From: Marsupella aquatica | Lineage: Eukaryota > Plantae > Marchantiophyta | NCBI GenBank assembly: GCA_973895155.1 | Contig: OZ316891.1 | Location: 11,840,771 to 11,904,770, forward strand | Direction of reading: 5' to 3' | DNA length: 64,000 bases | Shown here: in pieces, positions 1 to 64,000 of the stretch | How positions within the stretch are numbered: the first letter of the stretch is position 1 | How the letters are laid out: each line of letters begins with the position of its first letter | Position numbers and translations under genes: made by a program | The notes under the pieces: model-generated | The model's database searches: none | What the model was told of the DNA's origin: nothing | The model's input: the letters and a program-made list of their open reading frames with translations, nothing else

Positions 1-1749
1 GAAAGTGCAAGCACCAGTGATAGTGACGGCCAGCAAGGGGAAGGGCAAGGGCAAGACAAAAGCTCCGGTTCCAAAACCAATTCAAAAGTTGGCTGATGAC
101 ATGAATCTTACACCTTGGAAAGATATCCAAGGTATCTCCAATGAGACTGTCATCCAAAAACTCTTAGAATGAGTGGTGGCAAAATACATCAGTTTAGAGG
201 AAATGGGGCACGAGGCCGATACGTACAAAAAGCTTAAAAAAATTAAAAATACATTTGTCCAACTAGCGAATCAAGAGAATTGGGCCGCATGTCGAGCTAT
301 GTTTCCCAAAGAAACTGAATCGAAAGAGCTCGAGCGATTTGTTGAGGTCATGGCCGCAGTTGTAAGTATTCCAAACCTCAAATTATTTTGAAGTTAATTA
401 ATTTGATTGTTGTTTAGATTTTAGAGATATTTTATATGATCCAAGTATCAAGTTTATTATTGGACCTCTGGTTTTGTAGTAGTTGAGAGACTTGATTAGC
501 TGATACTGAATTCAAAATATGATACCGAGTATCATCTTTGGTATTGACCTATATGTTTACTGGGAAATTCAGCCTTAGCAATCCCAGACATGATGTGGAG
601 TATCAAATTTGTTATTGGTCATTTGTTTAATCAAGATGTCTTCATTTTGTACTTATAGATCAAACTCTGCTCAAAGAGGAAAAAGGAGCCAAGGATTGGA
701 AATGAGGTTGATGAAGTCGGAGAAGAGGAACTTCCTGCAGATAAGATTCCTCTACGGTTCAGGAATTTTGTGGCCAAAGCAATTGAAGACTACAACAAGA
801 AGCTTGCAGGCGAGGAAGTCGAATCATCCGAATTCACATGGAAGAATGCTGATGGCGATGTGATGTCCTATGCTCTTCATACAGGAGATGCCAGGGTTTG
901 CAAGGCATTTTTGCCACCAAAAAATTATACTTTGGCCATAGCTGACATCCCATACGGTTTCAATGCGGTTGGGTCTGAGAATGACGAGAAGGCATTTGAG
1001 GAGAATGATATCATCGATATGGTGGAGGGATTTGCAAGTGTGACAACAGCTGAGGCTTGGCGCTTTGTTGTAATACATTCTTTGCAGCAGGTTAATAGTG
1101 TTATGAATGCTCTTGGTAAAACCTGCAATGCGGGAATTGAAGCTGGTATTTGGGAGAAGACTAATGTTCATGATCATCCATCAGGTAACAGGTTGGCTTG
1201 GTCTTTGAAAATTGGACAATTGGTTTTCATAGCAAAGATGGAATCAGGACAAGGGAGATGTACAATTTCACAAAAGAAGAGAGTAGAGGAAACATCATTA
1301 AAGTCCCATGCGTAACTGTGAAGTCAGTGACTCTTTTGGGGGAAATAGTAAACCCCTACCAAAAGCCAGTAGCTTTATCACAATATTTTGTGGATCATTT
1401 TAGCTATGAAGGGGATTGGGTTATAGACTTTTGTGCAGGGACAGACTCCACAACCTGTGCAGCCCTCCTCAGTCATCGACATGCTGCAGCAATTGAGTTG
1501 AGCCCTACTCAAGTAGATTTTATTGTAGGGCCAATTTAAACTCTAGACTCTAGGTGGCAATTGACTGAGGAGCATGAAATCCAAGGGACTGGGATTCAAG
1601 CTATGGAGATTCAACCGCCATTTGGTGGACTACAAACTAGCACAGTTATGACTGAGGTTGTCGAGTACGAGGACCATGTAGAGGATGAGGTAGTAGAAGC
1701 ACCTGAGGAAGATCATCCAGCTAATTTTGATGATATGTTGGAAGATTAA
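1..1749 (+). pseudogene. Beta-class N4-cytosine/N6-adenine DNA methyltransferase (N6_N4_Mtase-like), transposon-associated; 5' end outside window; disrupted
   Basis: Motif IV-like 'LAIADIPYG' (~930-955) precedes 'NPYQKPVAL' and motif I-like 'GDWVIDFCAGTDST...AAAIELS' (~1350-1500), i.e. beta-class order. GT-AG intron 362-658 joins the 173 frame in phase to the 770 frame. Lesions: TGA 170-172, frameshift ~1203, TAA 1537-1539; acidic tail to TAA 1749. Confidence 0.85.
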
Positions 1750-2069
1750 CTGATTTTGTATCAAGTTTTGAAAGTTAGACCGGTCAATAAACATTTTGTA
1801 ATTTGTTTTCTTGAAGTAATCAAACAAGTATTTCCCGCTGGTAATCTTGGATATTCTCCCAAGTTCCGTGCACTAAATATGTTGTAAAGAGTAGATTTTT
1901 TAGTCATGAACTTTGGCTAGTAGGGGTGGCTACCTTGTCGCTTGCTTTCTAGTCCCGATCAATATCTAATGTGATACTAGTATCATGTTATGTTTTTCTT
2001 TTTTCTTATCTAGTTTGGCTTAGTTCCTCGATAGTGTATGTAACTAAATATTTGCTCCGTCCATTGCAG

Positions 2070-2840
2070 AATGATATCTCCAATGATCTTCCACCTAGCA
2101 TCAGCAAAATTGAGTTGGATGATTTGCTTGCAAAGAAGGTTTTGAACACGGATTTGGTTCCCAAGGAAATTGATTTGAACGATGATTTGGATCCGAATGA
2201 AATTCTAACCACGATTGACAATTATGAGTTAAATCACAAACATATGAAATGTTTGTTACCTGGAGGATGGCTAACATCGGAGGTTGTAAATCCATATTTA
2301 ATTCTACTAAAGGAAAGGGAAGCCAAGAGGGAAGTGTGCAACACTTTCCCCACTATCAAGTGTCATTTTTTTGATACTTGGTTTTACAAACGTCTTTCAA
2401 ACCCATCTTATGGGTATAGCACAAGTGTTGCAAATTGGACAAAGAGGATAGGCTATAGCATATTTGAATGTGACAAGGTTCTTGTTCCTATTCATAATGA
2501 CTCATCTCGACATTGGTCTTTGGCAATAATCGACCTGAGGGCAAGGAAATTTGAATACTTAGATTCGTTGTGTAATGAGGATACACAGGTACTCATAAAC
2601 TTGGCTAGATATCTTGATGACGAAGCACTCCACAAATCCAAACCACAACTTGATGCAATGACTTGGGAAAGAGTCACTCCCAAAAATATTCCTAAACAAT
2701 TAGATGACTATAATTGTGGGATGTTTCTTCTCAAGTTTGCTAGTTGTCGGAGTTTAAATTTGGCTTTTGACTTCACCTCAAGTGATATGGAGAGGTTTAG
2801 AAGAGAAGTGATTTTACAACTTGTGACAAGAAAAATTTGA
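2070..2840 (+). CDS. Ulp1/SENP family C48 SUMO protease domain (transposon cargo; terminal exon)
   Basis: 'GWLTSEVVNPYL', 'HFFDTWFY', 'VPIH...HWSL' (His), 'YLDSL' (Asp), 'QLDDYNCG' (Gln/Cys): catalytic residues intact. Likely acceptor TTGCAG ending at 2069 in phase 0, with CTAA branch-like site at 2044. Confidence 0.9.
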   Translation, partial: NDISNDLPPSISKIELDDLLAKKVLNTDLVPKEIDLNDDLDPNEILTTIDNYELNHKHMKCLLPGGWLTSEVVNPYLILLKEREAKREVCNTFPTIKCHFFDTWFYKRLSNPSYGYSTSVANWTKRIGYSIFECDKVLVPIHNDSSRHWSLAIIDLRARKFEYLDSLCNEDTQVLINLARYLDDEALHKSKPQLDAMTWERVTPKNIPKQLDDYNCGMFLLKFASCRSLNLAFDFTSSDMERFRREVILQLVTRKI

Positions 2841-2940
2841 TAGTTACACAACAAATTTGATACATAAATCATTAAATTGATGCTATTGTAATTTAGGATT
2901 ACACTCAATAAAATCAAATGCTATGATGATTGTACAATGT

Positions 2941-4363
2941 TTAGCTATTGTCAACATTTTCTTCATTTGCCTCCACTAATTCAAGACTGCACTCCAAAAG
3001 TGCAGCTTGTATTATTTGCCTTGTCTTCACTGCTATTGTGTTGTTGGCTAACAAAGCAAAGTTGTATGCATAGACAACTGTTTCTAATAGGTTCAACTCT
3101 GCATGTAGAAGTTTCTTTGATGATGATGCCTCTTTCTCTGGATAATATTTTCCATCAATTGCAGACTCGGATTCACACTCAGTTGTATACCAAGTGATTT
3201 TGATCGTTTGTGGAACATCATCAACTTTGGTTACTATCTTTGTCACCTTGGCCATCCAAAAAGGCCTTCCACTAGGATCTTGATAAGCAGCAACACAAAT
3301 CATGGAATATTTGTTATTGACCTCCATGTCTTTGAAATCTCCCAACTCCGTTTGCTTTCTTCAAGTACCCGAGTACATGGCTCTCTCTGGTCCAGCTATT
3401 TTCTCTTGCAAAGTATCTTCGATAATCACTAGGGCCTCCGGGGTTGGCATCACTAAGCCACTTGCCGATTTGGGCCAAACCCAATTGAAACTCCATGCAT
3501 GTGGCATCCTCGAGATGGTTACATAAAATATCTTTCTGTTGATCAAAAAATGAATACCACCAAACTTTATCATCATTATCAAAATAATTGAATCCTACTT
3601 CAATTGCTTTTCGATATTTCTCCAGATGAGCAAGTCCTTTGCTAGTTGCATTGCCCTCTTCCTCGATCTCATCACTTATGCCAGAGCATTTGAGCGGCAT
3701 TTGTGATGCAACCCACATTGGGGATGTTGGAATGTAGTTAACAAATTCCACTGCTTCTCCCCAACCAATTGTTGTAGATAGATGTTTTCCATGAAATAAG
3801 ATTTTAACAATCCCATCGCTGCTCACACTCCTTTTCATTTGAAATTGTCTTTGATAGCTGATGAGATTGAGCGGTTGTAAAACTTTTCCTGCAAGCTCCT
3901 TGTCATTTGGCTGATCCTGGTCCTTCACAAATTTCCGAAAATCTGCTGTCTCACTTACAAAAATCACCTCCGGTAGTGGTTTGTATGAGGATTTAATGAT
4001 TTCGGTGAGTGTTTCCAACCTAAATGCCCTTTGCTTGTTCAACTTTGAAGAGAATTTGCTGAACATTTGATCAATTTGATCATGAGTATGCCCTACCAAA
4101 AGAAAACCAAGCTTTATCTTTTGGAAGATATTTAAATCTACCAACATATTTAAATATGCCATCACAAATTGATTTTTGTTCTCCCTAGCTGTGTTATCTA
4201 ACTGTAAATACAATATTGGAGGTAGACTTCCTTGCCATGTATTTAGCATATTTTGGATGACATGAATTGTCAAATTTGCATCATTATGAATATTAGGGTA
4301 ATTCAAGAAAACCTTTGATGAAAGGCGACCACTAAATATCAAACAACCTACAACATGTATAGG
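2941..4363 (-). pseudogene. DUF7869-type (DDE/RNase H-fold, Sola-like) putative transposase, 5'-truncated by the CACTA element, frameshifted
   Basis: 'LYLQLDNTARENKNQ...KLGFLLVGHTHDQIDQMFS' signature. Reading continues via a frameshift (~3520) and an in-frame TGA (3361-3363) into the 2941-3345 ORF. Residues of the listed ORF above 4363 derive from the CACTA terminus. Confidence 0.75.
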
Positions 4364-4379
4364 CACTACAACATATTTT

Positions 4380-4860
4380 GCCCTTTTGCGAAGCTCATTT
4401 GAGTCCGGACACACGTTTGCAATTCCAGATGCTTCAAACCGTTGATGACTCAATACGCATCGCAATTTGCGATACTTGTGGTATCGCAACTTTGGTCTTC
4501 CATGCGATTTGCATCGCAAACATTTTGCGAACTTTATTGTATCACAATAGTTTGCGAAACTACAGAGATTACAAAACACATTACAAAGGCTCCGCGACCG
4601 CTCCGAAAGTCCGAAACCACGGTAACATTAATGATGCGAAACAATTAGGATTGGAGGATGTTTGCGAAAAGGTTAGCTTCAAACAATTTGCGATGGGTTT
4701 GTATGGCAAATGTGCGAAACGATATGGATGGTAAAGGTGGGATGGTCTGGATATCGCAAAATAGTGAAGCGTATAGTATGGAATAATTGAGAAACGGTTT
4801 AAATGGCAGAATTGCAATTTGGTTGGGATTTGTTTAGTTTCGCAAACAGTTCGCAAACGT
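4380..4860. repeat. CACTA left subterminal repeat array (TTGCGAA/TTCGCAA motif, both orientations)
   Basis: Many copies of ttgcgaa/ttgcgat/tcgcaa in both orientations. Confidence 0.85.
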
Positions 4861-4889
4861 TTATGTTAGACTTGTGTGTGCATCTAGGT

Positions 4890-5115
4890 TAGAGTTTGAA
4901 TGGGGGAGGAGGAGGGAGGGAGGTGAAAGGTGAAAGAGGGAGGAAGGGAGTTGGAAGGTGGATGAGGGACGGAGGAAGAAGGGAGTCCAAAGAGGGTTTA
5001 CTAAAAATAGGAGAGACTTTAGCGAAGAGGGAGGGAGGAGAAAAAGCTATGGATTTTTTGGAAGAGGAAGGAGAGTTTGGGTTCAAAGAGGGAGGAGGGA
5101 TAAGGGAGGGAGTAC
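4890..5115 (+). repeat. Purine-rich (GGAGG/GAAGG) low-complexity tract
   Basis: Strongly G/A-biased sequence on the + strand. Confidence 0.7.
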
Positions 5116-5263
5116 CCATGTCACTTATATGCATGACCTCTTTTGAAAGTAGGAGTCCAAAATGAAAATACCTACCACACTAATGGTGTATGAAATATTA
5201 ATTAAGAAATAACATGAACAATCCATGATATAGATTTTTGGTTTAAATATCCATAAGTGTCTC

Positions 5264-7045
5264 TCACACTTGGTCACCTTCAATGTCCTCTACATCTGAC
5301 ACAAAAATAGTGTCTGGCTTGTCTGAAACAATGGAACGAGACCGTGGCACATATGTGATGACAAGTGACTACTCTGGGTCTAAGGGGTATGGAACGTATA
5401 AACATTGCTCCAAGTGAGATGGGAAAGTAAATGGCTCTGACGTTTGCCAATGAGATGCTTGAAAACTAGTGGCACTTGTCCTCAACCGTGTAAACCCACT
5501 CTCATCTTGGAGTACAGTGCGATTATTACCAACAAGGTTCACTTTGAACCACTTGCACTTGAAGACATACTCCTCAAACTTAGATTGGTTGTCATATGAG
5601 ACCACCAAAATCTCCTCTATCTTCCCATAGTGTGGCACAACATCACGAACAATGTTCCTGTCATGTCGGCTACTCCGGGAGTCCTGACAAAACTGCCCTT
5701 GAACTCCACAATCAAAAGTATGAGCCCTCTTCTCATCAAGGGAAGAAATCCTGAAATTAACAAGACCCATATATTGTTTACTACTACACAAAAAACACTA
5801 ATCATGTTATGAGGAACCTTTCATACCAAAAGAGAAAAACACACTTATCTTAAGTAAAATGATTACTATATCTTAAGTAGTAGTACATGAATATGGAAAA
5901 CAAGGTTAGGAACTAGTGAAACCTGAAGTGTCTCCCTTGGGTCCACATGGCCGTCTTGGATGTTACCACTCTCAAAGGGCCATGAACAATGGTCCGAATG
6001 TCATTTGTCATAGTAGGAAACTGTGAGACATCTCCTCCTTGTGCCAAAATGCCATCCAACTCAACCAACTTTTCCTTCATAAACTCATGCAACTTAGGAA
6101 AAATCCTTGCCCTTTGACTCATTCTTTTGGCATTGTCATAAAACTCCCTCCATTCATCCATGACATTGCTATTACTCAACATGAATGTATTCAACTGTGT
6201 CCACTCTGTTGATGTAAGCATGCGTGTTTTTGTTGCTCCTGTTAAACGGTCCTCCTCCTCTTGCCTCTCCTCCATCCAAGTACGTGGTAAAGTCCGATCA
6301 ATGGTGGCCAAGATGTTACTACAATAAAACATGCTCTCTGCAGCCAAGTATCCTGTAGCTATGCTTCCCTCCACTCGTGCACGGTTACGTACATAAGCCT
6401 TCAAGACTGACATGTAACGCTCAAGCCAGTACATCCATCGACAATGAACTGGACCAGCAATGGCAACCTCCCTCATAAGATGCACAAGTAAATGAACCTG
6501 ACAATCAAAGAAGGAAGGAGGGAGGGCCTTCTCCAACTTGCAAACCACCTTAGCTGCCAATACCTCCATTCCAGGAATCTCTTCCACATATATCTCCTTT
6601 GAGCATATCCATCTCAACAAACGACCCAATGACCAAATGGCATCTTGCACTTCTTTGATCCCCAACCCTATAATTGCCACTGGCAATATATGCTGCAATA
6701 AGCGGTGATAGTCATGTGTCTTGAGATACCGTGGCCATTTGTGATTGTCCTCCATCCCAAAAGCTTTCCTCAAATTGGCACCATAGCCTGTAGGAAACCG
6801 CATCTCCCCTATACGATTCCGGAATTCACGTCTTTGGCCAACACTAAGCACCCAAGGAGCAGAAGGACGATGTTCCAAACCTGTGGCAGGATCAACTTGT
6901 ACCCATACATCTGGATGCATTTCCAACTCTTCACATGCCTCCCTGAAGTTAGTGTCCTTCTCCCCATAAAAATGAGCTATCAACGCCTTCCCCACATTTC
7001 CCTCTATGTGCATGGGGTCTAAAAGATGGCGGATCTTCAACTCTG
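5264..7045 (-). pseudogene. CACTA TnpD transposase C-terminal part (DUF4218 + DUF4216); Transposase_21 core missing
   Basis: 'IRHLLDPMHIEGNV', 'LKTHDYHRLLQHILP', 'LPPSFFDCQVHLLVHL', 'GPVHCRWMYWLER', 'NRARVEGSI'. Intron ~5752-5921, then 'HYGKIEEI...VFKCKWF...DESGF...EPF...QCLY'. TAG at 5369-5371 where Trp is expected; stop at 5264. Confidence 0.92.
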
Positions 7046-8106
7046 ACCATAAGGGGCTGGTGGAGGACCCTCAATGAAAACCCACTCACAATTTTGCCTA
7101 CGCTTGGGGCGAGTCCCCACAGTACTGTTTATGAAACCAGCTATATTCCCAGTTCGTATGGGGTCCCCATCTATCACCCGCTGCTCACTATACCTCCTAG
7201 TGTTTCCATCAAAAGTATCTAACTCCAAGGCATAAGTCTTCCACTCAGGATGTTGTGCAAGGATCATGTTCCAATGTCTTCTCTTGTAGATGGGTCCACC
7301 ATAAGGAAACAACGTAGGTCCTTCTCGACCGCGTCCACCACTACCACTCTCGGTATCCACAATGATGTCTTCACAAGCAAAAACTCCATAGCCATGTCTA
7401 TCCCCAAGTGTGGAAGGTTTGATAACCCAACGTCTTCCCCAAACCTCTACCTCCTCACCATAGGAAAGCTCTTGTGGCAAACCAAGAGTCTGGGGATCCC
7501 AGTCCTTGATGATAGGAACACATCTGCCAGTAAACTCACAATCACCCCACCTACCGGTAACCACTGCCTTGTACAAATCAGTATCCCCTCGGGGCCGTCT
7601 CTTGGAACGCTTTCTCCCTCTTGGGACAACAGGCTCACCCCCAACTGCCCTAGGACTGGAGGGGGCTGTTGCTAGACCCAAGGCTTGTGAGAATGCATTG
7701 CCTATAGCATCTAGAACACCTTGTGATGGGACATAAGGTGCTGATGCCGCAGGTCTAGGCCTACTAGATACCTATTCCACCCAAACCAAAACAAACAACA
7801 AGAGGTGTGAAATTAAAAACCTTCACCATTGCAATGTGGAAATAGGGTAGAAACTAAGGCGTAAACACTTACCACATGGGATGAGGAAGCCCCTGTTGTA
7901 TGACGTCCGTAACGTCCATATCTCTCAATATGCTGGGTGCATATATAGGACTTTTGGGAAACCTGACCCACGCATTTGGCACATTGGCAAAGCTGACGGG
8001 GTGGACCACGAGGAGGAGGTGCAGTCGTGTGAGGTTGAGGAGGAGGTGGTATATCTTCATCGGAGGAGGAAGAATCTGTGGTGGAGATCTCAGAAGATGA
8101 AGACAT
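7037..8106 (-). CDS. Spliced ORF: transposase-associated Zn motif (CxCxxC..H..G) + SET-domain-like region, C-terminally truncated at junction with TnpD
   Basis: Exon 8106-7873 ('CQCAKC...QHIERYG'), GT-AG intron 7872-7772, in-frame exon 7771-7037 with SET motifs 'IKPSTLGDRHGYGVFACEDI', 'LFPYGG', 'YALEL', 'IDGDPIRTGNIAGFINS', 'NCEW'. Confidence 0.75.
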
Positions 8107-8694
8107 TGCCCCTACAAAGATGTATAATTTGCAAGTTAGGGGTTATTACCAAATAACATCACAATATCAAGCTGGACATGAAACCAAACACAAAAGGAAC
8201 ACTAAAAAATACCTTTCTGAGACCCAGGCTCAGCGGTGCCAATAGGTCTTGTGGCTCTAAAATAATGAACCGAATCTGGAAGTATGAGAAAAGCTGCAAG
8301 TACACAAAGCGAACACCTTACATACATGTCCTCTTTATAGATAGTGGGAACCAAAAATTTTAATTACATGAATAAGCCTAACTAGACCCATCTATTTTAG
8401 TCCGTACCTCCAGATGCCCGGGCTCATACGATGCATACGCATTAGCTAGTATCAATTCATGCAAAAGTGCCGCACCCTGCAAGTTGTCATAGCTCCTCCT
8501 CCTTTGTTAGCATAAAACCCATGGAAAAACCATTAAAACCCAAAAGATCCATAAAACCCATAAAACCCATGGTAAAACAACTAAAACATTAATCTCATCT
8601 AACCTTGCTTTGCCTTTTCCAAACCCTCACCCCCAAACCTCTGACCTATTACAAAAACCTAGACCCTCACTCCCAATCCCCTTCCTCTCTTTTG

Positions 8695-8965
8695 TTTTAA
8701 ACCCTAAACCCTTGCTTGAACCCTAAAAGCCTACAACCATAAATGCAAACCCTGCTTAAACCCAAAATTAAAGACTTAAACCCTAAACCCAAACCCAACT
8801 TTAATCCTAAACCCTTTCCTCACTTATTAATTTTAAACCAAAACCCAACTCTTATCAAAATTAGCCTACACCCACACCATGTATAGCTTAAAAAACGGAA
8901 GGTTTGACTGGTAATCTCGCTTTTAACCCCTAAAAAAACCAGCTTCATCCAAGACCCAACCCTAA
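8695..8965 (+). promoter_or_regulatory. Cluster of telo-box / degenerate plant telomere repeats (AAACCCTA, CCCTAAA) between the divergent CACTA genes
   Basis: aaaccctaaacc (~8699), aaccctaaaa (~8719), aaaccctaaacccaaaccc (~8778), cctaaaccct (~8806), cccctaaa (~8927), aaccctaa (~8958). Confidence 0.55.
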
Positions 8966-9435
8966 CAAACGCCGGGATTTGAAATGGCGGAATTTCTTAA
9001 TTACACAAAAGGGCATAGTATAACTTACATGGCCTAAACAAAAGGAGGAGGGAAAGAATGTGAAAAAAAATTTCGCCAGGAATTGCCACGATATTGAGAA
9101 CCGACCTGCTTCGCAACCTGCTTCAGAATTTGGTCACATTATTTGCGAAGCAAAATGTTTCGCAACAGCTTCGGAAAAACAAAGCCCGAGAGCGTTTTTT
9201 CGCGTGTCTGCAGCTTTGCGAAGGCTTTGCGAAGCGTGTGGTTTCGCATTGGTTTTGGAAAGTTGAGATACTAGTTGCGAAGCGGGCTGATTCGCAAATT
9301 GCGATGCGGACTGCGTCGCAAATGTGTTTTGTCTGGGCATTCGGACCTTCCCGCCGGGTTACAAGGCCCATTCGACGTTTTTTGAAGTGAGGGAGGGCAG
9401 GAGGAGAGCTTGCGCGCGCTTGGTGTTGGATAGCT

Positions 9436-11502
9436 ATGGATTCTAGTGGAGGGCGTGGAGGGGATGGGGCAGGGGCAAGTGGGAGTGGGAGTGGCAATGG
9501 CAATGGAGGGAACAGGAATGAGGAGAGTAATCAATGGACGAATTTGATGGCCGAGCATCTCAATGCCATACAGCTGAGCCATTTGGATTTGAGTACACCA
9601 GCTGGGATTGCTTCTTTGAGTGCAATTCTAGGGCAAGCTTTGCAAACCGGGGTTGCAGCAGGGCAGGCTCAGAGGGAGAAAGAGGCAAAGGCTGCAGCTG
9701 AGGAGAAGGCCAGAGAGAAGAAACGAAAGAAGGAGGAGAGGGCTAAGGCAGGAGTACTCTCTCCTGCAGCCCTCGAAAAGAAGAGGAGAAGGGAGGAACG
9801 AGATGAGATTCGAGCACAACGTGAGGCGCAGCGGAAAAAGGAGGAAGAGAGGAAGAAGCTGCCATTGATTGCCTTGGTTGAGGGCATTCCTACTGAGTTG
9901 GCCTACACTGGGGCAAAGAGCACTATCAGGCTTGCTGTGAGGACTAGCTTTGCATGAGGTGTTGAGTGGGGGAAACTAAGCAGAGCAGAGCAGTGGAAAG
10001 TAATGACTCAGGTCAAAGATTCATTCAGAAATGGAGCAGAGATTGATGACCAGTGGCTTGCAGATAGAATTTTGAATTCAATGTCTCAAGCACGATACCA
10101 TGATAGGAGGAAGGTGAGGGCCTACCTGGCAAGCTTGCAGGAGTACAGGAACGTGAGGAGGCCAGTGCAATTCACAGAGGATGTGTGGAACGCGTTCTAT
10201 AAGGTCGAGGTGCAGCTGAAAGCAACCAAGGACCTCCAATTCTGGAAGGAGAAGGAGGCCAAGGCACTTCAGGCCGGGAAGTCAGACAAAGACCTCAAGG
10301 CATTGGCTGAGAAGGTCTCTCAGCTGCAGCACATCGTGGATGAAGTGGGGACACCACCCCAGAAGTTCATCCTTGCAGCAGACCGAGTCAGCAAACGCCC
10401 CAAGACCACACACAAGATGGGGCAAGGTGGACTTCCCGGCCTGAAAGCAACCTTCGTGAGTCCTCTCCCCTCCTCCCCTGCTTCTTTTCCTTCGCCTTCA
10501 ATTGTTGTTTGCTTGCCTGCAATGCCCCTTGCAGACCTCTGCTTTACCCCTTATGGCCTCCCCTTTCGTTTTAGGTCACCCTGACACATTGCATGCCTTA
10601 GCCATTTCTCGGATTTTTTTAAAAGCACAATTTGCGAAACAATTGTGAAGCGGGTTGCCTCGCAATTGTTTCGCAAACTCTATTATAACCTTTTTCCCGT
10701 AAGGTTTGCGAAGCCATTGCGAGGCAATCCAATTCGCAGTCTATTTCGCAAACTTAAATATATTTGAATTTGCGAAGGTGGGAGTTTCGCAAAGCTTGTT
10801 TCATTTTGAAAAACGTTTAGTGTCGAGTGACAAATGTTTGTTAGGGTAATGGGGTTTTTTTTCTGGTTAGGGTACCCTTTTTACCCTTTTTAGGATTCCT
10901 TTTTTGCTTAAGTACCCTTAGTTACTAACCCGAGCCCCTTATGTTTTGGTGTTTCATTTTTTTGTGGTAGTATAAGAGGTACCGCCGCAAGATAACAACA
11001 AAGGAGATGGAGATTGGGGCAGAGCATGGGGCCAGACATCTCTTTGAGTTGGTTGATGCAGAGTTGGCTAGTGTGAGTGATTTGTAGTACCCTTTCTAAA
11101 CCCGCACCCATTCCATTTATAAGGTTTATACATTTTTCCTATTAACCCTAAACCCGAATTAACCTTGTGACATGGAAGCAGGATAAGGAGGAGCAGGAGG
11201 GGAGTGAGGATAGCAGTGAGGAGGATAGCGGCGCTGATGATGGGGACACTACCGAGGCCACCACGAGTGGGTCTAGAGGGGCAGGGAGTGCTGCCACACC
11301 TAGCACACCAGGAGACCAGGAGGATGATGATGAGGATGATGACGATGATGAGGATGAGCTAGATGGGGAGGAGCAGCAGGCACCACCACCACCGCCACCG
11401 CCACCACCACCACCACCCCCCTCCCGTCCAGCTCGTCCCGCCCAAAGCAAGAAGGACAAGGGGAAGAGGCCAGCAAAGAGGAGTAGGCGGGCTCCATTCT
11501 AG
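9436..11502 (+). pseudogene. CACTA second gene, TnpA/Ptta (Transposase_24)-like DNA-binding protein, multi-exon, one premature stop
   Basis: ORF 9436-9957 continues in frame past TGA (9955) into the 10003 ORF: 'W..L...QW', 'RRPVQFTEDVWNAF', 'THKMGQGG'. Donor GTGAGT ~10456; probable middle exon ~10971-11050; last exon with acidic, poly-Pro and basic NLS-like tail to 11502. Confidence 0.65.
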
Positions 11503-11689
11503 AGGATGCAGATGTAGTTCACTCCGTATGGCATATGGATTAGTCAAAGGACAGTGTCTTGGTATTTGATACCCCATAGGGTTTTAGAAAACCCTAATTT
11601 TTGTACATTCAGGGATTTTGCTTTGGTATCTTCATGTGGAGCAATAAGACCCCAACCCAATTATGAACCCAAATATACAAAACCAAGCC

Positions 11690-12110
11690 CTCAAACTATC
11701 CTTGCGAAACATATGCGAACGCCATACTATCGCAAACTTGCCATACATTGAGTATTGGAATATTGCGATACTTTTGGTTCCGCAATTGTGCGACACCCTC
11801 ACTGATGCAGTTATGCGATACCATATGAATGGCAACGGAATTGTCAAGACAACAGCTTCGCAAATAAGTTATAGTTCAAAGCGCGTCGCAAACCGATAAA
11901 GAGTCTGTCGAGATCGCATAAATGTGATTTATGTGCGATAAAATAAGTTTCGCAGTGTGCGAAGGTGTTGCGAAGGGGTTGTGAAAGTCCGATTGCGAAG
12001 CTGTGGGTTTCAAAGAATGCGAAAGGGTTGCGATGCGTAGCGTTTTGCAAACGCCGGAATTTCATAATTTGGTCCTTTGTTAGTTGCGATGGGACGGGGT
12101 TCGCAAAAGG
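11690..12110. repeat. CACTA right subterminal repeat array (TTGCGAA/TTCGCAA)
   Basis: Same motif as the left end, many copies in both orientations. Confidence 0.85.
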
Positions 12111-12129
12111 GGTCGGTAGTGTTGTAGTG

Positions 12130-15100
12130 CATGCTTCCTCTTCTGCTTTATCAGTAACAAAGAGTCGATTTAAACCAAAAACATCAATTCCTCAATGCTC
12201 TCGATCCAAGATTTTGGATTCAAAAAGTGTGGAGTGTTGGAATTGTGGCAAGACAGGCCACATCAAAAAGAATTGCAAAAAAAACCAAAGATTGCTTTTC
12301 ATCAGGCTAGTTTGGTTGTGTCTGATGATGAAGGATTTACTTTGTGCACCGATTCTTCTATCGTGCATTCAGAACTTGATTGAATTTTGGATTCTGCTTG
12401 TTCTTATCACATGACTTCGACAAGAGCTTTTTTTCATTCCTATGAATCCACTATCGGAAGTGTCTTGATGGGGAATGTTCAACCCTGCCAGATAATTAGC
12501 ATGGGTATAGTAAAAATTCAGATGTCTGTTGGCATTCTTCAAACGTTAACAAATGTCAAACATATTCCTCATCTCAAAAGGAATTTGATTTCTCTTGGAG
12601 CTTTGGACACTATTGGATGTCAGTGGAGTACAGTTGATGGCATTTTGCAAGTGAAGAAGGGATCTCTCAATGTCATGAAAGCCCAAAAGATAGGAAATTT
12701 ATATATCTTGAATGGAGACACCATCCTTGGCAATGTTAATGTGGTTTCATCAGAGGAGGACCAGACACGCTTGTGGCATGCACGACTAGGTCACATGAGT
12801 GAACAAGGATTGGCGGTGCTATGTAAGCAGAAACTCTTGCCCGATGCAAAGTCTTCAAGCTAGAATTTTATCAGCATTGTATTCTTGGCAAGCAGCATCG
12901 TGTAAGTTTTAACATTGCTCATCATATCTCCAAAGATATACTCGATTATATTCATTCTGATGTGTGGGAATCCCCAGTTCTTTCCATTTCATGCATGAAA
13001 TACTATATCTCATTTATTGATGACTATTCACACATGATTTGGATTTATTTCATGTGTGAGAAGTCGGAGGTATTTTCAATCTTCAAGAAGTGGAAAACAT
13101 AAGTTGAGACACAAACGGGAAAGAAGGTGAAGTATCTCCACTCAGACAATGGCGGTGAGTATATTTCCAACGAGTTCAACCTCTATTGTGAGCATGAAGG
13201 CCTTACTTGACATTTGACCAATGTGTATACTCCACAGCAAAATGGTGTTGTAAAACGGCTCAAGAGAACCTTGTTGGAGCGTTTGCAGAGTATGTTAAGT
13301 CAAGTAGGTCTTCCGCAGATCTTCTGGGCTGAAGATGTTAATACGGCAGCTTATTTGCTAACTTTATCTCCAGTTAGCAGCATTTGTTGTAAGACTCCTT
13401 TTGAGATATAGCACCAAAGACCTGTTGATTATACCAAACTACGTGTGTTTGGTTGTGAGGCATGATATGCTCTCTTGCCTCCAATATCACGCACTAAACT
13501 TGATCCAAAGTCTGTGCAGTGCATATTTCTTGGTTATCAGAAAGGAGTGAAATGGTATCGCCTATGGGACCCTTTGGCACAAAAGCTGGTAGTCAGCATC
13601 GATGTTTCATTCAATGAGGTTTTCTCATTGAAAGATGGGGAGAAAATGGTGGAAACTCCAAATGTTGACAGGATTGAGGGAGAGATTGAGCATGAATATG
13701 CTCATTAACTAGTGTTAGCGCCAACACCAATACCAGCAGCATCAGAACCAACTATTGAAGTGCCAGAATCATCAAAGAGATCTTCATCAAGACCTCACAA
13801 GGAGCCTACACGATTTGGAACTTGATTTCCATCTCAGGATCACATGGATATTGATGATGAAGATGCTGACGATTCTGGGAATGTGTTGATCATTGAGGAT
13901 GGAGAACCATCCACTTATTCAGAGGCCATGGCTTCCATTGAGAAGCCAGAATGGATTGCCGCCATGAATAAGGAAATGAAGTCACTCTATGACAACAAGA
14001 CGTGGCAACTAGAAAAACTGCCTCAAAAAAAGCAAGCAGTTGATTGCAAGTGGGTGTATAAGGTGAAAGAAGGAGGTAGTGATCATGAGGAGAAGATTTA
14101 CAAGGCAAGACTGGTTGCCAAGGGTTTTACACAACGCAAAGGTGTGGACTATAGTGATGTCTTCTCTCCAGTGATCAGACAAGCTACCCTTCGCTTACTC
14201 ATGGCACTTGTGGTTATTTTTTATCTCTGCTTGGAATAGATGGATGTTGTCACAGCTTTCCTAGATATGGTTTGCTGGAAGAGGTGATCTTCATGAGACA
14301 GCCTGAAGGGTATATATGTCAAAAGAGGCAAGGAGCATCTGGTGTGCAAGCTGTTAAAATCCTTGTATGGATTGAAACAGAGTCCAAGACAGTGGAACAA
14401 GAGATTCAAAGATTTTATGTTGTCACTTGGATTTATTCAAAGTGTGCATGACTGCTGTCTATACATGAAGAGAGTGAATGATGAAACTTTTGGTTTTATC
14501 TTGCTAGCTCTTTATGTGGATGATATGCTCATAGTAGCAAAGAATAAATCTGACATTACTAAGCTGAAAGCTCATTGAGCTCTGAGTTTAGTATGAAAGA
14601 TTTGGGTGTTGCTAAGTGCATATTGGGCATGGAGATTCATAGGGATAGACAAAATGACAAATTATGGTTGACACAAAGTAAGTACACTAATAAGGTTGTT
14701 GCCAAGTTCAATATGGCAAGTGCCAAGTCTGTGAGTACTCCTTTGGCATCACATTTCAAGCTTTCAGCTGCATCCTGCCCCACAGATGCAATTGAGAGAG
14801 ATCATATATCTAAGGTTCCCTATGATATTGTTGTGGGCAGTTTAATGTATCTTATGGTTTGTACCAGGCCCGATATAGCACATGCTGTTGGATTGGTGAG
14901 CAGGTACATGACTAATCCAGGAAAGATACATTGGGAAGCAGTAAAGTGGATACTACGTTATCTGCAGGGAACCTCTACTGTTGGACTGTTGTTTGATGCA
15001 CACAGTGAAGATGCGGAATCATTGATTGGCTATGTGGACTCTGACTATGGAGGAGATTTGGACCAGAGGAAGTCCACCTCAGGATACACTTTCACTCTTG

Positions 15101-15853
15101 CAGGTGGATGTGTGAGTTGGAGGTCCACAAAGCATAAATGCATATCTCAGTCTTCTACTGAAGCTGAATATGTGGTAGCAGCTGAAGCAGCTAAGGAGGC
15201 GATTTGGTTAAGCAACTTGGTGAAGGATTTGGGGATTACACAACGCATTGTGCTTCTCCATTGTGATAGCAATAGTGCTTTACACATTGCTGCCAACCAA
15301 ATGACACATGGCAAAGTTAAACACATTGATATCTGGTATCACTTCATCAGACAGGCAATGTCAGCAGGAAAGGTTGAGCTAGTCAAGATTGATGGTAAAC
15401 TCAATCCAGTTAACATGTTAACCAAGGTTATCCCTCATGGTGATTTTGCAAAATATGGCAATTCACTGCATATCTTAGCTTCATATTGCTAGCAGCTAGC
15501 TCAAGGCTAGAGTCAAGGGAGAGTTTGTTAGGGTTTCGACTCAACCTTGGCTAGGTTAAATAGAGTTAGTTAACCAGAATTAACATTAGTTGACTAGACT
15601 CTTCATGAAGAGATAACCCTCTTGGTGTCCCATGGAGAGAGAACACTTAGTTGAGAACTTTGTGAGAGAGAGAGAGAGAGAGAGCTTGGACCATGGAGCT
15701 ATGGTGATATGTATTTTTGTGTTCATAGTGAAGCTCTTGGTGCGGCCGTGGACGTAGCCCTGACGGGGTGAACCACGTATCTTTGTGTCAGTGTACCGGA
15801 GTGTTGTATGACTGACGATTATGAGACGTCATGCTGTCCGTTTCGATCCTACA
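12130..15853 (+). mobile_element. Ty1/Copia LTR retrotransposon, lacking 5' LTR and gag N-terminus, decayed
   Basis: Zn knuckle CWNCGKTGHIKKNC, protease 'ILDSACSYHM', GAG-pre-integrase 'LWHARLGHMSE', integrase 'TPQQNGV', RT '[26 protein letters not shown]', RNase H 'SSTEAEY/KHIDIWYHFIR'. Many stops and frameshifts. Confidence 0.96.
15526..15853 (+). repeat. Copia 3' LTR preceded by polypurine tract
   Basis: PPT AAGGGAGAG (15515-15523); starts TGTTAGG, ends CCTACA; contains (GA)n at ~15664-15683 and a 'ccgtggacgtagcc...gaaccacgta' Copia LTR-type motif. Confidence 0.8.
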
Positions 15854-18668
15854 CCTTGGATGAACATGGGGGTCTATAGATTAATTCTTAAATAGCTATT
15901 TATTGTCATACTTGCCTTTTCCTTTAATTTCCTTCCCCCTCCATCGCCACCGTTTCCTCCTTTTCCTCCTTCTCCACTGACTCCAAACCTCCCTGCCTGT
16001 TCCGTTGTACCCTGTCTACCTATGTATTGACATGTATACTTGCCGTTTCCATTCCCCTTCCCGACCCCAGCCCTTCAGTCAAGTTCCCTTTCCTTGTTTC
16101 TCTACTCCAGACCTCTCCTTTCCGCTGGCCTCTGCCCTCCCTTCCCTCTCGTGGCTCTCCGGCCCGTGTTTAATACCTGCTCATCATCCACTTTGCCCAC
16201 CATGCATCTGGACCTTATCCTTGGTATGCCTAGATCCAATGAAGGGTTGGAATGAGATCCAATCTTCATTTAGAGCACACACTAGAGAATGCTTCATGCT
16301 CAATTATGTTCATTTATAATCAGACCATGTATGAGAAAGAATGATTTCTGCCCAATTATATTCATTTGTGATCAGACCATGGGAAAGAAAACGCACATCC
16401 CATATTATGCGGTCTCAATTCCATACTAGGCGGTCTCAAGTTACATCAAAATTTGGTGTACCTTAAACTACTAGGGTCTTTCCCCCTCCCTTTATTGGGG
16501 TCTTTATGCCTTTGGGGTCCTGTTTCCTAGTTTGGCTTTGGCACGGTTATATATATACTAGGTTTGTTTGGCCCCTTTTGTACCTTGGCACTCTTAAATA
16601 TACTAGGTTAAAGGTTATGGACATAGAAAGTTATATATGGACTACCAAATTCATAATTCTAAAGAACGATCACATGCCAAGAAGGGAAGTCACTCTAAAG
16701 GCCCGTCTAAAGGTTAATGAAAAAAAAACTTTAAAAAACAACTTTTACACAACTTGTGAATGAGTGTGTGGTCCAAAAATAGCTTCAAGAAAAGTTGTAC
16801 ACAACTTTTCGAAGCCATCACCTGTCCAGTAAAGATGAAGCTTCGAGAGGCCCTATTACAGTAGATACCCTACCCTATGAAGTCCACTAGGGAAGAAGGT
16901 ACAATTCACCAGAATGATGCAGCAACTTACTCCTGCTAGACCTTGCTGTCCCCAGAAACAAAAGAAGAAACTGTTGTGTGGCTTCCAAAGTCAATTCAAA
17001 GCCTCCCTTGCCGACTCCCAGCTCAATTGCACAGTGATGTTGGGACCTCTCCATCAGGAGTTTAGATCGGTGGCAGAGGTCATGCCCGTCAAAGGAAGCT
17101 GAAATGTACAGTCCTTAGATGCCGAAGGAGTCAATTGTGGTGTACTGTACGTACTAGAGTCTAGAAAGATCTACTGTGGACTAAATTACATTAGAGCAAC
17201 ACCGCGTGACCGTCCTCTCCAGATGACGTTTGCGACAGTGTGATCTTATCAGCAGAGAACGAAGGGTCGGACTCACTGTGATATCCACATTCATTGCTGA
17301 CCATTGCCACTCGTGGATTTTTGGAGAAGTGAAGTTTTGAGTTACGTTTGCAATTCCATCAAGTGGACCGTCGAGCACGTACGGGTGTGCATGACAGCTG
17401 ATCAAGAGTTGCCCAAGATCCCAACATGTACTGTCAAGTGTAGCACGCCGTCCAACTACAGCAGGATTAGTCAGCCGGTTGACTGAGTGGGCGGTCATCC
17501 ATAGTTACTTGTGACTCAATGTGAGGAAGAGCTGCACGGTGACTGAGTCCACGTAGGGTCGACCTTGCGATTTGCGAGCAGCTTGACCGTTTTCCTTGTC
17601 GATAGATTGAAGAGCAAATTGCATCGGTGACAAGCTGAAGGCCCGGGCTGCAAGGCCATCTATGAAATCCTGAAAGAGTTCGATCTACTTAGCTACGTAG
17701 AGTATCGAGGAGGTGCATTGATGGGTTCAGTAAACTAAACTATTCGCGTTACGTTGTACTGTAATTGCGTTATCCTGGAGTGGCGAGACGCACGTGAGCA
17801 ACGAGGTTGAAAGTTTAGGCATCCTGGGCTATTATTGAAAGCTCTGGCTCCTGTTTCGAATGCTTTTCCCTGCTGCCGGGTTAGAGCTGCAGATAGACCC
17901 AAACCTTGCCAATATCAGCATGTGATCCGGCGTGCGCTTTTCCAGAAAGGGGTCTGGCCCAAGTATTATCTGCTACCTGATCGTCGTATGTTGGATTTCA
18001 CAATTCCAGACCAAGTTCTGGTCAGTCCATGTGTATCAGTCTCACTGCACCCTAGACCTGTTCTACTGTTATATATATATATATCTAGAACCCTGAATTC
18101 TGCTAGAAGAACGGACTAAGGAGAAGTTACTCCAAAACACTTTCGAGGTTTCACACTTTTCTTGTAAATTTTGCTCCACGTCAATTCTGGTAAGAGTCTT
18201 TTGGATAGAGTTTTTTGGTCAAGTTTTCCTTCATTACTTGACGTTCATCCTGGGATTTTGAAGATCATGACAGACGATTGATAATTGAGAGGTGGAAATC
18301 CTCCTCAACCTGCCGGTTAGATAATTTCGTCTACTACATTTTCCTTCTTATTATTTGGATCTGGGTGGAAAGCTGGGACCGATTTGGAGAAGATCCACTT
18401 GGTGATAGATGTAAAGGATACGAAGCTAGGTAATCCTCCTTCCACCATACTCGAGATCCGATGAGATGAGATCCAGGAATCAAATATATTCGTACAGTTG
18501 AAGTGCATGAGAAATCTGTGGCAATCGAGCTTGCCCACAGTCTAGGTCAGAACGTTAGTTTGGGAGTCCAAACAGAAGATTGGGAATCCACGCCACTACG
18601 TGCAGAGAGCGGCCATCGACGGGGAATGGTCTAGAAAAACGAGTTGCTATTGTCTTCAAGTTAATTCG

Positions 18669-21600
18669 ATGAAGAACACTTTTGAAGGGCCTGCCAGTCC
18701 CAACCAAGTTACCTCGGATCAAAAGCAACAACTTCTATGGACATCTGTTGTGACGGACAAGACACAAACCTCTCGTACGTGGTGTTTCTATAGCAAGAAG
18801 CTCCAGGTAAAAGTGTCGACCTCGAGCTTGTGGACTCTCACTGTGGTCTGCTTCATAATAACCCTAGCCTGTGTGTTTTCCACAAGGAATTCCATGGATC
18901 CTTACTTCATCTTTGGCCCAGGAGCACCTTGGGGTGGGCTCCTAGAACAGAACAAAACCAGCCCAAGTGAGGGATTACGCGTAACAACTGTGAACGTTTC
19001 GCAGCAATTGAATGACATTGATGAGCACGAAAGGCAAGATGGAGATCATGGTGTCGATCATAAATACTTCATCCGGCAAACTAATATCCGAGGGAAGAAT
19101 GCAGTAGACCAGTTCCGAGCTCATACGGATTGCCTCAGGTTGGTTAGCCCCAGCTATACTCTTGCACAAATCCCTGTTAGATAGTAATAGTCCAAGTTCC
19201 GAACGTCAATGGGTGATTGCGTTTTGTATTCATGGATATTTTGGTCAAGCAACTCGTGTGATAGTCAGTTTCTCTGTTGAATTTACTCATCTGCATATTT
19301 AGAAGCTCCACTGTCATGGCTAGTATACTCATTGATTAGCCGTCGCAGACATAATAAATTTTGTAATCTGAGAAACGGACGCGAGATTTTGAATGAGAAA
19401 TTCTGCATCATTTCCATTTCTTGGTTCTGCTTTCAAGGACATGATGCTTGCAGCAAATAGGTGTACAAAACCACATAAATCTCACGACTGGGTACTGAAT
19501 CATATCCTCGCACGCAGTGCTTCGGGACGGTGGATGTACGACCCAACCCCAAGGAAACTGCCATGGATTGGAATGAAGGATTCTACTTGGGCTCAGAAGT
19601 GTGATAGAGAGCACATGCGTCACAGCGGTCTGGCAGGAGAAATGGCGGATTTCATCGCATTGAGCAACGGGACTGGTGGGACCTGGTCGGTGAGCTTCTC
19701 AATCCGATTCTCCATCCCTCGTGCTCACATCATTCTGTTTACTTAGTCCATTCAATTCCGATATGCCATTTTCTGATTGAGATTCAATTCCAATTGAAGT
19801 ATTATTTGTTCATCTCAGTCCTTGGTTTGCTCAGAACTATGAACTAAGCTAAATCAAGGCAATTATACAGATAGATTTAACAGAATGCAGAATGCTCGTT
19901 GTGAAAGGCTTTGCCTACTTTCGAGCACAAATTAGCCAATTCCTGATTCGGTCTGGAAAATTTCGAAGAGTCCTTGATTGCTGTACGAGTGGAGCAGGAT
20001 TATTTTTTGTCTATTCCCAACGTTCCTGAGGATGGTCCAAACGCGACCCTTATCTCCGTCCCAATACTGAGGCTGGAGCAACAAAATGTGCTGGTCTGGA
20101 GAGCATGGACATCTTCAACAGAGAGTTCTGCCTAATCCACCGCGAAGACTTGAATGACGTCTTCCGGCTGTCAAAGCTGGCCATGCAAGTTGGTTTGTCC
20201 CCGACACGTACCCAGATCGCGTCCCATAATTATTCCGGTGTAGAAGGCAACTGTTCTAACATCCAGATGAATAAACGTTGTCATGAAAGTGGAAATCACG
20301 TGCCATCCCCAGATTGACGTTTCCCGTTCACGCCACATTATTTGGCATGAGCTCCAGACTCTGGACCCACACAAGGCCATAGAAGTGGATCTCGTGCCAT
20401 CCCCAGCCACGTTTCCCGTTCACGCTGCATTTCTTATTAGCATGAGCTCTAGCTTGTGGACCCGCGCAAGGCCCATGTGTCCCGCTCCCTGGTCGGAGTT
20501 GCCAAACTCCCAATGCTAATAGATTTTTTCCCTAGTTGGGACTGTTCGTTTTAGGGATCCTAAAACGAACTGTTCGTTTGGTCAAATACCTCTTGTCACC
20601 GTCCCCAACAGTATAAACAGTATAGTACGTTTTGCAGTTTGTTGATCACCACTATAATGATTACCCTTCTTTGAACTTAGATGGAGATTGAAGAAAAATA
20701 AATCTTGCAAAACAAAAGTGTTGTTGGCCTCCATCCCTCTTTTTTTTACCCTCACTTCTGTCTCCCTTTTTTTATCCTCCTTTCTATTTTATGTTTATTC
20801 AAGTCATTCTTAGTTTATCTTTCTTTAGAGTCAATGTCAGTTTTGTTAATTTTTGATCCCATACTAGTTGGGTGCACCTTCACTTTTTGTCTTATTGAGA
20901 GTTATTGTCTGGTTTCACTCTTGTTAGTTTTTTATCCCATACTTGTTTGGTACACCTTCACTTTTTGTCTTATTGAGAGTTACTGTCTAGAGATTTCATT
21001 ACTCGAGACAAGTGGCCCTTGAAAGTAGCTTTGCATTGCCCTTTATTGATAAGAAGTCTTCAGTTTTTTTGAGTTTTGGCACTCCCTAACTTTTGTTTTG
21101 TTTTTTCCTTAGTTCCTGCATCCAAGTAGGGAGCTTTTTGTTATTGGGCTCTCTTAAACGTACTTGAAGGTGGAGAAATCACGTCCGATTGTTAGTGTCC
21201 CCAAGTATGGCTGGTCTATGATAGGAAATTGCAAAAGTTAGGGTGTGTGTGAAGGGTTTAGGGTGTGTGTGTGAAGTCCAATGTATGGTTTACCTTCGAA
21301 CTGGAAATGAGTATAATAATATTAATTTCTGACCCGAGATTGTCGTGGAAGTAGCTGTAGCCTAGTGGTATGGGGTCTCAGGTCTTGGTGCAAAATCTTA
21401 TTGTGAGGTCAGCTATCCTAAGAAAATGTCAAAATCCCATGAGATTGGTGCAGGACCGTTTATCCTTGTGTCAGACAAAGAGCTGCAGGCCTCAACGTCA
21501 AGTCCGTTGATTGTAAGACACATAAGCGACGGCTGGCGCCTCTACTAAAGCCATTGCTCAAGCAACGGAGCCTCGCTGTTCCAATATTCGAATCAGAGCG

Positions 21601-24076
21601 CAAACGCTTCACACTTCGCTTTCAATGAATTAGTCTCTTACTGGTCTGCGGAGATTAAAAATATGAGCCGGAGATTCCCCACGAAAAGTACGCCGGAGAT
21701 ATGTATTGATGCGGTGTTGTTTAGAATAGATTGAAGCGGTTATAACCCGGGTTATAACAGCCGTAAGAATATTATGGACAGTCTCATGTCTGACTATACC
21801 ACTGATGATATTTATGCAGGTAAGAGAAGAACTCAAATGGGTCTGGCGAACCAACGACAGCAGCTGTCCGTGGCATCCCATGGACAGAGACGATTTCTGC
21901 AGGTATGAACATATAGATTAAAGCTACAGCAGATTCCCACATGATTGTCAACTAGACTGTCGAAACCCTCGAAAGATTAGATATCGTACTTTCATCATCC
22001 TGATTACAGAGTATCGAATTGCCCATTGACCCCGTCATCGAATTAATGATAATATATGTCGAGTATGGTTCTCATTGCTATTTCTTATTACTGCTGGAAG
22101 ACTACCAAGATGACCGCCCTCTACAGTAGAATCCACCTAGGCTAGCTTACGTGGGGTCAATTCACGTGTACATACAACTTTGTCTCTGCCAACGAGGTTT
22201 CCTGAGCAGTCTATCGGGTCTTTCTGCCAGCAGTTTTAACGACAATTTCTTCCTTAGAGTCTTTCCTTAACTTCTTTGACTAGCATGTCCCCCATTAAAC
22301 AATGCTTGCGCGGACGCCTAATTCACTCTATGGAGTAGTAGCTTAATTGTCAGGTAGTACAGGGTGGCCTAGGGTCATAGGGTCATTTTTTTTTGTTTTT
22401 GATTGTCGAGTGTTGCTGCGGCCTGATGACCCCGAACTGATGACCATAGCCTACCAGTTTATCCGAATTATATGATATTGGTCGACGTACAGTACGTGCT
22501 GCAGAAGCAACTGATGTTGGTTCTGATGAAATCTGTGTGATTGCAGACGAATAGGTTCGAAGAGGAACGTGCTGGTTGTGGGGGATTCCATCAATAATGA
22601 GATTTCTGAAGCCATCCAAAACGCCTTGCTGATGAATAAGAGCTCTGTGGTCACTGCGAAGCGCTACCCAGGTACAGAGTAGCCACTGTCGCCCGAATCT
22701 CATCCTGTCCTTCCTTAGAAAGTTAAGAGACACTAATTGCAATGAGGCTCCGCGACCCGGTACAATTCATCTACAGTATGAGCCAAATTGTCCCAAAACT
22801 GAACTTAATCGGATTCTGTAACAACTTATTTGGCTTCAATATTTGTTTATTGGTTTGAAACTTGAGCTATCTGAATTCGGCACATTTCAAAGCCTGATTC
22901 GTAGACCTCTTGCCAGTTCCATTACATTTCGTGTGCCCCGTGCGCTTGAGTTAAAAGAGAGCCTGACAACTATATATCATACAACCTGAAGACGCACCAA
23001 CGATATCCATCTGTAGTCACGAGACCGGCGCACTTGGCATGATCAATGTAGTTATAAGTGTTGATATAATCCTTGTGTTTATCAATGCGTGCGACATAGG
23101 TGAGGAGCTGTGCAGCGACATCCTGGGGGGTGAAGACAAGGGGTTTCACGTGTACTTTGTACGCAATGACTACGTTTCTCCAGTGGTCAACGCCACCTCC
23201 TTTGGCAGAAACTTCCAGGACCCATGGTTGCCGCACCTTGAAGAAGGCGATGGCGCCATCAAGATCCTCGTCCTCAACCGTGGTGCGCACTACCAAGAGG
23301 ACGAGAGGTTCGTCCAGGGACTCCGAGCTACTTTCGAAGTCCTGCGCGACCGGCACCCCGAGCTACTGGTTATCTACAGGAATACACCTTCCGGTATATT
23401 TCTCGATCTTCCACTACACAAAAATGTTCAAGCGCCCTCCAATCGTAACCTTTCTGAAGTGCAGTGATTCTCTAGGATCTCGACAATGAGCTCTGGGAAC
23501 TCACTGCGTCTAATCTGCTACTACGATATGATCATAACCAGTCCTTTTGTATTTGTCCAAGATGTCTGCCAAAGCTGTCTTTTTTAGTTTTATGTTAGGA
23601 CCAAGGATTCACGGAGTCTACCCCTGAACATGTTTATAATAATTACATAGGTACGCACACTGAATTTTTAAGCATCAACTAGAAGTGATCAAAGGCGCAT
23701 CCTGCCTTATCCGTTTGATGACCGGAAGCCCAAGGGCGTCACATGTTCTGGCTGCTCGTGGTGTACTAAACAGCATCTTCAAATTGATTGTGGTGACTCT
23801 GCAGGTCATGTCAATTGTACAGATTTCCATGCTCCTATTGACAAGCCTCTCAAGGGTGCACTGCCCTCGTTCCATTGGGAGGATTTCGATCGACAAAACG
23901 CTCTTGCGAAAGACATTGTCGAGGAGTTCCAATACATCTATCTTGACGTCGCAAGGCCTATCGGCATGAGACCGGAGGGGCACCAGCATAGCCGGGATTG
24001 CTTACACTACTGCCAACCTGGACCCCTGGACCTTGCTGTCGAGATGATCTACAATGTGCTTTGGCTCCTTCCTTAA
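18669..24076 (+). CDS. Trichome birefringence-like (TBL)/PC-esterase polysaccharide O-acetyltransferase, 6 exons
   Basis: Exons 18669-19138, 19518-19689, 21820-21902, 22547-22671, 23100-23393, 23805-24076 with GT-AG borders. N-terminal TM helix, 'GRWMYD', 'WVWR...C', 'VVGDS', 'LNRGAH', 'YRNTPSGH', 'RPEGH...DCLHYCQPGP'. Confidence 0.88.
20856..20988. repeat. ~80-bp-period imperfect tandem duplication in TBL intron 2
   Basis: 'atcccatact.gtt.gg..caccttcactttttgtcttattgagagtta.tgtct' occurs twice. Confidence 0.7.
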
Positions 24077-24223
24077 CTGCTGATTTAATCTCACTGATTC
24101 TTTGGATTTATTGCATCACATCGTTCCCAACTATGTTACATCAAATTATTGAGAGGAATGCTCCCATGACAAATTTCGATGTCAGATATAGCTGTAACGT
24201 GGTTCTGCCAGGGAAAATCTCTT

Positions 24224-24615
24224 GCTGCACCAATTCGAACAGGTGCATAATCGAAGCTTGTTCGACCGTTGTCAAAATAACTTAAATGTGGAAGGCAATA
24301 GTTTGTATACTAGCCCAGAGAGTCATGACTTTGTGGTACCTCACTTGAGTAGAGAGGGATAGATCTTGGGCACTACTTTGTGGTACCTTGGCTGCACCAA
24401 TTCGAACAGGTGCATAATCGAAGCTTGTTCGACCGTTGTCAAAATAACTCAAATGTGGAAGGCAATAGTTTGTATACTAGCCCAGAGAGTCATGACTTTG
24501 TGGTACCTCACTTGAGTAGACTTGAGTAGAGAGGGATAGATCTTGGGCACTTGAGTAGAGACAGATAGTCATGACTTTGTGGTACCTCACTTGAGTAGAA
24601 ACAGATAGATCTTGA
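24224..24615. repeat. 167-bp tandem duplication with extra sub-repeats
   Basis: Units start at 24224 and 24391; 'gtcatgactttgtggtacctcacttgagtaga' occurs three times. Confidence 0.85.
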
Positions 24616-25264
24616 GTTGAACTGCTGTGGGCTGACTCTTCCCAACTATTGTGGTTGACTCTTCCTTTTTTGTGGGGTTTCACACATTTCACTTTGTGAG
24701 GTTTCACACATTTCCCTTTAAAAGTAATTTTTTTTGTTAAGAAAGAGTTTGTATACTCAATTCACCTCCAATCAAAATAATAGCTAGTTTAAAGAGGTTA
24801 GATGGCTTCGACGGGTTGTTAACCGGTTCATTCCCCTGTTTGGAGCACTGTTGAGACTGGAGGAAATCCAGCTCGACCCCGAGAGCTCACAGGAGACTCC
24901 CTGGTGTGAAATTAATTTTCTGCCCGCACATGATTCTTGATTCAGAGTACTCGCTTGATCCAAAAAATTGCAAAAATCAACCGACTACTCAGGAATATGA
25001 CGGGACGGGCATTAACCCTCAGCATCTGCGTGATGATGTCACCGAAGTGGAATGAATTTCTTCGAAATGAGGTTTTGGTCATCGACTGGAAGAAACAGTA
25101 GGTCAGAAATGTTGCAGAAAAACACTTCAAACAGACAGGCATGACATTGCAACTCATAGAGTAAGGGTAGACAGTATTGTTTGCAGTTGAGGTAGAATAT
25201 GGACAACAGGCCTAGGAGGGAATCGATCATGCCAAAATCCTCAGATTTGTGGCGACACAGTTGC

Positions 25265-25917
25265 TGTTGGAAATCACCCCTATATTACTTCTGATATATC
25301 AGTAGACGCTAATCATGACCTCTGATTGTCAAAGTGCCATAAGGTGGCCCACAATCCCGTATATAAACATACATCATCATTTCATTGGAACAAGGGTTTC
25401 TTCACGGAGAGATTAATTTGCACTACGTTCAAGAGTTGGGTACAGCTGATTTTTTGACAAAAGCCCTATCTAACGCAACGTTTGAATTCCTAGAATACAT
25501 CCCTTATTAGAGCGTGACAGTCTTGAGTTTCTATAGATCAGCTTTCAGTGTAGTAGACACTAGAAATCTATTTCCTACTATTAAAGCATGACTGTCCAGA
25601 GTTGCCCGACCTGAAGTCACTTCCATCCGAGTACTGAGATCTGAACAGATAGGTTCACATCGTACAGAATGTCAACTGCCTAGAAATTAGAGTAGAGAGA
25701 CTGCCAGGTGGAGGGTGCTGGAAATCACCCGTCAGATTGATTCTCTGGATTACTGTGAATAGGATGAAATTAGCTGCCCACCACCCCACACGGGCTCGTT
25801 AGTGCATTAGCACCCCAGCTGTGGTCACCCAAGCTATATGTATTATTTTCAATATGGTGTTAGCGTTCATGCGGTTCATTCTTTGTCTCAATCAAATTGC
25901 TAATGCAAAGTCTAACA
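25265..25917 (+). mobile_element. Heavily deleted Copia remnant (653 bp) with 5-bp TSD GTTGC
   Basis: TGTTGGAAATCACCC at 25265 and TGCTGGAAATCACCC at 25716 after purine tract GGTGGAGGG; ends CTAACA at 25917. GTTGC at 25260-25264 and 25918-25922. Degraded RNase H C-terminus ('HHFI..GEINLHYV..AD(F)LTKAL') at ~25365-25470. Confidence 0.8.
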
Positions 25918-26627
25918 GTTGCTCCAGATAACTTTTTAAATGCCTACAGGAATGGATGTGCTAGCACGAGGGGTAACTCTATTCCCTTTTGGAATGACCA
26001 TAGAGTGCCTACAGTCCTATATTTAGAAAAATGATGAAACTGTCCAAGCATGTTGTGACGCCGTTGCAGACCTTGAAAGAAACAGTGTTCGAATATGAAC
26101 AAAACTTTGTAGGGAGCTAGGGGCCACTACTACGTATATTAGTTTAGTACTCCCCCCTGTCTGGAAAATCAGAATACTGAATGGAACTACAATGATTCCG
26201 AAAGGCACACTCTAATTACTTTCAAGAATGGATTGCATTACACAATAAGCTTTCCAAGTGTCGTAGATGGATGAGTCTGGTCAATTGCAGGTCCAATGGA
26301 CAATGGCTGTATGCCATGAGGCGCAGCAGCAGTATCCCAACATCTGCCGGCCATGACAAGGTCTCAAACATTACAAGGAATTATTAAGCCGACTCTTTGC
26401 CAGAGACACGGGAGGAAACAAGAAGAGACCCACGTGAGAGTATAATGATTGTTGGTTGTACAAATATAACGGGACTCGATCATAATTGCTGAGGTTCTGC
26501 AGCACCGCTACACATCAGTTTCTTCAAAGGAAGTATACCCTTGGACCTGGCTTGTACTCACAAGCACTGAACTGATAAGGACATTGATGTCTGGGATGAG
26601 TACAAGGAGTACCTCACCTCACCTGAT

Positions 26628-29262
26628 TTAAGTTTGAAGTACTGATGAAAGGAGCGGCTCTTCGATGTCCTCACCAGCTAAGGACACAGCAAGGTCTTCT
26701 CTCGTCTGTGCCAGTCGATGTGCTCGTTGACCCCAGACCACAAGATAGAGTCCAGCCAGGATGAGTATAGCTCCAATCAGGCTGCCTAGGTAAAGCGGGT
26801 CGTCTAGAACAACCAACCCCAAAAATACTGAGAACACCGTCTGGAGAGGAATGTATGCCGCCAATAGAATTGGGCCACCCTTTTGATTCGCCCAAGTTTG
26901 CAGAGTGAAATTTAGCCCTGAAGCAACGAAACCCGCGTAGAGAACAGATGCAATGTTTCCTGGCTGGTCTATAACCCACTGGGAAGCATCAGAGACGGTG
27001 ACACTACCCGTGATAATAAGGGCTACGGTGCCCACAAAGATAGAACCGGCTGTGATAGAGATTGGAGCTGGAAAAATCCTCAAAGTTGGAATCTGCAAGT
27101 TGGTGTAGATCCCCATGCAGAGGCAGTTGAGAATAAGGCAAAGTGAGCCAATCTGCCAATGATCCAGCGCGTATCCCACTAGGCTTGAAGTAAGCCATCC
27201 GTGGTGAGAGACGTCGTCCGTATCAGCTTCAGGGAATGGTAATAGTTCACTTCCAAGCAGAATGGGTCCCTTGTAGAGCGACATGACTATGGCTCCTATG
27301 ACACACGCCAAAATTCCCATCAGTTTGGCCCATCCGTCAATCTTTGTGAGTCGAATGACCTCATATCTGCAGATGACCGCAATGAGGAAAGTGAAAACGG
27401 GGATTGCATTTTGCATGGCAGCCGCAAATCCAGTGTTTGTGTACGATAGACCGGTGAGAAATAGTGTCTGCTGTAGAAAAATTCTGCACAAAACACAAAG
27501 AACGAAGAATTAGGACCATATCATTCTAAAGTTACTAAAGAACCCCCTGACTTGAAGGCTTTTCCGCAAGAGCCTCTTCAGACAGAGTCATATCTCTTTG
27601 GAATTTCCTTACTGTTGAGGATCAAGCCTATATGGAAACCCGTTCAGACAATCATTAACAAGTGACAGCAGAGGTAGAAGTCCTATTGCAACTGTTCCTT
27701 ATTACAATCTCTTCTGCTCCTATCTTATCAGTATTTGAACATGTTTCCTTTCACTGTTGACGACGTGGCGCTTTCTGCTCTATTGTCCCTTTCATCCATA
27801 GGGGCACCATGAACTGTAAAATCTTCCTTCAATTTAAATTCCTGCCCAGTCATCCAATTGTCTCGACATAAGAGATCCATTCTTCTCTTGCGATTCATAA
27901 TTGCCAAGCTTCCGCAAAGAGTCTCAATTTTTTTTGTTCGAATTAATGTCCATCCCCTTTCGCAGTGATTATCAGCTATTTTAGCACTATTCGTCTGATA
28001 TGTACCGCCGTGCTTGTTCATTGTGGTAGTGGCTCTACAAGAAACCCAGGAGCTTGCATTTAGGTCGTGTCTGTGGTTCCATAAAAAACTTAGGAGCTTA
28101 CAATTAAGAAGCGGTCCACCTTAAACTTTCCAGACAACTAAGAGTCAGCTTTCTATTAACTGGAAGCATACATTATTTAATTGATATACTTAAGACTGGT
28201 ACTTGCGCTGAAACATCTGCATAACCCTAGGTCCTTAACTAGCACACCTTTCCCGTGGAAGTCACTGTACAATTTTGGTCCTGGAGGTCGTTTATATACA
28301 GTAGAACATGAGAATTCTTTCATTTTGAAGATCTTGCGAAGGGGGGTGACTGAACCTCATTTCTTAGCTTGTAAAACAAAGTGAGATCGACATCAGTAGT
28401 GGAACTCACCCAACGACTCCAAGCGCAGAAATGTACAAACAAACCGGCAGTGTAAACGCCGTCCTCGCATGTCTGCATAAAATCCCACAAAATCAAGGTC
28501 AACATGACGCTCCCATTCAACCCCTCTGGTCTGATCAGGACGAAGTTACCTACACAGAAAAGCATCCGACACGTTTAGATAAAAGTTTCTGAGGAGACTT
28601 CAAATCTCCCTTCAATTCTGCTAAGTCTACTCTAACAAAGAGCAGCCGCTTGCCTAACAAGAAAATGAACACTTAGGTCTGTCTTTTGTACTGGCCAACT
28701 CGACCAGGGTATACAAGTTCTATATAAATCAACTTATTCATTGCATAGTGTATTGCAGTCATGAATCTACAGCATTCAGCTCTGCTTCAGGGTGGACAGA
28801 GAGTCGCAAAATCAACTTTTATCGGAAATCGACACATAATCCCAAGTTACATGATATAAGTATTTCCGTTGACCCCTACTCCAACTTGTCACCTACAATG
28901 ACTTGCTCTGACTATCAAGCCAAGCACGAAGAGGTGGTCCACTGCCAGAAAACATGCTACGACGTACAAACACTCAGAAATGTCTTAGAACAACACCCTG
29001 GACTTCAAATCACAAGAATTTCAAACCTTTCCATGAAGTAGGCCAAAGGAGTGAGCAGCGCAAGCCCGATGAGCTCCCGATAGACAGCGAACACGAATCG
29101 GTCAAAACCACCGGTCATGGCCGCTTTGGTTAAAACATAGTACCCTCCATATCCAATCTGCACCGTCACCAGTGCCAACTGCACCCTCGTCCGCTCCGCA
29201 AAGCAAAGCCATGACCCAGTGCTCTTAGTAGCACTACTGCTGCTTGCTTCCGGGGCCCCCAT
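26628..29262 (-). CDS. WAT1-related / UMAMIT (EamA/MtN21) transporter, 3 exons
   Basis: Exons 29262-29027, 28472-28410 (63 bp, 'TLPVCLYISALGVVG'), 27483-26628. 'VFAVYRELIG', 'AAAMQNAIPVFTF', 'GGPILLAAYIPLQT', 'GLYLVVWG'. Confidence 0.93.
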
Positions 29263-32200
29263 GTTTTCAACTTGACCCACAATGCAACGCCTTAAGCTCT
29301 TAAACCATTGAGGAGGGCTCTCTATACCCCCACCACCCACAAACTACTTCTGCACCCTGCGAAGAGGAAGCCTCAACAGTGCTGCAGATCTCTACTCAAC
29401 CATATGCCGAGCTAAGAATTCCACACTCTTCGAGAGCCCTGCAAACAGACCAATGCAGCAGGAGAGACAATGCGAAGTGCATCCATCCTCTGCGAAACAG
29501 AAACCAGAACAGTTTCTGAGGACATCAGCAAGACCCCAAAGGGCCTCTGTGTCCCAACTTCCTTGGCTCTGGGAACAAACCGATGCACTCTGTTGGAACG
29601 ATCGACATTGAAGAAGAACCTCTCTCCCCTCCCACCTCCGTTTCTCTTATGCTCGTTTCTATAAGTCTGCTGGCCCTTTGTTCCCCAAGTCGAATAATTC
29701 AATCTCGAGCATCCATTTCCGGAAATGGAACGCTCAGATGATCCGCCTCCACTTTCCATGGAAGTCAACGTGACTGAAAAGATGGGACGGGGCCACAGTG
29801 AAACTGTAATTGTATTTTTCCCCCACTTTATTTCTTGAATTGTTTTTTTCACACGTGAATCTCGTGAATGTGGGGAACCAGCATGCCATTGAGTCATATA
29901 AATACCCATTAAGGCAAAAAGGCCAACATAACCGTAAAGGAAATCAAAAGAAGAGGTGGGATTGGGCATGGCTGTCCGCCCCACCAACACCGAAGGGATG
30001 CATGCCATCGTCACTTATTACTCTCACACCAAGTGACCTACGAACACAAGCAGGACCCTGACTGCATTGTTTGTCAGGGTACAATTATTTCTGGAGCCAT
30101 CAAACAGGATTCCCAGCCCAAAAGCAGCTAAGTGTTGTCCTATTCACTATCTACCTAAATCAACACCTGAAAGGCAGCCAGTGATCGAAAGGTAGCCAGT
30201 GATCGAAAGGTAGCACTTCTCTGGCTTGTAGTCTCATGTGCCTATATTCCCGGGAAGCGTGGTTGCTCCACCATCAGTAAGATCATCCAAAGTTTCAGTC
30301 AAAATTGATGGTTGATTCAAGAGACGGTGCCTAGTTCGATCAAAAACCTGCTGGATCTGGTAAATTAGAAATAGACTCGGCGGCTGGTTGTGTTCAGATC
30401 TCCGTCGTTGAGCAGTAGGCCAATCAGCTTCACATACGGATCAATCCTGCCCCCCCAGCCTCTTTACTGAAAAGGGTCAACCACAGATTGAAGCAACATA
30501 CAAATCATTTGGTGTGTGCATGCTCTCTATTGAGGAAGGTTTCCTGACTGGGTCTTACGTACCTTTCAGGCAAACTTATCAATACAACCAGACCAGGTCT
30601 GTCATCATGTGAGCTTCCACATGATTGTTGTTAAAAGCCAACATTCCATTCCTACAATGTATATAATTGTCACACTGCCAATGAACAAAAGTGCCAAACT
30701 CTGAGGCAAGATCCCATAAGCATGAGACCCAACATCAGGGGAGAAAACCAGGGGAGAAAACCAGGAAAACCAAAGAGCCAAAAGTCCGAGAGTATCAAAG
30801 GCAAAAGAACTAAAACCCTACTGAGCAACAAACAGAAAAGTCTTGAACTGAATCACCGGTTTTTAATATAATTGAAAAATTTTCAATTGGATTAAAAAAA
30901 AACCTTAGCTTCTTCAAGCGCCATGGGTAAGAAGAAAAGAAGTGAGGACCCCAGGAATCTAACTATACTAGAATACTAGATTTTGGAAGCATGCTTACCT
31001 TTGGAGGCAATTGATAGATATTTGGGTTGAAAAGAACTCAAAAGTGACATTTTACATGATTGAGTGACGCAAAGAACTAATGCATGGCTACATGGAAAGA
31101 TTGGGGGAAGCTGCTAATATCAAACATGCAAAGGTTCAACCCCCTTTTCTGAATGCATACGCAGAGATTTAAGAAAAAAACAATTCCAAGAACAATGTGC
31201 GTCAAAAAGTCTACTAAATACTTACCATTTTGAAATCATTTCAAACATATTCTGAATCGAGACCCCGAAAAACTTCTAATATATTTTTCTTGGGTCTGGC
31301 AGTGCACTTATTGCTTCTCTATCCCTCCAAGCTACTTTACTGTAATCCATTGGCTTATCCATCATAGTCTTCATCAAATTTACTATTAAAATATTTAACC
31401 ATGTCTATACTATAGCAATATGCGTTGGTTACAATCTCTCTAACAAAATCTTTATTTTAAATTAAGGTTTGTGAAGAAGACTTCAAATTTGAATAGTTTT
31501 TGGCCGATAAACCGGAGTACAATCCGGTTTGATTCATAAATATATTTCTCATAATCTCAAACCCGGTTACCCCGTAGCAGCCTGCATATGAATCCTCAAT
31601 TTTGTTTGTAAGTGTACACAGATGATTTCTGCCAGCCATGCCATATCTTGTTCACAGAGTGAGCTCTTGGCTGTAAGCTGCAAGCATATAGCAGCCGTGA
31701 GCGCATAACCAACTTCCTCATGGAAAGCAAATTAAAGCCCCAATAACAAACATAGGCTACAAGACCGCCCCACAAAGTGCTACGTGCCTCCTTTCTCGCC
31801 ATTTTGTCTCGTGTCTGTCAGTGGCCATGAACCTCTCACTTCCCCCTTCTAACTATCTATGATGCTAAAGGTTCCCAGAGAAGGCCTTCTAACCCTCTCT
31901 CCCTACTGGTTTGGGTCTATGTCAGATGTCTGGGCATCGTCTCCTTGTGGCAGGCCCATGCTCCAAAGTTGATTGTCCATGCATCCTCCGTTTCTTGGGT
32001 CTGCTTTTGATTTCAAGGCAGAAAAAAAGGCTTGGTGGGTGCCTAGTTGGTGGAGCAACTTTCACTGTTTTCTTCTCGTTTCTTAACTTGTATATGCATG
32101 TCTTTGACGCCTGTTGGGTTGGGCCCCTCACATTCTTGGTGAGCATTCTTTGGAATCCTCTCACTTCCCCCTTCATTCATAATAGTCCACTACCCATCCG

Positions 32201-32420
32201 CTTCCAATTGTGCACAAAATGTGAAGACACAAGGGAGGGGTGCAGCTGCACACATAATGGCAAATTTTGCCCAGCCTAGTTACTTTACCAAGCAAGCATA
32301 ACCCAGTATTAGTGTGCTGTGCACTCTGGAACTTTACCACACTTTTCAGTTTGATGCTCAATAGGGAACAGTTTGATGCTCAATAGGACTCTAGTTCTTG
32401 TGCTGTTCATGGGACCCATA

Positions 32421-32742
32421 GGTTTTTTTTGTCTTGCCTAGGATTTTCCCTTGTTTTCTCCCCTTTATTGGGCCTCTTGCCTAGAGGGTTTCCTTTGGAT
32501 AAGTAGGGCTAAGCCATAGCTGGGTTTCAGTCGATGTTGGCCTTGCACCAATAGCACTCATCCAGTAGCCCTGCAATACCAAAGGTTTGTTGTCTTCCCT
32601 GGGATTTTCCTTTGTTCTCTTCTTTATTGGGTCTCTTGCCTCGAGGGTTTCCTTTGTATAATTAGGGCTAAGCCATAGCTGGGTTTCAGTCGATGTTGGT
32701 CTTGCAGCAATAGCACTCATCCAGTAGCCCTGCAATACCAAA
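32421..32742. repeat. ~160-bp imperfect tandem duplication
   Basis: '...agggctaagccatagctgggtttcagtcgatgttgg...atagcactcatccagtagccctgcaataccaaa' occurs twice. Confidence 0.85.
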
Positions 32743-33634
32743 TGAAGCGGAGTCGGGAGTGAAGCTTTCTACACATTTGCAAGCTTGCCAAATCGGGTGT
32801 CAAAAAGTGCTTGGTCATCTTTGTGGTGGGGGTTGTGAATTGTGATCCATTTGAGCATCAACTCATGACCGAATTACTTAAATGCGAACAGTAGAGATTC
32901 CGTCAGAACGAATTCTGCATCATGATGTTACTCTGTTTCGCCTTGTCCGAAAGGTGCTCCACTTTTTGCCTCTTCTCCCCAGCTCTTTGATGCCTAGTCA
33001 AGAAAGTGGAACCTCTCTTCTGCTGCGGGTGTCTCTCTACACCAGTGGAATTTCAAGAAGACAGGAACGACAATCAAGAGAGCTGTATCAGGAAGTCATG
33101 AGAACGCCCCCTCTACGCAAGCCAACTGTGGAACAAGACACGCAAAATTATGTAGGAACAACTATCCACCAGCTTGTCTCGAGAGTTTGTGAACCCCACT
33201 TGTATTCTGCGGGTGATCAAACATGAATGTACAAAATAGCCACGTTTCCTCTCCATTCACAGCAAAGAGTCATCGAGTTTTTTAATCATTTGTTTGTGTC
33301 TTAAACCACATCAAGTCCTCATGATGCCTCTCGACTTGCATTGGAATTAATCATCGGGCTTTGCATATCATTTGTGCGTGCCCTAATCTATACCAATGCC
33401 TTCATGGTGTCTTGCATTGCAAAGAATCACACAGATTGCTCCCTTAGCTTGTTATCTCTCCTTATCGGGAACGTCTAAGACAGGAACTCGGGTATGAGGA
33501 TGACAATTTCCTAATGATTCCAAACAATGCAATTTGCCATGCTTTTGCTTGACCTGTGCTCGCGCCTGGACTTGTAAAGTTCTCCTCTGATACAAGCTTG
33601 TAGACAGTCATTTTCTGGTCATAATTTATTGATG

Positions 33635-34015
33635 GAATCCCAATTCTCAACGCAAATCAGTACATCGATATACCCAAAATGGGCTGGGCTTGTTCTCGAT
33701 TGCAATCTGACGCCCATGAAACATCCCAGGAGATTCAATCCTTCACCCAAAGGTAGATGTCTGTAATAAGAGAGAAACAGAAAACAAATGACTGACAAAA
33801 ATTCCTGCAAAACATTGGTCCACAGACCTGACTCACAGTCGTTCTCTCGCTGTTACTAATCAGTAATCCCAATTCTGATTAGTAACAGAGGCTGGGATTC
33901 CTCCGTTTGCAATCTGACCTCCGTAAAACATCCAAACAGATCGAATCCTTCACCCAAGGTAAATGTCTGCCGTGTAAGAGAAATAGAGAACAAACAACTG
34001 CCAAAACTGCCTGCC
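33635..34015. repeat. Diverged ~230-bp-period duplication
   Basis: Shared blocks aatcccaattct / ttgcaatctgac / aaacatcc / aatccttcacccaa / atgtctg at ~33635-33790 and ~33865-34010. Confidence 0.6.
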
Positions 34016-34878
34016 AAATGGTCAGCATTACACCGAGCCCTTGTGCTAAAAGACAAGGAGACGCTCGAGCCTTTTTGCTGGAAAGAGAAGGATATCCTCC
34101 AGCCCTTTTACTCAAAAGACAAGAGCATCCCTCGAGCAGATCAAGCCAAAGTTCATGACACTGTGAGTGCACTGACACCTACAACGAGAGACGTAAGATT
34201 GTGCTGTAGACATTGAACTTTTTAGCTCACATTTTGAGATGGTGAGGGGGGCATGGGCCGCTGATATTTGTTCCAATCTAATAGTCAGCACAACATGGTA
34301 GCTCAATCCCGCGTAACACCCTGACGCACACACATTCCTTCAGATGATACCATTTCGAAAGCAGGTAGGCCCGACTACAGTGCTATTTTCGAGCATGTAG
34401 ACATCCTAAAAAAATGAACCTTCAAGCACACCTAATCCAATCAGAGAGATCACCGTACCCAAAATAATGTTCAAGTGAGGGATTCCCTCTCTTCGCCATT
34501 GATATGCCCCGTTTTGATGCTCTTGGACCCACACTTTATTGCGGACGCTTAGTTCCAATGAACACTTGTTCTTCGTAGTAATTGCACATCAATAACGGAC
34601 ACCCAGACACAGACACCCAGACAGTTATCAGAATAACACTAAGTGATGTGACAGAACGATTGCATTTATGATGGTATAAAAAATCCTTCTAACCTGTGGC
34701 CACATGCCAAATGACACACTACACCGTAAGTTGCATTTTGGTGTGCGATTACAGGGAAGGAACACTTGGTACCTCTGCCACGGAAACGATGACTGCATAC
34801 TTACGTACAATCTCCATCACTCCCGGAATGCACCGTTCTCAAGGTACCCGTAAGTGTTCATGGCTTGGGGCTTTGTAT

Positions 34879-34999
34879 TGCTGAGCTCGGAATTACGGGT
34901 TGTCAAGATTTCTCCTCATCTGCTAGCCTTGGATTACTGCTGAGCTCGGAATTACGGGTTGTCCAGAGTGTCTCCTCATCTCCTTGCCTTGGATTACTG
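34879..34999. repeat. 59-bp tandem duplication
   Basis: 'tgctgagctcggaattacgggttgtc...tctcctcatct..gccttggattactg' occurs twice. Confidence 0.85.
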
Positions 35000-35854
35000 G
35001 AAGTGGACAGAATGATACAGTCCGGTAATATAAATAGCAGCTCAGGATTAGAGTATTGAACTCAAGCCGGTGGCAGTGTCTTTTAGTCTATCAGAACACG
35101 AAACGATCATGATTACAGACGAAGACGAATGGTAATGCTACTCGCAGAGCCAGTGAAACGGTGAGTTTTCGGATCATCGTTTGAACTTGCTGGAGAGCAA
35201 GGAGTGAGGCTCATCAGAGAGAGAGAGAGAACCTTGCCCCTGATAATTCTGCTCTGCTAAATTTCAAGTTGGTCGTGTCAATGTGAAGCAATTTTTGGGT
35301 AGCTTCTGTGCTCTACAGTAGATGGCTGAATTTCGTAGGGAGGGCAGGGAGGTAGCTAGCCACTTTCGCTGCCATTTCTGTTGCTGCTTGTCAAGAACTT
35401 GCAAGCGCCCATCAAGCAATTTTATATGATTATGCTGAATTCATTGTGCTGAATTCTTGGCGCGGATAGGGGGCTACTGATCGAGGCGAATCTCACTGTG
35501 GTGTTGCGTGGTGGACGTCAAAAGTAATGTTGAGTATCTGGACGAGTGGCAGAGGATCCATTTGGTTGTGTTTCCTGCTCTCCATCTGCGCCCTGATACC
35601 TGCCTCAACGCTTAATTCCAGCCCTCCGCACCTTCGACGACATCGTTGGGCGACTGCAGCTCCTTCGAGTCGTCGAAACTCATCCTGATGTTGGAATTTT
35701 GGTGATCGCACAGCTACTGACCCTGAGCTGCTAGTGTGTGTCTCCATAGAGACGAAAGGTGATGCTGTTGAGAGGAAGATGATGCGATCCCTAAAGGCTT
35801 GTTGAGAGGAAGCTTAGGAGGCCAGAGCGGGCAACATCGTGGTGAGAAAGAGCT

Positions 35855-38361
35855 ATGGCGGAAGAGAGCAGTTCCAAGTTGTCGAGGAGCCTGAGATGGT
35901 GCGGAGGAGGGAGGGCGACAGTGCACTTGGCGCTTTTGACAGTGCAGGTTGGGTATGGAGGATACTATGTGCTCTCGAAAGCGGCCATGAGTAACGGAGT
36001 CGACACGATTGTGTTCGCTGTGTATCGGGATTGCATTGGTCTAAGTCTTCTGGCTCCTTTGGCCTATTTTTACGAACGGTTAGTTCTATCTTCTGATGCG
36101 TCCAATGCTTAACTTGTTGCATGCTTTTGGCGTCCGTCAGCATGTAGTTTCTATCAGAAATTGGGTCGAGTGGTTTTGGGTTTGTAAATGAGAGGTCCCC
36201 TGCTCCAGCATGTCCATTAGAGGCTTAGCCAGGAGATGGGATCGAGGTAGACTGAAGTGTGCCCAGACGGGCTTTACTCGTTCATTTGTTGCAATTCATT
36301 CCCCAATGAGCCTCCGCTTACTATGAACTCCGCTTCCTCAATTTTCTTCGATTCTCTTTATTACCCTGAACTGCCAATGTTCCTAATAGGTCGTGGATTG
36401 GATGAAACGAGAGAATCCAAGCCGTAGTTATTGACGTCCTCCTTGCGGTAGGTGATGAGAAAGGAATTCCCCATCAAGATTTTGGAGAAGCATTTTTTCA
36501 GACGTGGAGTGTTAAATCCAATCTTAGTACTACTATGTCGGCATTGAATCTCAGCTTATTCACAATCCATGAACTGTTTATGATTGAAGGAAGATGATAA
36601 CTGATGACAACATCATTTCCACAGAGTGGGTTTAGTATTCAACAAAGGAGGGCACCTCTGTGTTTGAATTGAGTTTTTAAGTACATGCAGAGGTTCCTAA
36701 CCTGCCAGACTACTAGCTTTCAGTTTTCATTAGTAGCCAGCGGATGGCCCCTTTAGAACACTAATTTAAGTTGTTACCGAATGCGACGTGACGAGTGACG
36801 GAGGCGTTCAGGTTTTTTCACAAGCTAAGGAGCTTGTTCACAACTGAACCGGGTTTATCTTCGTGACGTCCGACCCGGTGAAAGAAACGCGAAATGCTAC
36901 AGCTCAACGGTTTGATCGCGACGAGGCGGTCGTTTTGAGCCCGGGATTGGCACTTTATGCGGAGTGAAGGCGACGCGGCGGAAATTTTCTACTCTGCTGG
37001 AGCTGCAGACTGTGCTGTTGCAATTTGGCAACTTTTCTCGTCGACGGTGTTCACTTTGCTTGTGTAATGCGGAAGCGGCAAGTATTGGACTCCTAGCTTC
37101 GTGAGCTACGTCACCTAGGAAAGCATTTAGATCAAAGATGGTTTGGAGATAGGCTACCAAAGATGGTTTGAAGATAGGCTGTCCAACCAATTCACGGTCG
37201 CAAAATTTGATGGGCATAGCTTCCAGTGTCAGTAGTGTCCACATCCTTCTTTGGCTCACAGATGTGACCACTGTTCCTTGGAATATCTGTCCTTGTCCAC
37301 AAACCAGGTTGTGGAAAAAGAGAGGCTTTACTTTGAGGCCACCGAAATTGAAGTTGCACTTCGTTGGCAACACTTGGAGTACTGATAATAATGGTTTACA
37401 TTAATCATGCAGAGATTTGAGGACACGGATTACATTCACTTTGCCGGTTGGTCTGCTGATAGTCGGACTGGGATTATCCGGGATATATCTACAGCAAATG
37501 CTCTTCCTCGCTGGTTTGGCATATACGAATTCCACGTTCACTGCTGCCATGCAGAATGCAATTCCAGTGTTCACTTTCCTGATCGCAGTGATTTGCCGAG
37601 TGGAGGTCATCCGGATCACAAAGATAGATGGGCTTGCCAAGCTGCTCGGCATCTTCTCTTGTATTTCTGGCGCTTTAACAATGTCGTTATACAAGGGGAT
37701 CTTACTGCTAGGCTCGGAGGACCAGGCACCGTTGCCAACATCAGGTGCCCATTATCAGCAGCTACAACACGCTTCCACGGTGGACGATGGCTGGCTTGCT
37801 TCAGCTTCCCTGAAGCTTGGAATTGATAATTGGAGATTGGGTTCGCTGTTTCTGGTTGGCAACTGCTTCTGCATGGGTGTGTACCATAACCTACAGGTTC
37901 CAACCTTGAAGAGATTTCCCGTTCCAATCACGTTAACAGCATCTTCTGTATTTGTGGGCACCATAGCTCTTATCACCACCGGTGTCTTCACAGTGCCAAA
38001 ATCATCTGACTGGATTCTAACACGTCCTTCAAACCTTCTATCGGTGGCCTACGCTGGTGTTGTTGCATCGGGGCTCAACTTTACACTCCAAACATGGGCA
38101 AACCACAGAGGAGGTCCAGTTCTTGTGGGAACCTATACTCCATTACAGACCTTCTTCTCGGCCGTGTTGGGCCTGGTTATTCTGAACGAACCCTTGTACT
38201 TGGGAACTGTGATTGGTGCGGTTATGATATTGATTGGACTTTACTTTTTGATATGGGGCCAAAGAGTGCACCGCTCCTCACAAGAGCTGCAAGATACTCT
38301 TCCCTTGAGCGCTGTCTTGGGCATCGACATCAAAGAACCCTTGCTCCCTCTCTCCACCTGA
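35855..38361 (+). CDS. WAT1-related / UMAMIT (EamA/MtN21) transporter, 2 exons; paralog of the 26628-29262 gene
   Basis: Exons 35855-36078 and 37413-38361, in phase. 'VQVGYGGYYVL', 'AAMQNAIPVFTFLIAVICR', 'GGPVLVGTYTPLQT', 'GLYFLIWGQR'. Confidence 0.93.
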
Positions 38362-40154
38362 AGGTGTGAGTAAAATTAATGTCCAATCAGTCTAGTTTTC
38401 TTTGTAAATTTAGGGGTTGCGCGAAGGGGAGACTTTCTATTTGCTACTCAAGTACTTCCACGAAACAGTACATAATTCTTTACCATTTATTCGGACAAAT
38501 ATTGACCATTAGATCTTGGCTACAACTTCCAGATGCACTCCTTACATAGGCGAATTTTGCTCTAAATTGCAATAAAAACACCAGAATGTGAAGCTTGGAT
38601 GGACTGAGGGGTTTGCTTTAAAGCCTTCGTGGATTTCCAAAGCTGGGATGGGACTGACTCAGAACATTAAAAAATTCTCAAATAGTATGCTTTACAGTTC
38701 TGACTGAAATGTACCAAATATGCTCTTGACAGTCTGCAACGGGTTTCCATAAGAAGTTTTTGTTGTGGTAAGTCATTGCCTCATGCACAAGCTACTCATC
38801 ATGCACGAGCTACTCAAAGAGTCCTTCACAAAAGTAAAACATCCTTCCCCAAACTAAGTGAGAAGTCATTAATCATGCATAAACTACTCAAGGCCTCTTT
38901 GACAAAAAGTGAAGCGGCCCTCCTTGATTTGGTAAGTTGCTGCTCACTGGCCCAACTAGGGAGGGCTTTCTTCACAATAGTGAAAGGTATATTGGCAGTT
39001 GGTTTATTATATTTTACTACTGTAGTTGTGCATTCCTTGGCAATGGAACAAATGATCTCAGCAAAGCTCAAACTTTGTGAGGTAATGGATTGACATCAAA
39101 GTACACGCTGAAAATCTTGAGCCTAAACAAACATCCAATTTGTCCAAATCAATGCACAAGTTTGCCAAAACCTAGAGGCACAAGTCTGCCAAAAAACCAA
39201 CATTTTACAGTTGACTGGGGCGCCCGGAAAATTTACTTGAGGCCTCCTTCTAAAAGTTGAAGCGTCTTTCCAAAAGCAGTCAGTCAGTGTGAATTTTGGG
39301 TGTAAAGCAAGGCCAGGTGTGTCCCAGGCCATCAGATGGGCAAAACCATTTTCCATTGGATGCCTCAATAATTTCCAAAAAACTACTTTTGCATCATTTG
39401 CATAAACTTTCAATAGCTGATTTATTGGCCCAAATTTGCCAAAATTCACTGTGTCCAACAGTTGAGTAAAGTTGGGGTCCCAGCCCGCATTGAACAGTGT
39501 GTTACATAACACTCAACAAGTAATTCAAGAGCAAGAAAGTGGCTAAGGGAAAAAAAGTGAACGGTCCGATGTAGCGCTCCGTCATTCCCGGTGAGGGGAG
39601 AGTCGGTGAGGGGCAGGGCCTTTTGGTGGAAGGGGGAGGGTAATTTTTTGCGCTCCGCTCACTGTTTTTCACGGTAACCAGCCGTTAGCGTTATATTTTC
39701 AAATCCACAGGCCGCTTTCTGCCGCCCAGGGAGATCTGGACTCCTCTCCGATGCTCTGCATTTACCCTGTGTTTTTGTCTTATCTTAACCGCTAGTTGGG
39801 TTTCCTTAGGGTAATCACGCGATTTACACACCCTAAGACTCTCAATTGCTGAACGCTCAGTACTCCCTGCACACTACGAACTCAGCGTTTTACTAAGATT
39901 TTGACCAATTTTTGAAATTTGTTGCGCTTTTTGATATCCTGCGTCCTGCTCATGGCAATCACTCCCTGGAGCTGCTGATTGTATACCATTGCTCTACCCC
40001 AATACAATCCGCGCAACCCCCAGGCTAAGCGAGGGTAACAGACGGCTCCACGGAGTGCATCGCATCAAGCAATTGTACAGTCTCAACTGTGACTTTCAGC
40101 TTGATTTCAAATATCAGCCTACTGTTTCCTCCGTCCTCCCTGGACCTCCAAAGA

Positions 40155-41892
40155 ATGGCCAGTGAGCGCTCCACAAGGAACACGGGATCAGGAACAGCCA
40201 GATCGATGGCCTCCACACGCAATGTAGGGATCCCTACGATCCCTGGTGGCCAGCAACGGAAGGGTAAGGCACGTTTGGATTCGACTCCTACGGTGGATGA
40301 CACAGTGATACACTGCATTCCGAAGGAGGTTCTGCAGTCCGGAAACAGAAGAATTTTTGGCAACAAGGTGGTGCTAGGCTTTGAATCGGAGTTCGACTCT
40401 TGCCAGACCAGAGATTGGATTGCGGCTTACAACCAAGAGAATGAAACGAAACTATCCTTGCATGATGAACTTCCGAATGCGCTCTTTGTTGTGCAATTTG
40501 ACAGCAACTTGGGGGATGACATCAAGAAGCACCTCCTGAAAGAATCACCACTCAAGGCCCTGGATCGTTTTGCCTTTGTCAACGACTATACTTCCAATTT
40601 TGACCCCTGCAACCAACCGGATTTCAAACATCTGGTCACTCTGTACATCAAGCTGGGGAGCCCTGAAATCTATGAATACATTCGATTTGTGACGGCATTG
40701 GTGGGTACTTTTGTTCGGGCAAAGTTAGCACCCGGCACTGAAAAACATCACATTTCTGCGATAGTGGAATCCACTTTGAAGGTATTCCCTTCAAGAGGTA
40801 TTTTCCTGATCAGCAGCCCTGGAGACACTCCTATTTTGTTTGACTATATTGGTCGGAACCTCCGGTGTTGTTTTCTCCTATCGTCATTTTGCATCCAATT
40901 GCACACAAACGAGGCCCCCATTGCTGGCGAATCAAACATTGTCATTCAATGCGTATGGAGGGACTGATCGACATCCCAATAATCCAGCAACCTTCATGAA
41001 GAAACAACGGCTAGACCACGAGGCCTTCCAACAATACCAGGCTAAGGCACGTCGTGCAAGAGAGGAAGCTGAATACTGGCAGGAGCGAGCGGAAGAACAA
41101 CAACAGAGGGAGGAGGAGGAGCTGAAGCATTTGGCCCGTCGGGCTGAGGAACTGGAGGAGGAGCAGGCCTTGAAAGGGGAATTACGGGCAACATCTTCAG
41201 CACATCGCGACACTTCCAAATCCAACGACAGCAACACCAGAAAACGGAGCCGAAGGTGTCAGACTTCCCACTCAACTCTGAGAGCTACGCAGGTGGCCAC
41301 ACCGGCAGGTGCGTCGGAGGGCACAATCTGTACAACCGGACACCAAAAGATCCCAGGGGCCAGACAAACTGAGGGGAAGGTTGCTGCTGTTCTAATTGAC
41401 ACCTTAGAGTCCCACAGCGGAAGTGGCAAATCTAAGGCAGAATTTTGCAATCCCGGTCGTCCCCTAAAGAAAGTGTGGACAAAAAAACCACGAATTGAAG
41501 TGCCCTCCGCTGGCCCTCCCTTAGCATTACCGGAACTTCCTATACTGGAAGTGAACCCCAAGGAAACACACGCACTGCTTTGCCTCCCGGTCGATTCATC
41601 GGATTTCTTGAAGACCAGGGCAAATGTTACCATCAAGAAGCGACCCAGGCCTAAGGCATCCTCGGACACGGATACTGACCTTGCAGCGGAGTTTATCCCT
41701 GCGAAGCTGGCTGATCTTTTTGTGGAAAACAAGCCCCTTCACATTGGTTCCCCGGAGGTCTCATCAGCAAGAAGTGATAATCCCAACTATGACTCCCCTA
41801 ACATTGTTGTCATACAACCTCAGGGGGCTGACATCCAGGAGGCGACGTCTCCGAGCTCGATCCAATTTGGAAGGGCTCCAATGCAGACCTGA
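40155..41892 (+). pseudogene. LINE ORF1 (gag-like; RRM/DUF4283-like region, degenerate Zn knuckle, coiled coil)
   Basis: MASERSTRN start; frameshift ~40870 within 'LRCC/FSYRHFASNC'; charged coiled coil; overlaps the ORF2 start by ~100 nt. Confidence 0.7.
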
Positions 41893-44800
41893 TATTCTCT
41901 GTATTCAGGAGCACAAACTCAGGGAGGGCCGGGTGAAGAAGATTCAACAAGAGGTCTGGCCGTCTGCTCACTGGGTCTATGCCCCTGCTTTGGATGGAGC
42001 GCATGCCATCCGGAATCAAGATGTTGTGGTTGGGTTGGGCGGTCTGGCGATTGGTGTGCACAATTCTTTGGCACCATTCATTACTGGTGAAGGGGTCTTG
42101 CCCAGCAAACGCGTAGTCTGGGTGTGCGTGAACCATAACATCACTGGCAAGATTGGATTCTTAGGAATTTACGGACCAAACTCCCCCAGGGAGAGGACGG
42201 ACTTATGGAGAGAATTGTTCAATCTACTCGATCACTCTTGCAGTTGGATTGTCATGGGAGACTTCAATATGATTGAAAGTAGGAATGATCAAGGAGGGGG
42301 GATCACCAGTGTCGTGGCTGGAAGTGAGATGAGGGCTTGGAGGCACCTAAAGCGTAGGCTCCGCTTGGAGGATACTTTCCTGCCTCTACCCGGGCACCTG
42401 AGTTTTAGCTGGGACAGCAAACAAAATCATCGGCACAATCCCCGAATTCAAGCAAGGCCAAGGGGAGACCGGGTGCTCAGACGACTGGACCAAATTTACT
42501 CTCTGTCTACGGATCTGAATTCAAAGTTCACCATCACCTCCACTATCCTGCCTGGCATTCCAATGTCCGATCATGCTCCGGTGTGCGCGACAATTCGACC
42601 GATCAATGCCACCAAGCGATTCACGCAACATAGGATGAATACCATGCATCAACAACATATACAATACCAGGATCGTATTACTCGTATGTGGGTGGCAGAA
42701 GTTGCAAGGTGAGAATTGTTGAGGCTACCACCGGACGACACCCTTTCACACTGCCTCAAGGTTGCTCGAAAGATGGATAGATGCTGGGGCAAACGGAGGG
42801 CAGCCGAACGATGGCTGAAAGAATTGATCCTTAGGGAAAATTTGTCCCGGGCGCAATTACATCTGGAATCCCACACGCATGATAGTCACGCCCAGGCTGC
42901 TGTCAAGGAAGCTGAAACACTGATTCACGAGTTTGAGGCGGACAGAGTCAGGTGGATGGACTTCGCCCTGCAATCGAGATGGATTGCTGATGGGGACAAA
43001 TGCTCCAAACTCTTTTTCAAATCCTTCAAGGGCCTTGTAGTGAGCAATGAAATTCACCAACTATTTAATGAGGAGGAGCAGCTGGTGACCGGCTGGCAGG
43101 AGATGGCAAGAGTGGCCACTAACTTCTTTAGAGAGAGCCTGGGTACAACAGAGGGCAATCCCCCTGAACAATTGGAGCAAGTGCTCAATGTACAGAATGA
43201 GTCAATCACGGATGAGGATCGCGTTGCTCTTAATATACCTTTGACTGTGGATGAGCTGGGTACAGCTGCTTTGGCTTTGGCATCTAACAAATGTCCTGGC
43301 CCTGATGGGGTCCCGATTGAATTTTTTGTGGCTCACTGGAACACGGTGGGGTCCTCGCTCCACAAGGCGGTCCTTCACGGCATGGCAGAAGGCAGTTTTG
43401 CTTCTCAGTTCACGAGGGGGTTCATCATTCTACTGTGCAAAAAGAATGACCAGCGCCGGCTCACTAACAAACGGCCCATCACACTGTTGAACGTGGTGTA
43501 CAAGATTGCAGCGAAGGCTTTCTAGCTGCGGTTGATCCCCATCCTCCAGCGCTTTATTACACCACAACAATTTGCTTTCCTGCCAGGACAAAACATCCAC
43601 CACTCCTTGCTTCTCCTTAACGAGCTCCTTCATCAGGCTGAGTCCTCGGGTAAGCAATACATCCTTATGAAGCTCGATGTGGCGAAAGCTTTTGACAAGC
43701 TTGAATGGGGATTCCTTATCAAGCTGATGGAGAAGGTGGGCTTCAATGGTCTTCTTCTGCAATTTCTACGTGCTGGCTTTCAATCTGCCACTTCTGCGGT
43801 GCTGCTCAATGGGAGAATGGCTGCCTCCTTTTCCCTGCAGTTCTGTGCGGCAAGGTTGCCCGCTATCACCTCTACTCTTCATCATTGCCATTGATGCCCT
43901 CAGTAGGATTTTTCACAGGGATGTGGAGCAGGGTAACCTGGAGGGGGTCAACATACAATCGATCGGGGTTCGCAATGTGCATAACTTCTATGCTGACGAT
44001 GTTGCGTTGATACTCCGTGCTAATATGCGATTTGTGCAATTTAGCCAGGGCCGATTAGACCTTTTTGGGAGGGCGTCTGGACTCCATTGCATCTGGGAAC
44101 AGACCAAGGCTGCTTTCATCCCATCCGGCTCTATCCCCACGGAATTTCAGGGTCTTCCTTGGACTTGGGAGAGTGATGCAAATGCTTCCAAATTACTTGG
44201 CATCCCCATGACTCAACACGTCTCGGAGCAGCAATTGGTGCAGACTGTGTCAGATCGATTGGAATCCAGGTTGGATAGAATGCGTAAGACATTGGGGTCA
44301 CTCATTGCTAGGGTCACTGTTGCCAATCATCTCATTATGAGCACCATTTGGTATTTATCACGGTCTGGGCCGGCCATCCAAAGACCCTCGATGCTCTACA
44401 AAGGAAGATCACTACCTTTGTATGGGCTGGCCGAAATGAGAGGGCTCGATCACGGGTAGATCTCGCCACGATTACTAGACCCAAGAGCCATGGTGGGCTT
44501 GGGCTCATTTCTATTCCAGCACAGTTCAAGGCTTTGGCAGGTAGCTTTATTGTTTGGGCCCTTGCAGAAGCTGACCACCCACTCAGAAGGATCTTGCAGA
44601 TGTATCTTCGGCAACTATCCGAGAAGAAGTGGGGGGTAAATGATTTCACCTAGGTCTTCACATCATGTTACACAATACCATCAGGTGGATCCAAGGTTTG
44701 GTCAAATATTTTCACTGGATGGAATGTTATTAAGCGACATTTGTGGCCTTCTGCTCCAGGTCATTTGGAGGGTTGGCAGAATCTTCCCTTGTGGCGGCCA

Positions 44801-46081
44801 CATCTTAACCACTTACATGACAACCAAGCCAAGTGCCTTTCAAATCCACAGAGGAGAATCCGTAGAGCTGGCTTCGTGTTTATGAAAGATGTTCTCACCA
44901 GAGCAGGGGAATTTCTATCTTGGGAAGAGGGGCCTGGTCAGTGTCTCCCCCAGAATTGTGAGAAGGCTTACAAGAAATTGATCGCCAACCTCAGAACTGT
45001 ACTAGAGTTTGACGCTGGTAGAGATCAATTGGATTCCCTATTCCTAGAGGCTACTCTTCCTGACAGTTCACACTGGGTATGGGAATTCAGGGTGCAAAGG
45101 AAACATATCACCTCAAATTGGCAGCTATTTCATGATACATCAAAGCCATTGCACACTTTCAAGGTATTGAATGGATACCTATCCAGATCAGATCACTCTG
45201 CTCCCCCTGTTGCTGATTTACTGCTATCTCGTGTGTTGATTCGGAAGCCAGATTCTAGCACTCCACTTAGACAGCGCATCGGCAACCCGACAGGGGACTT
45301 GGCTATTCTACTGCAATACCATTGGAGAGACGGTACACCATTCCTTGACACCTGCACAGGCCACCTACGGAAGCTACAGGGACAAGCACGTACTGGAATG
45401 CACAAGGCCTTGACTAAGTGGGCTTGGATTTTGGATTGGTACCCTGACCCCAAGGCCCTCTGGAGCAATACCTGGGTGCCTTTCAGGGCAGCGACGGAAA
45501 ACTGTTACTTATGGCAGCTCATCAACCGAATCCCTGCAACCCAACACTGGCGGAATCCCTAACTCCCAGTTTTTGATGAGACAACTTGGTGCACCCGGTG
45601 TAATCTGCACCAACAGGAAGACATCATGCATTGCATTTGGAGCTGCCCGGTCTCATAGCTCATCTGGAATTGGGCGCAATACACTCTCACCTTGGCATCA
45701 ACCACTGGTAATTTGAATGTCAACTTGCAGCCAATCCACACTTTTGTAGCTGAACCTCTGCCTGATGAGTGGAGTGTACCAGATAAGTTATGGCATATCA
45801 TGCGTGCCGTTGTTTGTTGGAATGTATGGAAAGACCGAAGCTCTCACTTTATTGAACACACTAGGTCCAACCCACATGCTGTCATACAAAAGGCTTGGCA
45901 CCGGCTTGGAATTTACCTTCGCATGGATTGGGCCAAACAACAGGCAAAGGTGAGGGCAGGGAAGTCCACCACTGCACAGGCCTACCATGCCATGTGTTTT
46001 GATTATGGGACACTCTCCGGTCTCTGGGAAGTACATGAGGACATACTCCAGGTTCCCCCAGTCCCACTCCGCCCGCCTTGA
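41789..46081 (+). pseudogene. LINE ORF2 (AP endonuclease - reverse transcriptase - zf-RVT)
   Basis: 'SYNLRG', 'CIQEHK', 'GDFN', 'SDHAPV'; 'KCPGPDG', 'RPITLLN', 'KAFD', 'RQGCPLSP', 'YADD'; 'CTRC...EDIMHCIWSC'. Stops at 42710, 43523, 44651, 45560, 45656 and frameshifts at ~43840 and ~44360. Confidence 0.95.
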
Positions 46082-47456
46082 ATTTGACTGGTTTCACAGG
46101 AATTGATTCTTCACTGCAGGTTAGACCGATAGATAAGTAAGCCTATCACGGACCCACTGAATGGAACCTTGCCGGAACATGAGCACTGGCCAGTCTCACG
46201 GAGTGTGCATCTCCTGTTGCAGTAGTTAAATTACTTATTTGGCTGCTTCCCTCTCGGGAGGCTTAGTTTCTTTCCTGGTACTGGCTGCACCGGTTTTGTT
46301 TTTGCACTTTTGACCTCTGGTCCACCTATGGCGTTGCCCTTGTGGCTGCCTCTTTGTATGCTGTCTTTGTGAATGGAATTCAAAAAGATCTTTCAAAGCA
46401 AAAAAAACAGTTGAGTAAAGTTTTTTCGTGCTCAGTGAACCGGTCACCTGTGATGAATTCTGTTTGCCATTTTGTCCTCGCATTTGTTTTCACGGTTCTG
46501 CATTGGAAGTCTCTTTCGAGGACTTCACTCGAGCCTCAAAATAGAAAGATCGAGACAGAGATATAGAAGGTTGTGCCTTTGTCGACTGCCCGAGGGCAAG
46601 GCAGGGGAGACATTCCTATTCTGATATCACACGGCGCCCAAATGCTGCTTTGGCGTCAAGTAATTGAGAGCCAGAGGGCCTACAGACGAAAAGAAGGTGT
46701 AAGAAGCGTCGAGTAACGATTGGCACACTTAGGGAGAATTTTAAGGTGGGAAGAAGTATCGAGTTCAAACTTGGCGAGATCTGGCACCAAAATTATTGTT
46801 TGCCAGGCGAAGTGTGTGTTGAAATTGCTCCTGTAATTGCACATAACAAGCGTCCATCGCAAGTATCCAACTCACCTCTGTTCACTGTCGTGTCCTGACT
46901 ATATCGCAAACGAAATTCGGCCACATGGAAGTGAGATTTATATTCGTTTGTGAGATTTTTGGCTATTTTAAAATAGTCAAATACATCTCACTATCAGTGA
47001 GTGTACTAAGATGCCATGATCGAGAAAGATGATTTTGCTGTAAATCAGCATGGAGAAAAGTGGTGGCCTGGCATGACGCTTGACGATTTCCAAGGTAAAG
47101 CTGGACGAGTACAATGACAATTCAGTGCTCGGCACTGCAAAAACCGTTTAGATGGCCATGTCGAAGTTTCCTCATGTTTGAAGCAGACCTGCCTCAAAAC
47201 AAACCTGAGACACGGAAGGTAGAGGTAGTCTTCCAGGTGTGAGGCTTCTGACTGACTCAGCACTTTATTTTATTACATAAAGCTCGACATGAAGGTAGAG
47301 ATATGTCAATAGAGACGACTGCTGGATCTCTGTAGCCCGAGCCTGCATCAAGTTGCTTTGGGCTTCAGAATAACCTGAAGTAATCAAACACAGTCAATTG
47401 TTCTGAGATAGCATACTACTGAGTCACAAGCAGCAGCCCAACTTCAAACATCGATC

Positions 47457-47949
47457 ATGGCAAGACCGCCCTCCAAGCCCTTCATGCCTGGCACCTCGTT
47501 TAAAGGCATTAACCACCTCAAACTCCCCACATTCTCCATTCAGAAGACACACGACTTCTACACAACAATCCTCGCCTTCACGCCCTTGCCCCAATACGAT
47601 CACTTCACACCAGAGCACAAGGTCTTCGCTAAAATGTTCCAGCACGAGCCCACTAAACTGATCATCGAAGTGCGCTACGTCCCAAGCCAAGCCGCGGCAC
47701 AGAAAGGCTGGGATCCCATCACATTTGGGGTCGGCACCCGACAGGACTTGCAGCAGTGGGCAGACTGGCTGGATGCGAATGAGGTTCGGCGTAGTCGCAT
47801 CTTCACTGCTATAAAAGGGTGGGTTATGGCGTGCGAGGATCCGGACGGTAGTGAGACTATATGTGAATGATGAGGAGCATGAATGGACGGATCATCCAGA
47901 TACGGATGAGTTCTGGCTCGGATCTGTCGAGGCGGATCCCGGTGTGTAA
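47457..47949 (+). pseudogene. Intronless VOC/glyoxalase-bleomycin-resistance family protein, frameshifted near C-terminus
   Basis: 'GINHLKLP...DFYTTIL', 'IEVR', 'DPITFGV..R.DLQQWADWLDANEV', 'EDPDG'. After a +1 shift at ~47849 the reading continues 'VRLYVNDEEHEWTDHPDTDEFWLGSVEADPGV*' (TAA 47947-47949). Confidence 0.85.
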
Positions 47950-48989
47950 ATAGATCCATCGCTTGATTTTATGTGATTGGAAAGTTGCGGTGGCTCTTCG
48001 TTCTTCTGCTGTTCTGTTCATTTGCTCCCCCGATTCGGTATCACTATGGTGCACAGATTCTTAGTGCATGTTATGAAAAATTGATTCAGTATAGGAAACA
48101 TTTTCAGCAGCTGCTTCCGCTGGTTTGTTGCTCTCGAGCTAGACTGAAACTCACTGTCCTTGCTCCTTCTATGAACACCTAATTGTCGCAAAAGATAAGT
48201 CAATGTATGGTCATCATGGAACTCTAGAAGTCCCCCAAAAAACAGATGATGTCATTCAAGGTTTAGCTCCTTTGATATGATTGTTAGCCCCTATTATTTA
48301 CAGCGTATACTGCAGACATTCCAGGAAAGCGTATACTGCATACTATTGCACCAGACTATTGCACCAGACTATTGCACTCAGCTATCTAGAATACTTGAGC
48401 GCCCGATCACAGTCTGCCTGTTGGGCTGGTCTGAAGCTGTAAGGACGAGTGACATGATTTTGCTAGAACTATTCCTCTAGATTGGGTAAATCTGCTGGAG
48501 CAAAGGCTAGGATTTCACTGGCATCCTAGTCTTGAAAAGCTACCTCCATCTGAGGAAACAGTGCTAGTATTGTTATGGCTAGGTTGGTTTAGGAAAGCTG
48601 AGCAGATGCTACTTCTAATTACTGCTAGTGCACAATCAAGGGACTCCGTTATTTAACAATGTGTTAAATGCTCTCTTTCTTCGTTTCACGATTTGTCGTC
48701 GGTGCAAGGATTGATTGACAATGCCAGTCTCCAGAGTCTTGAGCATATAGAACAAGCCACCATTTGTAGCATGGCAGGCTGAATCGGGTATAGAGTGGCT
48801 GATCTCTATTCCCACCAAATGCAGCTATAGCTCAAATACCAATTGGCTCCCAGACAAATTCTTTCGCATATTCTATGGCCATCCCGCTAGCTCTATAAAC
48901 TGCTTAATTAGCTGCTGCAGCGTCCGACTCTCAGGCGAGCAAGACGTGGGTTTGCCACTCTGATTTGGTTGCATCAAAACCTTAAATCA

Positions 48990-50960
48990 GGTGACCGCTC
49001 GATAAGTCACATCGAGTCCGTCACTTGATTCCAATTCACCGCTTGGACAGTACGTTGAAATATTGTGACATACCTTCGTAACCACAACTCGTACATTACT
49101 CAGTAGAATGCGTCTAAGTGATTGCAATTCACCGCTTGGACAGTAAGTTGAAATCTTGTGACATACCTTCGTAACCGCAGCTCGTACATTACTATGTAGA
49201 ATGCGTCTAAGTGCTGCGGTTGTAGATGCCACTGAAAGTGCCCCTGACTTGCATGACATTCTTCTGCATTTCTACGTATTGGCCATCGCTTACGGCCTTG
49301 ATTAGGTCCTTCAGCTTCGGGATGTCTGCCGCAGTGACCACGAGGGTGAACTATCAGGCACGTCATTGAATGGCAGCTCGCGGTAACGGGGCACGCATCC
49401 GTAGTGCGTTGCATCCGCTAGGCGAGCAGTATTAACTTCATACCCTTTCACATGTAAGCAGTACTTGCTATGAGTAAAGCCTCGTCATAGGGAGTCTTGA
49501 TCTTATGGGTGTATACTTTTATCTCCGAGTCCTTGCTGCAATGCTTGGCAACAAGTACACGAACCGGAGAGTTGCCACCCCCAGCGAAAAAGGCCAGGGT
49601 AGTCCTGCAGAGTTATCTAACCAGCAACAATGAAAAACTAATGAGAAGGATTTCAAACTGTGAACCAATGTAACAAGGCCATTCGTTCAGAGCCAGGTTT
49701 CATCGTAGTACTACGTCTAGCACGGAAGGTCGGAGAGTAAGAGCTCACAAAATTAAAATTCAGCAACGGAGAATTAGACAAACCTTTGTTCAATCAACGG
49801 CGCTCCCTTCGGAAATCCAGTCCTCGACAGGGATGGTTGCATCCTTGTGAGGGAAGAGGGGGGGGGGGGGTTGAGTATGACAATTCGACGAGCAAATGAC
49901 CTGAATTGCGTCATGTCGACCTTCGAGAGCCTCGTAAGTAGCAGTCTTACCAATGGAGTGGCAATTCACATAGAAATGACCCGCTCCGCCAGACCAGTTC
50001 TGCTATGGAGAATCACACTTAGTTTCAAGACGTAAGTCGTCACGACCTTCCTAATCCCATTCACTCCAATCCTCCGATCCTTCCTCATATTCACTATAGA
50101 GAAGGGCATGTAGAATAGGTCAGCCTCATCCGGGTCTTCGGCAAGCATGCTGCTTTTGAGGAGCGCAGTCTGGAGATAATGCTCACTAGCGTTTGCCAAT
50201 CGCAAGTTTCTTGCAAGCTTCAAAAATGTTCTCAAAAGTATTTTTTGAAACGTGTGGGTAAATGAAGATCTTGGACTGGCACGCCATATCCACAATATCC
50301 TGATAAGATATCTCCGGAGAGTGGTAGGCTTGGCTGATCATTCCGAGAGTGAATTGATCTCGTGAATTGCAGAGGGAAGACAGTGTAAGGCCATTTTCCG
50401 CTACCACGCACATGGGGCAACAGCATTTCCGTATTGAACACAGCAGCGGGCAGTAGAATGAACATGAACTTGCACATGCCTAATCAACGACAAGCAATGT
50501 GCAAACATTGAGGATCTAGAATCCTTCAAGAAAAATCAACTGGTAATCAACAGTCATTGCTGTCCAATGTTCTCGGACTATTCCAAGTATCAATACCGTC
50601 AGTGTGCACCATACATCTTTGCAAGGTCAAAACATGTCGATCCAAGAGACTGCCAGCCGTGACGAAGAGGTTACAACAAGGCTGTATGACCGACAAACTC
50701 AAAGCAACTGTCACAAGTAGGCAGGTAAGAGAGTCAGTGCTGTCTACTCTGCTGGAAAGCCAAATTGCTCCCAGAAAATCACAACAAGCCACACAGTTCT
50801 GAAAGCTGACTAGGTTTTCTCTGGTTTCCTCGGTGCCAGGATGCTAGGATGCCAGTACGACGGGTACATGCAAGTTTGGCGCCGCGTTCCCAATTGGAAG
50901 CGGCACATGGCTTGCTGAGGATGAGCTGAATATGATTTCAATTGTAGAGTGGGACGAATG
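48990..50960 (-). pseudogene. Exostosin/GT47 glycosyltransferase pseudogene (boundaries approximate)
   Basis: 'KIFIYP', 'ASEHY...DPDEADLFYMPFS', 'HFYVNCHSIG', 'HKDATIP', 'TLAFFAGGGNSPVR', 'KGYEVNTARLADA..YGCVPV', 'LDAFYIVMYEL.LRR' spread over several frames with frameshifts and stops. Confidence 0.8.
49032..49213. repeat. 93-bp tandem duplication of the GT47 3' coding end
   Basis: 'caattcaccgcttggacagta...gtgacataccttcgtaacc...gtagaatgcgtctaagtg' at 49032 and 49125. Confidence 0.85.
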
Positions 50961-51635
50961 CTTCCGTTGCCAAATATGGTCCGGTAGAGTTCTCATACAC
51001 ATATATCGGACACGGCATGGGCCAAAGCGTATCGAGAGATCCCGACGCGGATCACCAAATCCGCAAAGGGCAATGATCGCCACGAATCCTAGAGCACACA
51101 ATCCTCGGTCGAGAGTCGAGACCTTGAGCCGTGAAGCTGTTAATGAAGCAGCTTCCTACCATTGATGCAGTTGGGCGGGCTTCTGAGCTGTACCCTACAC
51201 CTAATCATAGGTCACACTTAGAACTAACTCGGGTCAGCTTTACACTGCACTCGTGTGAAACAGAGTCGGGCAGCGGTTTGCCAGTTCCTTTCAGGAGCTA
51301 TGGCAACCACCCAAAGAATTGTGCATTTGCGGATATGGTAACCAGCCAAAGAATGCGAAGCTGCCTATTTGTTTTATAGTTCAAGCATCCCGGTACCATG
51401 AAACTGACATTGCTTGTTGGGATCCCGGCTGCAATCTGTCCATCCACCGCTTCTTCTTCAAGCTCTCTTCGTAGATATCCCATAGAATTGATGTCGCACT
51501 GCAACGATTTTACTAGCTACTACAGTAGACAGTGTGTTGTACTTTGCTCGAGAAATTGGTAGCAGAGCTGTGAAAGCCTCTGAGAAACACGCTAAGCAAC
51601 CCACATTGAGCTGGCAGGACATTAGCTCCTCCGCC

Positions 51636-54506
51636 ATGTCCGTCCTCACTCTCCCACTTCACGTCACTCATTACCACTCTGTTCAGCGAGCCTCCAGCTC
51701 CGCTCGCTGCGTTGGAACCAGTAGCACAACAAGTGCTGCTGTAGTCCCGTTGAGGAGGTTGTGGAGGGTTTGTTTGGAAAGGGTTTGCAACAACAATTCG
51801 ACGACTAAGGTTTGGAGGCAACGCCCATCGTCAACGGCGACGCATCACCTGTGCCATAGCCAAGCTCCCAACTCGTCGGAGGCCACTGCCGCAGACAATG
51901 GAGATGATGAGCAGGACGAGAGCAGCATGCCGCTTTCCACGTTTGAGGAATTTGTTAAGCTGAATACCGGCACCTGGGGCGGAAAATTCTACGTATCATT
52001 CTCACTCCTTCCCCACCTTTTCTATAAGCCCTGCTTGAGGCCCCAATGAAAAACGGTGACTCACTGCTCTGAATGTGAACTATTATCATTCAGCAATGCA
52101 GGTGAATTGAGAATCCCAGGAAGGTCATTATGAGTTTATAGGTTATGGGTGCTGATTGGTGTGTACAATGTTCAGAAAATATGCCATATTTTGACCTTCA
52201 GCTTTCAATTTGACCTGAGAAATAGTGTTATGATTGTTCCTTCTCGGCTTGATTCTGAGCTTACTCTGTAATGCAGCAATTTGATATACTTGGGAAATCA
52301 CTTCAGCAAATACCTACAAGGCTAGATGTGTACTCACGTGGGAAAGGGAAGGATATGTCCCTTCACCAAAAGTAAGTGGAACGTTTTCGGCTCCTCCCTG
52401 TTTCTTTGTATATAGAGTATGGTCGATCGATGCAAGGCCAACTACCGTTGGAACCTTGAGGGTACTTGTGGCTTGTTCTGAGATAGCTGGCATGAAAGTG
52501 ACTTGTTATAACAAGCTCTGCATAGCGAGTAACGATTGAACTTTCTTTTCTCTTGTGAGAGTAAATGGGTGCAAGGAATCTAAGTTTCATGTGGATTGCA
52601 GTTTGAAGATCAAGGAGGCATTGTCTAAAACGTCAATTCCCGGTGAAATAGATGAACCGACCTGGGCAGAATTGAACCTGGACCCAATAAATATGTCTAC
52701 TATTGACAGGCCCCAGCAGGTGAATACTTTTCCCTTCGCAATTTATTGAGAACCTGACAGTTCTTGGGACTAATCAAATTCAGGATTTCTGAAGTCATTG
52801 AAAGGATTTGAGGTTTATCTTTGAACTGGAAGTCAATTATCACTCGACTCAAACCTCAGCCCAAACTCTCGTGGATGGATTCAGATTGTGTACTTTCCTA
52901 CGGCGAAGGCATACTGTGTATCTCATCAAACAGCAAACATGCTGAACATAGTATTGAGAGCTGGAGTGCTTGGGGAAGATGATGACGAGAGAGAGGAATC
53001 TCCGAAGTAAGCTGCTTGAACTTGGACTGTACTGCTCACTGGTTTTGCGGGTGCACCGATAGAGAACCAGTGACCTGCAACTGCAATCTCGTTTCACGTT
53101 GAGAATTAGGAATGATATTCTCTTACTTGTTTATATGATTTGGACTAGTCTTTACATTATGTATGGAAGGTTTGTTTCATGCCAAGAAGTCAAGATCAGT
53201 GCGATAGCTGCCCAGTCCTATTTAACATAGTCCGTCAAATTAAATAATGTATGTTGTTCAAGGTGAGTCCTAGTTTTACTGATAGGTCTTCGCTTTTTCC
53301 GTTACGGAGGCTGGGTTTAGGGTTTAAGGTTTAGTTTCATCATTTGCAATAGAATGATTGTTCCAATAAGGCTGAAATAACGACCATCAAAGAGTTGTCA
53401 CTGGATCTGCATTGTACACCGCAACTGATTTGCAAAAGCCACCCTGACCTTTTCTAAATGAGCTTGGACAGTTGAGTTTAATCCTTCCCATATGTATACA
53501 GAGGAGTCAAGCTTGCCTCTCGCCGCCCAGCGCTTGTGAGTGAGAGCTGCCTTCATTCAGAGGATGGAAATCGTCGAGTCAGAGTATTCATTGTGCTGGA
53601 TCCGAGAGGTCTACTTGACGTCATTGGCTTCTTCACTGAAAAGAAAATTGAAGGGGCTTTTGTCGAAGTACAAAGTGACCTGCCTGAGGTAGTTAACCCC
53701 AGATGACCCCAAGGAAGTACTTTTTCCCGGAATTTTGAAAATTTCCTCGAAGTCTCAGTGTTTATCTGTCAGTGGTATCTACCTGTTCTCGACCCTCATG
53801 CTTTTTTAAGTTACTGTAGGTCAAGATTTGTAACTGAGAATGATGAAAAACAAGAAATGTATGACTAGCTGAAAATTTCACAGTGCACTAAACTGCTGGG
53901 ATCGGCTGTTGTGATAGGAGGATGCAGCTGCAAGTGTGGATTCACTTGCAGGTCATTGGGCCGGTCCTGCAGTGACACGAAGGACAGGCGTCTATGGGTC
54001 CACCGTAGTGGAAGCTGATGTAGCTATTAAATATGAAAAATTACCAGGCGGATTCATCTCACAGGTTGGTTTCTGATCCCTTTCGGTCCTGAAGTACTCT
54101 CATTTCCTAAAGTATGGACGGTATTGATGTGATGGCAGCTTGCATAGGCGTATAATTTGGGTCCAGTATTCTTATGTCCTGGCGAATCTTGGGAGTTAAA
54201 ATCTGATGGTTGGACTGGTTTGCCAAACAGGAGTTCTCATCGTCAAAGGGTTTCAAGGTGAATCTAACAGGGCAAATCAAAGGCTCTGTACTCGACTTTG
54301 AAGGAGGGCTTCAAACGATTATTTTGCCAGGAGGCATTGCCGTGTCTGCCCCAATTAGTGTGGGTAGAAGCGTTGGCCGGTCACAATCATTTTTCTTCGA
54401 GTTTTCTTGGATGCAATCCGCACAACAACGCCAAAGGTTGGTGAGAACATATGACACCGATGGATTGGTAGTTTCAACTACTTGGTCTTCTGAAATGAAA
54501 ATCTAA
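51636..54506 (+). CDS. DUF3598 family plastid-targeted protein (At2g44760-like), multi-exon
   Basis: CCGCCATG start with Ser/Thr/Arg-rich transit-like N-terminus. Exons encode 'FVKLNTGTWGGKFY|QFD', 'EPTWAEL...NMSTID..QQ', 'LRAGVLGEDD', 'SRRPALVSESCL', 'GHWAG..VTRRTGVYGS', 'LPGG...RQRLVRTYDTDGLVVSTT'. Confidence 0.82.
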
Positions 54507-55244
54507 TTTGGAGTCTTTTTCTTTGACCACTTATTTAATGAAACTCGTGACTGAAGAGAGGAATTCCTCTCCTGGATCCCCCTTCTGGTTCTCCACGTTG
54601 AGTCTTTGTTTGTTGCTACTATACTCAGCAGACTTCATTGTTCATTGTGTCTTTGGGTCACTAATTTCTAGGAGTGAGTTGGCTATGTTTTCAGAGTGTC
54701 TGTTTTGTGTCTATGATAACAAAAGATGAAGTGGATCGAGTCTCCATGAATTTGTGATGCTGCAAATGCATGGAAATGTATTAGACTATATTTTTAATGT
54801 GATACTCAATTCAGGCAGTTTGACAATGAGGAATGTAAAAGAAGCTGACACCCCCTAAAGGGTCCCATCGTTACATTCTATACTGTCACAGAAATGAAAG
54901 CCAATCACAATGGACTTTCACCACCAAACTGCAAAATGAACATGCATTTACAAAGTCATTTTTGAGGTATAATGATTCGAGTCTTCTACCACGTAATTTA
55001 TAAACCATCACGGAAAAGCAACCTCCTCCAAAAACAAATTCAGTCGCAATTGTAGTGGGCCTAACTTACAGAGAGAACCACACTACAATAAAGAGTGCAC
55101 CAATGCATAAAAGAGAAAATTCAAGTACCAACCTTTCCCTAAACGGGCTTAACGAGGGATTGCATATGTGGAGAGGGGATAGGTGTACTCCTTTTAACAC
55201 AGGTTAGGTTTACAGTAAAGTAATTATTATGAAACCTCCTTTAA

Positions 55245-56596
55245 CCCAGGATGAACACACCTAAATATTTCATGAGCTGGGTCGGGCTCACACAGATGGT
55301 GATGCCAATAATTTTAGCTGCAAATAAGAAAGTGCTCCAACCCTCGTTTTGGTCCTTAGCTGAAATTGTTTTCTCACAGTTTTTAGTAATTTATGGTAGT
55401 TAGCAAACCCCTGGCTTAGGCTTAGTGGTCAGGGTTAGGCTCTCGGCTCAAAGGTCATGTCGTTCATCTAATAGTAAAGTGGTCAGTTTAGCTTTCTTGA
55501 ACTTTTAGAATGTATGATGGGTGAAGAGTGGCTCATCAATGGTCAGTTTATCTTTCTTGACCTTTTAGAAGGTATGATGGGTGAAGAGTGGCTCATCAGT
55601 TAGCCTAATTTTATGAGAACATATCATTACTTATTTGCTGACTTGAAGTGCGCATCTCAAATTATACCTCAGTTGGAAAAAGGAAGAGAATAGAGTATTA
55701 ATTGTGAGGCTTCTGACTATAGAGGGGTTCAACTTTCCCCAGCTTTAACGTTCTGGGAGAACTGAGCTGTTTGCGGGACAAGCCGTTCTGTAGGCTGGTT
55801 ATTAGAACACCCAACAACATGTAGCACTTTAATAGAATTACTTTAATTATTATTCTAGCTTTGTCAACTCTCCAATTTAACACCCCCTAGTGAATCACCA
55901 GAAGAGCACAAAGAGAAACGCCTGTTGCATCCATTTCAAGGGCAACTATGGTCTGCCCCAAAAAAATGATTTGGTCCTTATATTTGAATAGTGCAGCTGG
56001 GGGCATTCTATTCAAATAAAAAGTCCTTTCTGTTTGAGTTTTGAGCAGGAAATCTTGGCAAAGGGTCAAATAGGACCTTGTGCTTGAGATAGGTCTGTCT
56101 AACTGAGTCAAGGCCTGGCTTGTAGGGTTAAGCCACCACTAGCCATGACAAAACCTGGTTAGACCAGGTTTCACCTTAAATAGTATCCTTTTACAAATTT
56201 GTGGAGCAATATGGAATGGGAGAGAATGAGTAAAGTCCCCCCCCCCCCCCCCTCCTAATATGGCTAGTGGCATTTTGAATGAAGGCATCCATCGCCTTCT
56301 AGAACACAATAAGGAAAATGTATTCAACAAGGCCATAGTTTGAATACAAAAAAATAGTAGTTTTATCACAAGCTCCACCTTTCAAACATGAGGCCCCATC
56401 TTCAAATACAAGGCCTTGCCATTTCATTCCATGGGGCCTTTTATTCGAGAAAAAAGAACAAGGACTATGGTTGGGGCAAGATGCTATTCTTTTCCAGACG
56501 GCTTTTCATTTGAAAAAAAAATATTACACAAAACCTTGTGTTGGGGCAAGATGCTATTCTATTAATTAATCCGTGGACCCCCATGTTCATCCAAGG
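55245..56596. mobile_element. Possible non-autonomous TIR element (~1.35 kb)
   Basis: CCCAGGATGAACA at 55245 versus TGTTCATCCAAGG ending at 56596 (11/13 inverted match). The right-end sequence recurs at 15854. Internal 60-bp tandem duplication at 55481-55598. No TSD found. Confidence 0.4.
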
Positions 56597-57188
56597 AATG
56601 TGTGTGCGATTAAGTGAAATCAATTTTCATCAAGGCGGTAACTAACAATTTTGAGTCTCCCGATGGTGTTGGTGTGTGCTCGTACAAAAACAAATGCTCA
56701 AAAGATAGAGATTTATCAAACAGAAGGTTGAATGTGGAGGAATTGAGTTTTCTTATAGGTTTTGCTTACACATTGGAGAAATCATCTTTCAACCATTTGT
56801 TGATTGATTGTTTGTGAGTTACATTGAGCATTACCGCCACAAGATAGACTGGAGCACAACACTCAGCTGTTGGCAAAAGAGCGTTTGTCAATTTGGTGGG
56901 AAGAACACACAAAACAAACGAGCCATCATTTCAAACAAAGGATTTGTAGTTATTTTTAAGAAAGCTATGGTGTGAAGAGAAGACCAACAATTGTTTCTTT
57001 GACATAGAGGCTACATTTGGCGTCAACCTATGTTTTCAGTTGAAGACTATATATCTAAGAGATGCGAACAATTCAAGCCGGGAAGCAAGCATTGTGGACC
57101 AGCGATGACGACGTAATCAAAGAAATCAATTTGTAGTGGCTAAGTTTGTGATGGTGACGAGATTGTGATATCTCTTAATTGAGAAAGG

Positions 57189-57637
57189 GTTTCCAATGAG
57201 CCTCAAATTGACAAATTTTGTCAAGTTCCATATGAGTTTTTGAATTTCTTTGCCTTTCCAATGAGTGTGAGTATAATAAATTTTGATCATGAGTTCATGA
57301 ATTCTTTTAGCTTTCTAACATTGAGTCCGACATTGACAAATTCATGTCAGATTCAATCTCTTTAGCTTTCTAATGTGTGACATTAAGATTATTTGTCAAG
57401 AAATAGAGAGATCATGAGTATCTAAATTTCTCTAGCTTTCCAATGAACCTAACATTGATAGATTTTGTCAAATACTAAGGAGATTATGAGTTTTTAATTT
57501 TACTCTAACTTTCTAATGAGTGTGACATTGAGAGATTTTATCACGACATTACTAAAGAGATCATGAGTTTCTAAATCTTGATCTTGAATTTTCCAATGAA
57601 TCAAACATTGATAGATTTTATCAAGTACTAAGGAGAT
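57189..57637. repeat. Degenerate AT-rich tandem array (~60-75-bp units)
   Basis: Recurrent 'ttc(c/t)aatga..acattga.a.atttt.tcaa..gagat.atgagt.t...tagctt'. Confidence 0.7.
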
Positions 57638-58573
57638 TTATTATTTAGTTTTACAATGTGAAGCCAAAAGGATTTTAACTATGTACATTTATAATTAAAA
57701 AATACAAACATTTTGATATAAAACACTGATATAAAACACTGATATATCTTTGACAAACATCAAAATGGTAACTTTGTTTTACTAAATGACATCTTTTCCT
57801 TTGTATTTTGGTTTTTTTTACTTTTAATATTTACGACATGGCGCCCCAAAAATTAAGTTGCTTTTGCCACAAACAAGAATGTGCACGTTTGTTATTGCTA
57901 AAAGTAGTATCATTCCTCTTTGTGGCTGGTTGTGGTGATGTGGCGCAACCTCATGGCAGAGAATTTGAAAGAGGGCCTTTATTCGAGAAAAGAACACAAC
58001 GCCATGTGTGTGTGGGGAGGGGGGGGGGGGGAGTGGTAGTACCCAAATTTTATGAAGAAGGCAAGTAATGTAATGTACATTCCAATTACGGTAACACGAT
58101 TGAAGAGGGCAGAGGAGGAAGGAATGGAGGGAAGCAGAGGTGAGCACAGGTGAGCAGACGATTTTGAAGTATGCCCAATTCGGTAGGAACGAACTCGCCA
58201 CCCAAACAAGCAGAAAACCCCCCTCTCATCAGTTCCGTCACAACAGTTCTCCACACTCGAAACCCATCTCCAGTCGCAGAAATCGAGCAGTCAGGAGGAG
58301 ATAGAGAACGACCAAGAAGAAGACGAAGAAGCTCGATCACAGTCTTGGATTGTCTGTGGATCTCTGCTTGGCATTGTTTGCCATCAGGGCCGGTTTGTTC
58401 ATCACATTGAAAGAGCTGGAAGAGAAAGAAGCGAGAGAGACAAAGATAGACCCATGGAGTGGAGGACTGACTGACCAGGTCGGGCGCTTCGAGGTGTGCT
58501 GTGAGAGTAGTTGGAAGCAGCGCACATTAGGGCTGGGGAGTGGTGAGGGGAGGGGCAATTGGTGTTCTCCATT

Positions 58574-60474
58574 ATGAAGATCCGGAGCATAAAGAATGTG
58601 GCGAATGCGCATCACGATTCTATCTGGGCGGCAACATGGGCGCCCGCAACGGCGGACAGAGGTGCGCTGCTGATCACCGGCTCTGTGGACGAGACGGTCA
58701 AGTTATGGAAGGGAGATGAGCTCGAGCTTGAGCGGACAAACACCGGGCACGGGTTGGGCGTGGTGGCAGTGGCTGCCCACCCTTCAGGCACTCTCGCGGC
58801 CTCCACTTCTCTCGACAGCTTTATTAGAGTGTTCGATGTGGACTCCAATGCCACGGTGGCGACGCTCGAGACTTCGCCCTCCGAGGCCTGGCTCATGCAG
58901 TTCGATCCCAAAGTCAGTAACCTTCTTTCCCTGCTTCCGTTCCAGCACATTTGCTCCTCGATTCCCCTTTCTCTTGATTTTCATTTTTCATCAGTTTTTG
59001 TCTTTTATTTCTCTCTGGGCTTTTCCGAAATAGGTTTTCATGTTACAAGGCAGAGCCTGAGCTATGTGTTCCTGCTTTCTGGGTTTCAAATCTCGAGATT
59101 GTCAAAGAAAATGTTGATTTTGGACGGGCTCTGCCGTAGACTTTTGAATGCTGAGTAGTGCGGATTGCTTGTTGAATTTACTTTCTGATGCTTGTCACGC
59201 TTCTCGGCTTCTTGAGGTTGACAATTCGCGGAGGCTTTTCCTTTTTCCTAAAGCTCCACTCGTGCGAGGACCGTCTCGTGGTAGCCTCTGTTGCGTCTTT
59301 CACCTCGGGAGCTAGTTAGGGAGAGGGTTTTACTTCTGCTAATAGGTTGATTGGTTGTGCAAATGGCCAGTTGAGTTGCGAAATCTGCAATTTCGAGGAC
59401 CTTGTAAAATGATGCTTTATAGTTTGCTTTAGAATACATGGGTGCCTGAGAGTTGGGCTTTGTAGCACTGGATTTCTTTCAATGGCATTTTTCTTATTGT
59501 TTGCTTCCAAGGAGAAGCAAATGATCTCCAAGTATCTTTGGGCAAATTACCAAATCATGTGGAAACATTACTCAATCTTACATAAGACAGGGACTCCCTG
59601 GTCGCTGTCCAGGGGGCATGACCGGCTCTTTTGTGGTCACATTTAATTCATAGAGAACACTAGTGTTTTAAATAAATAAAAGAAAATTTTTAAGCAATAT
59701 TGGGCTTTGAAGTTTATCCAATTCAGCTCTGTTGCATGATTGTCTGCAAATGTGCTGCGAAAGAAACTTGAACCTCTAACTGCACCTTCTGCGACGATTG
59801 CCGGCATATGAACTGAACAAGGATGTGTGATCATGCCTCAGGGGGAGTTTTTGGCAGTAGCTGGTGGGGGCAGTGGATCAATAAAGCTATGGAACACAAG
59901 CACTTGGCGGCTCGAAACATCACTCGTAATCCCAAAGGTTGACACACCTCTCTCGAAACAATCAGATAAGAGCGGACCAGCAAAGTTCGTGATGGCTGTG
60001 GCTTGGAGTATGGACGGGAAGAGGCTGGCATGCAGTACCATGAGCGGAATGGTTTGCATCTTTGACGCCCAACGACGGAAGTTTCTGCACGCCCTGGAAG
60101 GCCACGCCATGCCAGTTCGTTCATTGGCTTTCTCTCCTGTGGACGCCAGAATTCTATTCACGGTGTCTGACGACAAGCACATTCATATGTATGATGTAGA
60201 AAGCAGGAGTTTGATTAGTGCGTTTTCCGGCCATGCAAGCTGGGTGGTGAGCTTAGACGTGAGCCACGATGGATCATGTTTGGCAACGGGTTCTAGTGAT
60301 AAGACTGTCCGGCTTTGGGATCTCAAAATGGGTTCAGCTGTTCAAACCTTAACAGATCATAGTGACCAAGTGTGGTCAGTAGTATTCCGACCTCCAGGCG
60401 GAGATGGCCTCCGTGTTGGACGCCTTGCCAGTGTGTCAGACGATCGGAGCATTTCACTGTATGAGTATACTTGA
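58574..60474 (+). CDS. VIP3: WD40 protein VIP3 (WDR61/Ski8; PAF1 and SKI complex subunit), 2 exons
   Basis: Exons 58574-58912 and 59842-60474. 'NAHHDSIWAATW', 'TNTGHGLGVVAVAAHPSG..AASTSLDSFIRVFDVDSNAT', 'LEGHAMPVRSL', 'GHASWVVS', 'GRLASVSDDRSISLYEY'. Confidence 0.93.
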
Positions 60475-62158
60475 TTGCAAAGGCTTCTCTTTCTTTCTTA
60501 CTCCGAAGATCCTCTATCTAGTACGCGTGGGTTGTGAAACCTAGTTCTACGCCAAAGAGAGTTAAATCAAGAATCTCAAGCCGAAAAGAGTCAATTCAAG
60601 AATCTCAAATTATTGAGTCAAATTTCTCGAGCTAAACTAAATGCGAATCAAGGAACAAATCTCCTCCGGCGTTTGGGCCGTTGTACTGGAAGCGCAGGTT
60701 CCTTTCACATCAGCAACAGCAGCACAGATGACTTGAAGCCGCTACCGTCGTCAATTTCTCTGCTGAAACTCTTATGTGGCATGAGTTGGTCTACGAACAA
60801 CGATGGACGAAGTTACTAGCATCGAAATGTAGAAAGCCGTGAATTTGAGTGGAAAGTGTGAATGCACTCTAGAGAGCCTACTGATCACTGAAGAATAGTC
60901 TACGGATATGTCTCAAAGCTTGATGAATTTCAATTTCCAAAAAGCAAGCAAACGCATCTCTGACTGTAAAACGAAGATTGCCCAGAATGGGCAGGATCGG
61001 ACATAAGCTCGCAGCTTGAGTCTCCGCCTTATGGGAACGTCAAATTTCTCACAACTCACAATAGTGTTTTCTCTGACCTCGACTATTCATTGGTGGGATA
61101 TCTCTGAAGCCAAATTCTTGAAGATTTTAGCGCTGACATCATGAACGTTTGTAGAGTCAACTGTAGTTTGTAGAAGCTGACCTATCTTACTTCTTGTGTG
61201 TATTAATGCCCGTCCCGATGTATGGGATGATGAGAATTTCTACCGGGAAGGCAAGGCCCACTTCGTTTAGGCTGACATGTCTGTACCTTGTCCAGATATA
61301 TTCTACAATTGTGAGTAATTGTGAGCGGCTTGTGATGATGATTTTTCCTGTTCGGCTGTGCAATCAGGAGAATGATTTTCATGTTCTCTAGCTAGTGATA
61401 GTAGTGCTTCCTCAATGATGTTGTTTATTGCAATGACTAACGCTTTGAAGGAAAGTTTGTTGGCCAATGTTTACATAGGCAACCTATATATTCTTCGACA
61501 CCGTGGTTGTGTTGTTCATTTGGTAGACCTGGTGAACTTTTAGCGAATAGACCAAAGTTGAATTGATTTCCGAGATATGAGTGAGGCTGTGATCCACACT
61601 CTGCACGTAAATACACATTGAACCCTGGTGTAAACTGTTCCCTTGAACTGGAATTTAGCCACACTCCCAACACAGAGTTACGTTCACCACGAAGGACTTC
61701 CCTGAAGACCTTACCACAATCCAAAGAGATCCATTGTTCCTTCATAGTCCTAGAATTGAGCAACAAGCACCACCGGGATGTATACCGGGATGCATAATGT
61801 TGCAGACATTGTGTACCGTACAGCATGCCCATCAGATATATTTCGATTCTGTTATTACGCAAATCAAACGATCTGATGTAGAACGCCTGAACTGGATCAC
61901 AGTTGCATTGTGGTTACTTCCGAACCACAATGGTCGCCGCTGCCACAGACTCAGGCATAAAGCGAGATCTCTATCCGAGCCTGGAGCCTGGAGCCTTTCA
62001 TCTACGCACGATCTATGGAAGCGGTGGACCCACTTTCCCAAGGTTTATTTGCAAATTGTCTTGTTTCCCTTCTACAGTAGATCCTATGATACCATTGACA
62101 TTGAGACAGTTTGTCTCAAGTGAAATGGCAGTTCAATAGTGCACTTGCCATGTTCTTA

Positions 62159-62700
62159 GGGGCACTTTACAAGACGTCGGGGCGTTGGCTTCCTTTTCTA
62201 CCAAAGCTGAGCCAGCAGCAGTTTCACATGCTAAAAAGAGTATACCGGGGCTAATAGAGAATTTAGAAGACTTTTATTGCCCCCGACGTCTTGTAAAGGG
62301 AACTCTGGCCAGTGTAGCTAGAATCATTGACTAGAAGACAAACTTGGGACCCACTCCACCTGAATCTTTGGCTAATGCTGGCTAATCTTTGGCTAATGCT
62401 GGTTCCTGTGGGTCCGCATTTATTGAAAACTGCTCATAATAGGAATGGACCAAGCGGCCGGATGAAGGGACCAAGCGGCCGGATGGAGGTGGTCTAAAAT
62501 TCTGGACAAAAAAGAGCTCCACGTCGGCAAAAGTTGGGCCCCACTGAAGTCCATGTAGGATCGGCAGAATCAATGAGCAAAACTGCCCCCGACGTTTTCT
62601 AAAGTGAACTCCAGCACTATCTCCCCAATGGATGGCCCGGATTGGATCTTGGATGTCAGAAAAGTGAACGAACTGCCCCCGACGTCTTGTAAAGCCACCC
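62159..62700. mobile_element. PIF/Harbinger (Tourist-like) MITE, 542 bp
   Basis: TIRs GGGGCACTTTACAAGACGTCGGGG / CCCCGACGTCTTGTAAAGCCACCC; TTA TSD at 62156-62158 and 62701-62703. Confidence 0.85.
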
Positions 62701-63295
62701 TTAACCCCAGAAACTATGCAAATGAACTGCTGTATATCCAAATTCCTTCCGGGTGAATTTGATTATCAGCTCCGGTACAGGTGTCAGTTGAACAAATTAT
62801 CCATTCCAGACATTTGTTACTTGTAAGGTAATTGATCAACGTTCTTCACCAGGTGATCTCATGTGAGTTGCCATGGACGTGTCCACTGACCACGACGAGT
62901 GTAAACGTATTAGATTTTATGTTCAAAGTACTTTTTCATGTACGCTGAACTCAAGGTCTATATTTCTCTCACTGTACAGACATTGTTCACCTGAAGGTCG
63001 AATGGGACTTGACCTCTAGAGTCGTTCAATTTTCCAAGGTTGAGAAGGCCTTACGGTAGGCTCACTGCCGCACATGTAAGCCTGCGGTGGAAGGAAGTCT
63101 CCTTTTGAAAGTGAATCGATGGACATATTCTCTATCCTTTTAAGCCTCTCTGGAATTGATTGAGGGCTTCTCAACCATAGTTTGTCCATCCGTTCACATT
63201 CTTCCAAACTTCGCGTCATATGACCACAGTCATGCAAAGACCCATCCCTTTACAGTCTATCAAGACAAGTGACCCAGGCCAACTACAGTATCCTG

Positions 63296-63420
63296 TTAGT
63301 ATAAACACTCGATTATTGCTTCCAGGTGTACATTGAGCTGCAAACAGTGCAAGCATTTTAGTATAAACACTCGATTATTGCTTCCAGGTGTACATTGAGC
63401 TGCAAACAGTGCAAGCATTT
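63296..63420. repeat. Perfect 62-bp tandem duplication
   Basis: 'ttagtataaacactcgattattgcttccaggtgtacattgagctgcaaacagtgcaagcatt' occurs twice. Confidence 0.9.
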
Positions 63421-64000
63421 GTGTTCTTAGATCCGTGGAATCAGAAAAGTGGGCAGCAGGTTGAATGTGCTCTCTAGCTCCCCGAGTTCATCATCTCACC
63501 AGACCACTTGACCGGTGATGAGCCCTGCCCAAGATGAGATTTCACTGTACTGTAACAGAAACGCGCAGACCACGCTCACGAGAATGATGGCAGGGAGAGC
63601 ACCATCGCCGCCTTAGATGTCGGGCTCCACAGGAAACCCTCTTTATTAGAGGAAGGTGTTCAAGCCGACAGACAACACAACACAAATGTTGCAACCCAGC
63701 TAAGCACCAATGAAGGTTGTGCACTGGCCAACCTGCCTAGAGGCGCAAACTGCTGTAATTATAGCAAGTATCATTACTGGCCTTGGCTACGAAATCTGTC
63801 GTTTGTTCGCCCTTGAAATCCGAGCAACAAAGTCTACAGGAATATGCTCCCAATCTCACCAACATACCTACAGTAGTGGAGCAAAATGAAGCCAAGCAAA
63901 TATTTAAATGTGCTCCAATGATCCTATTCCTGAGCCTGTGGGCTCTAGAGGATCAATATTTGGGTCCTTTATATGTTACCCTCCTCAAAAGCAACCCCAA

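Follow-up and report, generated by a model that had tools for sequence, protein, structure and literature searches.

The closest described relative of the locus reported here is Sola1-1_Ec32 from the brown alga Ectocarpus, in which a Sola1 transposase is accompanied by an opposite-strand gene for a ParB-like/N4/N6 methyltransferase; its authors propose that the element binds and modifies itself, and the best blastp match listed is the moss element Sola1-1_PPa (PMC12477816). A transposon-borne PF01555 methylase is also present in the Plavaka (EnSpm) elements of the red alga Bostrychia (genes PAG2 and PAG3), where a ParB-like protein adjoins tandem inverted-repeat arrays and the same self-marking hypothesis was put forward; there, however, the transposase belongs to another superfamily, and methylase-SET and ParB-2OG oxygenase are separate genes (bioRxiv 10.1101/2025.02.11.637652). 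Phages encode ParB-N and a beta-class methyltransferase, with a DPPY motif, on one chain (PMC4738411; bioRxiv 10.1101/2025.10.10.680097). In plants, VANDAL/VANC MULEs have an accessory protein tied to short, family-specific non-coding motifs, and KAONASHI MULEs have captured Ulp1 as cargo (PMC13317346). Prokaryotic-type beta-class amino-methyltransferases of eukaryotes are MpDN4MT1 and N4CMT (bioRxiv 10.1101/2021.02.12.428880, PMC8885841). The comparison with Sola1-1_Ec32 is one of descriptions, and all of these statements refer to the accessible portions of the sources, in which self-marking as an escape from silencing was proposed for algal elements and not tested.

Here, we describe a locus of this kind from the liverwort Marsupella aquatica. 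On balance, we favour the view that the window (the whole stretch of 64,000 nucleotides that was analysed) begins with the central part, now decayed, of a cut-and-paste DNA transposon that is likely of the Sola1 type and whose ParB-methyltransferase is predicted to bind the element's own palindromes and to write 6mA. That the ParB-methyltransferase is transposon-borne is highly probable; that it would target its own element via the palindromes is about evenly balanced. As in Sola1-1_Ec32, the second gene is oriented opposite to the transposase and encodes a ParB-like region plus N4/N6 methyltransferase, but here the host is a land plant, an Ulp1 gene lies between the two genes, the arrangement is tail to tail and the palindromes are subfamily-specific. 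The design, which an earlier note on this DNA had implied to be novel, is already published for algae; what is likely new is its occurrence in a land plant together with the added SUMO protease. Our literature search yielded no land-plant report of the design and no paper that names DUF7869; Iyer 2011 and Bao 2009 lie beyond this search and may report cases from plants, or say which genes Sola1-1_PPa carries. The accessible supplements of a 1007-genome survey of plant TIR elements have no N6_N4_Mtase, PF01555 or DUF7869 entry (PMC12973397).

The three tightly packed genes that the earlier note had seen were all recovered in Pfam searches (PF01555, PF02902 and PF25273). The accessory gene reaches into the window from upstream, and positions 1 to 361 (plus strand) hold the 3' part of a ParB-like/HTH exon; that exon 1 is the tail of such a region goes beyond the earlier note. 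This exon is 38% identical to the ParB exon of the related locus L003 (E=7e-16) and matches all six related loci (L001 to L006); the HTH_ParB profile match is weak (E=9e-4, below the cut-off). In profile searches, the open reading frame upstream of the ParB exon had no Pfam or PHROG match. A spliceosomal intron, as had been claimed, follows at 362 to 658 (plus strand, GT...AG, phase 0), and its position is identical in L001 to L005. The next exon (659 to 1749, plus strand) encodes a beta-class amino-methyltransferase with an acidic tail; it makes up the 3' half of a larger gene with a ParB-like 5' part. It matches PF01555 (N6_N4_Mtase) at 1189 to 1536 (E=3.3e-9, above the cut-off). The motifs named before, DIPY (944 to 955), QKP (1360 to 1368) and DFCAGT (1426 to 1443, within motif I at 1426 to 1449), were located in the sequence; motif IV precedes motif I, which is the beta order. 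Thirteen relatives with open frames are 51-60% identical. The window copy of the element itself is dead: the ParB-like exon has a premature TGA at 170 to 172, where contigs of the sequencing runs X1, X3 and X4 have a C, the methyltransferase has a frameshift near 1204 and a TAA at 1537 to 1539, and the transposase has a frameshift near 3494 to 3509, in line with the decay already suspected. The copy is also CpG-depleted (o/e 0.40) and was thus not shielded from 5mC, a point against the reading favoured here.

Folds were computed from the homologs P0049 and P0185 and not from the window's own proteins. P0049 (pLDDT 78.9), linked with the exon of L003 by a match at E=6e-27, matched CcrM with Z 23.7 (rmsd 2.8, 218 aligned) and, in its ParB-like part, PadC (Z 9.4, rmsd 3.0, 99 aligned) and KorB (Z 8.4). 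On this model, the accessory protein combines a ParB-like domain and an N4/N6 methyltransferase in a single fusion. Unlike the phage fusions, which match at about 24-26% identity over the methyltransferase only and have no intron, it has a long helical region between the domains and is missing the P-motif arginine. Box II, the canonical P-motif GxxR of ParB CTPases, reads GGNHG in L001, L003 and L005 and GGGHS, GGNHT or GGNHS in others, which makes behaviour as an NTP clamp doubtful.

The earlier note had leaned towards 4mC. That the enzyme writes 4mC and is related to DN4MT1 of Marchantia or N4CMT of rotifers, and that such elements brought 4mC enzymes to plants, appears improbable to us. The beta-class fold is common to the 4mC enzymes PvuII (Z 20.2 against P0049) and N4CMT (Z 19.8), and N4CMT is the top PDB sequence match, at a non-significant E=0.019. 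Some 4mC enzymes, like M.BamHI, do carry a D-motif. However, the best three structural matches of P0049 are 6mA enzymes, by small differences in Z, and the first residue of motif IV is D in 62 of 64 aligned sequences, with DIPY in the window, and the motif is never SPPY (0/64), so that 6mA is likelier than 4mC. DN4MT1 has TSPPY and N4CMT has SPPY; in the accessible parts of the sources both are 4mC-writing host genes with no ParB, neither is reported as transposon-borne, and DN4MT1 has, by its description, no additional domain at either terminus (bioRxiv 10.1101/2021.02.12.428880, PMC8885841). The comparison of these two with the window enzyme is a weak one, made on motifs, and our quick tree left both out (64 of 175 sequences picked by coverage, SH-aLRT support only, long-branch warnings). 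If the enzyme is active, its product would quite probably be 6mA, judging from sequence motifs.

Of the DUF7869 transposase gene, the 3' part remains at 2941 to 4363 (minus strand), and the 5' part is lost. The PF25273 match covers 3317 to 4627 on the same strand (E=3.2e-49). Three acidic motifs are conserved in the DUF7869 alignment, and of three likely catalytic aspartates the window protein keeps the second and the third. The homolog P0185 matched integrase cores, among them an SIV intasome with Z 9.2 (rmsd 3.1, 128 aligned) on a low-confidence model (pLDDT 52), for which Foldseek gave nothing at E<=0.001. After the aspartates follows a weakly BAH-like C-terminal domain, with a Z of 6.1-6.5 for P0185 against BAH domains that is under the trustworthy level. 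From fold and motifs we infer an integrase-type fold and a function as transposase, which we take to be that of Sola1. Sola1 elements have a DDD transposase of RNase H/integrase fold and terminal inverted repeats. They make a 4-bp target-site duplication with an AWWT-like preference (PMC3845634). Replitrons are defined, in the accessible text, by a HUQ motif and a GYxxK catalytic tyrosine (PMC10288648); this identity was rejected, both being absent from the conserved columns and the fold being integrase-like.

A CACTA element at 4364 to 12129 truncates the transposase at 4363, which the earlier note had not described, and is not part of the methyltransferase element. It has 10-bp terminal inverted repeats, sub-terminal repeats, non-coding repeats in 18 copies and DUF4216/DUF4218 matches, and no target-site duplication. 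One end of the methyltransferase element lies upstream of the window and the other is replaced by CACTA; L001 to L006 are likewise without ends. The rest of the window holds no second piece of DUF7869, methyltransferase or Ulp1.

The six related loci come from one metagenome assembly and hence do not represent independent species. In three of them (L002, L003 and L005) an intact methyltransferase gene stands tail to tail with DUF7869, 316-358 bp from its stop, so that the opposite-strand position relative to the transposase is seen in the window and 3/6 loci. In L001 and L004 the sequence breaks off 357 and 302 bp past the methyltransferase stop, too short to show DUF7869; the more distant L006 has 503 bp after the stop with neither a DUF7869 match nor a palindrome array. 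Where it could be measured (methyltransferase, ParB exon and transposase tail), dN/dS was 0.04-0.13, with silent sites at or near saturation among related copies: the relatives evolve under purifying selection. The recurrent pair and this selection bear out the proposal of a eukaryotic DNA transposon with a prokaryote-type amino-methyltransferase. Named hosts of family members are Chara, Riccia, Adiantum and Ginkgo, and runs of the source organism contain methyltransferase paralogues that are diverged and in frame, together with many DUF7869 pieces that have diverged as well.

A most improbable explanation is a host gene that was domesticated, or unrelated remnants, inserts from bacteria, phages or viruses included, that came together by chance. 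It would fit the low summed contig depth of the subfamily (that of CACTA is ~10 to 100 times higher in four runs, a depth that we do not read as copy number) and the lack of termini in the window. But the pairing with the transposase recurs in diverged copies, there are many paralogues per assembly, the spliceosomal intron is conserved in L001 to L005 and the phage matches reach no more than 24-29% identity. Moreover, pattern scans, which reach close relatives only, found methyltransferase relatives in 0/59 stretches in viral contigs and 0/24 in prokaryote (GTDB) genomes, and transposase relatives in 0/2 in viral contigs.

The intron of the window gene holds three degenerate palindrome-like repeats near 437, 519 and 592, and a palindrome of this type, perfect over 14 bp, lies at 1972 to 1985, between methyltransferase and Ulp1. 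The palindromes thus sit within the intron and on either side of the gene, and 6/7 half-sites of the window are non-coding. The same holds for 19/20 half-sites in L001, 6/6 in L002, 11/11 in L004 and 13/13 in L005, while L003 carries a different motif with 19/22 half-sites in non-coding DNA; these motifs were picked after the sequences had been seen. In the quick tree, the palindrome type tracks the methyltransferase clades. This would lead to the assumption that ParB-HTH binds the palindromes which the element has in its non-coding DNA, and that the bound methyltransferase would write N6-methyladenine on the element. The gain would most likely be protection from host silencing, and Ulp1 would deSUMOylate silencing or repair factors located there.

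In the same element, the ParB-methyltransferase might instead serve transposition, by holding or marking the ends or guarding against the element's own transposase, with the palindromes as transposase sites. The neighbouring CACTA has its own internal and terminal repeats in non-coding DNA yet no methyltransferase match, and so the palindrome arrays may indeed be transposase sites; in addition, phage ParB-methyltransferase fusions adjoin terminase genes and have a predicted role in DNA packaging, according to the accessible text (PMC4738411). We nevertheless consider this role unlikely: the palindromes lie in the gene's intron and on both flanks, like the motifs of Plavaka PAG3 and VANC as far as these are described in the accessible sources, and the catalytic and SAM motifs remain conserved.

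The Ulp1/SENP-type protease exon is an open frame at 2070 to 2840 (plus strand), matched by PF02902 at 1953 to 2837 (E=1.4e-35). It aligns with SENP2 (E=1e-30) including the His-Asp-Cys triad and the oxyanion Gln, and is likely a SUMO protease with intact catalytic residues. Its stop lies 100 bp from that of DUF7869, as the earlier note had estimated. An acceptor-like site in phase 0 precedes the exon, for which neither a clear start nor a 5' exon is seen. The co-occurrence proposed for all three genes held for methyltransferase and DUF7869 and failed for Ulp1: it is absent from 6/6 related loci, which does not support it as a fixed part of a toolkit. We regard it as probably an additional cargo that this subfamily picked up between two convergent genes. 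With its incomplete 5' side and a single relative, found without genomic context, it could also be a separate fragment that landed there in this lineage only and is not working cargo; we hold this to be rather unlikely. Its frame is open and its catalytic residues are intact, whereas both neighbouring genes are broken, contigs of X1, X3 and X4 span from within Ulp1 to the tail of the transposase, and X1 and X2 contain another variant, ~5% diverged, that covers 2033 to 2191. Ulp1 cargo also recurs in plant TIR elements, going by the accessible literature.

The acceptors of methyltransferase and Ulp1 are both phase 0. It is tempting to speculate, and we do so with considerable doubt, that this is an old, widespread Sola-type family, shared by land plants and the algae related to them, with a private epigenetic read-write system. 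In it, a ParB-HTH module would recognise the palindromes of its own subfamily and 6mA would be written, and in the present subfamily one DNA-binding exon would be spliced to methyltransferase or Ulp1 to give two anti-silencing effectors. If true, VANDAL/VANC would have a counterpart that works as a writer, and 6mA in plants up to Ginkgo a defined enzymatic origin. VANC induces methylation loss and is no methyltransferase; both VANDAL/VANC and KAONASHI use a MULE transposase and have no ParB in the accessible description (PMC13317346). The family offers intact natural open frames and a candidate binding site per subfamily, and since there are three different palindromes, specificity can be cross-tested. 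Members are named from a liverwort and a fern as well as from Chara and Ginkgo, and the family points to a candidate enzyme and a candidate place for 6mA in plant DNA.

The element at the left end of the window (1-4363) is genuine: a decayed copy of land-plant type that belongs to a transposon kind described recently and differs from it by a Ulp1 gene. Its three genes lie where the earlier note had placed them; Pfam matched all three, with PF01555 (methyltransferase) at 1189-1536 (+), PF02902 (Ulp1) at 1953-2837 (+) and DUF7869 at 3317-4627 (-), and the last two stops are indeed 100 bp apart. The methyltransferase carries the motifs DIPY (944-955), QKP (1360-1368) and DFCAGT (1426-1443). The spliceosomal intron proposed before was confirmed as a phase-0 GT-AG intron at 362-658, as was the decay of the copy: stop codons interrupt the frame at 170-172 (TGA) and 1537-1539 (TAA), and the frame shifts near 1204 and, in the transposase, near 3494-3509. 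Since each lesion is missing in some contig of at least one of four sequencing runs of the source organism, this decay is recent. A fully open methyltransferase was not found among the contigs listed from these runs. No report of such an element from a land plant was found in the literature searched, a result that older surveys or supplements could alter.

The methyltransferase exon makes up one half of a larger gene. Of 612 candidates from a search with the N-terminal half of the methyltransferase, 13 are relatives with open frames and 51-60% identity, and 188 pattern matches yielded six related metagenome loci (L001-L006), all from one assembly. The exon upstream of the methyltransferase exon is kept in all six, the intron position is identical in L001-L005, and the upstream exon aligns to the N-terminal part of full-length homologs. 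In a model of one such homolog (P0049, pLDDT 78.9), residues 520-770 resemble CcrM (Z 23.7), M.BceJIV (23.1), MboIIA (22.0), PvuII (20.2) and N4CMT (19.8), and residues ~100-240 resemble ParB-like PadC (Z 9.4) and KorB (8.4), with a ParB P-motif that lacks the GxxR arginine. ParB-linked methyltransferases are reported from algae and fungi (PMC4738411), and Bostrychia Plavaka elements are described as combining a PF01555 gene with a ParB gene adjoining inverted-repeat arrays (bioRxiv 10.1101/2025.02.11.637652). In L001 (403-1779) and L003 (138-1235) the ParB exon is preceded, on its own strand, by a conserved ORF (38% identity over 213 aa) without a match in Pfam or PHROG; this ORF could be either an additional exon or a third gene carried by the element.

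A profile search returned 1298 proteins at E<=0.001. Among the 20 looked up, the named members were from Chara, Riccia (2), Adiantum and Ginkgo; with the latter two, the family therefore extends to seed plants. One Chara protein (among P0036, P0044 and P0047/P0217) carries a tandem pair of ParB-methyltransferase units. A quick tree built from 64 of 175 sequences places the window copy in a 22-row clade (support 100) inside a 41-row group (93) that contains the Chara, Riccia, Adiantum and Ginkgo members, and four phage enzymes fall outside this group, with long-branch warnings. The phage matches show 24-29% identity, and two of the four fetched phage matches are ParB-N fusions close to terminase genes. 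In two phage loci (L009 1-3172; L010 1209-3244) the ParB-methyltransferase gene is near SAM synthetase and terminase genes. The catalytic motif IV starts with D in 62 of the 64 rows and is SPPY in none. DPPY is described as typical of bacterial 6mA enzymes, TSPPY is the motif reported for DN4MT1 (bioRxiv 10.1101/2021.02.12.428880) and SPPY that of N4CMT (PMC8885841).

The DUF7869 protein is likely the transposase, judging from motifs and modelling. Three acidic motifs are kept in its homologs, the last two of which the window copy retains, and among named transposases those of Ceratopteris and Riccia come closest (37-47% identity), which makes a seed-free land plant the likely host. With the weak model of a homolog (P0185, pLDDT 52), Foldseek gave no match at E<=0.001, and a wide structure search put integrase/transposase cores on top (Z 9.2, 128 aligned positions). 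The C-terminus (2944-3300, -), conserved in the Riccia and Ceratopteris homologs, shows a weak likeness to BAH chromatin-reader domains (Z 6.1-6.5). The DUF7869 element is likely of the Sola1 type. This putative label is based in part on its likeness to Sola1-1_Ec32, an Ectocarpus transposon with an opposite-strand ParB-methyltransferase gene (PMC12477816).

The co-occurrence of three genes stood in part: the methyltransferase-DUF7869 pair recurs in three of the six loci, but Ulp1 in none. DUF7869 lies tail to tail with the methyltransferase, 316 (L002), 358 (L003) and 341 bp (L005) past its stop; the sequence of L001 and L004 ends too early to show it, and the distant relative L006 has no match in 503 bp. 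In the window, 1191 bp separate the two stops and are filled by Ulp1, whose frame is open and whose catalytic set is complete. Ulp1 is likely a later cargo of the window's subfamily; in MULEs, Ulp1 cargo and motif-guided anti-silencing are reported (PMC13317346). Because phase-0 acceptor-like sites open both the methyltransferase exon (659) and the Ulp1 exon (2070), the ParB exon could be joined by splicing to one or the other; the methyltransferase tail also contains phase-0 GT sites. dN/dS was 0.04-0.13 where measurable, most pairs being saturated at silent sites. Diverged pieces of both genes turn up in the runs of the source organism as well: in-frame ones for the methyltransferase and many for DUF7869.

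Most likely, the transposase would mobilize the element, and the ParB-HTH-methyltransferase is predicted to bind the element's own palindromes and to write 6mA near them, which would help to keep the element active. One palindrome is common to L001, L002, L004 and L005, another occurs in L003 and a third, weaker one in the window; L006 has no palindrome. Half-sites are non-coding in 19/20 (L001), 6/6 (L002), 11/11 (L004), 13/13 (L005), 19/22 (L003) and 6/7 (window) cases. The palindrome type tracks the clades of the quick methyltransferase tree; the transposase could be the binder instead, as the motifs were chosen post hoc and the adjoining CACTA element has repeats of its own. CpG o/e was 0.81-0.86 in L001-L005, 0.54 in L006 and 0.40 in the window copy, a hint only, as the CpG background of the metagenome host may differ.

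The DUF7869 gene is cut at 4363, exactly where that CACTA element begins (4364-12129; 10-bp inverted ends, sub-terminal repeats, DUF4216/DUF4218 genes). The CACTA element has no target-site duplication and its flanks are unlike (AGG vs CAT); to its right (12130-15800) lies a Copia gag-pol remnant without its 5' part and with one LTR only, cut exactly at the CACTA end. The 5' half of the transposase gene, and with it that end of the element, was likely lost through a deletion next to the CACTA element or when two CACTA copies recombined; the other end is upstream of the window. One CACTA ORF (7040-7771, -), whose motifs resemble those of a SET domain, gave no match in Pfam and PDB comparisons. 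Elsewhere, the window holds intron-poor host-type genes, namely two EamA transporter paralogues on opposite strands (26628-27509, -; 37405-38361, +), a PC-esterase piece (23672-24076), a glyoxalase-family ORF (47412-47870) and a WD40 gene (58547-60474), and a decayed LINE-like element (40029-46081) with an endonuclease domain by Pfam and reverse-transcriptase-like ORFs by eye.

Follow-up and report, generated by a model that had tools for sequence, protein, structure and literature searches.

A bryophyte CACTA transposon family with a separately terminated SET-domain exon between its Cys/His exon and TnpD

A 64,000-nucleotide stretch of the Marsupella aquatica genome (contig OZ316891.1; hereafter the window) contains a CACTA-type element in which an exon with SET-domain motifs sits next to TnpD transposase sequence. 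The locus raises the questions of whether this exon belongs to the transposon or was picked up by this copy, whether it is translated together with the transposase, and what its product may do. We combined searches for related proteins and loci with structure modeling and comparison of copies to address each of these questions in turn. The features of the element are listed in Table 1.

Table 1. Features of the CACTA element in the window (positions counted from the first nucleotide of the window)
Feature	Position	Strand	Remarks
Terminal inverted repeat, downstream end	4364..4373	+	CACTACAACA; flank AGG
Subterminal array	4374..4900		TTGCGA, n=12 (motif count)
Last TnpD exon	5264..5749	-	DUF4216 below Pfam cut-off; in-frame stop 5371-5369
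TnpD C-terminal part	5913..7049	-	DUF4218
SET exon, truncated	7037..7771	-	Linker, N-terminal extension, SET motifs I-III
Deletion junction	7042..7049	-	8-bp overlap of SET and TnpD sequence
Intron	7772..7872	-	101 bp, GT-AG, GTAAGT...AATAG, phase 0
Coding exon 1	7873..8106	-	ATG at 8106, 78 codons, Ser/acidic start, C-x-C-x2-C-x13-H
TTGCGA array between both divergent genes	9051..9350		n=9; same position in related loci
Divergent accessory gene	9436..11502	+	Long helical exon, short exon, acidic/basic tail
Internal array	10591..10800		TTGCGA, n=8 (motif count)
Subterminal array	11591..12119		TTGCGA/TCGCAA, n=10 (motif count)
Terminal inverted repeat, upstream of SET/TnpD unit	12120..12129	-	CACTACAACA on minus strand

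The in-frame GT-AG splice that the preliminary description had placed between the first two exons was confirmed as a phase-0 intron of 101 bp, and its donor and acceptor are kept in all 12 of the loci printed. Contigs from seven public runs, whose kind is unrecorded and which have no bearing on expression, contained no clean skip of this intron. Exon 2 extends from 7771 to 7040 (244 codons) and is followed by TGA at 7039-7037; every SET motif quoted earlier was found in it, in the canonical order that had been given. The Cys/His motif of exon 1 is a predicted zinc site resembling Transpos_assoc. It is common to Sphagnum, Calypogeia, and Riccia proteins, and residues 31-60 were modeled with pLDDT values of 82-89. 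A PF13963 (Transpos_assoc) match to exon 1 was obtained for one of 16 proteins scanned, below the cut-off (E = 0.03), and an Atlas search with exon 1 gave no usable match.

Searches with the window sequence by itself would have missed the SET domain. Pfam identified neither SET nor Transpos_assoc among the window's own ORFs at E <= 1, and a PDB sequence search with the window ORF alone returned no match. A profile built from 48 distant relatives, in turn, matched the SET ORF at E = 2e-64, with the next best window ORF at E = 2.2. We base the SET call on the relatives, on this distant-relative profile, and on the structural comparisons described below; together they establish that the SET exon is real.

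The unit lies in an element of 7.8 kb bounded by CACTACAACA at 4364 and 12129, with CACTA-type terminal inverted repeats. TTGCGA occurs 39 times within the element, in four clusters with none between the clusters, and 17 times in the remaining 56 kb of the window. The array at 9051..9350 may be a promoter region. Both ends recur elsewhere: the upstream-end 10-mer is also found approximately 3.2 kb upstream of exon 1 in four related loci (L004, L009, L035, L037), and the downstream end has a 29-bp match (93%) in L022, with none of the fetched loci spanning both ends. The downstream flank, AGG, sits within a DUF7869 gene, and the upstream flank, CAT, within a Copia-type gag, whose ORF encodes zf-CCHC followed by Pol_BBD. 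Because these flanks lack a 3-bp target-site duplication and lie in two different host elements, the window copy is a rearranged derivative and not an intact member of the CACTA family. There was no Rfam match within the element, and a PDB search with the N-terminal half of the neighboring methylase returned nothing meaningful.

The gene on the opposite strand has a premature TGA at 9955-9957 in the window. Its homologs were found in 10 loci and are open in two of them (L030 and L036). No Pfam family matched this gene, and its structure was modeled poorly (pLDDT 50); a TnpA-like role may be suggested for it.

The abrupt jump into TnpD reported at about 7045 was borne out, with the TnpD frame beginning at the 8-bp overlap at 7049-7042. 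Contigs of the public runs depart from the window at 7042 to continue into the SET C-terminus and at 7049 to continue into upstream TnpD, as judged from loose ends translated by hand, and among the contigs listed none bridges the junction. By blastn against the related locus L013, approximately 1.85 kb is absent from the window, including 27 SET codons with the one for the catalytic tyrosine, the spacer, and the Transposase_21 exon. The loose ends and this comparison thus uphold the proposed internal deletion, by which the SET C-terminus was lost together with the Transposase_21 core. Two codons past the junction the SET frame terminates, and as it is not the frame of TnpD, the window copy encodes no fusion. 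The deletion, which has an 8-bp microhomology at its junction, left the two halves out of frame and without the catalytic tyrosine and Transposase_21, and the window copy is a dead, internally deleted, non-coding CACTA copy. The similar depth at which both halves are covered by near-identical contigs suggests a young subfamily with multiple copies.

What remains of the transposase in the window is identifiable by its C-terminal domains (frame 7070-5913; DUF4218, E = 4e-34 by Pfam). The more complete TnpD of L013 matched both Transposase_21 (E = 3e-39) and DUF4218 (E = 1e-31), and Transpos_assoc had no match on the L013 TnpD exon itself. The TnpD exon is without a Cys/His N-terminal domain of its own.

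We then considered whether the SET exon is a fragment of a host gene, captured by the window copy alone and without function. The truncation of the window copy and the absence of a Pfam SET match are what such a capture would look like, but relatives are numerous. A word-based protein search returned 44, the named ones being from Calypogeia and Sphagnum and the nearest of these from Calypogeia fissa (75% identity), and a profile search of 1.84 billion representatives returned 128 matches at E <= 0.001. Names of organisms were available for 11 of the 30 clusters looked up, all of them Sphagnum, Calypogeia, or Riccia, and one Sphagnum cluster has 360 members. CAK9871772.1 and CAM6097688.1 are examples of intact members of the family. 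A metagenome scan added 37 loci. Apart from the divergent L001, almost all of these belong to a single Sphagnum-like subfamily, so they are not independent lineages.

The position of SET in the element is also conserved. Where at least 300 bp upstream of SET are available, exon 1 is present in 18 of 20 loci; with at least 350 bp available downstream, TnpD is present in 20 of 23. Four loci reach the CACTA end. The order of CACTA end, divergent gene, Cys/His exon, SET exon, and TnpD recurs in the Sphagnum-like contigs, and the same layout is present in Calypogeia and Riccia as judged from gene models. The SET exon is thus part of the parental CACTA family, as had been proposed. In a midpoint-rooted tree of 73 rows, which excludes short fragments and was used for depth and grouping only, the window groups with the Calypogeia protein P0001, and Riccia forms two separate deep clades. 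Gene models in both Riccia clades also run into TnpD sequence, which indicates that the linkage of SET to TnpD is old.

Occurrence of SET in the window copy only, as a captured host-gene fragment without purifying selection, had been named as an observation that would refute the proposal. Using our own script for the Nei-Gojobori method, we obtained dN/dS values of 0.19-0.27 over 167-169 codons of SET between the window and 16 loci, with a value of 0.16 for TnpD as a control; SET is therefore under purifying selection relative to other lineages (dN/dS of about 0.2). Among the Sphagnum-like copies dN/dS is 0.80, and nine of 16 have internal stops. This is the pattern expected when active lineages are under selection while inserted copies decay, and most of the sampled Sphagnum-like copies are decaying. 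With contigs of other runs carrying on into the SET C-terminus at the junction as well, capture by one copy is refuted by the conserved layout and purifying selection, and we regard it as extremely improbable. Searches outside of plants, which reach close relatives only, confirmed none of 46 candidate stretches in viral contigs and none of 23 candidates in prokaryote genomes as relatives, and giant-virus SETs were no better structural matches than cellular SETs.

For the fold itself we used an AlphaFold2 model of the intact Calypogeia relative P0001, made with an alignment of the 73 relatives from both searches that were long enough. The model has a mean pLDDT of 79 and exceeds 90 over most of the SET core. 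SET enzymes were its top matches, both by Foldseek (E = 8e-8 to 1e-5) and by VIA (Z 11-12; rmsd 2.4-3.0 over 123-134 residues), and of the 55 relatives scanned at E <= 0.1, 35 had a PF00856 match, in many cases near or below the curated cut-off. A structural check of the kind suggested in the preliminary description, made on this intact relative, thus supports a SET fold. Set1, EZH2 (PRC2), SET7/9, SET8, and the bacterial LegAS4 tied at Z 11-12, with PRDM domains at Z 10-11; given these ties, no substrate is readable from the fold.

The residues expected of an active site are largely present. In the 73-sequence alignment, G209 is kept in 68 of 71 sequences, G211 in 71 of 72, Y/F237 in 73 of 73, N295 in 65 of 72, E343 in 64 of 66, and Y348 in 62 of 65. 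From motif position, we take Y237 to be the lysine-binding and Y348 the catalytic tyrosine. The SAM-binding GxG and Asn and both active-site tyrosines are therefore conserved family-wide, the catalytic tyrosine being deleted in the window copy. According to PMC3178901 (available part), SAM binding relies on backbone atoms and on the side chain of one Asn. Motif III reads N-S across the family, with Ser in place of His, and the position of the Tyr/Phe switch has small residues.

The NST at motif III had been taken to make catalysis uncertain. This concern is weaker than stated, as the Asn is kept in 65 of 72 and the Ser in 68 of 71 aligned relatives, and LegAS4, a solved SET enzyme, aligns there as N-F-S. 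Doubt about catalysis nevertheless stands for a different reason, namely the missing post-SET, which is the stronger of the two. Across 78 proteins, a median of 4.5 residues follows the catalytic tyrosine (five or fewer in 46), which leaves the family almost no post-SET region to close the substrate channel. The available text of PMC3178901 describes a post-SET in all SET methyltransferases and offers the very short post-SET in PRDM constructs as a possible reason why these are inactive. Because this region is missing, we class the family only as working like the active SET lysine methyltransferases, not as a member of that group.

The SET protein may accordingly not be a histone writer at all. 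It could be a pseudo-enzyme, reader, or decoy whose binding partner is SAM, a host silencing complex, or a histone tail; alternatively, its methylation target could be a non-histone protein such as the transposase. The near-absence of post-SET family-wide (PMC3178901, in part), the His to Ser change at motif III with the small residues at the Tyr/Phe switch, and the PRDM scores of Z 10-11, near those of active enzymes, are all in keeping with such roles. On the other hand, the SAM-binding Gly and Asn and both tyrosines are kept at only 21-45% identity, which is presumably more than a scaffold usually needs, and we consider a non-writer role the rather less likely reading. We predict from sequence and model that the protein is a SAM-dependent lysine methyltransferase, and lean somewhat towards its being catalytically active, probably with a partner in place of post-SET.

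The preliminary description had offered two forms for the SET product of the parental family, a SET-TnpD fusion or an alternatively spliced SET protein. The first was not supported. In the fetched loci, SET is not in one frame with Transposase_21, and a stop codon comes next at all 23 of the complete SET ends. Likewise, 76 of 78 proteins end within 40 residues past motif IV. A SETMAR-like fusion as the main product of intact elements does find some backing in gene models. The Riccia gene model P0090 (773 aa) has a complete SET core and Transposase_21 in one chain, and part of the SET exon is joined to TnpD-like sequence in P0014, P0119, and P0120 (by blastp) and in P0072, P0095, and P0154 (by motif). 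However, the site of the join varies among these seven models, and six of them, P0090 being the exception, have lost part of SET; this is what artefacts of gene finding would produce. A search for longer homologs, which was a weak one, found none. Against the uniform stops at the genomic SET ends, we judge this kind of fusion to be highly unlikely.

The second form, an alternatively spliced SET product, would fit best. In Calypogeia and several Sphagnum species there are gene models with exon 1 joined to SET, and we have little doubt that the two exons are spliced together. In 22 Sphagnum-like loci, an acceptor-like CATAG (CATAA in one) lies approximately 136-152 bp past the SET stop. The TnpD frame opens there in phase 0 and has a Met seven codons further on; the divergent L001 has the same CATAG-AAT 219 bp past its SET stop. 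By itself, the 10-mer that L001 shares at the acceptor lacks significance, as 41 of 300 shuffles gave a match of that length. The exon 1 donor is also in phase 0, matching the phase of this site. Since the TnpD exon has no Cys/His domain, skipping of the SET exon would rebuild a canonical TnpD. It is somewhat favored, then, that TnpD arises from the same unit in this way, with exon 1 supplying its N-terminal Cys/His domain.

Two genes in tandem would account for several of the same observations. Here, a Cys/His-SET gene would be followed by a TnpD gene with its own start and no shared exon, and SET would be plain cargo as in HarbingerS and Plavaka. In P0154 and the Sphagnum-like loci, a conserved Met belonging to TnpD itself precedes a PRRLR motif, and exon 1 was joined directly to TnpD in none of the 14 proteins found with an exon 1 query, in a weak search that covers gene models only. 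Head-to-tail split genes are known from Arabidopsis EN/SPM families (PMC13547354, in part). The spacer of about 136-219 bp, however, is small for a poly(A) site and a promoter, an in-frame AG acceptor precedes the TnpD Met, and the TnpD exon would be left without a Cys/His N-terminus. We therefore view tandem genes as possible but the less probable arrangement, and continue with the shared exon 1.

Taken together, the data establish the layout of this bryophyte CACTA family, the SET stop codon, the SET fold with its conservation and selection, and the deletion in the window copy. We propose with modest confidence that the SET exon, placed between the Cys/His exon and TnpD, encodes an accessory protein that likely marks the chromatin of its own element to blunt silencing. 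Splicing of exon 1 to the SET exon would produce a Cys/His-SET protein of approximately 345 residues, and exon skipping in the same unit would produce TnpD. The accessory protein would methylate lysines on element chromatin and thereby weaken silencing, with a partner protein standing in for the post-SET region. A candidate for targeting is an element-encoded protein bound to the TTGCGA arrays. That the substrate is a histone at or near the element and the effect anti-silencing is a more tentative part of this proposal. Bryophyte transposable elements bear H3K27me3 or H3K9 methylation (bioRxiv 2022.10.24.513474, in part), and these marks give a motive for anti-silencing without being proof of it. 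A more specific version is speculative. It would have SET as an alternative last exon, with splice choice giving either the transposase or a writer with the same zinc-binding N-terminus; lacking post-SET, the writer would become active only together with a partner that the element encodes, at the arrays of that element, and so the family would place an anti-silencing mark on itself.

These findings have several implications. For the transposon-borne SET genes of oomycetes and algae, the available parts of the reports give no substrate or function for any. Mosses and liverworts are amenable to genetics and have maps of the host silencing marks on their transposons, which makes self-written histone marks directly testable. 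A SET family conserved without post-SET is a structural puzzle in its own right. For genome annotation, chromatin enzymes are probably overcounted, as hundreds of 'SET domain-containing' models in Sphagnum, along with further ones in Calypogeia and Riccia, likely belong to transposons.

We found no report of a SET-bearing CACTA in land plants, where Repbase, subscription journals, and supplements were outside of the search and may hold one. A term look-up in two liverwort genome papers (PMC11735767, PMC12885004) was negative, the available text of PMC11982613 contains nothing on a SET-bearing CACTA, and 'SET domain' is absent from the main text of PMC13547354. The preliminary description knew of no SET-transposase fusion in En/Spm. 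The novelty this implied was overstated, as Plavaka, which is related to EnSpm, and elements of other superfamilies are already published with SET cargo. SET genes are described in HarbingerS and MuDR of Phytophthora (PMC12730594, in part) and in Helitrons and Plavaka of red algae (bioRxiv 10.1101/2025.02.11.637652, in part). Plavaka PAG2 is close in kind, with SET as an accessory gene of an EnSpm/CACTA-superfamily transposon and a proposed chromatin role (bioRxiv 10.1101/2025.02.11.637652, in part). PAG2, however, is an adenine methylase joined to SET in a separate three-gene cassette, whereas the bryophyte element, compared by description, is from land plants and has CACTA ends, Transposase_21-DUF4218-DUF4216, and the SET exon between the Cys/His exon and TnpD. 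HarbingerS, MuDR, and the Helitrons likewise have a transposon-borne SET gene apart from the transposase protein, but belong to other superfamilies and hosts, and the available parts of their descriptions include no exon sharing.

En/Spm produces two proteins by alternative splicing or from tandem genes (PMC13547354, in part). TnpD/TnpA elements of maize and Arabidopsis share with the bryophyte element the CACTA ends, subterminal repeats, TnpD domains, and possibly two proteins per unit, as far as the available text goes. The bryophyte element differs in that its second product would be a SET protein and in carrying an additional gene in opposite orientation. The logic is likely the same as for VANC of VANDAL elements, where an element-encoded protein alters silencing of its own family (cited in the available parts of PMC12730594 and bioRxiv 10.1101/2025.02.11.637652); VANDAL anti-silencing has been demonstrated, whereas we infer it for the bryophyte element, and VANC is no SET protein. 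The SET fold, GxG, Asn, and two tyrosines are shared with SET8, SET7/9, Set1, EZH2, LegAS4, and giant-virus SETs, and LegAS4 is also without the motif III His. In contrast to these compact enzymes, the bryophyte SET has no pre-SET or post-SET cysteine cluster and ends just past the catalytic tyrosine, and at 17-28% identity it is assignable to no subfamily. In SETMAR, a host gene present in single copy has been fused in frame to a mariner transposase. SETMAR resembles the bryophyte element in having a SET domain beside a DDE transposase, and the SETMAR/Metnase SET structure (3bo5) compares with the P0001 model at Z 8.2. The bryophyte SET, however, resides in a multi-copy mobile element and ends at a stop codon.

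The two ends of the CACTA copy lie in separate elements, with a DUF7869 transposase-like gene on the 4361-4363 side and a Copia-type gag on the 12130-12132 side (see table), and comparison of these flanks revealed no target duplication. A single deletion that fused two copies, one contributing its SET and the other its TnpD, would explain both the mismatched flanks and the junction at 7042-7049, where the truncated SET exon meets the C-terminal part of TnpD; misassembly is a possible alternative source of both features.

Features within and beside the CACTA copy (window coordinates)
Feature	Position	Strand	Match
DNA methylase gene, split over two frames	659-1539	+	N6_N4_Mtase, E 3e-9 (Pfam)
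Ulp1 protease	1953-2840		E 1e-35
DUF7869 transposase-like gene	4363-3314	-	E 2e-48
Divergent gene	9436-11502	+	
Copia-type retrotransposon, decayed	12130-15492		zinc knuckle, protease-like, GAG-pre-integrase (Pfam)

To the left, the stretch at 659-4363 is likely a second transposon with cargo, including an adenine or N4-cytosine methylase; its DUF7869 gene is interrupted by the CACTA end. Reverse transcriptase and RNase H-like frames were recognised by eye in the Copia-type element to the right. Inside the CACTA copy, the divergent gene is conserved and its product matched no Pfam family. This product is a candidate for a protein that binds the TTGCGA arrays.

Other deletion derivatives were found among the metagenome loci of the family. 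In L022 (2289-2449), the middle of TnpD passes almost directly into the terminal repeat. In three loci (L024, L031, and L032), the SET exon is truncated and TnpD is absent downstream of it. A distant member of the SET family, P0106 from Calypogeia (503 aa), has a Cys-rich N-terminus unlike that of other members, with a weak DUF5763 match, and a tail of 48 residues; it is possibly carried by some other mobile element.

In the Sphagnum-like loci, TnpD is interrupted at a CAG|G site by an intron of ~150 bp (about 2627-2776 in L013), which is missing from the window at ~6790 (minus strand). This intron was thus gained or lost within the CACTA family.
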